44,788 nucleotides of DNA from Acidobacteriota bacterium (GCA_040755995.1 JBFMAF010000026.1:1-44788); one strand, 5' to 3'; shown: positions 1 through 44,788, numbered from the stretch's first letter. Notes: generated by a model not told the origin, from the letters alone. A program made the numbers and translations.

Positions 1-254
1 TCCCAGTCCGCGCCGCAAATAGCGGATGATCTATGACAAATCAACAGGTTGGAGAGACGGGCCGAGCTGGATTGGACCGAATCACCAACCCCAAAGCATG
101 AGAGGTGTAGTGTGAAACACGCTTCGGGCAGAACACCTCCAGTTTCGTCCTCGACGCTCCCGTAGATCTGCCCCTGGCTCTGCTGGGCATTGACGACTGG
201 CGCGACCGCGATCAAGCCGATCGCCACCAACCCCACTAACCAGCGTGGTTTCAT
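1..254 (-). CDS. N-terminus of a secreted TonB-dependent receptor/carboxypeptidase-regulatory-like protein (partial, probably disrupted near 100-120)
   Basis: Manual translation from ATG at 254 (GGAGG upstream): MKPRWLVGLVAIGLIAVAPVVNAQQSQGQIYGSVEDETGGVLPEA... = signal peptide plus GxIxGxVxDxxGxxLP motif. Similarity fades afterwards although the frame stays open to the window edge. Confidence 0.55.
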   Translation of the reverse strand, partial: MKPRWLVGLVAIGLIAVAPVVNAQQSQGQIYGSVEDETGGVLPEACFTLHLSCFGVGDSVQSSSARLSNLLICHRSSAICGADW

Positions 255-701
255 AATCTCAAACCTCCATGAAGTGATTTCTACCGAACGCAACGTACGG
301 CAAGTAGCTCAAGTGATGATCGATGCCGATGAGCACCTCCTTTCTGCTTCGCCGCCATGATGGATTGCAAGGGCCTTGCCAAGTCAGAAAGCAAGCCGAA
401 TCAACGACTTGCCCTCATTGGGCGGCTGTGACAGCTACGGGGGGCCGGATTTGCTGGCAGGCATCTGGAGTGGGCGCGACACGGCTTGCTTCATCTTGCG
501 TCTCCACTTGCAAGAACTTGCTCCCACACGGCTCCGTCTCGTCGCCTTGCGTATTCTTGTGACGGTCAGAACAACTTCGGGCAACGTGGCCCGAGGGAAG
601 ACGCGGAGACACGGTGGCGCGGGGACGCGGAGAGGCGGAGACAGGGTGAGGCTGAGAACCGAGCAGGGTGCATTCAGAACCAGGAAACCGGAACCGCCAA
701 C

Positions 702-1637
702 CTACCAGTGGACGTCTCGGCAGGCGCCATCATCGGCAACAGGTATTAGCCGCCGTCCGATAGCACATACGAGCCCCCTGGTCGGGCCGCCTCGGAAGTG
801 GCTCGGCGGGCATCCGACGTGCCTGTGGAAAGACCGAGAAAGATGGGACAGATTGCCAAATCCCGCCACTGATGCAATCTCGTTCTCGGGGAGAGCGGTC
901 TCTAGCAGCAAGCCGATTGCGCGGCGCAGCCTCATCCGGATGAGGAACTGCCGCGGCGTGAGCCCGAACTCCTGGCGGAAGAGCCTCACGAAGTGGAAGG
1001 GGCTGAGCTGGAGGGCCGAGGCGACCTGGCAGAGCGTGAGCGGCTCGCCTGCGCGCGACTCCAAGAGCTGGGCAGCCCGTCGCATACGACTGCGCGTGGA
1101 CTTGCGCGAGGAAGGGGCCGCCAACAACAAGCAACGCTGCTGGCGCACGGCCTCGGTCAACGCCTCGGAGGCCAGCGCAACACTCAGGTCCTCCAGCGCC
1201 ACACCCATTCCGGGTCTCCTGGCCGCAACCCACACCAGACGATGGAGTGCCTCCAGCCGCGGGGTCGGTGGTAGAACCGGGACCGGGAAGAATGCCACTC
1301 CAGAGGTCTCGCTCCCGCCGCGGCCATCGAGCTCCTTCAGCACCTGCTCCGGATACTCGAACAGGGTGTACCTGTCCCCGATTCCGAACTCGTGCGAGAC
1401 CTCGTATTCCTGGCCGGCATTGCCGAGGATTACGCTGCCCGGCCCGACCACATAAGTCTGGCCGGCCGCACTGTAGCTGAAAGCGCCCTTTCTGATGACG
1501 GCAACACATCCACTGGAGTGCTGTTCGGTCAAGAGCTGGTTCTCGCACTCAGCTGAACACGCCACGTCGATGATCCTGATACCACTGAAATACGCGATCG
1601 TTCGAATACCACTGGAGGAAGTATCAGATCGGTGCAC
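702..1637 (-). CDS. AraC-family transcriptional regulator
   Basis: Cupin-like N-terminus; C-terminal double HTH (LCQVASALQLSPFHFVRLFRQEFGLTP...IASVAGFGNLSHLSRSFHRHVGCPP). Confidence 0.9.
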   Translation of the reverse strand: MHRSDTSSSGIRTIAYFSGIRIIDVACSAECENQLLTEQHSSGCVAVIRKGAFSYSAAGQTYVVGPGSVILGNAGQEYEVSHEFGIGDRYTLFEYPEQVLKELDGRGGSETSGVAFFPVPVLPPTPRLEALHRLVWVAARRPGMGVALEDLSVALASEALTEAVRQQRCLLLAAPSSRKSTRSRMRRAAQLLESRAGEPLTLCQVASALQLSPFHFVRLFRQEFGLTPRQFLIRMRLRRAIGLLLETALPENEIASVAGFGNLSHLSRSFHRHVGCPPSHFRGGPTRGLVCAIGRRLIPVADDGACRDVHW

Positions 1638-2160
1638 ACCTACCTACCCTTCATCTTGCGCTGACATCTCGATGCCAAGCTCGATTGCTCTCCGATACCT
1701 TGAGGCCTGAGCAGGATGCCGACTCTTGCACCGTTCCCGGACCGGGCACCTGTCCCGCGACATCCTGCTGACAACGGGCAACGTCAAACCACATTGCTGA
1801 GGCGCTGAGGAAGGAAGCGAGGGTTCTGCCGGGTGGATGGGCACAGCTGCATTGGTGAGAAAACGGGGGGAGCCAAGACCCATACGTGCCTTGCTCCACA
1901 TCGAGGGGGTTCGAATGCGATATTGAGAGCTCCCATCCTCAGGCCTCACTGTAGGACGCGACAACCCCCGCGGAACCCCGCAGAGGGGATGCTGCCCGAA
2001 CTGCGTCGACAAACACGATCGACAACGAGCGGATACCGTTGCGCATCCTGCGGGTTCCACGGGTTGACGGCGCTTCAAGGAGTGGGGATGATCAGGTATG
2101 CAGATCGAATCGAGAGCAGGCTCGCGGGGGACATACGACTCGTGCACGCCACAGAGGGTG

Positions 2161-3036
2161 ATGGGTGTGCGTGCAACTCGCCGCCCCCGTTGCCCAGGTC
2201 GCGGGGGTGGGCGTGGGATCGCGAAGAGGGAATTGGCCGGCGTGCTGCTGGCCGCTTTGATTGCGATCGGCGGCAACCCGTGGATCGCGTCCGCCGGATC
2301 GTATTCGGAGGACCGCCGCTGTCTCACCATGCCGATGCGAGAAGGGCAGGCGATCGTCTGGTACCTGTATCACAGCGGCTGGGCAGTGAAGACGAAGGGC
2401 CACCTGCTGGTGTTCGACTACTGGGAGCACGGACCGAAGTCGCCGGACGATTCGCTCTCGGAAGGATTCATCAATCTGGCCGCGATCGCCGGCCTCCACG
2501 TGACGGTCTTTGTCACTCACGCACACTCCGACCACTACGACCCACGCATACTGCAGTGGAAAAAGTGGGTCCGCGATATTACGTACGTATTCGGCTGGAA
2601 GGCTACCGACGACCCGGCCCATGTGCACTTCGTCCAGGCTCGTTCATACGTGGACATCGATCGGGTCCAGGTGTGGAGTGTCCCGCACGCATTGGACGGT
2701 ATTCCCGAGTCCGCTTTCCTTGTGCGCACAGACGGTCTCACCATATTCCATGCCGGCGATCACGGCACCTGCAAGGGGCCTCTGGATCCGGTCTTCAAGT
2801 CCAACATCGACTACCTCGCCGGCCTTGGACAGTCGATCGACCTCTACTTCACGCCGACCTTCGGAGGCGAGATCTACGCCATTGAGCGGCTCTCCCCGCG
2901 AACGGTGTTCCCCATGCATGATGGCGGGAACGAGGAGCAGTACATGAAGTTCGCCGAGCTTGCGAAGAAGCAGCGCCTGAAGACGACGGTCGTGGCGGCT
3001 CAGAAACGCGGGCAGCGGTACATGTACGGGTTCTAG
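2161..3036 (+). CDS. MBL-fold metallo-hydrolase, probably exported
   Basis: THAHSDHYD (HxHxDH), FHAGD and PMH motifs; hydrophobic N-terminal stretch. Start uncertain (2098 or 2161). Confidence 0.85.
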   Translation: MGVRATRRPRCPGRGGGRGIAKRELAGVLLAALIAIGGNPWIASAGSYSEDRRCLTMPMREGQAIVWYLYHSGWAVKTKGHLLVFDYWEHGPKSPDDSLSEGFINLAAIAGLHVTVFVTHAHSDHYDPRILQWKKWVRDITYVFGWKATDDPAHVHFVQARSYVDIDRVQVWSVPHALDGIPESAFLVRTDGLTIFHAGDHGTCKGPLDPVFKSNIDYLAGLGQSIDLYFTPTFGGEIYAIERLSPRTVFPMHDGGNEEQYMKFAELAKKQRLKTTVVAAQKRGQRYMYGF

Positions 3037-3073
3037 CCCGCTGGCGTGTGCGTTTCGCCCCACTGGCGAGAGC

Positions 3074-5734
3074 CTACTTCGAAATCGTTTTCTGCGCCCT
3101 CGCCAGCTTCGCCTCCGCCAGCAACGCTTCGTATTCCGGATCACCCTTCAAGCCGGTACACTCGGAGTCTCCCCACAAGCTCTGCACTGGGAGACCCGAT
3201 TGGATCGCCTCGCGAATCAGGCTCAGCGCCTGCGCCTTTCTTCCCAAGAGAGCCTGGACGCACGCGAGTTTCTGACGGATGTGGTTGGTCTCCAGATGTC
3301 GCGGGCCCAGGATCTGCAGGTGGATAGCGAGCGAGCGTTCCAGGTAGTCCCCAGCCTTCGCGTAGTCGCCGGTCTCGATGCACAAGACGCCGAAGTCCCG
3401 CAGGCTCCGCGCAACTTCGATATGCTCTTCGCCGAACGCCCTCTCCTTGATCGCTATGCCGCGGTCAAGCAGCGATCGTGCGGCGTCGAAATCTCCTGTG
3501 CGCCGGTAGAGGAAGGCGAGCGCTGACAGCGTCCAGGCCAGGTCGGGATGATCGGGCCCCAGCGCCCGCTCGCGCAGTGTCAAGGCTCGCTCGAGAAATC
3601 CCCGTGCCTCCTGGTATTCGCCTGCAAGCACTTGCACGACGCCGAGGCCGGTGAGTGGGAATGCCAGGTAGACGTGGTCGGGCCCGAGCGTGCTCTGCCA
3701 GATCGAGATGGATCGCTTGAAGTGGGAGCGCGCGGCATCGTGCTGGCCGAGCCAGTACAGCGTCGCGCCAAGTTCGAAGTGCGCCATGCCCATGCTCGAG
3801 TGCGTCGGGCCGTAGACCCGCTCTAGAATCGAGAGCGCCTTCTCCTCGATCGCCCGAGCCTCATCGAGCCTCCCGACCTGGCGGAGCACGACGCCCTTCG
3901 TCAGGTATGTGTCCGTCAGCACTTCGGGCTCGGGATCTTTGACCTTATCTTGAATGGAGAGGGCTCGGTCCAGATCGCGGAATGAGCTATCGTAGTCCCC
4001 TATCTTCCAGTAGAGCCACCCCAGGCGCGTCAGAGGACCCGCCAGGGACGGATGTTCGGGCCCCAGTGTCTTCGCCTGAATATTCAGAGCTCGCTCCAGC
4101 ATCTCACGGCCAGAGCTGTACTCAGCGGTCAGGCAGCAGACCCAGCCAAGCGAGGTGAGGGTCTTGGCCACATCGAGGTTCTCCCGGCCATGGTTCTCCT
4201 GCATCATGGTGAGGGCCTCTTCCAGCAACGGACGCGCCTTGGCGTAATAGCCCAGGCTCATGTACACCTGGCCCATTGCCGCCATCACGCGCGCCTGAAC
4301 CAGAGGCTGGTCACCAAGCTCGCTCCTCACCCGCTCGACACCCCGGTCCAGGATCGACTGCGGCGAGTAGGTAGGCCCGAGTGTCGAACCCGGCTCCATG
4401 GCCTGGAACATGTCGACCAGGAAGTCCGCCGTCTGCCTGGACGCCTGGGCCTGCTGCCTCGCCCGGCGCAGCCCTATTGTGGTCCCGGTAATCCCGCCCA
4501 CGAGTGCGAAGAAGACCACGACACCCGCCACGACTCCCACGCGGTGCCGCCTCACGAACTTGCGCACGCGGTATGATGCGCTGGGCGGGCTGGCAAGCAC
4601 AGGCTCGTGTCTGAGGAATCGTTCCAGGTCAGCCACCAGCTCGGAGGGGGCTCCGTAGCGCCGCGTCCGATCCTTCTCCAGCGCCTTCATCGTGATCCAG
4701 TCCAGATCACCCGAGAGCAGTCGAACCAACCCCCGCTGGTCGATCCTCCTCCGCCTGGCGATGACATCGGTGCCGGTGCTGAGCCTGCTCACTCTCGTAC
4801 TGGCTCTGACGGGTTCTTCTTCGCGGATCCTGCGTCGCATCTCGTCGAACCCGCTCGCCAGAGGCTCCTTTGCATCAAACGGCACAACACCCGTGAGGAG
4901 CTCATATAGGAGAACGCCGAGTGAGTAAACGTCAGTGCGCGTGTCGACATCAAGGCCGGTCATCTGCGCCTGCTCGGGGCTCATGTACTCCGGAGTGCCG
5001 ATCCACTGCCCGAGCTGCGTGAAGATCGTCCGCTCGGTCAGCTTCTGGGCCGTCGCCTTGGCGACGCCGAAATCGATTATCTTCGGGACAGGTTTGCTGT
5101 CCCGCAGTGTGATGATGATGTTCGACGGCTTTATGTCCCGGTGGATTATCCCGTTCTGGTGCGCGTGTTGGACGCCGGCGCATGTCTGCATGAACAGACC
5201 CAGCCGTTCGCCGATACCCAGGCAGTTGGTGTCGCAATACTCGGTGATCGGCACTCCCTTCACGTACTCCATCGCGAAGTACGGCCGGCCCTGCGTCGTG
5301 GCCCCCGCCTCGTACACCTTGGCGATGCTCGGGTGATCCATGAGGGCGAGCGCCTGGCGCTCGGATTCGAATCGCCCGAGCACCTCTTTGGTGTCCATGC
5401 CCCACTTGACCAGCTTAAGGGCCACACGACGGCGAACCGGTGTCTCCTGCTCGGCCTCGAAGACGATCCCCATTCCGCCTTCGCCCAGCCTCTGCAGAAC
5501 CCGGTAGTTGCCGATGCGCTGAGGGACGGTATCTTCCAGGGCGGGAAGGCCGTCATCCACCGCCTCCGCCTCTTCTGATCCTGTCGGGTGGAACTCGAGC
5601 AGCGACAGCACCTCGCTCTGCATCTCCTCATCCCCGGCGCATTCGCTCATCACGAGCGCCGGCCGCTCGTCCGCGGGCAACCTGCAAGCGCGGAGGAAGA
5701 TCTCCTTGACTCGCGTGTGTCGTTCTGAGGTCAT
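3074..5734 (-). CDS. Ser/Thr protein kinase with TM segment and TPR repeats
   Basis: GEGGMG, VALK, HRDIKPSN, DFG, GTPEYMSPEQ and DVYSLG motifs; TM helix; kinesin-light-chain-like TPRs (LGPEHP/LGPDHP). Confidence 0.95.
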   Translation of the reverse strand: MTSERHTRVKEIFLRACRLPADERPALVMSECAGDEEMQSEVLSLLEFHPTGSEEAEAVDDGLPALEDTVPQRIGNYRVLQRLGEGGMGIVFEAEQETPVRRRVALKLVKWGMDTKEVLGRFESERQALALMDHPSIAKVYEAGATTQGRPYFAMEYVKGVPITEYCDTNCLGIGERLGLFMQTCAGVQHAHQNGIIHRDIKPSNIIITLRDSKPVPKIIDFGVAKATAQKLTERTIFTQLGQWIGTPEYMSPEQAQMTGLDVDTRTDVYSLGVLLYELLTGVVPFDAKEPLASGFDEMRRRIREEEPVRASTRVSRLSTGTDVIARRRRIDQRGLVRLLSGDLDWITMKALEKDRTRRYGAPSELVADLERFLRHEPVLASPPSASYRVRKFVRRHRVGVVAGVVVFFALVGGITGTTIGLRRARQQAQASRQTADFLVDMFQAMEPGSTLGPTYSPQSILDRGVERVRSELGDQPLVQARVMAAMGQVYMSLGYYAKARPLLEEALTMMQENHGRENLDVAKTLTSLGWVCCLTAEYSSGREMLERALNIQAKTLGPEHPSLAGPLTRLGWLYWKIGDYDSSFRDLDRALSIQDKVKDPEPEVLTDTYLTKGVVLRQVGRLDEARAIEEKALSILERVYGPTHSSMGMAHFELGATLYWLGQHDAARSHFKRSISIWQSTLGPDHVYLAFPLTGLGVVQVLAGEYQEARGFLERALTLRERALGPDHPDLAWTLSALAFLYRRTGDFDAARSLLDRGIAIKERAFGEEHIEVARSLRDFGVLCIETGDYAKAGDYLERSLAIHLQILGPRHLETNHIRQKLACVQALLGRKAQALSLIREAIQSGLPVQSLWGDSECTGLKGDPEYEALLAEAKLARAQKTISK

Positions 5735-5838
5735 CTTAGGCTGTCAGTTGTCAGTCAACCAGAGCATCTCCCCGCGTCGCGTCGGATGGTGATCAGTCAC
5801 CGCAGAGGGTCGTATCGACAAATGTGGCGAATCGTAGG

Positions 5839-6435
5839 TCATCCTATCGCCTTCGCCAATTCGCGTTTCAGCCATGCCTTCGCGTGAGTCCAATCGTCTT
5901 CTACTGTACGCGTCGAAACACCGAGCACTCCCGCAACTTCGGGTACGGTAAGGCCACCGAAGAACCGCAGCTCCACCACTCGAGCCTCGCGCTCGTCCAC
6001 GCTGGCGAGCTCCTGGAGGGCCTTGTCCAGGCTGAGCAGATCCTCGGGTCCGAGCCCGCCGTCAGGGAGAGGCGCCATGCCTTCGCAGAGGGTAATCTTG
6101 CGCCAATCCGCTCCCCGCTTGCGCCTCCCGCGCGCTCTCGCGTGATCGACTAATAACCGGCGCATCACCTGAACCCCTACGGCGTAGAAGTGAGTGCGTC
6201 CCCGCCAGTTCACGCGCGACTGGTCCACGAGCTTGAGGTAGGCTTCGTGGACGAGGGCAGTCGGTTGCAGCGTGTGGCCCGCGCGCTCGTGGCTCATGTA
6301 GCGCCGGGCCAGCTGCCGTAGCTGGTCGTAGACAAGCTCGAAGAGCTCGCTGGCCTTCCGGGCCCGATCGCTCTTGCCGTCCCCAAGGTCCGCGACGATC
6401 CCCGTCACGCGTTCTCTGGTCTCCTCATCCGCCAC
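5839..6435 (-). CDS. ECF sigma-70 factor of the kinase-associated type
   Basis: HTLQPTALVHEAYLKL and VVELRFFGGLTVPEVAGVLGVSTRTVEDDW motifs; lies directly upstream of the kinase gene. Confidence 0.92.
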   Translation of the reverse strand: MADEETRERVTGIVADLGDGKSDRARKASELFELVYDQLRQLARRYMSHERAGHTLQPTALVHEAYLKLVDQSRVNWRGRTHFYAVGVQVMRRLLVDHARARGRRKRGADWRKITLCEGMAPLPDGGLGPEDLLSLDKALQELASVDEREARVVELRFFGGLTVPEVAGVLGVSTRTVEDDWTHAKAWLKRELAKAIG

Positions 6436-6596
6436 GTTTCGCCCCCTGACTCACGCGCCGACCGGCGCGCCGGCACGTCTACCTCCCCATCAGCAGTACC
6501 TAGCCAGTATCCATGGTGCCCTATTGTACCTTAGCAATCCCGCAACCCCCTAAGACGATGTACGTATGGCGCCTCAGTTGCGTTTCGACGTAGGAG

Positions 6597-6839
6597 GTGA
6601 GTAACATGGGCGGCGTGGGAGATGCAATCACTACTTCGCTTCGAGTTCTCGCGGGCGTTCTCATCGTGCCCGCAGGCATTCTCGCGATTCTGGCGCTGAT
6701 GAGCTTCCTCACCGGCGATGGGTTCTCTGACGCGGCGCCGTGGTGTGTCTTCTTCGCCTTCTGCGCCTTTCTGCTCGGCCCTCCAGGGCTGCTCCTGCTA
6801 TCCCTCGCCCGCTGGAGCCATCGGAGGCGAGCTCGATAG
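6597..6839 (+). CDS. small two-TM hypothetical membrane protein
   Basis: AGGAG before GTG; two hydrophobic helices; its stop abuts the stop of the convergent kinase. Confidence 0.5.
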   Translation: MSNMGGVGDAITTSLRVLAGVLIVPAGILAILALMSFLTGDGFSDAAPWCVFFAFCAFLLGPPGLLLLSLARWSHRRRAR

Positions 6840-9800
6840 TTAGCGAGGCGCGGGCCGCGTCTCCGCCATCCGGCGTGCCTCATCCAGCATCGGCGCGTAG
6901 CGCCGCGCAAGGAGCCTGTTCATCTCGATCGCCGTCTTCAGTGTCATGGCAGACTCGCTCGCCAACTCCCGGCGCTTGCGATCGTCGGCTGTGGCTTTCG
7001 CCTGCACTAACAACAGTCCCCCTTGCGCTCCCGCACCCTCGCCCAGACGCGGGTTGATCGCGAGGGCCTTCTTCGCGTGATCCAGGCCGCTCAGCGCGTC
7101 GTTTTCGATCTGTCCGAGGTCTGCGGGGGCTCGTGACATCGCCGAGCACAGATCGGCCTCCGCGAGCAAGGCGTACGCCTCGGCGTCCGACTGGTCTATC
7201 TGGACGGACTTCTGCAGTGCCGCGCGGGCGCGCCGCAGAGACTCGTAGGGGGATACTCGATTAGCGACGAGTCCCTGCGCCTCCAGCAGCTCGCACCGGC
7301 CGAGGAGGCGGTACGGGAGACTCAGTTCCGGGTCCACCCCGACAGCCTTGTCGATCCACTTCCGAGCATCCCGGAGAGGAGCCGATAGCGAGCTCCCCTG
7401 TGTCTGAGCGATCTCGGCTTCGCTGATCGAGAGCATGGCCATCTCCTGGAATGCCACCGCGAGCTGGTCGCCCGCATCGATCACCTTGGATGCCCTTGCG
7501 CGCGCCGCGGACAGGGCCGGGCCGGCGTCGAGCCCGCTGGCGATTCGATACTCGATCACGCCGCGGAGCGCGTCGACGCTGTTGAGGAGGGTGATCCGGT
7601 AGTTCGGATCGATCGCCAGGGCACGGTCGTAGTAGAGCAACGCCTGGTCGGCCGACCGCTGCGGATCCTCGCCGCGGCTGAGCTCGAAATCGGCTCGAAA
7701 AAGGAAGGTCGTGCCGGCGTTGTTCAACAGATCGAGGAGGCTGGGGTTCAGGGCAAGCCCCGAATCGAACACACGGCTGGCTTCCTCCAGAGTTGGGCGG
7801 GGATCGATTCCGTGCGTCGCCTCGTACGAGCCCCGATCGTTCAGAGCTCCGCCCAGGTTGCTATGGGCGAAGATGTAATTTGGGCTCAGCGCGAGGGTCT
7901 TCCGGAAGCAGTCGATTGCCGCGTTCAGAGAGTTGCGCGGATCCTGCCCGTGAATGGCATCGTACTGACCGCGATACCAGTGGGTCACTCCGAGGCTGTT
8001 CAGTGCGGACTCGGAATTGGGCCTGATAGCGACGGACTCGGTGAGGCACGTGATCGCCGCGTCGTAGCTCGGGCGTGGATCCTGCCCCCTCGAAGCGATG
8101 ATGCGACCGCTCGTCTGTCGTGCGATGCCGACTAGGTACCAGCCCACCGCATCCTTGGGCATGAGGTCGTGCCCCTTCGTGGCGGTCTCCAGGGCCTTTG
8201 CGATCAAGTCGGTCGGGTCCCGGCCGCGGCGTTGCGTGTTCTCTGCCGCACGTCTGTACACGGCCGTAAGCTTGTAGTAGGCCGCGGCGCAATCGGGGTC
8301 TGCCTGCAATGCGCGCTCGCACGCGTCGACCGCTGCGCGCACGTACGGGTCGAGCGGCTGGCCGGTGCCGTAAGCGGCAATCTGCAACATGCCGGCATGG
8401 ATCTCGCCGAGGCTCAGGTACCCCGCGGGGTCGCTCTCACCGATTCGGGTGGCGTCGCTCAGCACGCGTTCTGCCTGCTCGTAGATCGCGCCGGCGCCCT
8501 CGTAGTCGCCCTCCTCACGCTTCTTTTTCGCGATGCTGATGAGGACGTCTCCTTCGAGAAGCTCGGCCTCGTAGAAAAGCGGGTCGCGTCTGAGGACAGC
8601 CCGCGCCCGTTGCAGCGCGTCCTCGTAGTCCCTCTTGTAGAAAGCAATGAGCGCTTCGACGTAGGCCGAAGTGGCGCCTCCGTCGCCCTCCCTCCCCAGC
8701 TCCAGGTACTTGACTGCGGGCCCGCCATACTGCTGCTCGATTCTTCGCCGCTGCGCCTCCTTTATCTCCTTGTTTCTGATGTTCTCGAGAAGGTACATCT
8801 CTTCCTCGTACTGCTTACCGAGAACCAGACCGAGGGAGAGAGCCACATCAGGTTCGTGATCGCCGCCATTCCAGGCCTTCTCGAGCCACTCCTGCGCACT
8901 GTCATACTCCTTCAGTGCGATGTGGCCACGCCCGAGAGCATAGGCGCCCGGCAGTTCAGCCGACGACCCCAGCAACGACATCTGTTCCTCGATGCGGTGC
9001 ATCGCCTTACGCACGACCTCCTTCTGCGCACGCGTGTCATGCAGAGGAGCGAGGGCGGCGATACGCATGGTCGAGTCGATACGCTCGACTTCCTGCCCGA
9101 ACTGCCGCGCCAGGCGGGCCCTCTCAGAGGCGCTCCACCAGACATAGATGCCGGTTGTGGCTGAAGCCAATACCCACAGCACTGCGACAGATACAACCGC
9201 GGCCACCACCCTGTTCTTGCGGATCTTCTTCGCGAGCCGGTACCTCCAGCCGGCCGGCCTCGCCTCGACCGGCTCTCCGTCGACGTATCGTTGCAGGTCG
9301 GCGGCGAGCGCCCTGGCCGAATCGTATCTGCGCTGGGGCTCCTTCTCCAGGCATTTCATCGTGATCGTCTCGAGGTCGCGCGGCACGCGTGGATTGAGCT
9401 TGTGAATCGCGGGCGGATCGTTCCGCAACAGATCCACCATCAGCTCGGCCCCGCTGCCAGCGGTGAACGGCGGGCATCCAGCCAGCAACTCATAGAGAGT
9501 GGCTCCGAGGCCGTAGACATCGGTGCGCCGGTCCAGTGCGTGCACTTCGCCGCGGGCCTGCTCGGGCGCCATATACGCAAGAGTCCCAACCACCACACCT
9601 GTGGTTGTGAGTCCCGGATCGCTCATGTCCCGGGCGAGTCCGAAGTCCATGACATAGGGTTTCCAGCGGCCCTCATCCGTGCGCTCGACCATGATGTTGC
9701 CGGGCTTGAGGTCGCGGTGGATCAGGCCGGTCTTGTGAGCGGCGTGTACACCCTCGGCCACGTCCTTCATCACCCCGATCTTCTGCTCCAGAGTCATCTC

Positions 9801-10415
9801 CGGCGCCACAGCGCTGAGGACTCGGCCGTCCACATACTGCATGGCGACATAGGGCCTTCCCTCGGTCTCCCCCACCTCATGGACTCTGCACACGTTCTCG
9901 TGATCCACCTGCGCCTGGGCGCGCGCCTCGCGGAACAGCCGAACCACGAGCATCGGATTGTCGCCGTACAGGAATTTCAGCGCCACCGGGCGATTCAACA
10001 GCTGATCGAATGCCAGGTACACTCTCCCCATGCCGCCGGCTCCGAGCAGGTGCCTGATCTGATACTTTCCGAAAACCCTGCCGTCGAGAGCATCAGCAGC
10101 GGCGCGGGAGCCTTCGGAGCCGAAGGCGCCGTGCAGGCGAGGCGTTGCCTGGGGACCCGCCGCCACGCCGGGTATGCCAAGGAAGGAGCATGTTTCACGC
10201 GATCCTATCTCGTCGTCTCCTCCAGTCTCTCGAATCAGATCCTGTACCGTGTCCCGGCTCAACCGTCCCGTGTTCACCAACTGACTGATGCGTGGCCCCC
10301 AGCCTGGCGCGGACGGTATGTCGGCGGCCGTTTCGGCGCGATCCAAGTCGTCCTCCGAAATCAGGCCTCTATCTACCGCGAGACGCAGAATCCGGTCTTG
10401 TTGTTCCTGATCCAT
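6840..10415 (-). CDS. Ser/Thr protein kinase with TM segment and long TPR region
   Basis: GAGGMG, VALK, HRDLKPGN, DFGLA and GTLAYMAPEQ motifs; repeated GxDP/TPR units. Start taken at MDQEQQ (ORF extends to 10463). Confidence 0.93.
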   Translation of the reverse strand: MDQEQQDRILRLAVDRGLISEDDLDRAETAADIPSAPGWGPRISQLVNTGRLSRDTVQDLIRETGGDDEIGSRETCSFLGIPGVAAGPQATPRLHGAFGSEGSRAAADALDGRVFGKYQIRHLLGAGGMGRVYLAFDQLLNRPVALKFLYGDNPMLVVRLFREARAQAQVDHENVCRVHEVGETEGRPYVAMQYVDGRVLSAVAPEMTLEQKIGVMKDVAEGVHAAHKTGLIHRDLKPGNIMVERTDEGRWKPYVMDFGLARDMSDPGLTTTGVVVGTLAYMAPEQARGEVHALDRRTDVYGLGATLYELLAGCPPFTAGSGAELMVDLLRNDPPAIHKLNPRVPRDLETITMKCLEKEPQRRYDSARALAADLQRYVDGEPVEARPAGWRYRLAKKIRKNRVVAAVVSVAVLWVLASATTGIYVWWSASERARLARQFGQEVERIDSTMRIAALAPLHDTRAQKEVVRKAMHRIEEQMSLLGSSAELPGAYALGRGHIALKEYDSAQEWLEKAWNGGDHEPDVALSLGLVLGKQYEEEMYLLENIRNKEIKEAQRRRIEQQYGGPAVKYLELGREGDGGATSAYVEALIAFYKRDYEDALQRARAVLRRDPLFYEAELLEGDVLISIAKKKREEGDYEGAGAIYEQAERVLSDATRIGESDPAGYLSLGEIHAGMLQIAAYGTGQPLDPYVRAAVDACERALQADPDCAAAYYKLTAVYRRAAENTQRRGRDPTDLIAKALETATKGHDLMPKDAVGWYLVGIARQTSGRIIASRGQDPRPSYDAAITCLTESVAIRPNSESALNSLGVTHWYRGQYDAIHGQDPRNSLNAAIDCFRKTLALSPNYIFAHSNLGGALNDRGSYEATHGIDPRPTLEEASRVFDSGLALNPSLLDLLNNAGTTFLFRADFELSRGEDPQRSADQALLYYDRALAIDPNYRITLLNSVDALRGVIEYRIASGLDAGPALSAARARASKVIDAGDQLAVAFQEMAMLSISEAEIAQTQGSSLSAPLRDARKWIDKAVGVDPELSLPYRLLGRCELLEAQGLVANRVSPYESLRRARAALQKSVQIDQSDAEAYALLAEADLCSAMSRAPADLGQIENDALSGLDHAKKALAINPRLGEGAGAQGGLLLVQAKATADDRKRRELASESAMTLKTAIEMNRLLARRYAPMLDEARRMAETRPAPR

Positions 10416-10589
10416 GATGCCCGTGCCCGCTGCTATTATCGACCGGGCACTCTGCAAAGGCAAACGCCGTCGGTTGTTGCCCTTGACGCCACCCCCTGAA
10501 CGGGCCGACTACGGCGCCAGTCGCTTCGGCGGGATCGAGCTTCGCAGGAGACGGAAGGGGATTACTACATATGTAGAATAAGCGTCCTC

Positions 10590-11024
10590 TCAGAACGCGC
10601 CCAGCTGGCACTCCCTCAGTCTGATCCCCAACCGGTCCGCCGCGCGGCCGATGTCTGCGCGCGCGACCTTGAATCGGTCCGCGATCTCCCATGCCGCCCG
10701 GCACGAAAGCCGGCCCGCTTCAGCGGAGGCCGCCCGTATGGCCTCCTCGACACCCTCCGGCAGTTGAGGTTCGAGGTATCCTTTGTCATCCCACAGTCTG
10801 GAGTGACCCGGATAGCCGAACAAGCCGAGCTGGCATTGGGTCAGGTGTAGGTCGACCGCGTCCGCCGTCTTTCCGATAAGCAGCGGTTCGACACGCATGG
10901 CCTCGGCTGCCGCGAACGCGGCAACGCACGGAAGGCGGCCGTCACGAAGGCGGCTCCTCAGCTCCATCACCAACGATTCGTCCGGTTCGAAGTCCTTATC
11001 CAGTGTCTTATCTTTCAATGCCAT
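10590..11024 (-). CDS. conserved hypothetical protein with an internally duplicated Cys motif
   Basis: RLPCVAAFAAA...LTQCQLGLF and RLSCRAAWEIA...LRECQLGAF are homologous halves. Confidence 0.75.
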   Translation of the reverse strand: MALKDKTLDKDFEPDESLVMELRSRLRDGRLPCVAAFAAAEAMRVEPLLIGKTADAVDLHLTQCQLGLFGYPGHSRLWDDKGYLEPQLPEGVEEAIRAASAEAGRLSCRAAWEIADRFKVARADIGRAADRLGIRLRECQLGAF

Positions 11025-11142
11025 GACCGCGCTCCTGTATCGAAGGGCCGTCCCGCTCACGACCAGGCTAGAGTCTACACAGCGGGTCCCATGTCTACAA
11101 TAGCGCGATGATGTTCCTCGCTGCCGGCGGCCAGGGGCGCGA

Positions 11143-12270
11143 TCACTCCTGCGGTACGAGAATATCCTCGAAGAACTTCAGGGCCAGTTCGTCGCCGGTC
11201 TGACCCAGCCAGAAGATTGCCTTCTTGCGAACCGACGCGCTCGCATTCGTTTTCGCGATCTCGATCAACATCGGAACGGATTGGCTTTTCGGAAGCTGGC
11301 TGATCGCGAAGACCGCCTGTTCCTTCAGTCCCGAGGAGTCGTCCTCGACGATGTCCCTGAGCGCCTTGACGCACTCGGCCGACGCTCTCTGCCCCAGCCA
11401 GAAGACGGCGGTCTTGCGGATCTCACGATCCGCGTCGTTCCGGGCGAAAACGACGAGCTGGGATGTGGCCTCGCTGGACTTGTTCAGAGACACTGCGAAA
11501 ACGATCTGCTTCCGGACGTGCTCGGAGTTCTCCCGGCCGTAGATCTCCATCAGATCGCCCAGACTGCCGGGATCGGCGAAACACCCAAGCCAGAAGACGG
11601 CCTTCTCACGGACCGACGAGACATCCTGGCCCAGCGCGACTTCTTTGAGGAACGCGCGGCCGCGTGCCCCTCGATGGGACGAGGCGATGAACAGCAGCGT
11701 GTTCTTCAAGTCCGCACTCGGGCTCCCGGCGAAGGCCGCTTCGACAACGTCCACGCTCTCTTCATTGCCGGCGATGCCCAGCCAGTAGACCGGCGTCTCG
11801 GCAAACTTGTACCTCTGATCAGGGTCGAGGACTGAAGCGTCCGTGACAGCTCCGGATCGATCGTGCAACAGAAGCAACCCGGCAGGCGCGGGGGTATCGT
11901 CATCTTCGTTCGTCGTGTAACCATCGTGTCCTTCCGAGACTCCGGCCCGTATGTGGATTGTCGATCCGCGGGCCTGGACGAGGTACTGTTCGCCAGTCCT
12001 TCCCTCGCTGTGGCATCGGATCTTGTGTCTGCTCTCGAACAGGTACACGGTGAAGTAGTCACTTCCCTTCGCGTCGCGTGCCGCCTGTTCCAGCCGCTCG
12101 GACAGGCCGTCTCCCGCCGATCCGATCGTCTGGATCCGCCCTGTAAGGAACGCCGGCACCTGCGCCTCCTGGACGAAGGATGCGGCGGGGGAGCAGGTGA
12201 TGGGAAGGAGCCCGCCTGCCAACAAAGGTACGATCAGTCGCCACGGCTCTTTCATCGAAGATGCTTGCAT
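11143..12270 (-). CDS. exported HEAT-repeat protein
   Basis: Signal-like N-terminus; repeated VR(E/K)xA(V/I)FWLG(Q) HEAT motifs; operonic with upstream genes. Confidence 0.88.
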   Translation of the reverse strand: MQASSMKEPWRLIVPLLAGGLLPITCSPAASFVQEAQVPAFLTGRIQTIGSAGDGLSERLEQAARDAKGSDYFTVYLFESRHKIRCHSEGRTGEQYLVQARGSTIHIRAGVSEGHDGYTTNEDDDTPAPAGLLLLHDRSGAVTDASVLDPDQRYKFAETPVYWLGIAGNEESVDVVEAAFAGSPSADLKNTLLFIASSHRGARGRAFLKEVALGQDVSSVREKAVFWLGCFADPGSLGDLMEIYGRENSEHVRKQIVFAVSLNKSSEATSQLVVFARNDADREIRKTAVFWLGQRASAECVKALRDIVEDDSSGLKEQAVFAISQLPKSQSVPMLIEIAKTNASASVRKKAIFWLGQTGDELALKFFEDILVPQE

Positions 12271-12284
12271 GGCTGTCCTCCAGT

Positions 12285-13694
12285 CTATTTCTCCAATATC
12301 TCCCGGATGTACTTGAGGGCCTCGTCGCTCTGCGACTGGCCCAGCCAGAAGACTATCGACTTCTTGAGATCCGGGTCCTTCTCGCTCCGCGCCAGCTCGA
12401 TCAGAGCCGAGACGGCCGTGTCCCCGCCGCTCTGGGATAGGGAGAAAACGATCTGCTTCTTGAGATGGGTCTCATCTGTCTTCCTGTATATGTCGACGAG
12501 GGTTGGGACAACGTCGTCGCCGTCAGACTGGCCGATCCAGAAGATGGCCCGCTCGCGGGCCTTGGGGTCCTTGTCCGAGCGTGCGATCTCCAGGAGTTTG
12601 GCTTTCGCCTTCGGGTTCCCGCTCTGGGCGAATCCCATGATCAGGTTCTCCTTGATCTTGGAGTCCTGGGCGGAATCGTAGATGTCGAACAGTGCGGCCT
12701 GCGCGGCCTCGTCGTGCATCTGGCTCAGCCAGAAGATCGCCTTGCCCCGCAGACGCACATCGGCCTCGGTCCTCGCGATTTCGAGCAGTCTGGCCGATGC
12801 ACCGGCGTGATTCATCTGTGAAAACGAGAACAGGATCTTCTCCTTTCCCCTCTCGTCCGCGCTCCCGTAGAGCTTCTCCAGGGCTTCGAAGCTGGAGTCA
12901 TCCGAACGCTGTCCGAGCCAGAAGATCGCCTGCTCGCGCACTTGGGGCGAGGTGTCTTTTGCGGCCGTTTCGGTGAGTAGGGGAACGACCCTCGGATCAT
13001 CACTCTGGCTGAGAACGAAGAGGGCCTGCTTGCGGAGCTCCGGGGACTTGTCCTCCCGGATCATCTTCTCCAGGATGGGGAACGCCTTCTCCTTGTCCAT
13101 GCCGAGCAGGGCGTTCAGGGCCACCAGCTTCAGCTCTGACTCGGGGTCCAGCTTCTTCTCGTCCGGCTCGACCTGTTCAACGCCCCCGACCACGCCACCT
13201 TGTATGCCGCCCTCGATGCCGCCGCGGATCCCGCCTTCGATACCGCCTTCCACCCCGCCCGAGATCGACCCGTTGATGTACTTCCGGTATTGACCCAGGC
13301 CGTTCTTGACAAGGGTCTCGGCGATCTCGATCCGAAGGATCCTGGCGTCATTGGCCCAGTTGTTGGACGCGAAGTCCTTGAGCAGTCGGTTCAGCTTCTC
13401 GATCGCTTCCTGTTCCTTCTCCAGACGGCGCTGCGGTTCATCGAGCGATGCAGCCAGCTTGTCCAGGCTATAGCCCAGCCAGTAGAGAGACTCGCCCAGA
13501 TATCTGCTCTTCGAGTAATTCCTCTCGATGCTTCCCAGAGCCTCGACTGCCTTGTTCCAGTCCTTCTGATAAATGGCTTTCTTGGCTGCATCATAGAGGG
13601 CTTTGTCACTCGCCCCTCCCTGGGCCGCAGCCAGGCAGCTCGGGGTCAGGGACAGTGCGAGAGTGAGCGTAGCAACTATCTTCCGCATGATCAT
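12285..13694 (-). CDS. exported HEAT-repeat protein with TPR-like N-terminus and GGI/VxGG linker
   Basis: Signal peptide; LYDAAK...WNKA...SLYWLGYSL TPR-like region; about 8 HEAT repeats (AIFWLGQ). Confidence 0.9.
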   Translation of the reverse strand: MIMRKIVATLTLALSLTPSCLAAAQGGASDKALYDAAKKAIYQKDWNKAVEALGSIERNYSKSRYLGESLYWLGYSLDKLAASLDEPQRRLEKEQEAIEKLNRLLKDFASNNWANDARILRIEIAETLVKNGLGQYRKYINGSISGGVEGGIEGGIRGGIEGGIQGGVVGGVEQVEPDEKKLDPESELKLVALNALLGMDKEKAFPILEKMIREDKSPELRKQALFVLSQSDDPRVVPLLTETAAKDTSPQVREQAIFWLGQRSDDSSFEALEKLYGSADERGKEKILFSFSQMNHAGASARLLEIARTEADVRLRGKAIFWLSQMHDEAAQAALFDIYDSAQDSKIKENLIMGFAQSGNPKAKAKLLEIARSDKDPKARERAIFWIGQSDGDDVVPTLVDIYRKTDETHLKKQIVFSLSQSGGDTAVSALIELARSEKDPDLKKSIVFWLGQSQSDEALKYIREILEK

Positions 13695-13699
13695 GTCTC

Positions 13700-14428
13700 C
13701 TAGGTTCTTCTCAGAATTTGAATCCGGAACAGGATTTCTCTGTCGCGGATCAGGTCCCGGACCTGCGCCTGCGAGGCGCTGCCCGGGCCCCGGCCGTTGA
13801 CGATTTCTTTCAAGATGAGATCGAGGTCGTCGAGCAGCTCGGCAGCGGCAGGATCCTTCCCTTCCAAAGCGCGGCGCAAGAGCAGGTTCTGGAGCAACAG
13901 CGCGCGCAGGAGTCGCTCGTCGACCGTAATGGTCGCTCCGTGTGCTCCGCTGGCGGAATTGGCGAAATCGAGGAGGATCGGCCGGAGGTCCTCCAGGTGC
14001 GTGACAAGCATGGGCTGGACGGAGGGAACGTTGGGTGCCTTGGTTGCGGCCGCTTCGGTCATGGTCGTGTCAGGCTCGGGTGACGGCTTCACTCCCAAGC
14101 GGCCGATGACGATGCCCAAGAAGGCAGCAAGCAGGAGCCCGGCTCCTACGAGCCCCCAACGCCAACCAGGTACAAGAGGGAACCACCTCCGGCTCGGCGT
14201 GCCGCGCATCCTGGCGCTGATGTACCTCCACGATCGCTCGCGATCGAAATCGGGGACGCGAACGGGATCTTGGGCGGAAACGAGGCGCAGGACTCTTCGG
14301 GTCTCCTCTCGGTCGGCATCGCAGCGCTGGCAGGATCGGAGATGCTCGTCGAGCCGCGCCTGCTCGTCGTCGGAGAGCTCTCCGTAGTGTTCGAGCACGA
14401 TCGCGTGGCGAGCATCATTACAGTTCAT
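13700..14428 (-). CDS. zf-HC2 anti-sigma factor
   Basis: HLRSCQRC (HxxxCxxC) motif plus TM helix; overlaps the sigma gene stop. Confidence 0.88.
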   Translation of the reverse strand: MNCNDARHAIVLEHYGELSDDEQARLDEHLRSCQRCDADREETRRVLRLVSAQDPVRVPDFDRERSWRYISARMRGTPSRRWFPLVPGWRWGLVGAGLLLAAFLGIVIGRLGVKPSPEPDTTMTEAAATKAPNVPSVQPMLVTHLEDLRPILLDFANSASGAHGATITVDERLLRALLLQNLLLRRALEGKDPAAAELLDDLDLILKEIVNGRGPGSASQAQVRDLIRDREILFRIQILRRT

Positions 14429-14993
14429 AGCCGGCCTCCAAGGCGAAATGCCGCAGCCGCTTCTTCAGGGAGTCCACTGCGCGGAACAGGTGCTTCTTGA
14501 CGCTCCCCTCGGTCGATCCCATCGATTGGGCGATATCGCGTATCGAATGGCCCATTTCATGTCGCAGGATGAAGATCATCCTCTGGTGAGGTGACAGGCG
14601 TTCGATGGCCGAATCGATCCGATTACGGATTTCTCGGTTCCGAGCGACCCGTTCGGGATCGTCCTCCGGTGTGTTAGCTGCGAGGGTGTTCATGGATTGG
14701 CCTTCCAGAGAACGCGTATTGCGGTGCCGGGCCCGGCGCAACAGGTCTATGCTGCAGTTGACGCAAATCCGGTTGACCCACGTCGCAAAACTCCGGCTCT
14801 TGCTGGGGTCGTATGTGGCCAGGGCGTGATAAGCCCGAACGAATGTTTCTTGCATGACGTCCTCGGCGTCGGCCTGGTTGCGCATATAGCGGTGAGCCAG
14901 GGCGAACACCCTACCGCTGTGTGCGTCGAAGAGGGCGTGGAAGGCCTCGGTATCGCCTTCCCTGGCACCCTGGATCAGCTCAAGCTCGTCCAC
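14418..14993 (-). CDS. ECF RNA polymerase sigma-70 factor
   Basis: DAEDVMQETFVRAY, FATWVNRICVNCSIDLLR and GSVKKHLFRA (regions 2 and 4). Confidence 0.93.
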   Translation of the reverse strand: MDELELIQGAREGDTEAFHALFDAHSGRVFALAHRYMRNQADAEDVMQETFVRAYHALATYDPSKSRSFATWVNRICVNCSIDLLRRARHRNTRSLEGQSMNTLAANTPEDDPERVARNREIRNRIDSAIERLSPHQRMIFILRHEMGHSIRDIAQSMGSTEGSVKKHLFRAVDSLKKRLRHFALEAGYEL

Positions 14994-15097
14994 TGCACCT
15001 CATTCATACACCTATACGGCGCGGCGCGCGTTTCGATGACAAGTAGATCAAGGACCATGCCTCGGGATCAAGGGGCTGCGGGGTTTCCAGTGGAATA

Positions 15098-15674
15098 CGC
15101 CGACATCCATTTCTCCGTGTCGCGCGAGACCAGGTTTGCGACGATGAAGGAGCTTTACAGTGCGAGCGACGGCAACCCTGACCTGCAGGACGAGATCGGG
15201 ACAGACGTCGAGGTTGGATTCGCGTATGACAAGCAGGTGAGACTCAGCAGCGCCATCTTCTACAACTCATTCAAGGACCTGATCAACTCCGTCAGGCGCC
15301 CGGACGGGTCGAAATACTACGAGAACATCGACAGGGCGCGGATCAGCGGGTTCGAGCTGGAAGCGGGCAAACCGATCCGGTGGCTCGACCTTTCCGCCAA
15401 CTACACCTACTTGAACGCGAGGAACCAGGACACTGACAAGCCGCTGGACCTGGTACCCGGCCACCAGTTCAACTTCATGCTGAACGGCAGGCCGGGCAGA
15501 GGCTTCTCGTTCGCAGTCTGGGGACTGGCCACCTCAGAGTGCACTGTTGCATCGTCGTCGGGCACACTCAAGGCGCCAGGGTACTTCGTGGCGGGAGCAA
15601 GCGTCGACAAGACGCTGTCGGTTCTGCGGCTCTTCCTTCGCGCGGACAACCTCTTCAACAAGAGCTACGTTACC
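15098..15674 (+). pseudogene. internal fragment of a TonB-dependent receptor beta-barrel
   Basis: RFATMKELY...GNPDLQDE...YENIDRARISGFELE...ANYTYLNA...RADNLFNKSY. No N-terminus; C-terminus replaced by antisense amidohydrolase sequence. Confidence 0.75.
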
Positions 15675-16142
15675 ATCATGCGCTTCACGTGGCATATGGC
15701 ATTCCGGTCCGTGGCGTTGAATCCGCAGATGAAGGGGTGAATTCTCATACGCCTGTCATCCGGCAAGGCCGCAACTGCCCTTGCCACAATCATGTCGGTC
15801 GCGCTGTACCAGTATGCGCGCGCATCATTGTCAAGATAATAGGTCGGTCTGACGGGATCGAGGGCATCCCACATCTTCACCACCGGCAATCCCGCCAGCA
15901 TCGTATGCCCGACCCCGTACCGGTCCATTGCGGAGATCAGCGCGTCGATGCCGTCAGTCTCCTGCACAAAGTCCACGAAATGGAGATGAGCGTCATTCAC
16001 GATGATTCGATCTTTCTCAGCCGTCGATGATATGGCCCCACCTTCCTTTCTCCCAGGCAGATCGTTCGCACATGTTTCCACTCGTGCAAAGAAGCCGATT
16101 GCAGTGGCGAAAATGATCATCATCGTAAGTGACCCGCGCATG
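15665..16142 (-). pseudogene. truncated amidohydrolase-family protein (N-terminal part)
   Basis: Signal-like N-terminus, DAHLHFVDF (DxHxH), YYLDNDA..YWYSATD and PFICGFN motifs. Stops after ~158 aa at the junction with the TonB fragment. Confidence 0.7.
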
Positions 16143-16380
16143 CGCAACTTCTCCTTTCGAGACTTTCGCGAATAACCAACAATCATATCATGGTGTGGGA
16201 TTGGCGCGTGCCGCGAGCTGCAGGACCGCAGGACCTGGACCTGGACCTCCCAGAACTTCGAAGCGGTCCTCATGCGCGCGGACAACCCCTTCAGCATGAA
16301 CTACGGTTACCCGATGCCGATCCGCCGGATCTACGGCGGCGTGGGGGTGGGAGTAGGTGGTTAGTAGCACGCCGGCCGAA

Positions 16381-16411
16381 TGATACAATGCTCGCGAGGG
16401 AGACTCGCGAG
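16381..16411 (+). promoter_or_regulatory. extended -10 promoter (TGaTACAAT) and CTCGCGAG-ggaga-CTCGCGAG inverted repeat before sbcD
   Basis: TGATACAAT at 16381-16389; 8-bp stem with GGAGA loop at 16391-16411, ending on the first base of the GTG start. Confidence 0.45.
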
Positions 16412-17553
16412 TGCGCTTCATTCACACGGCCGACTGGCACCTGGGCCGCGTGCTGCACGCGGTGAGCCTGCTCGATGACCAGCGCTACGTCCTCGATCAG
16501 CTCGTCGATCTCGCCAAAGAAGCGCGAGTCGACGCCGTTGTCATCGCGGGCGACATCTACGACCGTGCCGCGCCGAACGCAGACGCCGTCGCGCTGCTGG
16601 ACGACGTGCTCAGCCGCCTCGTCAAGGGTCTCGGCGCGCGCGTGATCGCCATCGCCGGCAACCACGACAACCCCGATCGAATAGGCTACGGCGCCAGGAT
16701 CTTCGCCGACCAGCGGCTGCACATGGCCGGGTCGATCGCCCGCAGCCTACAACCGATTCCCGTAGAAAACGGAAACGCGGTCTTCTGGTTCAACGCCATA
16801 CCGTACTCGGGACCTCTCGCCGCACGCATCGCCTTGGGCGACGACACCATCCAGGACCATGAAGCCGCTCTGCGTGAGTCGATCCGCGCGATGGCGATGC
16901 CGAATCAGGGAGCCGGCCCGAAGGTGCTCGTGGCGCACGCATTCGTCGCGGGGGGAAACGAGAGCGAGTCGGAACGCCCCCTGACCGTCGGCGGCACCGC
17001 CTCGGTCGGAAAGGGACTGTTCGCCGGCTTCGACTACGTGGCGCTCGGACACCTCCACCAGCCTCAGTCCATCGACTCGAATATCCACTACGCAGGTTCG
17101 CTGCTCAAGTACTCGTCCTCCGAGATAGGCCACACCAAGTCGTTCAAGCTCGTCGAAATGGATCGGAGCGGCATCGCTCGCGTCGAGGCGATACCGATCC
17201 GGCCGCGGAGGGACGTCCGGCGGATCGAAGGACTCCTCGACGACGTCGTCAGGGCCGGCTTCGCTGATCCCCTGCGCGATGACTACGTGATCGTCAAGCT
17301 CATGGACGAAGGCGCGCTGCTGAACCCGATGCTCCGACTGCAGCAGGCATACCCGAACGCGATAGCAATCGAGTACGCTCCGCCGCGCGCCTTGCCGCCG
17401 GACCTCCAGACGCGCGACCGCACCCGCCTCAACCCCGCGGACCTCTTCCCCGAGTTCTACAAGTTCGTGACGGGCGATGACATGAACGCCGAGCAGACGA
17501 AAGTCGTGGTCTCAGTCGCCGACGAGTCGAACGAGATCGAAGAGCAGCAATGA
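16411..17553 (+). CDS. sbcD: exonuclease SbcCD subunit D
   Basis: HTADWHLG, IAGDIYD, IAGNHD, ALGHLH and YAGSLLKYS metallophosphoesterase motifs. Confidence 0.95.
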   Translation: MRFIHTADWHLGRVLHAVSLLDDQRYVLDQLVDLAKEARVDAVVIAGDIYDRAAPNADAVALLDDVLSRLVKGLGARVIAIAGNHDNPDRIGYGARIFADQRLHMAGSIARSLQPIPVENGNAVFWFNAIPYSGPLAARIALGDDTIQDHEAALRESIRAMAMPNQGAGPKVLVAHAFVAGGNESESERPLTVGGTASVGKGLFAGFDYVALGHLHQPQSIDSNIHYAGSLLKYSSSEIGHTKSFKLVEMDRSGIARVEAIPIRPRRDVRRIEGLLDDVVRAGFADPLRDDYVIVKLMDEGALLNPMLRLQQAYPNAIAIEYAPPRALPPDLQTRDRTRLNPADLFPEFYKFVTGDDMNAEQTKVVVSVADESNEIEEQQ

Positions 17554-20500
17554 GACTGCGGGAGCTCAAGATGACCGCCTTCGGGCCATACGGCCGGACT
17601 GAGACGATCGATTTCCGAAAAATCGAGGATCGCGGCTTCTTCCTGATCAGCGGACCCACCGGCGCCGGCAAGTCGTCCATTCTCGACGGGATCTGCGTGG
17701 CGCTTTACGGCCAGACGTCGGGCGCCGACCGCGACGCCGAACGCATGCGCAGCGACCTCGCCGAGACCACGACCGTGACGGAGCTCAGCCTCGAATTCGC
17801 TCTGCGCGACAAGGTGTATCGCGTGACACGCCGCCCGCGGCACATGAGGCCCAAGAAGCGCGGGGGTGACGCGCTGGTCGAGGAGCCTGCGAAGGCCTCG
17901 CTCGAGCTCCTCGACGGCGATGGCAAACCCCGTGCTGTCATAGCCGAAAAGCCGCATGCCGTCGATGAGGAGATCCGCAGGCTCCTCGGCCTCGACATCG
18001 ACCAGTTCCGGCAGGTCGTAGTGCTGCCTCAGGGAAAGTTCCAGAAGCTGCTGCTGGCGACAGGCACCGAGCGCGAGGCCATCCTCGAGGTGCTCTTCGG
18101 GACCGAGATCTACCGGCGCATCCAGGAAGTCTTGAAGGTACGGGCCAAGGGACTGCAGCAGGAGTGCCAGGACGCCGAGAAGGAACGCACACACTACCTG
18201 ACGCAGGTCGAGTGCGACTCAGTAGAACAGCTCCTGGAGATTGTCGCCACCGAGCAGGCGAGGCTCGGCGCGTTGCGGGAAGAGAAGAAGCGCCTGGGAG
18301 ACAGAGAGACACAGACGATAAAAACCCTCGCAGACGGGCGTGCAGTCGCGGAGAAGCTCCGCGAGCTCGATCGCTCCGTGCAGGCGATCGAAGGCCTCGA
18401 CAAGAAGTCGGTCGAGATCGAGGAGCGGAAGGCGACGCTCGGGACCGCGCGCGCTGCTGCGGGGCTGCTGGATGTCGAGAAGCACGCCGCGATGCGCGAT
18501 GCCGAGGCCGCGAAGGCGTCGGACGCGGCGGCCCGTTCGGAACGGTCGGCCTCGGAGTCGACCGCGAGATGCGCAGCTGCCAGGGCTGCGTTCGAGCGCG
18601 AGAGCGCCCGCGCAGTGGAGCGCGACGATGCGAAGCGCAGGGCCCAGGATCTCGCCGCGATGCTCGCGCGGCTGGAGGAGCTCGAGCGAGCCACGCGGGT
18701 GCTGGAGGTTGCCAGGCGGAGCCGCAGCGCGGCCGTGGCCCTTCGTGATCGGGCTCGCCACGCCCTCGATGAGAACATCAAGTCCGCCGAGGCCGACCGG
18801 AAAGAACGCGAGAGGCTCGGCGAGATCGCTGCAACAACGAAGGCGGTCGCCGAGCAGCTCAAGGATGCGCGCCAGCGGCTCGAATGGGCCTCTCAGCTCG
18901 ATTCGAAGCGGAAGGAACTGGCGGCAGCCAAGAAGGAGCTGAGAGGAGCCTCCAACGGACGCACGGCGGTGCTGGCCGAGAAGGAGAAAGCCGTGGCCGA
19001 GTCGGCGGATGCCGAGCGGCGATGGGTCGACGGGCAGGCGGCTCGCCTCGCGCGGATGCTCGAGCGAGGGCAACCGTGCCCGGTGTGCGGTTCCAAGGAT
19101 CATCCCAGACCTGCCAAGCCGTCCGTCCGCTCTGTCTCGGACGAGACACTGGAGGAGTTGAAGCAGCGAGTGAAGGACTTCGAGATCAAAGAGAAGCGGG
19201 CGGCGCTCGAGGAGAAGGAGGCGGAGAAGCGGGCGGAACGGCTTTCGGCAGTCGTCTCCGGTCTCGAAGCGAACCTCGGCGACGAGCATCGTGAGCCCGT
19301 CGGCTCGATTCGCAAGCGTGTCGACGCGATCGAGATGCAGCAGGCCGCCGGTGAGAAGGCCCGGAGCGAGCTGGTGCAGCTCGAGAAGAGAATCGCGGAC
19401 CTCGAGCTGCTGCGCCCTGAGCTCCAGCGAAGGTTCGAGACGGCGGGCAGTGAGGTCGAGCTTGCGGAGAAGAGCCACGGTGCCGCTGAAGCTACGGTGG
19501 CGGAGAGGGCGAGGGGCATCCCCGAGGAATTCCGGGACCGCCTGGTGCTTGATGGCGAGTCGAACGCAGCCGCCAAGCGTGCGTCTGATCTGGTTGCAGC
19601 GTTCGAGACTGCGCGGAACACGCTTGACTCGGCCGAGAAGGCACTCGCAGCGTGCCGCAGCGCGGCGCAGGCGGCGTCGAATGCAGCTGCGGAGGCGCGC
19701 CAGGCGGCGGAAGAGGCCAGGAGCGACCTGCTGAGGCGCATAGATGAGGCCGGATTTCCGTCTGTCGCCGAGTACGAACGGGCGAAGAAGACGGAACAGC
19801 AGATGCGCCAGCTTGAGAAGGAGATCAAGGAGTACGAGGAAGCACGGTCCGCCGCGCGAGACCGAGTCAGGCGCGCGCGAGAGGCTGCCCAAGGCCTGGT
19901 GTCGCCGGATCTGGACGCGCTGAGCAACGAAGCGGATGCGGCCCGGGCGCGGGTTCAAGAGGCGACGCGCGAGGAGAAGGGGATTGAGGACCGAATCGCC
20001 TTTCTAGGCAAGGGCGAGGAAGGGGCGAGGAAAGCGGAGGTGCGTCGCAAGCAGATGGAGGAGCAGTTCGCGATGGTCGGCGCGCTCGCCGACGCGGCAA
20101 GCGGCAAGAACCGGCGCAACTTGAGCTTCCAGCGTTACGTCCAGCAGACGCTGCTGGACGGTGTCCTGGTCATGGCCAATCGGCGCCTCGACCTGATGAC
20201 GGCCGGACGCTACCGGCTGCGCCGGTGCGAAGAGGATCCCAGCGGCCGGAGCGCCGGCGGCCTCGACCTCGAAGTCGTCGATGCCTTCACGCACAAGGCA
20301 CGGCGGGTCTCAACACTCTCGGGCGGCGAGAGCTTCCTCGCTGCGCTCGCGATCGCCCTGGGGCTGGCCGACGAGGTCATGTCGCGGGCGGGCGGAATCC
20401 AGTTGGAGACGGTATTCGTCGACGAAGGCTTCGGCAGCCTGGACTCGGAGGCGCTCGACCTTGCCATCCGCACTCTGATCGACCTGCAGGAAGGCGGGCG

Positions 20501-20609
20501 TACGGTCGGCATCATCTCGCACGTGCCCGAGCTGCGCGAGCGCATCGACCTTCGCCTCGAAGTCGTCCCGTCTCCAACCGGCAGCACTACGCGGTTCGTA
20601 TCCGGATAG
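17550..20609 (+). CDS. sbcC: exonuclease SbcCD subunit C (SMC-like ATPase)
   Basis: Walker A GPTGAGKS, LPQGKF, zinc hook CPVCGS, LSGGE signature, FVDEGFGSLD and ISH; ATGA overlap with sbcD. Confidence 0.96.
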   Translation: MRLRELKMTAFGPYGRTETIDFRKIEDRGFFLISGPTGAGKSSILDGICVALYGQTSGADRDAERMRSDLAETTTVTELSLEFALRDKVYRVTRRPRHMRPKKRGGDALVEEPAKASLELLDGDGKPRAVIAEKPHAVDEEIRRLLGLDIDQFRQVVVLPQGKFQKLLLATGTEREAILEVLFGTEIYRRIQEVLKVRAKGLQQECQDAEKERTHYLTQVECDSVEQLLEIVATEQARLGALREEKKRLGDRETQTIKTLADGRAVAEKLRELDRSVQAIEGLDKKSVEIEERKATLGTARAAAGLLDVEKHAAMRDAEAAKASDAAARSERSASESTARCAAARAAFERESARAVERDDAKRRAQDLAAMLARLEELERATRVLEVARRSRSAAVALRDRARHALDENIKSAEADRKERERLGEIAATTKAVAEQLKDARQRLEWASQLDSKRKELAAAKKELRGASNGRTAVLAEKEKAVAESADAERRWVDGQAARLARMLERGQPCPVCGSKDHPRPAKPSVRSVSDETLEELKQRVKDFEIKEKRAALEEKEAEKRAERLSAVVSGLEANLGDEHREPVGSIRKRVDAIEMQQAAGEKARSELVQLEKRIADLELLRPELQRRFETAGSEVELAEKSHGAAEATVAERARGIPEEFRDRLVLDGESNAAAKRASDLVAAFETARNTLDSAEKALAACRSAAQAASNAAAEARQAAEEARSDLLRRIDEAGFPSVAEYERAKKTEQQMRQLEKEIKEYEEARSAARDRVRRAREAAQGLVSPDLDALSNEADAARARVQEATREEKGIEDRIAFLGKGEEGARKAEVRRKQMEEQFAMVGALADAASGKNRRNLSFQRYVQQTLLDGVLVMANRRLDLMTAGRYRLRRCEEDPSGRSAGGLDLEVVDAFTHKARRVSTLSGGESFLAALAIALGLADEVMSRAGGIQLETVFVDEGFGSLDSEALDLAIRTLIDLQEGGRTVGIISHVPELRERIDLRLEVVPSPTGSTTRFVSG

Positions 20610-20815
20610 TCGGCAGGGTGAGCGGCAAGCCGAAGGGCTACATCGGCGACTCGGGGGTAGCCTGTTGGTCGCTTGCGATCTCCTCGCCGAGGGCCGTGGC
20701 CAGCCACCCGAACTGGGGCGCGCTGTTCGAGACGGCCGTTTTTGGCGAGGTGCGCAAGGCGCTCTCGCTTCTCCCTTTGCGCCCGATTGTATACCACTGG
20801 CGCACGAGCGGAAGG
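20610..20815 (+). pseudogene. fragment of an AAA-ATPase/DUF4143-type protein
   Basis: KPKGYIGDSGVAC...WGALFETAVFGEVRK...YHWRT resembles the KxPKxYxxDxG...GxLFE...YxWR pattern; no start codon or N-terminus. Confidence 0.55.
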
Positions 20816-20974
20816 GCCGGCGGGCGAGGAGAACCAGACGCAGACCGCCAAGGATGCCCGGCGACAGCGACCAGCCCGTTCCCCAGGAGCGGGTCGGGTT
20901 GACCGGCCAGGACGCTGAGAGGGCGTGTAGGAGGACCAGTCGAAACAGAAGAGGCTGAGCCGGGACCGTTGACG

Positions 20975-21003
20975 TTGACACCTTCGGGCCGATAGGGTGG
21001 AAT
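20975..21003 (+). promoter_or_regulatory. putative sigma-70 promoter (TTGACA-17-TGGAAT), probably giving a leaderless transcript
   Basis: TTGACA at 20975-20980, TGGAAT at 20998-21003; GTG start at 21010 with no SD. Confidence 0.45.
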
Positions 21004-21009
21004 AGCACC

Positions 21010-21630
21010 GTGGACTACCCAGAATCCGAGTTACGCGGCGTCTACGACGCGTACCATGAGCGAGTCCGGAATTTCGCGTCGAAGCTGATCGGCCGCGACT
21101 CGGCCGATGACATCGCGCAGGAGGTGTTCATTCGGATCACGCAGCACCTCGAGAACCTCAAGGATCCCTCGAAGCTGACTTCATGGATCTATGCAATCAC
21201 GCTGAATGTCGTCCGCGACACGATGAGGAATCGCGCAGCGAGAGGCGAAGGGACCGCAGTATGCGCAGTGGCAGGAGAGCCGGACGAGAAGATGGAACGG
21301 CTTCCGGACCGGACATCGCGCAGCGCCGAGGAGATTGCCATCAGGAAAGAGATGCTGGAGTGCTACCTCAACTACGTTGAGCAGCTGCCCGATCACTATT
21401 ACGAAGTGTACGCCCTCAGCGAACTGGAAGATCTCTCCAACCAGGAGATCGCGGACCGGCTGTCGCTGTCCCTCGACACCGTGAAGATCAGGCTTCACCG
21501 GGCACGCACGAAGCTATACGAGGAGCTCCGGCAAAACTGCCGGTGCTACTACAACGAGCGAGGCGAGCTCATGGGTGAGCCGAAGCGGGATCCGCCTGCC
21601 CCGCCCGGCTCGACGGCGAGAGACCGCTGA
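21010..21630 (+). CDS. ECF sigma-70 factor with C-terminal CxC extension
   Basis: ADDIAQEVFIRI, SWIYAITLNVVRD and TVKIRLHRARTKL motifs, then NCRCYY. Confidence 0.9.
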   Translation: MDYPESELRGVYDAYHERVRNFASKLIGRDSADDIAQEVFIRITQHLENLKDPSKLTSWIYAITLNVVRDTMRNRAARGEGTAVCAVAGEPDEKMERLPDRTSRSAEEIAIRKEMLECYLNYVEQLPDHYYEVYALSELEDLSNQEIADRLSLSLDTVKIRLHRARTKLYEELRQNCRCYYNERGELMGEPKRDPPAPPGSTARDR

Positions 21631-21700
21631 CCTCGCGGCTTGCCCTCGCGCGGGTCCTGATCTGCGCCACATCTCCCTCGACGGCGCGTGATGCCGTTGC

Positions 21701-22768
21701 TCAGGCCGCGCGCGCGACGATTCTGGTCAGCAGCCTTGTTCCCAGCCATGCACCGGCCACGATCCCCGAGGTGCCGATGAGGCTGCCCACGCTGAACTGC
21801 GGAAGTCCTCCAAGCACGTGCGTCACGTTGCAGCCCATCATCATCGTCGTACCCAGGCCCATCAAGAAGCCCCCGACGACCGAACTGATGAGCTGCCTTC
21901 GCGCCGGCAGCCGCCATCTGAACCTCCGGTGGGCGAGCGCCGAAAGCGCGCAGCCTAACAGAAACGATGATCCAACTATGGTCATCCTGGGGTGTTTCAA
22001 GAGGAGGCCGAAAGCCGGATTGGCGAGTGTCCAAGAGCTATTCGCCAGATAGCTGATTCCCGCAGCCCCATATGCCATCATCCCGGCCATTCCCAGAGGC
22101 TGGGCGAGTAGGCCGAAGTAGATCGTGTTCAGCACAGCGACAATCACGCCGCCGACGACGAAGCTCGACCAGCCCCTGTTGGCGTTCCCGGCGGCTGTGT
22201 GAGCGGGTGCGGCCTTGGCCCTTCCAGCGTACAGCCGCCATGCCCCATAACCCAGCGCGCAGACGGCGGTTGCCAGCACGGCAAAGAGGAAGGGGTTGAG
22301 CCCGAGCAGCTCCGGCACAGTCGTCTTCTGCGCAACCGGCTCCGCCTTGACGTCTGTGCCTCGCATGAACGATGCAAAGAGGCTCTGTACGAAAGACATG
22401 GCCACCACGAGCGAGCCGATCCCCAGAACCACGCCGATGAAAGCGAAGAACGATGCAACATAGCCCTGTCCCATCTTGATGAACGTGCCGCTGATGCAAC
22501 CTCCTGCGAGAACCATCCCGACCCCGAAGATCATGCCGGCAAGGATGTTAGTGGGCCAGAGCGGGTTCGCCGCCGTCTCGACGATTCCGAACCCGATCAG
22601 CAGATTGAACCCCACGGCCGACGCCAGGAGCGCGGCCAGCAGCCCCTTCAGTCTTTGCGTGTCGCCGAACAAGAACGCGTCGGCCATCATCGAGTTCATG
22701 CAGAAGTGGTACTTCTCGAAGACAACGCCGAAGATCAGCCCGAGCACAATCGCGAATGTCGTGTTCAC
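21701..22768 (-). CDS. YeeE/YedE-family sulfur-compound (thiosulfate) transporter
   Basis: FCMNS, GMVLAGGCISG and MMGCNV Cys motifs; multiple TM helices; GTGA overlap with tusA. Confidence 0.9.
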   Translation of the reverse strand: MNTTFAIVLGLIFGVVFEKYHFCMNSMMADAFLFGDTQRLKGLLAALLASAVGFNLLIGFGIVETAANPLWPTNILAGMIFGVGMVLAGGCISGTFIKMGQGYVASFFAFIGVVLGIGSLVVAMSFVQSLFASFMRGTDVKAEPVAQKTTVPELLGLNPFLFAVLATAVCALGYGAWRLYAGRAKAAPAHTAAGNANRGWSSFVVGGVIVAVLNTIYFGLLAQPLGMAGMMAYGAAGISYLANSSWTLANPAFGLLLKHPRMTIVGSSFLLGCALSALAHRRFRWRLPARRQLISSVVGGFLMGLGTTMMMGCNVTHVLGGLPQFSVGSLIGTSGIVAGAWLGTRLLTRIVARAA

Positions 22769-23034
22769 CTGACATGCTCCTCTCGTGAGGGGCGCGCCCT
22801 TTTCTTGATCAGCACGCGCCAGAACTTCTTCTCAACCTCGGCAATCTCGAACAGGTGGCCGGTCTTCCCGCAGAACGCCGGCACGGTCGTCCTCACCGTC
22901 GGCTCGGAGTCCGTCAACACCGCGAGCACCATCCCGGGCTCGATGCCCTTCAACGCCACCTTGAGCTCGATCAGCGGGTAGGGACAGATGTGCCCCCGCA
23001 CATCCACGGTCCGATCGATCTTGTCAAAGTCCAT
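22765..23034 (-). CDS. tusA: TusA/SirA-family sulfurtransferase
   Basis: VDVRGHICPYP (CPxP) motif; ~90 aa; GAGGAGG upstream of ATG 23034. Confidence 0.85.
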   Translation of the reverse strand: MDFDKIDRTVDVRGHICPYPLIELKVALKGIEPGMVLAVLTDSEPTVRTTVPAFCGKTGHLFEIAEVEKKFWRVLIKKRARPSREEHVR

Positions 23035-23044
23035 GTCCACCTCC

Positions 23045-23308
23045 TCACGCGAAGTTGATCACCTTGTGGGCCGCGATCAGATCGACGAGCTGACCATAGT
23101 CGATGAGCTCCACGAACGCGGGCAATCTGCCCGCCTGCCCCCTTCGTTCGGCGTCCCGTCTGATCGCATAGGTCTCAATACCCGCGACGCTGCCGCAGTC
23201 GAAATGGACGCCGTCCTGAATCAGCACGATCTTCGCATCGGTGTCCTCTGCCGCCAGGTTGAGCCCGTTCTCACCGAACGGTCTGTCCACGAGATAAAGA
23301 TTCCCCAT
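23045..23308 (-). CDS. dsrH: DsrH/TusB-like sulfur relay protein
   Basis: IVLIQDGV, YAIRRDAERRG and IDYGQLVDL motifs. Confidence 0.8.
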   Translation of the reverse strand: MGNLYLVDRPFGENGLNLAAEDTDAKIVLIQDGVHFDCGSVAGIETYAIRRDAERRGQAGRLPAFVELIDYGQLVDLIAAHKVINFA

Positions 23309-23325
23309 CGACGGCCTCCAGCCGG

Positions 23326-23676
23326 CTAGAAATCGATCACGAAGTCAGCTCCACCGATCAGGGAGAGCACCTCAGCGCGCGGGATGATCTCCACGTCGGA
23401 CGCGATCTCATCGGGCCGAATGCCTGCGGCTTCCAGGGACTCCTTTTCTACCGCGAGCCTGCAGCTCCACTCGGCCAACGTCGCCATGTACCGCGCCGCC
23501 TCGTTCCGCTCGACGCCCGCGAGCACGGAAAAGGCGCCGTCGCCCAGGAAGACAATGGAGACGTTGTGTTCGTCCGGAGTCGAAATCATGCCCATCGCCG
23601 CCCGCAGCCCCTCGACGCAGTGGACGCTCCCATGGGGAGCGTGGTTGATCGTGAGCAACATCGTCTTCTGCGCCAT
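23326..23676 (-). CDS. dsrF: DsrF/TusC-like (DsrE family) protein
   Basis: HAPHGS..EGLRAA, FLGDGA and ESLEAAGI motifs; located between dsrE-like and dsrH-like genes. Confidence 0.75.
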   Translation of the reverse strand: MAQKTMLLTINHAPHGSVHCVEGLRAAMGMISTPDEHNVSIVFLGDGAFSVLAGVERNEAARYMATLAEWSCRLAVEKESLEAAGIRPDEIASDVEIIPRAEVLSLIGGADFVIDF

Positions 23677-23698
23677 ATCCCAACCTCTTCTGAAGCGA

Positions 23699-24049
23699 TC
23701 ACAGACTCACGAGGCGATCCATCTCGGCGATCAGCATCGCGAAGTCAGGCTGCCCTCCTACCGCCACACCTTCGGGGTAGTCGCGACACGCGAATCCGCG
23801 GGCCTCGGCCGCCGTGCCGCAGACGAGAACTCGAGCTCCTCTATCAATCAATCTCGCGAAGCTCTGGTGCAGAAACCCGTTCGATCGGGCTGCCGTGCGC
23901 GGGCGGACGGGACCGTATACTCCGTCCGCGGAGAGCAGGAAGACAACCTCGTGACCCTTGTCCAGTGCAGCCTCACCAATGCTCACGGCAGTCTCGCAAT
24001 TCGCGACCTGGAACGGACCACCCGTGACCAGTATACCAATGCGAGCCAT
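23699..24049 (-). CDS. dsrE: DsrE/TusD-like sulfur relay protein
   Basis: ILVTGGPF, GHEVVFLLSADGVY and VCGTAAEARG (active-site Cys); GGAGG before ATG 24049. Confidence 0.8.
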   Translation of the reverse strand: MARIGILVTGGPFQVANCETAVSIGEAALDKGHEVVFLLSADGVYGPVRPRTAARSNGFLHQSFARLIDRGARVLVCGTAAEARGFACRDYPEGVAVGGQPDFAMLIAEMDRLVSL

Positions 24050-24413
24050 CAGACCCTCCAGTTTTCGAATCTGCAACCATCCTCGAGCATCTATCCGACC
24101 CCGCTCCCCGGAATCAGCCTTTCTCCGCCGCCTCACTCCGTCCTCGAGCATCTCCTTCTCGAATGTATGGACGAATCGCCACTCGGAAAGGATACGGTCG
24201 AACCTGTCGGCCGGCGCAGAGGATCGCCGGAACGAGGTGAATACGACCGCGGCCCTGATTCTCTTCGCCGCCCAGTTCGCCCTGGGCTCAGGCGCTGTTC
24301 AGTCCTCCGAGGACCTGGATCGAGACGGACTCGCCGACGGGCTCGAACAGGAGACAGCCGGAGGCCGCCTAAGGTGCGGCGACGGCCGGCGATGGGCATG
24401 GAACGGAGAGTGC

Positions 24414-24800
24414 CTAGAACCACGCCTCTCGGATCAGGAAGTAGAGAACAAGGAGTAGCACGGCGACTGCTCCCAGAAGCACCACCCACCTCACGAACAT
24501 CTGCATGGACGCTACCCATCGCTTCGGCGTGCATACCATGAGTTGCGGGTCGACAGCTGACTGGAGTGAGTGGCCGGACAGGAGCCGCTCCGCGTAGTCG
24601 GCATGCCCCTGTTGAGCCAGTACCAGGAACGAGGGGACTTCCTCATCTGCCATGATGGGGTTGTGCTCGATATGGCCAAACCCCGCTTCACGCTCCAGCG
24701 AGCACGGCACGCCGTGTGATTCCTGAAGTTCAAGAGCGCGTCTGGCCTCACCGAGACTCGCACCTCGGAACACAACGACGAGATCGGAATCTGGTTCCAT
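24414..24800 (-). CDS. hypothetical membrane protein (DUF2007-like N-terminus)
   Basis: LVVVFRGASLGEA...LQESHGVPC...VLAQQGHADYAERLL pattern plus C-terminal TM helix. Confidence 0.55.
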   Translation of the reverse strand: MEPDSDLVVVFRGASLGEARRALELQESHGVPCSLEREAGFGHIEHNPIMADEEVPSFLVLAQQGHADYAERLLSGHSLQSAVDPQLMVCTPKRWVASMQMFVRWVVLLGAVAVLLLVLYFLIREAWF

Positions 24801-25053
24801 CGGTCGGAAGAATACCGATTCGCTCTACCACGTGTCAAAGACGATCAGAGCGTGGAAGGCGTTGACCTCTGCTATGCCCTCGTATCGTCGAAGAGAAGCA
24901 CGGACACCTGCCGGCTCCCACTCCGCTCACGCCCGCTGCAGGGCTCGGGAAAGCTGATCACTCGCGGAACTTTCGCTCGGCGGGCTGCGTAGAACAAACG
25001 TGGATTTGATCGCTCCCATTATCATCGTCAGCCGGCGATCCAAGGAGTGGAAT

Positions 25054-26892
25054 ATGCGCAGAAATCCCGCACTCATCGTCACTTTGCTTCTTGCTACCAC
25101 GACTGCTCACGCTGCAGATCCGCAAGGGACTCTTGCTCGCGCCAAGGCCGCAACAGGCGGCCATGCGTGGGATGGCGTCCGGACGATTCACACGAAGGTG
25201 AAGGTGTCCACGGGCGGCCTGACCGGCGTCGCCGAGTCGTGGGACGACCTGCTCTCGGGGCGCTTCGCAGACACCTATGAGCTCGGGCCCGTCGTCGGTG
25301 CCGAGGGTTTTGATGGGAAGGTGAGCTGGTCGCAGGACACGTCAAAGCAGGTCCTGACGCAGGGCAGCGGCGAGGCCTATGAGGCTGCAGCGAACGAGGC
25401 ATTTCGGCGTTCGTTGGCTTATTGGTTCCCTGAGCGGTGGCCGGCGGTGGTGGAGGACGGGGGCGGGCGAACCGAGGCCGGCCGGCAGTTCCTGGTCGTG
25501 CGAATCACTCCCAAAGGCGGGCGGCCCTTCGACATGTGGTTCGACGCGACTTCATACCTCCTAGACCGGACCGTCGAAAAAGGCGGCACAGAAACGCAGA
25601 CCACATACTTCTCCGACTATCGCACGGTTGGCGGTGTGAAGATCTCCCACTCACAGAGAGGGTCAAACGGGGAAACCAAGTACGACCAGATCATCGTCGC
25701 CGAATCGATTGATCTCAACCCCGTGATCGAGATGGCGAGATTTGAGGTTCCCGCGCCTCCGCCGCGAGACTTCGAGATCGCGGGTGGGGTGACATCGATA
25801 TCTCTTCCGTTCGAGCTCGTGAACAATCACATCTTCCTCACCGCGCGGTTGAACGGCAAGGGTCCGTACCAGATGCTCTTCGACACGGGCGGCGCTAACG
25901 TCCTGACGCCGACCATGGCGAGGCAGCTCGGCGTCGCCCCCGAAGGAGCGCTGCAAGGGCAGGGGGTAGGCGAGAAGTCCGAGGATATCGGACTGGCGCG
26001 CGTCGAGAAGGTCCAGCTGGGCGGCCTTACGATCAGCAACCAGGTGTTCTACGTATTTCCGCTCGAGAGCATGGAGAACGTCGAGGGCGCGGGCCCGTTC
26101 GGGCTGATCGGATACGAGGTGTTCAAGCGACTAGTTGTGAAGCTCGACTACGAGCACAAGATTGCTACCTTCACGACGCCCGAGGACTTCGCATACGAAG
26201 GAGGCGGTGCCGTCATTCCCTTCACGTTCAAAGACCAGATACCTCAGGTCGATGGTGAGGTCGACGGCATTGCAGGCAAGTTCACGATTGACACCGGCAG
26301 CCGGGCGTCGCTGGACCTGCACGCACCCTTCGTTGAGAAGTACAACCTGAAAGCGAAGTACCATCCCAAGGTCGAGGCTGTCACAGGGTGGGGTGTGGGC
26401 GGCGGCGCCCGCTCAGCCGTCACCCGCGCGAGCACTCTCAAACTCGGCCCAGTCGTCGTTCCAAACCCGGTCACCGAACTTTCCCTGCAGACCAAGGGCG
26501 CCTTCACCGACACGTATGTCGCCGGCAATGTGGGCGCCGGGATTCTCAAGCGATTTTCCGTGACGTTCGACTACAGCCGCCAACGGATGATCCTCGAACC
26601 GAATGCCCACCACGACGTCGCGGACGATTTTGACCGCGCAGGCATGTGGATCAATCTGGACGGCAGTTTCTTCAGTGTCGTGGACATCACCGCCGGCAGC
26701 CCCGCGGCAGAGGCAGGATTGAAGCCAGGCGATAGAATCGTCGCCATCGACGGCAAGAGCGCCATTGAAGTGAGGCTTCCTGCAGCGCGATTGAAGTTCC
26801 GCAGCGATCCCCCGGGAACGAGAGTCCGCCTGACCGTGCAATCCGGAAACACGACCCGTGAGGTTGAATTGATCCTGCGAGACCTGATCTAG
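25054..26892 (+). CDS. exported aspartyl protease (two retropepsin-like domains) with C-terminal PDZ
   Basis: Signal peptide; LFDTGG and IDTGS catalytic motifs; GSPAAEAGLKPGDRIVAIDG PDZ; AAGGAG before ATG 25054. Confidence 0.9.
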   Translation: MRRNPALIVTLLLATTTAHAADPQGTLARAKAATGGHAWDGVRTIHTKVKVSTGGLTGVAESWDDLLSGRFADTYELGPVVGAEGFDGKVSWSQDTSKQVLTQGSGEAYEAAANEAFRRSLAYWFPERWPAVVEDGGGRTEAGRQFLVVRITPKGGRPFDMWFDATSYLLDRTVEKGGTETQTTYFSDYRTVGGVKISHSQRGSNGETKYDQIIVAESIDLNPVIEMARFEVPAPPPRDFEIAGGVTSISLPFELVNNHIFLTARLNGKGPYQMLFDTGGANVLTPTMARQLGVAPEGALQGQGVGEKSEDIGLARVEKVQLGGLTISNQVFYVFPLESMENVEGAGPFGLIGYEVFKRLVVKLDYEHKIATFTTPEDFAYEGGGAVIPFTFKDQIPQVDGEVDGIAGKFTIDTGSRASLDLHAPFVEKYNLKAKYHPKVEAVTGWGVGGGARSAVTRASTLKLGPVVVPNPVTELSLQTKGAFTDTYVAGNVGAGILKRFSVTFDYSRQRMILEPNAHHDVADDFDRAGMWINLDGSFFSVVDITAGSPAAEAGLKPGDRIVAIDGKSAIEVRLPAARLKFRSDPPGTRVRLTVQSGNTTREVELILRDLI

Positions 26893-27133
26893 CGCAGGGG
26901 CCAGTCCGGTCACCCTGCCGCCGCTACCAAGGCAGGCGGTGGAGCTCGCGTGGGCGCATGCGGACCTTGGCTGCACCGGCGGCGTGGACTGGCGCCTGCC
27001 GGCCTGGTAGACTCGGCAACATGTATCGATTCTTCCAAGACGAACCTGCCTGCCCCACAGGCCCCGGGGGCGCTCGAACTGTGAGTTTGAGATCCGGCAA
27101 TTTCCAACCTGTGATCCAGGCGATGTGAGGTGA

Positions 27134-29395
27134 ATGGTGGCGATTGAGGCTACGATGTTCACCAGTAGATGGCTTGTGCTCGGCATCGTTCTGCCGGCCG
27201 TCGCGATGCGGATGGCGGGAGCGGAGCCTGTCAAGGTCCCGGGTACCTGGACGTGGGACAACCACAGCGGCTCCTGTGAGCTCACAATCGATGGCACATC
27301 GATCAAGGGCAAGTTCAGCGTCAGGTACGAGATCAAGCCCCCGACGCCGGGCCAACCCGGCGCCATTGTGGTCGGCGGAGAAGAGTTCGCCGTCTCCGGA
27401 GAGCTCGACGGCAAGCTCAACCCTCAGACCAACGAGGTGAACGGGACAGTCAGCGGAACCTGGAGCTACGAAGGCTACCCGCCTGGTCGCCAAAGCCCAT
27501 TTCCGCTCGGACGATCTGCTCCGTTCAGCGGCTCCTTCGCAGGCAACCTCGACGGCAACACCATCTCCGGAACATGGCGTGCAGAGGTCTCGGGAGAGAG
27601 CTACTCGGACTACCCGCAAGTCCCGCCTACCATCGCGGGCACCCTGGGCGCGCAGTCCGCGTCGAGACCTCCTCAGTGCCCGGAGGGCTACAACTTCTAT
27701 ACTCGGGAAGACCTCGAAGGCTACTACACCGGCAAGCCCTCGCTGCTCTTCTCCCGCGAGCAGCTTACGAAGGAGATGGTCTCGGCTCTGCAACGATTCA
27801 AATCCGAAGGAGGCACGCCGCAGAGCGGAGTCGGCTGGCTCGAGGCGAAGGATATCGCGCGCGAGATGGCGACAAGGGCCCTGCCGACGGGCAAGGAGGC
27901 CGAGTTGAAAGCGGCCGCCCAGGCGGCGGCGAGCTCGGGCAAACGATTGTCTCCCGGGGATCTGTTCTACCTGGCTCTCAAGGTCAACGGCGGAAACGTG
28001 AAGAACGCGCTCTTGACCAGCCACGCAGTTCTCTACAGGGATGCCGGGAAGAAGAACAGCCAGTTCATCAAGGACACGCTGCTTCCGATGCGCGATCCCG
28101 AAGGCTACTCCGAGAAGCTGATCAAGGTGGGCAACCAACAACGCTCGGTGCGAAGTGTGGTCGGGGATGATCAGCAGGGAGTCTGGTACCACTTCTTCGG
28201 CATGGCGGCGGTCGAGTTCTCCGACTACAATGGCGCTACCGGAATGGCTCCGATGTGGGCAGTCCGCATGGGGGCGGAGAACGCCGACGGTGTGTTCGCA
28301 TCCCTGGCCAAGCGGATCAAGAACGTTCCCGCAAGCGGCCTGGGCGGAAACCTGGCGGATTTCTCGATCGCTCTCGAGAACGAATTCCGCAAGGACGGGT
28401 CGGCGCCCGACCCCGACAAGCAGTGCGTCAACTACTCGGGCATTGCCGCCGGCCGCGCGCTGGCCAAGGAGCTGGAACCCAAGGCCAATCCGGCCGTGAC
28501 TGCCTACCAGGACAGGAGGCTCGAGGAGTACAGGATCCGTGGTGTGGTGATCGAGAAATCGCCGTTGTCCATGGAGATCATCGGGACCAGCGGCGAGCGC
28601 TTCGCCTTCGATCAGCGGCACAAGCGTTTCTCCGGCAACACGCCATTTGTGCTCTTCGAACCGCTTGACGAGCCGGACGGGACATGGGGGCTCATAGTCG
28701 CGCCTCTGTTCCCCGTACGGAGCATCGCATTCGCTGGAACCGGCACAGGCGATGCCACGGTCGGCTTCCACAACCTGGACCGCAGCACCACGGGAGTCTA
28801 CCAGGTGCCGATCACCGATGGCACCACGGTCGTACTCGAAGGGTGGGACTCCAGTCCGGTCCTGAGGGTGAACGGACAGCCGGTCGAGCCGGTGGGGGCC
28901 GAGGTCGCTGCCGAGCCTGAGGACAGGCCCGATGCGATCCCTGCGCCTCGACCGCCCGCCGCGGTGGGGGCGCACGAGGCCGCTCGCGACGGCCGCCTCG
29001 TGGCATACGACGACGGCACGGTGCTGGACACCGAGAGCGGATTGATGTGGGCGGCGAAGGACAACGGCGCGAATATCAAGTGGGACGCAGCCACCGCGTA
29101 TTGCGCAAGCTTCAGAGCAGGAGGGCACTCGGACTGGCGGATGCCGACTACAGCCGAGCTGCGCAGCATCTATGACGACAGCCGAAAGGGATACAGATGC
29201 GCCTGCCGCAAGTACCTTCCGCTGCTTGGCGCATATGACCACGTGCTCGTGACGCCGCTGATCCAGTTGAGCTGTGACTGGGTGTGGGGCGGGCCGACCC
29301 CCATGATGTTCGGCTTCAACTGCGGGGAGGAGAAGCGGGGGGACCGAAAATTCGCCGCCGGTATGCGTGTGCTCCCGGTCCGCTCCACCAGGTGA
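27134..29395 (+). CDS. exported multidomain protein with C-terminal DUF1566 (Lcl) domain
   Basis: Signal peptide; DDGTVLDTESGLMW...WDAATAYC...GGHSDWRMPTTAELRSI...VLPVR is the DUF1566 signature. Confidence 0.82.
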   Translation: MVAIEATMFTSRWLVLGIVLPAVAMRMAGAEPVKVPGTWTWDNHSGSCELTIDGTSIKGKFSVRYEIKPPTPGQPGAIVVGGEEFAVSGELDGKLNPQTNEVNGTVSGTWSYEGYPPGRQSPFPLGRSAPFSGSFAGNLDGNTISGTWRAEVSGESYSDYPQVPPTIAGTLGAQSASRPPQCPEGYNFYTREDLEGYYTGKPSLLFSREQLTKEMVSALQRFKSEGGTPQSGVGWLEAKDIAREMATRALPTGKEAELKAAAQAAASSGKRLSPGDLFYLALKVNGGNVKNALLTSHAVLYRDAGKKNSQFIKDTLLPMRDPEGYSEKLIKVGNQQRSVRSVVGDDQQGVWYHFFGMAAVEFSDYNGATGMAPMWAVRMGAENADGVFASLAKRIKNVPASGLGGNLADFSIALENEFRKDGSAPDPDKQCVNYSGIAAGRALAKELEPKANPAVTAYQDRRLEEYRIRGVVIEKSPLSMEIIGTSGERFAFDQRHKRFSGNTPFVLFEPLDEPDGTWGLIVAPLFPVRSIAFAGTGTGDATVGFHNLDRSTTGVYQVPITDGTTVVLEGWDSSPVLRVNGQPVEPVGAEVAAEPEDRPDAIPAPRPPAAVGAHEAARDGRLVAYDDGTVLDTESGLMWAAKDNGANIKWDAATAYCASFRAGGHSDWRMPTTAELRSIYDDSRKGYRCACRKYLPLLGAYDHVLVTPLIQLSCDWVWGGPTPMMFGFNCGEEKRGDRKFAAGMRVLPVRSTR

Positions 29396-29396
29396 A
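29238..29396 (+). repeat. direct repeat copy 1 (3' end of DUF1566 gene)
   Basis: Manual alignment with 31447-31606: 19 substitutions and one 1-bp indel over ~160 bp. Confidence 0.9.
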
Positions 29397-29411
29397 TTCG
29401 TACGCGACCGG

Positions 29412-29447
29412 CACTTCGCAGTATCAAAGCCGCGGCCCCATTGAGGC
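29412..29447 (+). CRISPR. solitary degenerate CRISPR repeat 1
   Basis: CACTTCGCAGTATCAAAGCCGCGGCCCCATTGAGGC matches the array repeat at 30/36. Confidence 0.85.
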
Positions 29448-29759
29448 ACGCAAGCATCGATGCGCCTCGATCTCCGCGCACGAGGGCAATCGGCGATGAT
29501 GTTCAGAACCTGCGTCGCATCTACCCGCACCTCGGCACCGATTTCCAGGCCAAAGAGGCAGTCCGCTCACACGTTGCACTATCGCCCGCGCTGACCTATA
29601 TTCGATCTGTGCAGAAACTGGTGGGATTGGCTGGCGTGGTCGCAATCATCTTGCTCGGGTTCGTCCCGCTCGTTGCGGGCGAATTCGCCTGTGAGCGTGA
29701 CGCCGTTTCCGCCGGTGCCGTCGCCCCACGGACCAGGCTGACGTGTTAGGAGAGCAACT

Positions 29760-30512
29760 GTGACGGGCAATGGGCCGAGGTCCGGCGAGGGGCCGGGCTC
29801 AAGCGGACAGCCGACTACTCCTGAGCGGGATCTATCGCCGGCCCCGCCTCCGCCGAGGTCATGGGAAGACGTCCTCAGCGCACAGCGCCTCCTGCAAGCA
29901 AGATTCCCAGATTGCGTGCTGGTAGGCGGCACCGCTGCCGCCCTCCACGCAAAGCACCGAGCGTCCTGGGACGGAGATCACGTCCTCATCGACCTCAAAG
30001 ACCGCTACGAAAAGATACTCCACGACCTTGAGCATGAGGCGGGGTGGATCACCAAGCGCAGAACGCCGCCGGTCCAAATCCTCGGACACTTCCACGGCGT
30101 CGAGACCGGAATTCGGCAACTGATCAGAAGCCGCCCCTTGGAGACAGTTGTGGTCGATGGCATCACCATCCCGACACTTGCAGAGATGGCGCGAATCAAA
30201 GGATGGCTCATCGTACGACGCAACGCGACCCGCGACTTCCTCGACTTCGTTGCACTATGCGACAAGTTGCAGGGCGAAGCCGCCGGCATCTTGCCTGCCC
30301 TTGAAGATCTCGATTCCTACTACCCGCAAGACCAAGGGGAATCCACGTTACGCCAACTCAGTCGCCAACTGTGCGAACCAAAGCCATGGGATCTTGATCG
30401 CGTGGACTTGCAGCTGTACAAAGAGCTAAGAGGGCCGTACAGAGATTGGAGCTACGTTCAGGCGCGGTGTCAAGAAGTCGCAGTGTCGTTAATGAAAGAA
30501 GCATTACGATGA
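29760..30512 (+). CDS. nucleotidyltransferase, AbiEii/AbiGii-like toxin family
   Basis: VLVGGTAAALHAKHRASWDGD (GG(T/S)...HRxSxDxD) and K...RNATRDFLD motifs; AGGAG before GTG. Confidence 0.8.
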   Translation: MTGNGPRSGEGPGSSGQPTTPERDLSPAPPPPRSWEDVLSAQRLLQARFPDCVLVGGTAAALHAKHRASWDGDHVLIDLKDRYEKILHDLEHEAGWITKRRTPPVQILGHFHGVETGIRQLIRSRPLETVVVDGITIPTLAEMARIKGWLIVRRNATRDFLDFVALCDKLQGEAAGILPALEDLDSYYPQDQGESTLRQLSRQLCEPKPWDLDRVDLQLYKELRGPYRDWSYVQARCQEVAVSLMKEALR

Positions 30513-30745
30513 TCCACCGGCATCTTGATTCAGGCTTCGAAGACAGCCCTGCTGCGATCGAAGATGTCCTGGAACGAGGAACACTTGATGATTGGAAGGA
30601 GCTCGCCGCCAAGGTGAGACGCGACCCTTTCGGGCGCGAGGCCATGGCACTGAGGACGGTACTAGACAACACCCATCTCTACGGAACGACGACACTCTGG
30701 AACCTACTGCTGGCTGAGTGGCGAGAAGGACGCGACCCAGGCTAG
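30509..30745 (+). CDS. small putative antitoxin partner (78 aa)
   Basis: ATGA overlap with the toxin stop. AAIEDVLERGTLDDWKELAAKVRRDPFG resembles partners I recall next to this NTase family (not searched). Confidence 0.65.
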   Translation: MIHRHLDSGFEDSPAAIEDVLERGTLDDWKELAAKVRRDPFGREAMALRTVLDNTHLYGTTTLWNLLLAEWREGRDPG

Positions 30746-30938
30746 CCGGCCCAGACGTAGCGGGCGGGCGTGCTCGGACGCGGCGCGGTTTGCGGCGACG
30801 GCGGAGACACGTCTCCGGCGAAACGCACGATCTGCGCCTTCAGCGCGCCCTTCACGGCTTCATCCGCCAATTGGCGCCCACCGCCCTTATTCTGGTACAG
30901 GCGTGACCATGGCAGGCCGGCGCGTTCATTGGGGAACT

Positions 30939-30974
30939 GATTCCGCGGCATCACAGCTGCGGCGCCATTGAAGC
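30939..30974 (+). CRISPR. solitary CRISPR repeat 2 (putative crRNA-like regulatory RNA)
   Basis: GATTCCGCGGCATCACAGCTGCGGCGCCATTGAAGC matches the array repeat at 33/36; hairpin and ATTGAAGC handle preserved; preceded by GAACT, as is array repeat 1. Confidence 0.9.
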
Positions 30975-31446
30975 TGTTCCTGATGCATGCCTTGACGTCA
31001 CTACAAATCGTCGCTACAGAGGGTAGTGGCGTCTCGCGGGATGAGGTCGGGGATCAACTCTTTCCTTCATCTACACGGAAAGAGTTGGAGTGGCCGTCAC
31101 CCGAGTCGAATCCGCGATCCCGGCAAGAATCCCGCGAAGTTGGAGAGAAGTGAGCTCATCGTGCGACCCCCGCGTGGCAACCGCGTGCGGAGCTACATCG
31201 ACACCGTTGCACCGGATGGGATCAGGGACGGCGAGGTATTGCGGCGGCTCAAGACGTTCCTCGATCATTCCCAGAGGCGCGAAATGCCTTGGGACGGCAT
31301 CGAAGGACCGTGCCGATTCCGCATTTGGATCGATCCGGAGTTCGCCAGGGAATGGCTGCGCGAGGCGGCAATTCTTTGGGACGTGGCCCGGTCACTATGG
31401 AGGCCGAGCGCCTGAAGAACGAGCAAGCTCCCACTCTGATCGTCAC

Positions 31447-31606
31447 ACCACGTGCTCGTGACGCCGCTGATCCAGTTGGTATGTGACCGGGTATGGGGCG
31501 GGCCGACGCCAATGATCCTCGGCTTCAACCGCGGGGAGCAGAAGAGGGGGCCACCGAAAATTCGCCGTCGGCACGCGGGTGCCCTCGGTCCGCTCCACCA
31601 GGTGAA
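31447..31606 (+). repeat. direct repeat copy 2 (frameshifted copy of the DUF1566 gene 3' end)
   Basis: ~88% identical to 29238-29396, with a 1-bp insertion. Confidence 0.9.
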
Positions 31607-31807
31607 CTACGCCCGCGCTGGCGAGCTGCCGTGGCAGCGGCACGGCGGCACGGCGGCACGGCGGCAGCGCACCTTACCGACTCGCCCTACCACTGGGGTA
31701 AAATTTCAACCGGTTCTCAGGCGGTGCGAACTGCCCATGGCGAGGTCAAGCGGTCGCCACGGTGCCTTGGGGTCGAGCCAGCGCGGATCAGACATCAGGA
31801 GGCTACT

Positions 31808-32059
31808 ATGTGCCACCTACAGTTAGATGTTCCGGAAGCAGTCCTGCGCTCTCTCAAGGGGAGTGAGGAGGAGTTCGCGCGCGAGCTCAGAATTGTCGCA
31901 GCGGTCAAGCTCTTGGAATTGAGAAAACTGTCGTCGGGCAGGGCAGCCCAACTTGCGGGCCTATCGCGCGTCGAGTTCCTGATGTCGCTCGGCAGGTACC
32001 ACGTGTCGCCTTTCACGCAGAGCAGTTCGGAGCTGGACCGAGATGCCCGGAACGCCTGA
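31808..32059 (+). CDS. UPF0175-family protein (putative antitoxin)
   Basis: ARELRIVAAVKLLELRKLSSGRAAQLAGLSRVEFL motif; AGGAGG before ATG. Confidence 0.85.
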   Translation: MCHLQLDVPEAVLRSLKGSEEEFARELRIVAAVKLLELRKLSSGRAAQLAGLSRVEFLMSLGRYHVSPFTQSSSELDRDARNA

Positions 32060-32090
32060 CAGAATAGTCGTCGTAAACACCCCACGATGG
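32052..32090 (+). pseudogene. remnant of a DUF3368/PIN toxin N-terminus
   Basis: ACG CCT GAC AGA ATA GTC GTC GTA AAC ACC = (M>T)PDRIVVVNT, overlapping the UPF0175 stop where such partners usually start; similarity is lost afterwards. Confidence 0.45.
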
Positions 32091-32436
32091 TACAGACGCA
32101 CCCGTGCCTCTGAATCAGCGCGATCCTGCTGACGGCCGCACGGCTCCCCACAGCCGGTAGCGCAGCCCGGCGCGGCGCACGATGCGCCGGGAGACAGCTT
32201 CTACGAGCACCTCGCGCGGGCCCCGGCGTTCGGCGCGCTTGCGCTCGCGAGTCATCACGCGCGTCGGCTCGACGGTAAATCAGTGGAACAGATTCCCCGA
32301 AGATGCGAATGGCGCGCTTCTGTGCTAGGATCGCGGTCGTATCCAGGACGAGTCTTCCGTGGCATTGACGCCATCGGGCTCCGCGGATGTGGTTCACTCC
32401 CGCCGCCGGCGCTCGTGAGAGGGGAGGACCCCTGAG

Positions 32437-33501
32437 GTGGAACTCAAGAGAATCGCGCCTTCTGCTCCGAGTGGCCGAGGGACACGCCGCATTCTGGATT
32501 CAGTCATTCACATCGACCGGCGGCTGCGATCAGGGAGTTGCCTGCCGCTTGCTACGCTCGCCAATGAGCTCGAGGCGAGCAAGCGGACGGTCCAGCGCTA
32601 CGTCGAGTTCCTGCGAGACCGTGTGGATGCGCCGGTCGAGTTCGACCGGCGTCGCCGCGGATACCGCTACACGGACGAGAGGTTCGTTGTCCCGGCGGTG
32701 GCGCTGAGCGAGGGCGAGCTGATCGCGCTCTATGTTGCCGGACCGGTCCTGCTCCGGTATCGCGGCACGGAATTCGGCCGCCGGATCGAGACGGCTTTCA
32801 GGAAGATCGAGCAGTATCTGCCGGATCGCGTACGGCTGCATCTGCTCCCGATCGAGGAACGGATCGGTGGGAAAGCGAACGATGTCGCTTCACGAGACGA
32901 GATCGAGCGATTCGACCTGCTGGTGAAGGCGACCCTGAGCGATCGGCGGCTCCGCATTGACTACTACTCGGCCCACAGAGGCGCCGAGGAGGAGCGCGAG
33001 GTCGACCCGTATGCGCTTCGGTTCGTGAACGGGGAGTGGTATCTCATCGGCTTCTGCCACACGCGTGGTAGCGTGCTCACGTTCCACGTTGGGCGCGTAC
33101 GCGCGGCGGCGGAAACGGGTGATGGCTTCTTGCGCCCGGCCGGCTTCAGCGCAGATGCGTACCTAGCCGACGCCTTCGGCGTCTTTCGGGACCCCCGCAT
33201 CGGGTCCGGCGCGGGTGACACTGTCACTCGCGAGGTACTGCTGAAGTTCGACGCCTTCGCCGCGCGATTCGTGCGCGAGCACGAGTGGCACGAATCGCAG
33301 AGCATAGCTGAGCGGCCCGACGGCTCGATCGAGCTGCGTATGCGGGTGACGGGCATGGTAGAGGTAGAGCGCTTCGTACTAGCCTGGGGCGAGCACGCTG
33401 AGGTACTGCACCCCGCCGACCTGCGCACCCGCGTTGCCTCCCGCCTCAGAGCCGCCGGGACCCAATATCGCGACGTTTTTCGGAACGACGACACGTTTTG
33501 A
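32437..33501 (+). CDS. WYL-domain transcriptional regulator (HTH-WYL-WCX)
   Basis: LANELEASKRTVQRYVEFLRD HTH; REVDPYAL...WYLIGFC...TFHVGRV; FVLAWGEHAEVLHPADLR. Confidence 0.93.
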   Translation: MELKRIAPSAPSGRGTRRILDSVIHIDRRLRSGSCLPLATLANELEASKRTVQRYVEFLRDRVDAPVEFDRRRRGYRYTDERFVVPAVALSEGELIALYVAGPVLLRYRGTEFGRRIETAFRKIEQYLPDRVRLHLLPIEERIGGKANDVASRDEIERFDLLVKATLSDRRLRIDYYSAHRGAEEEREVDPYALRFVNGEWYLIGFCHTRGSVLTFHVGRVRAAAETGDGFLRPAGFSADAYLADAFGVFRDPRIGSGAGDTVTREVLLKFDAFAARFVREHEWHESQSIAERPDGSIELRMRVTGMVEVERFVLAWGEHAEVLHPADLRTRVASRLRAAGTQYRDVFRNDDTF

Positions 33502-33543
33502 CGCTGGACTGGCATATGTTCGTGATGGAGGCGCTTTCATCCG

Positions 33544-36366
33544 ATGAGTAATGAAGCAGGATCACCATCCGTGTCGAAAGATGCAGAACGATTTCGGGAA
33601 TGGTTTGAGACGGCCACGGGATTCGTCCCATATCCGTACCAGGAGCGATTGGCACTTGATCAGGACTTCCCAGGACTCTTGGATGTGCACACGGGGCTCG
33701 GCAAGACCGAGGGCGTGTTTCTTGCGTGGGTTTGGAGGAGGAAGGAAGCCGGCGAAGAAGTGAAGAAGATGACGCCCCGCCGGCTCGTGTACTGTCTCCC
33801 GATGCGTGTGCTTGTGGAGCAGACAGCTGAAAGAATCAGGAAGATGCTATCGAACTTGGGATTGCTGGCCGGGAGTGACGGGCATAGTCGAGCAGAGCCG
33901 GTGGTGGTGAACCGCATGGCAGTGACGGTACTGTTGGGCGGTGAGGACGAGGATGAGTGGTATCTGTGGCCACATCGTGACGCGGTTCTCGTTGGCACGC
34001 AAGACATGCTGTTATCTCGGGCCCTGAACCGCGGTTATGCCATGAATCACTATCGCTGGCCGATTCAGTTCGGACTCCTGAATAACGATTGCATGTGGGT
34101 CATGGACGAAGTGCAGCTCATGGGTAGTGGTCTGGTAACAACGTGCCAACTCGATGCATTCCGCGCAGGGCTGTGGCAACCCCTACTTCCGTGCCGATCT
34201 ATCTGGATGTCAGCGACCTTGGGTGGCAATGTGCTCCATACCAGGGATCGCCGTGACCTGAAGACTCCCGAACCCGCACGATTCAGTCTGAAGGACAGCA
34301 CGCTTGACCTGCAATCCGGGGCGATCAGCCAACGGCTGGCCGCGGCCAAGACTGTGAGCCTTCTCAATAACAGGCCGGAGGCGTGGAATGGCCGCCATAC
34401 GGGCATCACTGACTTGCACTCAGCCGGTCGCATCAGCCTGATCGTGTTGAATACCGTGAAAGCCGCCCAGGACTTCTACAGAGAACTCAAGCAGGCACTC
34501 GATGAAATGAGATGTCGGGACGAGACCGACCGGGAACCGGTGCTGGTGCTGCTGCACGGTCGCCTGAGACCGCGTGAACGAGGCGAGAGGCTCAGGTGTC
34601 TGCAGGATTTTCTGAGTCGCCAGGACAAGGCAACTGCATCCGTTGCTGATCATCCCGGCCTGGTGGTCGTGGCAACGCAGGTCATTGAAGCTGGTTTCGA
34701 CCTGTCTGCGGCTCGCTTGTGGAGTGAGATCGCACCCTGGGCCTCTGTAGTCCAGCGGCTCGGCCGGCTCAACCGTGAAGGTAAGCAGCCCGATGCCACC
34801 GCCACATTCTGGATGCCCGAATCGGATCCCGAAAGAGACGAATCGAGCCCCAACTACAAGCGCATCGGGCCATATGACAGAGAAGATCTCAAGGTCGCCT
34901 ACCATCTCATATCGGATGTCACATCGATGCTGAAGCAAGGCATGAGGTACCGCGACGCGATGGACAGTGTGTGCGCCACCAAGAAGGCCCAGGAAGCACT
35001 GGATATGGAGGCGGAGTCGGTGATTCGGCCCGACGACGTATACGGGTTGTTTTCCACAGAACCGGACCTGGCTGGAGGGTTCACGGACATCTCTCTATAC
35101 GTCCGCGATCAAGACCGGGAGCCGGACGTGCATGTGTTCTGGCGCGACATCCCGAGGCGGAAGCACCCAGCGGACCACGAGCCAGGCCCGGTTCGAGATG
35201 AAGTTGTTGCGGTTCCATTCTACTCGGTGTGCAATTTCCTTGGGACGTCAGGTTACGCCTGGGAATGGAACTTCGAGACGAGTCGCTGGGACCGTCGGCA
35301 CGCTGGAGAGATATTCCCCGGAATGACGATCATGCTCGCTCGCTCCTGCGGTGGCTACTCGGAAGAGCTCGGGTGGACGGGCAAAGAGTGTGACCAGCCG
35401 CCTCCAGTCGTAGCCGCCAGGGTGGGCCAGCCATTCGCAAACGGATGCGCCGTGTCGGACGGACTCTACCGGGAGATCTATAGCGAGACAGAATGGGGAA
35501 CACTCCAGGAGCACCTCGAAGACACCCATTCCGAGACGAGCGAGACCCTCAGAGAGATCGGCGTGCTTGACCCGAAGCTCAGGACTGCACTGATCACCGC
35601 TGCGAGGTGGCACGATTGGGGCAAGTCGCTCGCGCGATGGCAGGCTGCCATAACGAAATACCTGGACGATCTCGGTCACCAAGTGCGCCTCATTCGAGAA
35701 GACGCTCAATTCGCTACAATGTACAGCGTTCTGAGTCGGATCAGTATGAAGCTGGTCCCTCCTCGCACGGGGCCCGAACTCTGGGCCAAGTTCCCTGACG
35801 TTCGGCGCGTCTGGGGCGATCCGACGATTGGCTCCGAGGGCCGAGACGAGGCCAAGAACCTGCTGACTGCGCGCTTCAGACCACGCCTTCGCCATGAGGC
35901 CGCGAGCGCCTTGGGGGCATGGAAGGCCTGGAGGCAGGGCCAACCTGGTCTCACCGCCTTGGCGGTCTACCTGATCGGTAGCCATCATGGCAAGGTTAGA
36001 ACTGTACTTCGCAGTACGCAGGATACGGACGAGGTTTTTGGACTCACGCCAGAGGATTGCCTGCAGCCCGTTCCAGGCCATATCGACAGCAATACATCTC
36101 TTACATTCACCCCGAAGCTTGTGGGAGCTGCCGGGAGTTGGAACGGCGAGACCGACTTCCGTGTGGAGTCGGAGTCATGGATCGCGATGGTCTCGGAGCT
36201 TCTCGGAGGACCCGATCCGCTAACACCTGCACAACACCTGGCGATTCCAGACGGAGAACCGCGTGACCTCGGACCCTTCAAGTTGGCATTCCTCGAGGCA
36301 CTACTGTGCGCGGCAGACATGCGGGCCAGCAAGTGGCCCAGGAGGGAACGTGCAAGTGACAGCTAG
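33544..36366 (+). CDS. cas3: type I-G Cas3 (helicase with C-terminal HD nuclease)
   Basis: TGLGKT, PRRLVYCLPMRVLVEQ, DEVQLM, SAT, ATQVIEAG and QRLGRLNR helicase motifs; C-terminal HDWGK, RHE, SHHG and ADMRAS. Confidence 0.95.
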   Translation: MSNEAGSPSVSKDAERFREWFETATGFVPYPYQERLALDQDFPGLLDVHTGLGKTEGVFLAWVWRRKEAGEEVKKMTPRRLVYCLPMRVLVEQTAERIRKMLSNLGLLAGSDGHSRAEPVVVNRMAVTVLLGGEDEDEWYLWPHRDAVLVGTQDMLLSRALNRGYAMNHYRWPIQFGLLNNDCMWVMDEVQLMGSGLVTTCQLDAFRAGLWQPLLPCRSIWMSATLGGNVLHTRDRRDLKTPEPARFSLKDSTLDLQSGAISQRLAAAKTVSLLNNRPEAWNGRHTGITDLHSAGRISLIVLNTVKAAQDFYRELKQALDEMRCRDETDREPVLVLLHGRLRPRERGERLRCLQDFLSRQDKATASVADHPGLVVVATQVIEAGFDLSAARLWSEIAPWASVVQRLGRLNREGKQPDATATFWMPESDPERDESSPNYKRIGPYDREDLKVAYHLISDVTSMLKQGMRYRDAMDSVCATKKAQEALDMEAESVIRPDDVYGLFSTEPDLAGGFTDISLYVRDQDREPDVHVFWRDIPRRKHPADHEPGPVRDEVVAVPFYSVCNFLGTSGYAWEWNFETSRWDRRHAGEIFPGMTIMLARSCGGYSEELGWTGKECDQPPPVVAARVGQPFANGCAVSDGLYREIYSETEWGTLQEHLEDTHSETSETLREIGVLDPKLRTALITAARWHDWGKSLARWQAAITKYLDDLGHQVRLIREDAQFATMYSVLSRISMKLVPPRTGPELWAKFPDVRRVWGDPTIGSEGRDEAKNLLTARFRPRLRHEAASALGAWKAWRQGQPGLTALAVYLIGSHHGKVRTVLRSTQDTDEVFGLTPEDCLQPVPGHIDSNTSLTFTPKLVGAAGSWNGETDFRVESESWIAMVSELLGGPDPLTPAQHLAIPDGEPRDLGPFKLAFLEALLCAADMRASKWPRRERASDS

Positions 36367-38392
36367 CCTTCAGGCACTCCACTGCCCTGGCATAAATACC
36401 GACAGCCTCGGCCACTACTTGTGTGGACTGGGTCTCGTTTCTGCTCTCGCACCTGAATGGGCGGATCTTCGTTGCTGTTGGCGTGAGGGCCATTTCGTTC
36501 TCCTTCGCAGTGGCATCGCGTTAGATCATGTGTTGGCGTGTCTGCGAAGCAAGTGGAAGCCGACACAGTACTCGCGATGGTGGGTCAGCGCTCAGAAGAA
36601 CGATACGAAGGCAAGGACCTCCACCAACATTCGTTCTGAGCGGAACGTACGAAGCATGGAGGAAGTCCGCCTGCTCGACGCCCATATGGTAACGGCACGC
36701 CGGAACCGGTTCAATCCCATCTTGGGCACAGGCGGGAATGTCGGAAAGAGGGACCTGGCCAAGTTGTGGAAAGACGCCTGCAGACTGGCGAGAGGCAGCG
36801 GAAGCGATGCGTGGCTGAAGGGCACGTTGACGGGGGAGTACGATCAGGAGCTTCCTGACCTGAGCAGCGGGGGAACGTGGTTCGTCTTCGCCAACAAGAC
36901 CTTCAACAGTGGTCAGGGGTGGTACCGAGAAGGACGTATTTCGCCATGGTCTGTGCTGTTCGCGATGGAGGGTGCCCTGATGTTGATCGGCGAGACCAGC
37001 CGACGTCTGGGATCTCGATCGCGGCCATACGCTGCGTTTCCGTTCGTCTCCGACCCAGCGCAGCCGGTGGCACCAGGCGAGATTGGCTTGGCGGAGGCCG
37101 AGTTTTGGGCACCGCTATGGGAAGCCCCTGCCACTCTTGCGGAAATCAGGTCCCTCTTCCAGCGCGGGCTCGCACGAATCGGCGGACGCGCCGCACAAGC
37201 GCCGCACGAGTTCGCTATCGCTGCTCGTGCCGTTGGGGTCGACGCGGGGGTCACCGAGTTCGTGCGCTATGAGCTTCGACAGACCACGAGTTCACAAGTC
37301 TACGAGGCGATTCCTCGCGCTCATGTGGCTGTACCCAGAACCCGGCGCCCACCCGGTGCTGGAACTGGTCGGGAGAGTGATGCTGAGCTGCTCGTTCGGC
37401 TGGTGGAGTCCGGCTGGCTCGATCGCCTCCCATACGAACCTCGAGATCCTAAGAAGAGAGGTAGGTTCAAGGGGCTGCGGGGTCCGGTCGAGGCCGCCAT
37501 CATTCGGGTCGGAGAAGATCCAGGGGATCCGGGGCGTTGGGGGGAACTCCTCCTGACACTGGCCAGAGTCCAAGCTCGAATCGATCGTAACAAGACCCTG
37601 CGTGATCGCTGTGCCCCACTGCCCAGGCTCAGTACTGGTTGGTTCGACCGCATCTGGCCAGCGAATCACTCGCCCGAGACGATCATGGCCCGCTCTATCG
37701 CATCCATCGGTGCTCGCAGCGACGCTCCAATGCTTGTGAATGTCTACGGTGTGCAGGTAAAGGACAGTAGGTACATCCACTTCCCTCAATCGCGTCCACA
37801 ACGGGCTGTTTGGCATTCCGGACAGCCTCTGCGCGCGCTGTTCGACGTTATTCATAGACGGCTCCTCGACGCCGCAGTTACAGACGTTGTTCCTCTGGAT
37901 GCAACTTGCCCATGTCCTGCAAGCCTCGTGTACGCCTTCCTAGATCGTGACGAACAGATCCAAGTTGATCGGGTGTGTGCGTGGATTCCTGCGCTGTCAC
38001 TCCTGGACTGGTCCAGATCGGGCCCGGGCATGCCGTCCGGCGTGATGCGGTCTCCACCGGCCGATGGCACACACTTGTTGCACTCGCTGTTCAAACCCTT
38101 CTTCCACCCACGTGCTGTGCAAGTGCTTGGCCGTTCTACCCGAAACTGCCAACCTCGCGCCGGGCTCTCTCGATCGCTGCTCCACCTCATCCAATATGGA
38201 CACTTGGAGGAGGCGTTTCAGCTCGTACGCAACTGGTACCTCGCGGTCGGCTCAGACATCGTGCTTCCTCCGCCTGATCTGGCGACGGACGGTGAGCGAC
38301 TCGCAGCCGCCTTGTTGATGCCGATGCAAGATCGCGACGTGGAACGCGGTCTGCTACGCTGGCTTCAACCAACCAAGAGTTCGATAGATTAA
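36356..38392 (+). CDS. csx17: type I-G large subunit Csx17 (Cas8g)
   Basis: SLGHYLCGLGL, FNPILGTGGN, SPW..LFAMEGAL, AAFPF and EFWAPLW motifs; lies between cas3 and cas7; GTG start overlaps the cas3 end. Confidence 0.85.
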   Translation: MTASLQALHCPGINTDSLGHYLCGLGLVSALAPEWADLRCCWREGHFVLLRSGIALDHVLACLRSKWKPTQYSRWWVSAQKNDTKARTSTNIRSERNVRSMEEVRLLDAHMVTARRNRFNPILGTGGNVGKRDLAKLWKDACRLARGSGSDAWLKGTLTGEYDQELPDLSSGGTWFVFANKTFNSGQGWYREGRISPWSVLFAMEGALMLIGETSRRLGSRSRPYAAFPFVSDPAQPVAPGEIGLAEAEFWAPLWEAPATLAEIRSLFQRGLARIGGRAAQAPHEFAIAARAVGVDAGVTEFVRYELRQTTSSQVYEAIPRAHVAVPRTRRPPGAGTGRESDAELLVRLVESGWLDRLPYEPRDPKKRGRFKGLRGPVEAAIIRVGEDPGDPGRWGELLLTLARVQARIDRNKTLRDRCAPLPRLSTGWFDRIWPANHSPETIMARSIASIGARSDAPMLVNVYGVQVKDSRYIHFPQSRPQRAVWHSGQPLRALFDVIHRRLLDAAVTDVVPLDATCPCPASLVYAFLDRDEQIQVDRVCAWIPALSLLDWSRSGPGMPSGVMRSPPADGTHLLHSLFKPFFHPRAVQVLGRSTRNCQPRAGLSRSLLHLIQYGHLEEAFQLVRNWYLAVGSDIVLPPPDLATDGERLAAALLMPMQDRDVERGLLRWLQPTKSSID

Positions 38393-38411
38393 CACCAGAA
38401 GAGGAGGATTC

Positions 38412-39524
38412 ATGACAGAACCCGACAGGAATCAGGATCAGCTCCGTCAGGCACTGAGTCCCGACGGGCCAGCATGTGCGGTTATCAAAGCTCGCTTCAC
38501 ACCGGTAGGCGAGTTGGGCCGGTTCCAACCGGCAGGATTCCCGGAGATAGGACATGTGATCTATGACCGACCAAGGAAGGACGGTGGCACGGAGAAAGTG
38601 TGCATCGTCGATAGCGCCGCGAGTATGGCCAACCACCTAGAAGCCATATGTGTCGCGAGTCCTACGGAGTTGCATGAAGCTCTACATGGGCTCCCTTATG
38701 TGGTCTGCGTGACCGACAGCGATGGATCGCCGAGCCCGGACCGCGTTGTCACCACGAGCCTGAGCGAGGGCCACCGCATTGCATCAGACTATTTCCTTGA
38801 TGCTCGGCCATTGTGTAACGGCCAGCCGGATCAAGAGAAGTTACGCGAGAGGCTGCGGCGCGAGTTCGGGATTATCGAGGTCAAGAAAGACAAGACCTAC
38901 TTTATCCCGCCGGAGACCTGGTGGTCGATATACAAGACCATCTTCAAGTACGATCCGAACTCTCTGGTGCACGGCGTCATGTTCGCACGAGAGCAGATCA
39001 AGATCAGTCGGCTGCTGACGGGGCATTTCGAGGCTCATGGGGCAGCACGGGTGGGACGTTCCGGCGTCAAGTTCGACCGGCTTGGCAAGACCACGTCAGG
39101 CCAGCCCATTTTCTCGGTCGATGAGGAGACAGCCCATGAGATTCGCGCCACGTTCGTCTTAGACCTCGCTCTCCTACGTTCTTACGGGCGGGGGGACAAC
39201 GGCCTCGGCGAGAAGCACAAGAAGCTCCTGCTGGACCTGTCACTCTGGAAAGTCTCGCAATTGGCGGCGAGCCCGTTTCGTTTCCGGAGTGGTTGTCATC
39301 TCCAATGCGAGGGGTTGGAATGGTCCACGGACATCCATCCCTCAGCCCACCTGGTGCTCCCGACAGTGGATATCGCTGATTCCATCAGGCAGTGCGCCTT
39401 CGCTGAGGGGCCGGTGACGCGTGTCTACTACCCAGCCAAAGAGCTGTTCACACCGCCCAGGGAAGAGGGGTCCGGTGAAGACCGCGAGGAGGCTGGTGAC
39501 GAAGATGAGGATTCAGAGGGTTGA
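38412..39524 (+). CDS. csb1: type I-G Cas7 (Csb1/GSU0053)
   Basis: RFQPAGFPEIG, VDSAASMANHLE, EGHRIAS and DPNSLVHGV motifs. Confidence 0.9.
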   Translation: MTEPDRNQDQLRQALSPDGPACAVIKARFTPVGELGRFQPAGFPEIGHVIYDRPRKDGGTEKVCIVDSAASMANHLEAICVASPTELHEALHGLPYVVCVTDSDGSPSPDRVVTTSLSEGHRIASDYFLDARPLCNGQPDQEKLRERLRREFGIIEVKKDKTYFIPPETWWSIYKTIFKYDPNSLVHGVMFAREQIKISRLLTGHFEAHGAARVGRSGVKFDRLGKTTSGQPIFSVDEETAHEIRATFVLDLALLRSYGRGDNGLGEKHKKLLLDLSLWKVSQLAASPFRFRSGCHLQCEGLEWSTDIHPSAHLVLPTVDIADSIRQCAFAEGPVTRVYYPAKELFTPPREEGSGEDREEAGDEDEDSEG

Positions 39525-39527
39525 GCC

Positions 39528-41084
39528 ATGCCGCTACTCATTGCTCAGCAGTTCCCGCTCGGGAGGTTCCACGCGACCCGCTGGAACCAGAATCCCTTCG
39601 AAGATCCGCACGGCGAGTGGCCACCCTCACCCTGGCGTTTCCTGAGAGCGTTGGCTGCTCGGTGGTTCCAGTACAGCCGTGAGACAGGCGACGCGGATAG
39701 CGCTCGGCGGGACGAGTTGCTGAAAGCCCTGGCGCGCGAAGTCCCCGCGTTCCAGATACCAGATGTGACCTCGCGCGGACCTGCCATTCGCCAGTACCAC
39801 CCTACGGGTCTTGAGCGCCGGTACAAGTACAAGAAGGATCCAAGGACGAACAGAAAGGTTCTGGACTACAACCTCAGACAGACCGTAAAGACGCTGGTGC
39901 GGGATGACGCCCGACTCCTTCCGACAGACCAAGAGATCATCTGGGCCTGGCAGTCAGTGCATCTCGCTGAACCGCTCTTGGACCTGCTCCTGCAATTGCT
40001 CCGTCGTATGATCTATTTCGGCCGGGCCGAGAGCTTCTGCCGTTTCCATGTGCTCGATCAGCCGCCTGAAAACCTGGGAACCAACTGCCACTTGACCGAC
40101 CGGGCTTGTGGGGGTGTGCCCGTGCTCGTTGCCAAACCCAACGTGGAGCTGCGATTGGACGCGCTGTTGGCGGCAACGAGTGACAAGATGAGCGAACGCG
40201 CCATTCCCCAGGGTACAGCCTGGTACTATGCGAAGCTCCCTCCCCGCCCCGGTCATGCAGTAGCAATGACGCCAGAGCCAACAGCCGGTGCCGCATCTGT
40301 GTCGATCCTTCAGTTTGCAGTCGGCGGGCGCGTTTACCCTCCGCTGTCCAAGTGGATAAGATTGACAGAGCGGTTTCGTGGCCGCGTGTTGCGAATTCGG
40401 GCACAGCAGTTGACTGGCGTGTCATCCGCAGGCTACGCGGACCTATCCGATACGCAGCGCCACGAACTGAGGCTGATCAGTGGGAAGGATTGCAGGGGCG
40501 CGGCCATCGCTGGCCACGAACATGCATTCTTCTTGCTGTGGCCCGACGCAAGCGGTTTGCCTACGCGGCTGATTTGTTGGCGAAAGACTCCGTTTCTCCA
40601 GGATGAACTCGAAGCTCTGCTCGCGGCATCTGAGTATCCCTTTTCATGGGGGTTCGGGAACTCTGATTGGCAGGTCCGCATGGTGCCTCTGCCAAACGAA
40701 ACCCCCGCACCGCGGGGTCTTTATGCAGAGGCGAAGACCTGGGTTGGCGCCACCCCGTATGTTCCCCCGGGCAATCGAAGACGCTTTCGGAAGAACGGGA
40801 GGATCCGGTCCGGCGAGACCCCTGATCGTCTCCTGCAGAAGCTCTTGGTAGCCTCGGGGTTTCCGGAACCAGGCGAGATTACGGCGGTCCAGCCGAAGTC
40901 GCAGCCTAACTGGGTTCATGTCCATGAGACACGTAGAGAACGGAGTAGCCGAGGCCTGCATCGTACCACCACTGCACTGCCAGGGTTTTATTTCCGTATC
41001 GTGTTCCCCGAGCCAGTGCGCGGGCCGATCTGCCTTGGGCACTCTTCGCATTTCGGATTGGGACTGTTCATCCCGGGTGCCTGA
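39528..41084 (+). CDS. csb2: type I-G Csb2 (Cas5-Cas6 fusion, GSU0054)
   Basis: FPLGRFHATRW, EWPPSPWRFLRAL, YFGRAES and C-terminal GPICLGHSSHFGLGLF G-rich loop. Confidence 0.92.
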   Translation: MPLLIAQQFPLGRFHATRWNQNPFEDPHGEWPPSPWRFLRALAARWFQYSRETGDADSARRDELLKALAREVPAFQIPDVTSRGPAIRQYHPTGLERRYKYKKDPRTNRKVLDYNLRQTVKTLVRDDARLLPTDQEIIWAWQSVHLAEPLLDLLLQLLRRMIYFGRAESFCRFHVLDQPPENLGTNCHLTDRACGGVPVLVAKPNVELRLDALLAATSDKMSERAIPQGTAWYYAKLPPRPGHAVAMTPEPTAGAASVSILQFAVGGRVYPPLSKWIRLTERFRGRVLRIRAQQLTGVSSAGYADLSDTQRHELRLISGKDCRGAAIAGHEHAFFLLWPDASGLPTRLICWRKTPFLQDELEALLAASEYPFSWGFGNSDWQVRMVPLPNETPAPRGLYAEAKTWVGATPYVPPGNRRRFRKNGRIRSGETPDRLLQKLLVASGFPEPGEITAVQPKSQPNWVHVHETRRERSSRGLHRTTTALPGFYFRIVFPEPVRGPICLGHSSHFGLGLFIPGA

Positions 41085-41217
41085 GCGATCCCGGGACGCT
41101 CTTTGACAACTGAATAGCACGTACGAACCCAAGGTCGGCAGGTGTCAGCGACGCCGGTCGTGCCGGTGAGATGGAACATGACGCGTTAGTGAAATGGCGG
41201 TGCAGGAGGTTGAAGGT

Positions 41218-42948
41218 ATGGTACGCGAACAGATGGATGGTGGTGAGGGCGCGAAGCGGGAAGGTGAAATACTGTTTCGTTCCCCGGCGCAGGATCTGAT
41301 CCCGGCGCGCATCCTGAACGAGTACGTGTACTGCCCGCGGCTGGCCTACCTCGAATGGGTGCAGGCGGAGTTCGAGGATTCCGCAGACACCATCGAGGGT
41401 CGGCACCAGCACCGGAGGGTGGATGCCGGTGGGCCGTTGCTCCCCGAGCCGGAAGAGGGCGAGGCGGAGAGCATTCACGCGCGATCGGTGATGCTCTCCG
41501 CCGATGACCCCGGGATCATCGCGCGAATGGACCTTGTTGAAGCGGAGGGCGCCAATGCCACACCGGTCGATTACAAACACGGGCGCAAGCCGGACCGGCC
41601 CGAGGGAGCGTGGGACACAGACCTCGTTCAGATCGCGGCGCAGGCCGTCGTGCTGCGTGCCAACGGCTACCAATGCGACAGAGGCGTCATCTACTACATC
41701 GCCTCCAAAACCAGAGTGGATGTTGAAATCGACAGCGGACTGATCGAGAAGGTCAGAGATGTCTGCCGCGATCTCAGGGAGATGGCGCGGGCTCGGGTGA
41801 TCCCTGCTCCGCTTCGAGACAGCCCGAAGTGCCCGGGCTGCTCGCTGGCCGGCATCTGCCTTCCCGACGAGACGCGATTCCTGGCGCCGGGCACACGGGA
41901 GGAGGAAGAAGAGGAGCCCAGGCGGCTCTATCCGATTCTGCCGGACGCGCTTCCGATGTATGTGCAGGAGCAGGGCGCCGTCGTGGGAAAGCGAGACGAG
42001 GCGCTCGTGGTGAAGGTCAGAGGGCAGGAAGTGGCCGAAGTGCCGTTGCTACAGATCTCCCACTTGGCGCTGTTCGGCAACGTGCAGACAACGACGCAGG
42101 CGTTGCGCGAATTGTGCAGTCGAGGCCAGGCAGTCTGCTACTTCAGTAGCGGAGGATACTTCTACGGAATCACCCACGACATCGGAAGCCGCAACGTGGA
42201 TCTGCGGCGAGCCCAGTTCCGGAAGGCAGACGACCCCGCAGTGTGCCTCGCGCTGGGCCGCAGGATTGCCTGGGCGAAGGTGCGCAACCAAAGGACGCTG
42301 CTCCGCAGGAACTCGACATCGGTCTCAGACCAGGACCTCAGAGATCTCGATCGTCTCGCGGACGCGGCCCGAGCGGCTGAGACCCCGGAGACCCTCCTCG
42401 GCTGTGAGGGCGCAGCCGCGAGAATCTATTTCGGCAACTTCGGTTCGATGTTGAAGACCGGAGACGAGACGAGCGTGGTGTTCCACTTCGACGGCCGCAA
42501 CAGGCGCCCGCCGCGCGACCCGGTCAACGCACTGCTTTCGCTCTGCTACGCCCTTCTGGCGAAGGATTGCACCGTCACTCTGCTCGCCGTCGGATTCGAT
42601 CCATACCTCGGCTTCTACCACACAGCGCACCACGGGCGGCCGTCGCTTGCTCTGGACTTGATGGAGGAGTTCAGGCCGTTGATAGCGGATTCCGTGGTGA
42701 TCACCGTGATCAACAACGGTGAGGTCGGCCCAGGCGACTTCGTTCGCGCCGGGGGCGCCGTCAGTCTGAAGCCCGCTGCGCGGAAGACCTTGATCCAGGC
42801 GTACGAACGTCGAATGGACCAGGCGATTTCGCATCCGGTCTTCGGGTATAAGGCCTCCTACCGGAAGACACTTGAAGTGCAATCCCGGCTCCTCGCGCGA
42901 TACCTTTCCGGCGAGATCTCGGAATGGCCGGCAATACTGCCCAGGTGA
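41218..42948 (+). CDS. cas1: Cas4-Cas1 fusion
   Basis: Cas4 motifs YVYCPR, DYKHG and CPGCSLAGIC; Cas1 motifs EGAAARIYF, RNRRPPRDPVNALLS and LALDLMEEFRP. Alternative start at 41194. Confidence 0.95.
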   Translation: MVREQMDGGEGAKREGEILFRSPAQDLIPARILNEYVYCPRLAYLEWVQAEFEDSADTIEGRHQHRRVDAGGPLLPEPEEGEAESIHARSVMLSADDPGIIARMDLVEAEGANATPVDYKHGRKPDRPEGAWDTDLVQIAAQAVVLRANGYQCDRGVIYYIASKTRVDVEIDSGLIEKVRDVCRDLREMARARVIPAPLRDSPKCPGCSLAGICLPDETRFLAPGTREEEEEEPRRLYPILPDALPMYVQEQGAVVGKRDEALVVKVRGQEVAEVPLLQISHLALFGNVQTTTQALRELCSRGQAVCYFSSGGYFYGITHDIGSRNVDLRRAQFRKADDPAVCLALGRRIAWAKVRNQRTLLRRNSTSVSDQDLRDLDRLADAARAAETPETLLGCEGAAARIYFGNFGSMLKTGDETSVVFHFDGRNRRPPRDPVNALLSLCYALLAKDCTVTLLAVGFDPYLGFYHTAHHGRPSLALDLMEEFRPLIADSVVITVINNGEVGPGDFVRAGGAVSLKPAARKTLIQAYERRMDQAISHPVFGYKASYRKTLEVQSRLLARYLSGEISEWPAILPR

Positions 42949-42966
42949 AGGGCTCGGAGGCAACCA

Positions 42967-43257
42967 TTGAGGAATCGGTATCTCGTCACCTACGACGTCT
43001 GCGACGACAAGCGGTTGAGACTCGTCTTCAAGAAGATGAAGGCATTCGGTCTGCACCTGCAGCTCTCGGTTTTCGAGTGCGAGCTTTCCGGGCGCGAGCT
43101 GGCCATGATGAAAGCAGGGCTCGACGCCCTGATCCACCATGACGAGGACCAGGTTCTGATCGCCGACCTCGGGCCGTCCGACGGGACGGGGCGGGACTGC
43201 ATTGAATGGCTCGGACGCCCGCTCGTCGAACTGTGCAGGAAGGCTGTGGTCTTGTGA
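42967..43257 (+). CDS. cas2: Cas2
   Basis: YLVTYDVCDDKRL...LQLSVFEC; GGAGG before TTG start. Confidence 0.95.
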   Translation: MRNRYLVTYDVCDDKRLRLVFKKMKAFGLHLQLSVFECELSGRELAMMKAGLDALIHHDEDQVLIADLGPSDGTGRDCIEWLGRPLVELCRKAVVL

Positions 43258-43435
43258 GCTATGACGCGAGAGGTTCCGTGATGAGCGAAAGCCAGGATTC
43301 GCTCGAAGCCCTTGCCCCGGCACGCGATTTGCACGACGGAGCCATTGTGGTATGGTCGTGTTCGAGGTTGAAGGGAACCACCTCTCGCATCGGTTCAGCC
43401 AACCTCAAGAGCGCAGTAAGGATTCCGGGTGAACT
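43258..43435 (+). promoter_or_regulatory. CRISPR leader
   Basis: Non-coding stretch between cas2 and repeat 1, ending GGGTGAACT. Confidence 0.7.
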
Positions 43436-44788
43436 GATTCCGCAGCATCAAAGCTGCGGCCCCATTGAAGCACTTGACGTGGAGGTGGTTGCGCTCTCGA
43501 TATTCGTGATTCCGCAGCATCAAAGCTGCGGCCCCATTGAAGCAGCAACTCTGCTTGGTACTGCTCCATCTCCTTCTGCGAGATTCCGCAGCATCAAAGC
43601 TGCGGCCCCATTGAAGCTCCTCTTCTGGGGGTGCAGTGGGCGCGGGTGCTGGCGATTCCGCAGCATCAAAGCTGCGGCCCCATTGAAGCTTGCGCAGGCA
43701 GTTCCGGACCCCCGGACCCCCTATGGATTCCGCAGCATCAAAGCTGCGGCCCCATTGAAGCGCCGTGATGGCTACGCTGGACACATTGAGAGAGTAGGAT
43801 TCCGCAGCATCAAAGCTGCGGCCCCATTGAAGCGACCAGTCCCGCAGTACTCGGCGCAGGGCGTCCAGGATTCCGCAGCATCAAAGCTGCGGCCCCATTG
43901 AAGCCGCTATCATGTGCGCCTCCTAAATGCCCGGTCTCATGATTCCGCAGCATCAAAGCTGCGGCCCCATTGAAGCCTGGTCTGGCTCGGCTCGGATGAT
44001 GTCGATGGCACGGATTCCGCAGCATCAAAGCTGCGGCCCCATTGAAGCGACGCCGCCAGCTGGCCTTCTGCCGTGATCTGTATCGATTCCGCAGCATCAA
44101 AGCTGCGGCCTCATTGAAGCTCTTCCTCCATCGTAGCAGCAGCCTTAGCAGCGGCGATTCCGCAGCATCAAAGCTGCGGCCCCATTGAAGCTTGGGTATC
44201 GCAATCAACCGCGAATCGGATTTGATGGGATTCCGCAGCATCAAAGCTGCGGCCCCATTGAAGCATTGCTGGCCCATCCCATGTTGTTAGACCGTAGTGA
44301 GATTCCGCAGCATCAAAGCTGCGGCCCCATTGAAGCGATGAGGCTCGCGCGCTCGCAGTCGTGCAGGTGCGGATTCCGCAGCATCAAAGCTGCGGCCCCA
44401 TTGAAGCATCTTCGCGAAGAAGCTGCCGCCTTCCTTCGTTGTGTGATTCCGCAGCATCAAAGCTGCGGCCCCATTGAAGCGTTGGATTCTACGAGTCGAA
44501 GGGGTGGAGGGTGGGGGCATTCCGCAGCATCAAAGCTGCGGCCCCATTGGAGTCTACCCGCCGGCGGCGATGGCGCGGACGGGAGATCTCATTCCGCAGC
44601 ATCAAAGCTGCGGCCCCATTGAAGCGTAATGGAGGCGATGGGGGAGCCTCGACCACGCTACATTCCGCAGCATCAAAGCTGCGGCCCCATTGAAGCGATA
44701 CTCCTGGCAATGGATACGACCACGGCGATCAGGATTCCGCAGCATCAAAGCTGCGGCCCCATTGAAGCGCCTTCCCGATCTGGGAACT
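43436..44788 (+). CRISPR. CRISPR array: 19 repeats of 36 bp (GATTCCGCAGCATCAAAGCTGCGGCCCCATTGAAGC), 18 full spacers of 35-38 bp, truncated by the window edge
   Basis: Repeats start at 43436, 43508, 43582, 43654, 43726, 43798, 43869, 43941, 44013, 44085, 44156, 44229, 44301, 44372, 44445, 44518, 44590, 44661 and 44733; 7-bp stem CCGCAGC/GCTGCGG; ATTGAAGC 3' end. Confidence 0.99.

Follow-up and report, generated by a model that had tools for sequence, protein, structure and literature searches.

A solitary CRISPR repeat and a partial match in the cas3 leader of a type I-G locus: a possible, incomplete CreR-type pair

Upstream of a type I-G CRISPR-Cas locus in an Acidobacteriota bacterium stands a solitary, slightly decayed repeat, orphan repeat A, followed by a candidate guide that partially matches the leader of cas3. 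The combination of this repeat and the cas3 leader is CreR-type in design, but incomplete. Judged from sequence, the chances that it is the true trace of a CreR-type guide-target pair are about even, and, taken overall, it is unlikely that the pair still measurably represses cas3. Given the absence of a second repeat and the ATA flank of the target, the pair is probably a weakened or defunct version, most likely disrupted by rearrangements that placed the repeat in a separate 2.2-kb insert. The window referred to below is the whole stretch of DNA that was analysed, 44,788 nt (GCA_040755995.1 JBFMAF010000026.1:1-44788) of a 7.7-Mb genome.

Organization of the locus

Csb2 is a fusion of Cas5 and Cas6, and a Cas7 of the GSU0053 family is among the hallmarks of type I-G. 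The sequence-only reading that preceded this analysis had assigned the locus to this subtype, and the NCBIfam equivalogs for Cas8g1/Csx17 and Csb2 confirmed the assignment (TIGR04113, 324 bits, cut-off 150; TIGR02165, 154.5 bits, cut-off 45). Further type I-G markers were matched in Pfam, namely PF09617, then PF01867 together with PF01930 in a single ORF, and the Cas3 domains. The cas operon and its surroundings are composed as follows.

32115..32254, + strand: 3'-end fragment of recD, 76% identical to the intact recD 3' end at contig positions 50193-50332
32437..33501, + strand: WYL-domain regulator gene (HTH_11, WYL and WCX; Pfam)
33544..43257, + strand: type I-G cas operon with cas3, cas8g1/csx17, cas7 (GSU0053), csb2, a cas4-cas1 fusion and cas2 (Pfam, NCBIfam)
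43436..44788, + strand: CRISPR array, the part within the window, with 19 repeats

The array continues to contig position 46533 and has 42 repeats in total, with an N gap at 44789-44888. The stop of the WYL gene (33501) is separated from the cas3 ATG (33544) by a gap of 42 nt, and a WYL gene was also found upstream of cas3 in 20 of the 131 related type I-G loci surveyed. The recD fragment and the intact recD bracket the cas island (about 32255-50192), and both orphan repeats of this genome lie outside that bracket. An Rfam search of 28500-34000 returned no match.

Orphan repeat A and its match to the cas3 leader

A genome-wide search for repeat-like sequences outside the array, allowing up to 11 mismatches, returned only two, orphan repeats A and B, whereas the reversed-pattern control returned none. 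Both are located just upstream of the cas locus and on the cas strand. The elements of the candidate pair formed by repeat A are listed below.

30931..30938, + strand: the 8 nt before orphan repeat A, GGGGAACT, identical at 7/8 positions to the final 8 nt of the CRISPR leader proper (GGTGAACT)
30939..30974, + strand: orphan repeat A (psiR1), GATTCCGCGGCATCACAGCTGCGGCGCCATTGAAGC, 33/36 identical to the array repeat
30975..30993, + strand: candidate guide (psiS), TGTTCCTGATGCATGCCTT
33514..33516, + strand: the three nt 5' of the candidate target, ATA instead of TTN
33517..33535, + strand: candidate target within the 42 nt that separate WYL from cas3, spanning 27 to 9 nt ahead of the cas3 ATG and overlapping GGAGG (33528-33532)

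Three substitutions, A>G at position 9, A>C at 16 and C>G at 26, set orphan repeat A apart from the 36-nt array repeat. The first affects the partner of T20 and leaves a G-U pair, the second is a loop position, and the third falls between the stem and the point of Csb2 cleavage. The hairpin (30943-30949 / 30956-30962) is kept and forms in fold prediction, and the ATTGAAGC handle is intact. Direct reading and folding thus bear out the earlier description of a solitary repeat whose three changes spare structure and handle. As in CreR/CreA-type regulators, this first repeat comes from the cognate CRISPR and retains the handle-encoding 3' end.

The same repeat can be read as debris. According to this rival explanation, which we regard as a real possibility but short of probable, the orphan repeats serve no function and were left behind by recombination or a mobile insertion, and the 19-nt likeness to the cas3 leader arose by chance. 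The leader-like 8 nt in front of the repeat suggest that it arose as a copy of the leader-repeat junction, with which it could be aligned locally over 44 nt with 4 mismatches. Its divergence (8%) is within the range of a neutral-looking duplicated fragment (12%), and there is therefore no sign of purifying selection. The sparing of hairpin and handle by all three changes argues against debris.

Candidate guide and target agree at 14 of 19 positions (1-5, 7-11, 13, 15, 16 and 19) and mismatch at 6, 12, 14, 17 and 18, which include the flipped positions 6, 12 and 18. The seed is matched 10/10 (positions 1-5 and 7-11), ten of the first 11 guide positions agree, and the score over the non-flipped positions of 1-17 is 13/15. 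The agreement is limited to the 5' part, being 14/19 and then 4/17; such 5'-confined complementarity resembles, at the sequence level, that of I-G relatives and is unlike a uniformly decayed self-targeting spacer. It also corresponds to the PAM-proximal partial complementarity to a site in the own cas locus that characterizes CreR/CreA-type regulators. The sequence-only reading had given the match positions, the gap and the motif coordinates exactly, and its view that the match is shaped right for Cascade agrees with the 5+1 periodicity and 8-nt handle reported for I-G (PMC9638904).

One of its proposals was not supported. TTGACG (33498), the 17-nt spacing, CGTGAT (33521) and GGAGG (33528) are all present, but CGTGAT is doubtful as a putative -10: a consensus promoter scan of 30500-33700 called no promoter, neither for orphan repeat A nor for cas3, and a transcript from that -10 would omit GGAGG. 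In CreR/CreA-type regulators the target is at or beside the promoter of cas effector genes or of a toxin gene.

Three other origins of the match were considered and rejected. The candidate guide showed no significant likeness to the array spacers, and an 8-mer shared with spacer 1, CTTGACGT, was not above shuffles. A coding cause is contradicted by mismatches 6 and 12, which are not wobble positions in the frames reading through the motif. For a transcription-factor operator common to both copies, no palindrome or partner half-site was found near either, and the motif is not enriched (50 genome sites versus 29 for the reversed control).

Chance statistics of the match

The pattern TGTTCNTGATG, for which 0.04 occurrences would be expected in the window, is found there twice; the 7.7-Mb genome has 50. 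Genome-wide, 39 sites other than self among 15.47 million positions score at least 13/15, and the chance expectation for such sites is about 0.2 somewhere in the window. As controls, of 18 real spacers from this array, 5 reach 13/15 somewhere in the window, and 49 of 503 real array spacers do so somewhere in their locus, with a TTN flank in 0/49. Since real spacers often reach 13/15, the weight of the match lies in its unbroken seed and its location, not in its score.

The expectation in the window and the spacer control are in line with chance and debris. Against that explanation, the site is where the CreR model predicts it, for which the chance probability is about 0.001 in the ~220 nt of intergenic DNA (~440 positions) upstream of WYL and cas3, or 0.002 for two repeats; moreover, the seed is unbroken and mismatches fall on 6, 12 and 18. 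No better TTN-flanked target turned up when the whole genome was searched: the sites found score low and are 51 kb away or on other contigs, as chance predicts.

Guide-target pairs in related type I-G loci

Among 131 distant type I-G loci, 13 (10 distinct guides) were found to carry a repeat-derived guide with a partial match of ~17 nt: L035/L100, L048, L052, L056, L062, L079, L075, L080, L128, L132/L133 and L140. The handle-anchored scan is noisy from repeats (0-7 TTN pairs in shuffled-handle controls, with one outlier at 38), and it was used only for listing candidates. In its full form, as in the 13 loci, the design has a guide of ~36-41 nt between two repeats and a target flanked by TTN; pairing ends near position 17 and extends over about three 5-nt segments with mismatches at 6, 12 and 18. 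Ten of the 13 loci have their target upstream of cas3, at a distance of 82-1057 nt; in 8 of these 10 (6/7 distinct guides) it is on the cas3-coding strand, as in the window. The distance between guide and target is 77-830 nt in the relatives versus 2.5 kb in the window, as the sequence-only reading had estimated. A WYL gene is present in only one of the 13 guide-bearing loci (L079), and the guide of that locus is not aimed at cas3.

Guide and target co-vary at four positions (10, 11, 13 and 16) between L056 and L062/L079. The same design in 13 of 131 distant loci, together with this co-variation, makes RNA-guided cas regulation in I-G a sound idea, and on these comparisons CreR-type regulation in type I-G looks real. 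Co-variation in relatives had been proposed earlier as a check; it was observed within the class, and for the locus in the window no close relative was found: there was no DNA match in 60 relatives, and the best Cas3 identity was 51% (genome and metagenome contigs). One genome (G033) has a similar repeat and a Cas4/1 that is 55% identical; its effector module is of another kind, and it lacks an orphan repeat.

Some orphan units have no guide-type TTN-flanked target, namely those in L035/L100 at 568, L051, L066 (two), L145 (two) and L113 (two), and orphan repeat B of the window. That other orphan units without a second repeat likewise lack a target is as expected if orphan repeats are debris.

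The flank and the second repeat

The ATA flank, rather than TTN, had been recognized earlier and was borne out on direct reading. A CreR/CreA-type target is flanked by the interference PAM, and the evidence for this PAM points to TTN: the flank is TTN in 13/13 related guide-target pairs, from loci where TT accounts for no more than 2-8% of dinucleotides, the one inferable I-G protospacer flank of this genome is TTT (spacer 27), and for Geobacter I-U the PAM tested was TTN (PMC6547450). The non-TTN flank is thus as in the 49/49 chance spacer matches and unlike the true pairs, which favors coincidence. ATA is one substitution from TTA, the flank in three of the related loci.

Derivation of the PAM from array spacers, suggested in the sequence-only reading, succeeded in part. 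It yielded the single self-genome flank of spacer 27, and viral matches gave none: a phage set of 50,697 records, searched by blastn with spacers 1-18, returned only weak matches (E of 1 or more), and exact 20-24-nt cores of 4 spacers had 0 matches each in IMG/VR. A comparison of the array with 400 genomes of the phylum returned only the repeats of other arrays and two gapped matches that failed scrutiny, and BLAST of the array against its own genome returned only the spacer-27 overlap.

A second repeat, often degenerate but with its 3' hairpin kept, is expected of a CreR/CreA-type mini-CRISPR and is kept in 11/11 distinct relatives inspected. In the 150 nt downstream of orphan repeat A none was found, the best alignment score being 12 versus a shuffle mean of 14.3, and nhmmer returned none at E<=1000; this too is as expected of debris. 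Another element is present in the fold of this region.

30994..31033, + strand: 11-bp hairpin (GACGTCACTAC / GTAGTGGCGTC) in the predicted fold, beginning inside the candidate guide; not repeat-like

A shorter hairpin of 7 bp (31011-31029), two of whose pairs seemed compensatory, was considered as second repeat and dropped, since it competes with the longer 11-bp hairpin and had no significant repeat likeness.

These two features bear on the original proposal, a fully functional host autorepressor in which Cascade, guided by a Csb2-processed RNA, represses the cas operon at present even though the flank is ATA and a second repeat is missing. This proposal is a subset of the explanation preferred here and shares its evidence; the orphan repeat, the shape of the match and the I-G precedent all stand. 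I-G PAMs are also not uniform, TAN/TAT having been reported in Bifidobacterium (PMC9335239), and the Geobacter I-U tests of TTN as PAM covered only TTN and AGC (PMC6547450). Similarly, the second repeat, Psi-R2, was reported to be hard to recognize in some V-A CreRs (10.1101/2023.03.10.532045). However, 0/13 related pairs have a non-TTN flank or lack a second repeat, the own-genome flank is TTT, and Csb2 was reported to remain bound to the 3' hairpin, which a second repeat would supply (PMC9638904). Present-day activity as a fully functional autorepressor is considered unlikely.

The 2.2-kb insert

Both orphan repeats lie in a segment that is bracketed by two copies of one gene end.

29238..29396, + strand: 3' end of an Lcl_C-domain gene (gene 27134-29395), with an 88% identical copy at 31447-31606
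29412..29447, + strand: orphan repeat B, 30/36 identical to the array repeat, with a weakened stem and handle ATTGAGGC
29760..30512, + strand: AbiEii/AbiGii-family toxin homologue, 51% identical to annotated plasmid genes in tblastn (E 3e-59), with a weak Pfam match

Between the two Lcl_C copies lie 2.2 kb with the AbiEii gene and both repeats. The toxin homologue and a UPF0175 gene support the toxin-antitoxin setting noted in the sequence-only reading. No target was found for orphan repeat B, and a BLAST pairing of this repeat with array unit 7, considered like the shared 8-mer as a sign of an array-spacer origin, was not above shuffles. The direct duplication around both repeats, and a repeat B without any target, are consistent with debris.

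The insert also raises the possibility of an anti-CRISPR RNA from a mobile element, either a Racr-like decoy tying up Csb2 and Cas7 or a Cracr-like guide silencing the host cas3, which we judge to be distinctly improbable. It would account for two solitary repeats in a duplication-bracketed insert that adjoins the cas island and is outside it, and for a toxin homologue of a kind known on plasmids. The insert duplication (88%) is less diverged than that of the cas island (76%), suggesting that the insert came later. Solitary repeats on viruses have been described as Racrs (PMC10651486), and the agreement at 10 of the first 11 guide positions reaches the cut-off of at least 9 PAM-proximal pairs by which Cracrs were separated from Racrs (10.1101/2024.10.29.618823). 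On the other hand, no integrase, phage or plasmid genes were found in the insert, its base composition is no different from the surroundings, and the genome has no second copy. A Cracr would need a PAM too, and I-G is absent from the types listed for Cracrs in section 7 of the same source. In this explanation the ATA flank could be a host escape mutation; that the insert is the remnant of a mobile element with a type I-G Cracr against the cas3 leader, from which the host escaped via TTA to ATA, is highly improbable.

How a CreR-type pair would act

The steps set out here, from transcription through processing, loading and binding to repression, are what we infer from the sequences, their statistics and the pattern in relatives. 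A CreR/CreA-type RNA is expressed, is processed by the Cas6-type nuclease and represses in dependence on Cascade; a search for sequencing runs covering 30700-33800 listed none. If orphan repeat A and the cas3 leader form a CreR-type pair, a transcript through 30939-30974 would be cut by Csb2 four nt past the hairpin, giving an RNA that begins ATTGAAGC-TGTTCC. On Cas7 and Cas8g, the first three 5-nt segments of this RNA would pair with the template strand at 33517-33533, each sixth base being flipped out. Through this short R-loop Cascade would stay on the cas3 ribosome-binding region, cutting by Cas3 would not be licensed, and RNA polymerase would be blocked, whether it arrived from the WYL gene or started at a local promoter.

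Activity of this pair would mean that type I-G Cascade could use a single-repeat guide, though Csb2 normally rides on the 3' hairpin, and that it could bind beside a non-TTN flank. The notion of a regulatory guide would be widened, and a second layer of control would exist beside the WYL regulator. If instead the Cracr explanation were true, the insert would be the fossil of an RNA-level arms race, the first such I-G case, with an RNA anti-CRISPR acting by self-silencing.

Comparison with known systems

CreR mini-CRISPRs are known for types I-B, I-E and V-A, and creA-like elements were found manually for I-U, the old name of I-G (Liu et al., 10.1101/2023.03.10.532045, Fig. S7 for I-U). The mechanism is thus already published for the former types and predicted for I-U/I-G, and the window adds no new principle. 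Like CreR, the window element has a repeat from the cognate CRISPR with a conserved handle, beside the cas locus, and a guide that pairs only PAM-proximally with a site adjoining an effector-gene start; by analogy, autorepression without cleavage would be expected. Unlike CreR, it has no second repeat, and the flank is not the PAM of the system. Its target is no mapped promoter but the ribosome-binding region and 5' leader, at 27 nt from the ATG, and the 2.5 kb between target and guide hold the WYL regulator gene and toxin-antitoxin remnants.

For 235 I-G loci, Shmakov et al. reported a fraction of 0.46 with standalone repeat-like sequences and 0.04 with mini-arrays (PMC10120712). The window element resembles the standalone class described there, being an intergenic repeat-like sequence by a cas locus with a spacer-like part complementary to a cas upstream region. 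It thus belongs to the common class (46% of I-G loci), and not to the mini-array class argued in that source to regulate.

With Racrs and Cracrs the element shares a solitary repeat mimic outside the cas island, possibly on a mobile insert, and at least 9 PAM-proximal matches to a cas regulatory region, but its carrier is not demonstrably mobile and a PAM is absent.

The closest likeness is to the 13 I-G mini-CRISPR loci, in subtype, handle, three-segment pairing and mismatches at 6, 12 and 18; in those loci TTN precedes the target, guide and target are 77-830 nt apart, and a hairpin-bearing second repeat is present. Measured by sequence against these loci, the window copy fails on two counts, and is probably either a copy that is weak or dead, or else coincidental. 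The main value of the analysis is comparative, in that 13 I-G loci from several phyla share one design (TTN, ~17 nt of pairing, second repeat), which provides a yardstick.

Type I-G locus and repeats outside its array

The genome is a 7.7-Mb draft, of which the window covers C26:1-44788 (contig JBFMAF010000026.1). A complete type I-G locus runs from 32437 to the window end, and the array repeats, whose 3' end is ATTGAAGC, lie on the plus strand, as do the cas genes.

Features of the type I-G locus and its left flank
29412-29447: repeat B, a second orphan repeat, more decayed than repeat A: 6 mismatches, handle ATTGAGGC, stem weakened
30939-30974: repeat A, an orphan repeat followed by the candidate guide
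31788-32081: UPF0175 antitoxin gene, right of a 2.2-kb segment
32437-33501: WYL-domain regulator
33517-33535: candidate target
33544-36366, plus strand: cas3
After cas3, plus strand, in this order: cas8g1/csx17, cas7 (GSU0053 family), csb2, cas4-cas1 fusion, cas2
43436 to contig position 46533, plus strand: CRISPR array, 42 repeats and 41 spacers

In the whole genome, exactly two sequences outside the array resemble its repeat with at most 11 mismatches, namely repeats A and B, and the reversed control gave none. Repeat A differs from the array repeat at three positions, and the sequence-only reading had held that its structure is spared: A9>G yields a G-U pair within the 7-bp stem, A16>C occupies a loop position, C26>G is among the four bases separating stem from cut site, and the hairpin is indeed present in the predicted fold. 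The 5' flank of repeat A has 7 of 8 nt in common with the final 8 nt of the true leader, so the repeat arose by copying of the junction between leader and repeat. The sequences downstream of repeats A and B show no likeness to any current spacer, and no target was found for repeat B. At 31055-31087, 80 nt 3' of repeat A, lies a perfect 11-bp hairpin (CAACTCTTTCC ... GGAAAGAGTTG) with no T-run; the fold of the 181-nt region containing it beats 200 of 200 shuffles (z = -3.4).

The match ahead of cas3

The 19 nt after repeat A were proposed to be a guide for 33517-33535, and were found to be identical to that site at all 14 positions claimed. The ATA 5' flank of the site, the 42-nt gap that separates the WYL stop codon from the start of cas3, and the distance of 2.5 kb from repeat A to the target were also as described. 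The site was further said to cover a putative -10 and a ribosome-binding site; TTGACG-17-CGTGAT and GGAGG are both present, but both cannot matter at once, because a transcript from the CGTGAT -10 would begin 3' of GGAGG. A consensus scan called no promoter across 30500-33700.

Sixth bases are reported to be flipped out in type I-G (PMC9638904), and the match was scored over the 15 non-flipped positions within 1-17. The cas3 site scores 13; genome-wide (15.47 million positions), 4 sites score 14 and 35 score 13, a rate of 2.5e-6 per position with ~0.2 expected in the window. A score of 13/15 by itself is ordinary, because real array spacers often reach 13 by chance: 49 of 503 spacers from related loci and the window score at least 13 in their own locus; within the window the figure is 5 of 18. 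The weight comes instead from where the site lies and from its uninterrupted seed. Two copies of the seed pattern TGTTCNTGATG are present in the window versus 0.04 expected (50 in the genome), and ~0.001 sites scoring 13 or more are expected in the ~220 nt of intergenic DNA ahead of WYL and cas3.

Repeat-derived guides in related loci

No DNA match to the locus was found in 60 relatives (2 of the same family), and the nearest Cas3 among genome and metagenome contigs is at most 51% identical. Since no close relative allows a co-variation test on the window's locus, 131 distant type I-G loci were surveyed, using an HMM from 13 I-G repeats and a handle-anchored scan. None of the conclusions depends on G025, G048 or G151, three genomes marked as unpublished.

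In 13 of the 131 loci, a guide derived from a repeat was found to match part of its own locus incompletely; these amount to 10 distinct guides (L035 equals L100, L132 equals L133, and one guide is common to L062 and L079). All 13 targets have a TTN flank (TTA, TTC, TTG, TTT), where TT makes up only 2-8% of dinucleotides. Pairing extends over 13-15 of the 15 non-flipped positions and mostly ends at about position 17, mismatches being frequent at 6, 12 and 18. A second repeat with its hairpin was present 3' of the guide in all 11 distinct loci inspected, and guide and target are 77-830 nt apart. The target lies 82-1057 nt upstream of cas3 in 10 of the 13 loci, with the cas3-coding strand targeted in 8 of these 10 (6 of 7 distinct guides). 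Guide and target were observed to change together at positions 10, 11, 13 and 16 between L056 and L062/L079. Cross-locus nulls for six loci gave 0-0.013 such guide matches expected per locus, and a TTN flank occurred in 0 of the 49 chance matches of real spacers. Overall, CreR-type (Cas-regulating RNA) regulation looks real in type I-G and follows a consistent grammar.

The Verrucomicrobiota loci L056 (15291-15440), L062 (14841-14990) and L079 (15723-15872) share a conserved mini-CRISPR ~5 kb 3' of the cas3 start. Its first repeat (handle CTTGAAGC) is highly degenerate, whereas the second is well preserved; the guide begins with TGATG, and its TTN-flanked target is 77 nt away on the opposite strand. 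A ~24-nt palindrome (AGTAGCACAGGCTGCCAGCCTGTG), which resembles a REP-like intergenic repeat, occurs at least five times in L079:10336-17037, one copy directly 3' of the second repeat of the mini-CRISPR. In two other loci (regions L052:1626-1973 and L080:9137-9643), the guide targets lie 5' of a small sigma-70-like ORF directly ahead of cas3. The L080 ORF matches Sigma70_r4_2 at E 5e-7 and the L052 ORF gave sub-threshold matches only, an arrangement that hints at a sigma-factor layer controlled by guide RNA. This position is held by a WYL gene, not a sigma-70-like ORF, in 20 of the 131 loci.

PAM

The interference PAM of the Geobacter I-U system is reported to be TTN, with TTA, TTT, TTC and TTG active and AGC inactive (PMC6547450). 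That of the Bifidobacterium I-G system is reported as TAT/TAC (PMC9335239), indicating that the I-G PAM is not uniform across the subtype. In the genome studied here, I-G spacer 27 (L025:413-451) shares a 20-nt overlap, in opposite orientation, with a spacer from another CRISPR array, located on a different contig.

Second CRISPR locus
Contig C28, ~97930-102390 (L173:9930-14390): long array with adjoining cas4/1, cas6 and cas3 genes; 37-nt repeat ending ATTGAAAC on the minus strand

The overlap means that both systems carry a record of the same invader site. Joining the overlapping spacers gives inferred flanks of TTT for I-G and GTG for the C28 system, a single datum; every other search for protospacers failed.

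Does the window element belong to this class?

The window element fits the grammar in four respects (handle, seed, pre-cas3 position and strand) and breaks it in two, unlike any relative: the flank is ATA, one change away from TTA, and no second repeat was detected after the guide. Csb2 is reported to stay on the 3' hairpin (PMC9638904). Both breaks favor a chance match next to repeat debris, as does the lack of targets for the other orphan units that have no second repeat. Units with no guide-type TTN-flanked target are found in L035/L100 (at 568), L051, L066 (two), L145 (two) and L113 (two), together with repeat B; the best match in L100 scores 13/15 beside a TGG flank and seems to be a duplicated copy, not a seed-type match. 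Against chance stands the location, for which a coincidence is expected at only ~0.001-0.002, and we regard chance plus debris as a possible but lesser explanation. The odds are about even that the match goes back to a genuine guide-target pair, be it CreR-type or Cracr-type (the mobile-element counterpart silencing host cas). That the candidate pair would still repress cas3 is unlikely.

A 2.2-kb segment (29397-31446) contains both repeats A and B and an AbiEii toxin homologue, and is flanked by an 88% identical direct duplication (29238-29396 and 31447-31606) of the 3' end (last ~160 nt) of an Lcl_C-domain gene; it looks like a second, younger insertion. The UPF0175 gene to its right has an 82% identical copy at C32:267494-267787, on another contig, and is followed in the window only by a 29-codon ORF (32043-32132), probably what is left of the N-terminus of its PIN-type partner. 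Immediately left of the WYL gene, a 140-nt fragment (32115-32254) is 76% identical to the intact recD 3' end at C26:50193-50332 (L174:3794-3933), and the cas island (about 32255-50192, ~18 kb) is thus bracketed by a duplication. Beyond the stretch from WYL to array, the island carries genes for a metallophosphoesterase and an ECF sigma factor as well as two unknown ORFs. It has the look of an insertion at the 3' end of recD, though no integrase was seen. Repeats A and B are both outside this island, within the younger insert. A decoy or anti-CRISPR RNA left by a mobile remnant is another explanation, and an improbable one.

Comparison with known systems

CreR has been demonstrated for types I-B, I-E and V-A, and creA-like elements have been reported for I-U (10.1101/2023.03.10.532045). 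Shmakov et al. give 46% standalone repeats and 4% mini-arrays for I-G (PMC10120712), and viral Cracrs have been described for V-A, I-F, I-E, I-C and I-B (10.1101/2024.10.29.618823). Whereas the guides of the 13 surveyed I-G loci lie 77-830 nt from their targets, the window element is 2.5 kb away and in a separate insert, and is at best an atypical example of an already known regulator class.
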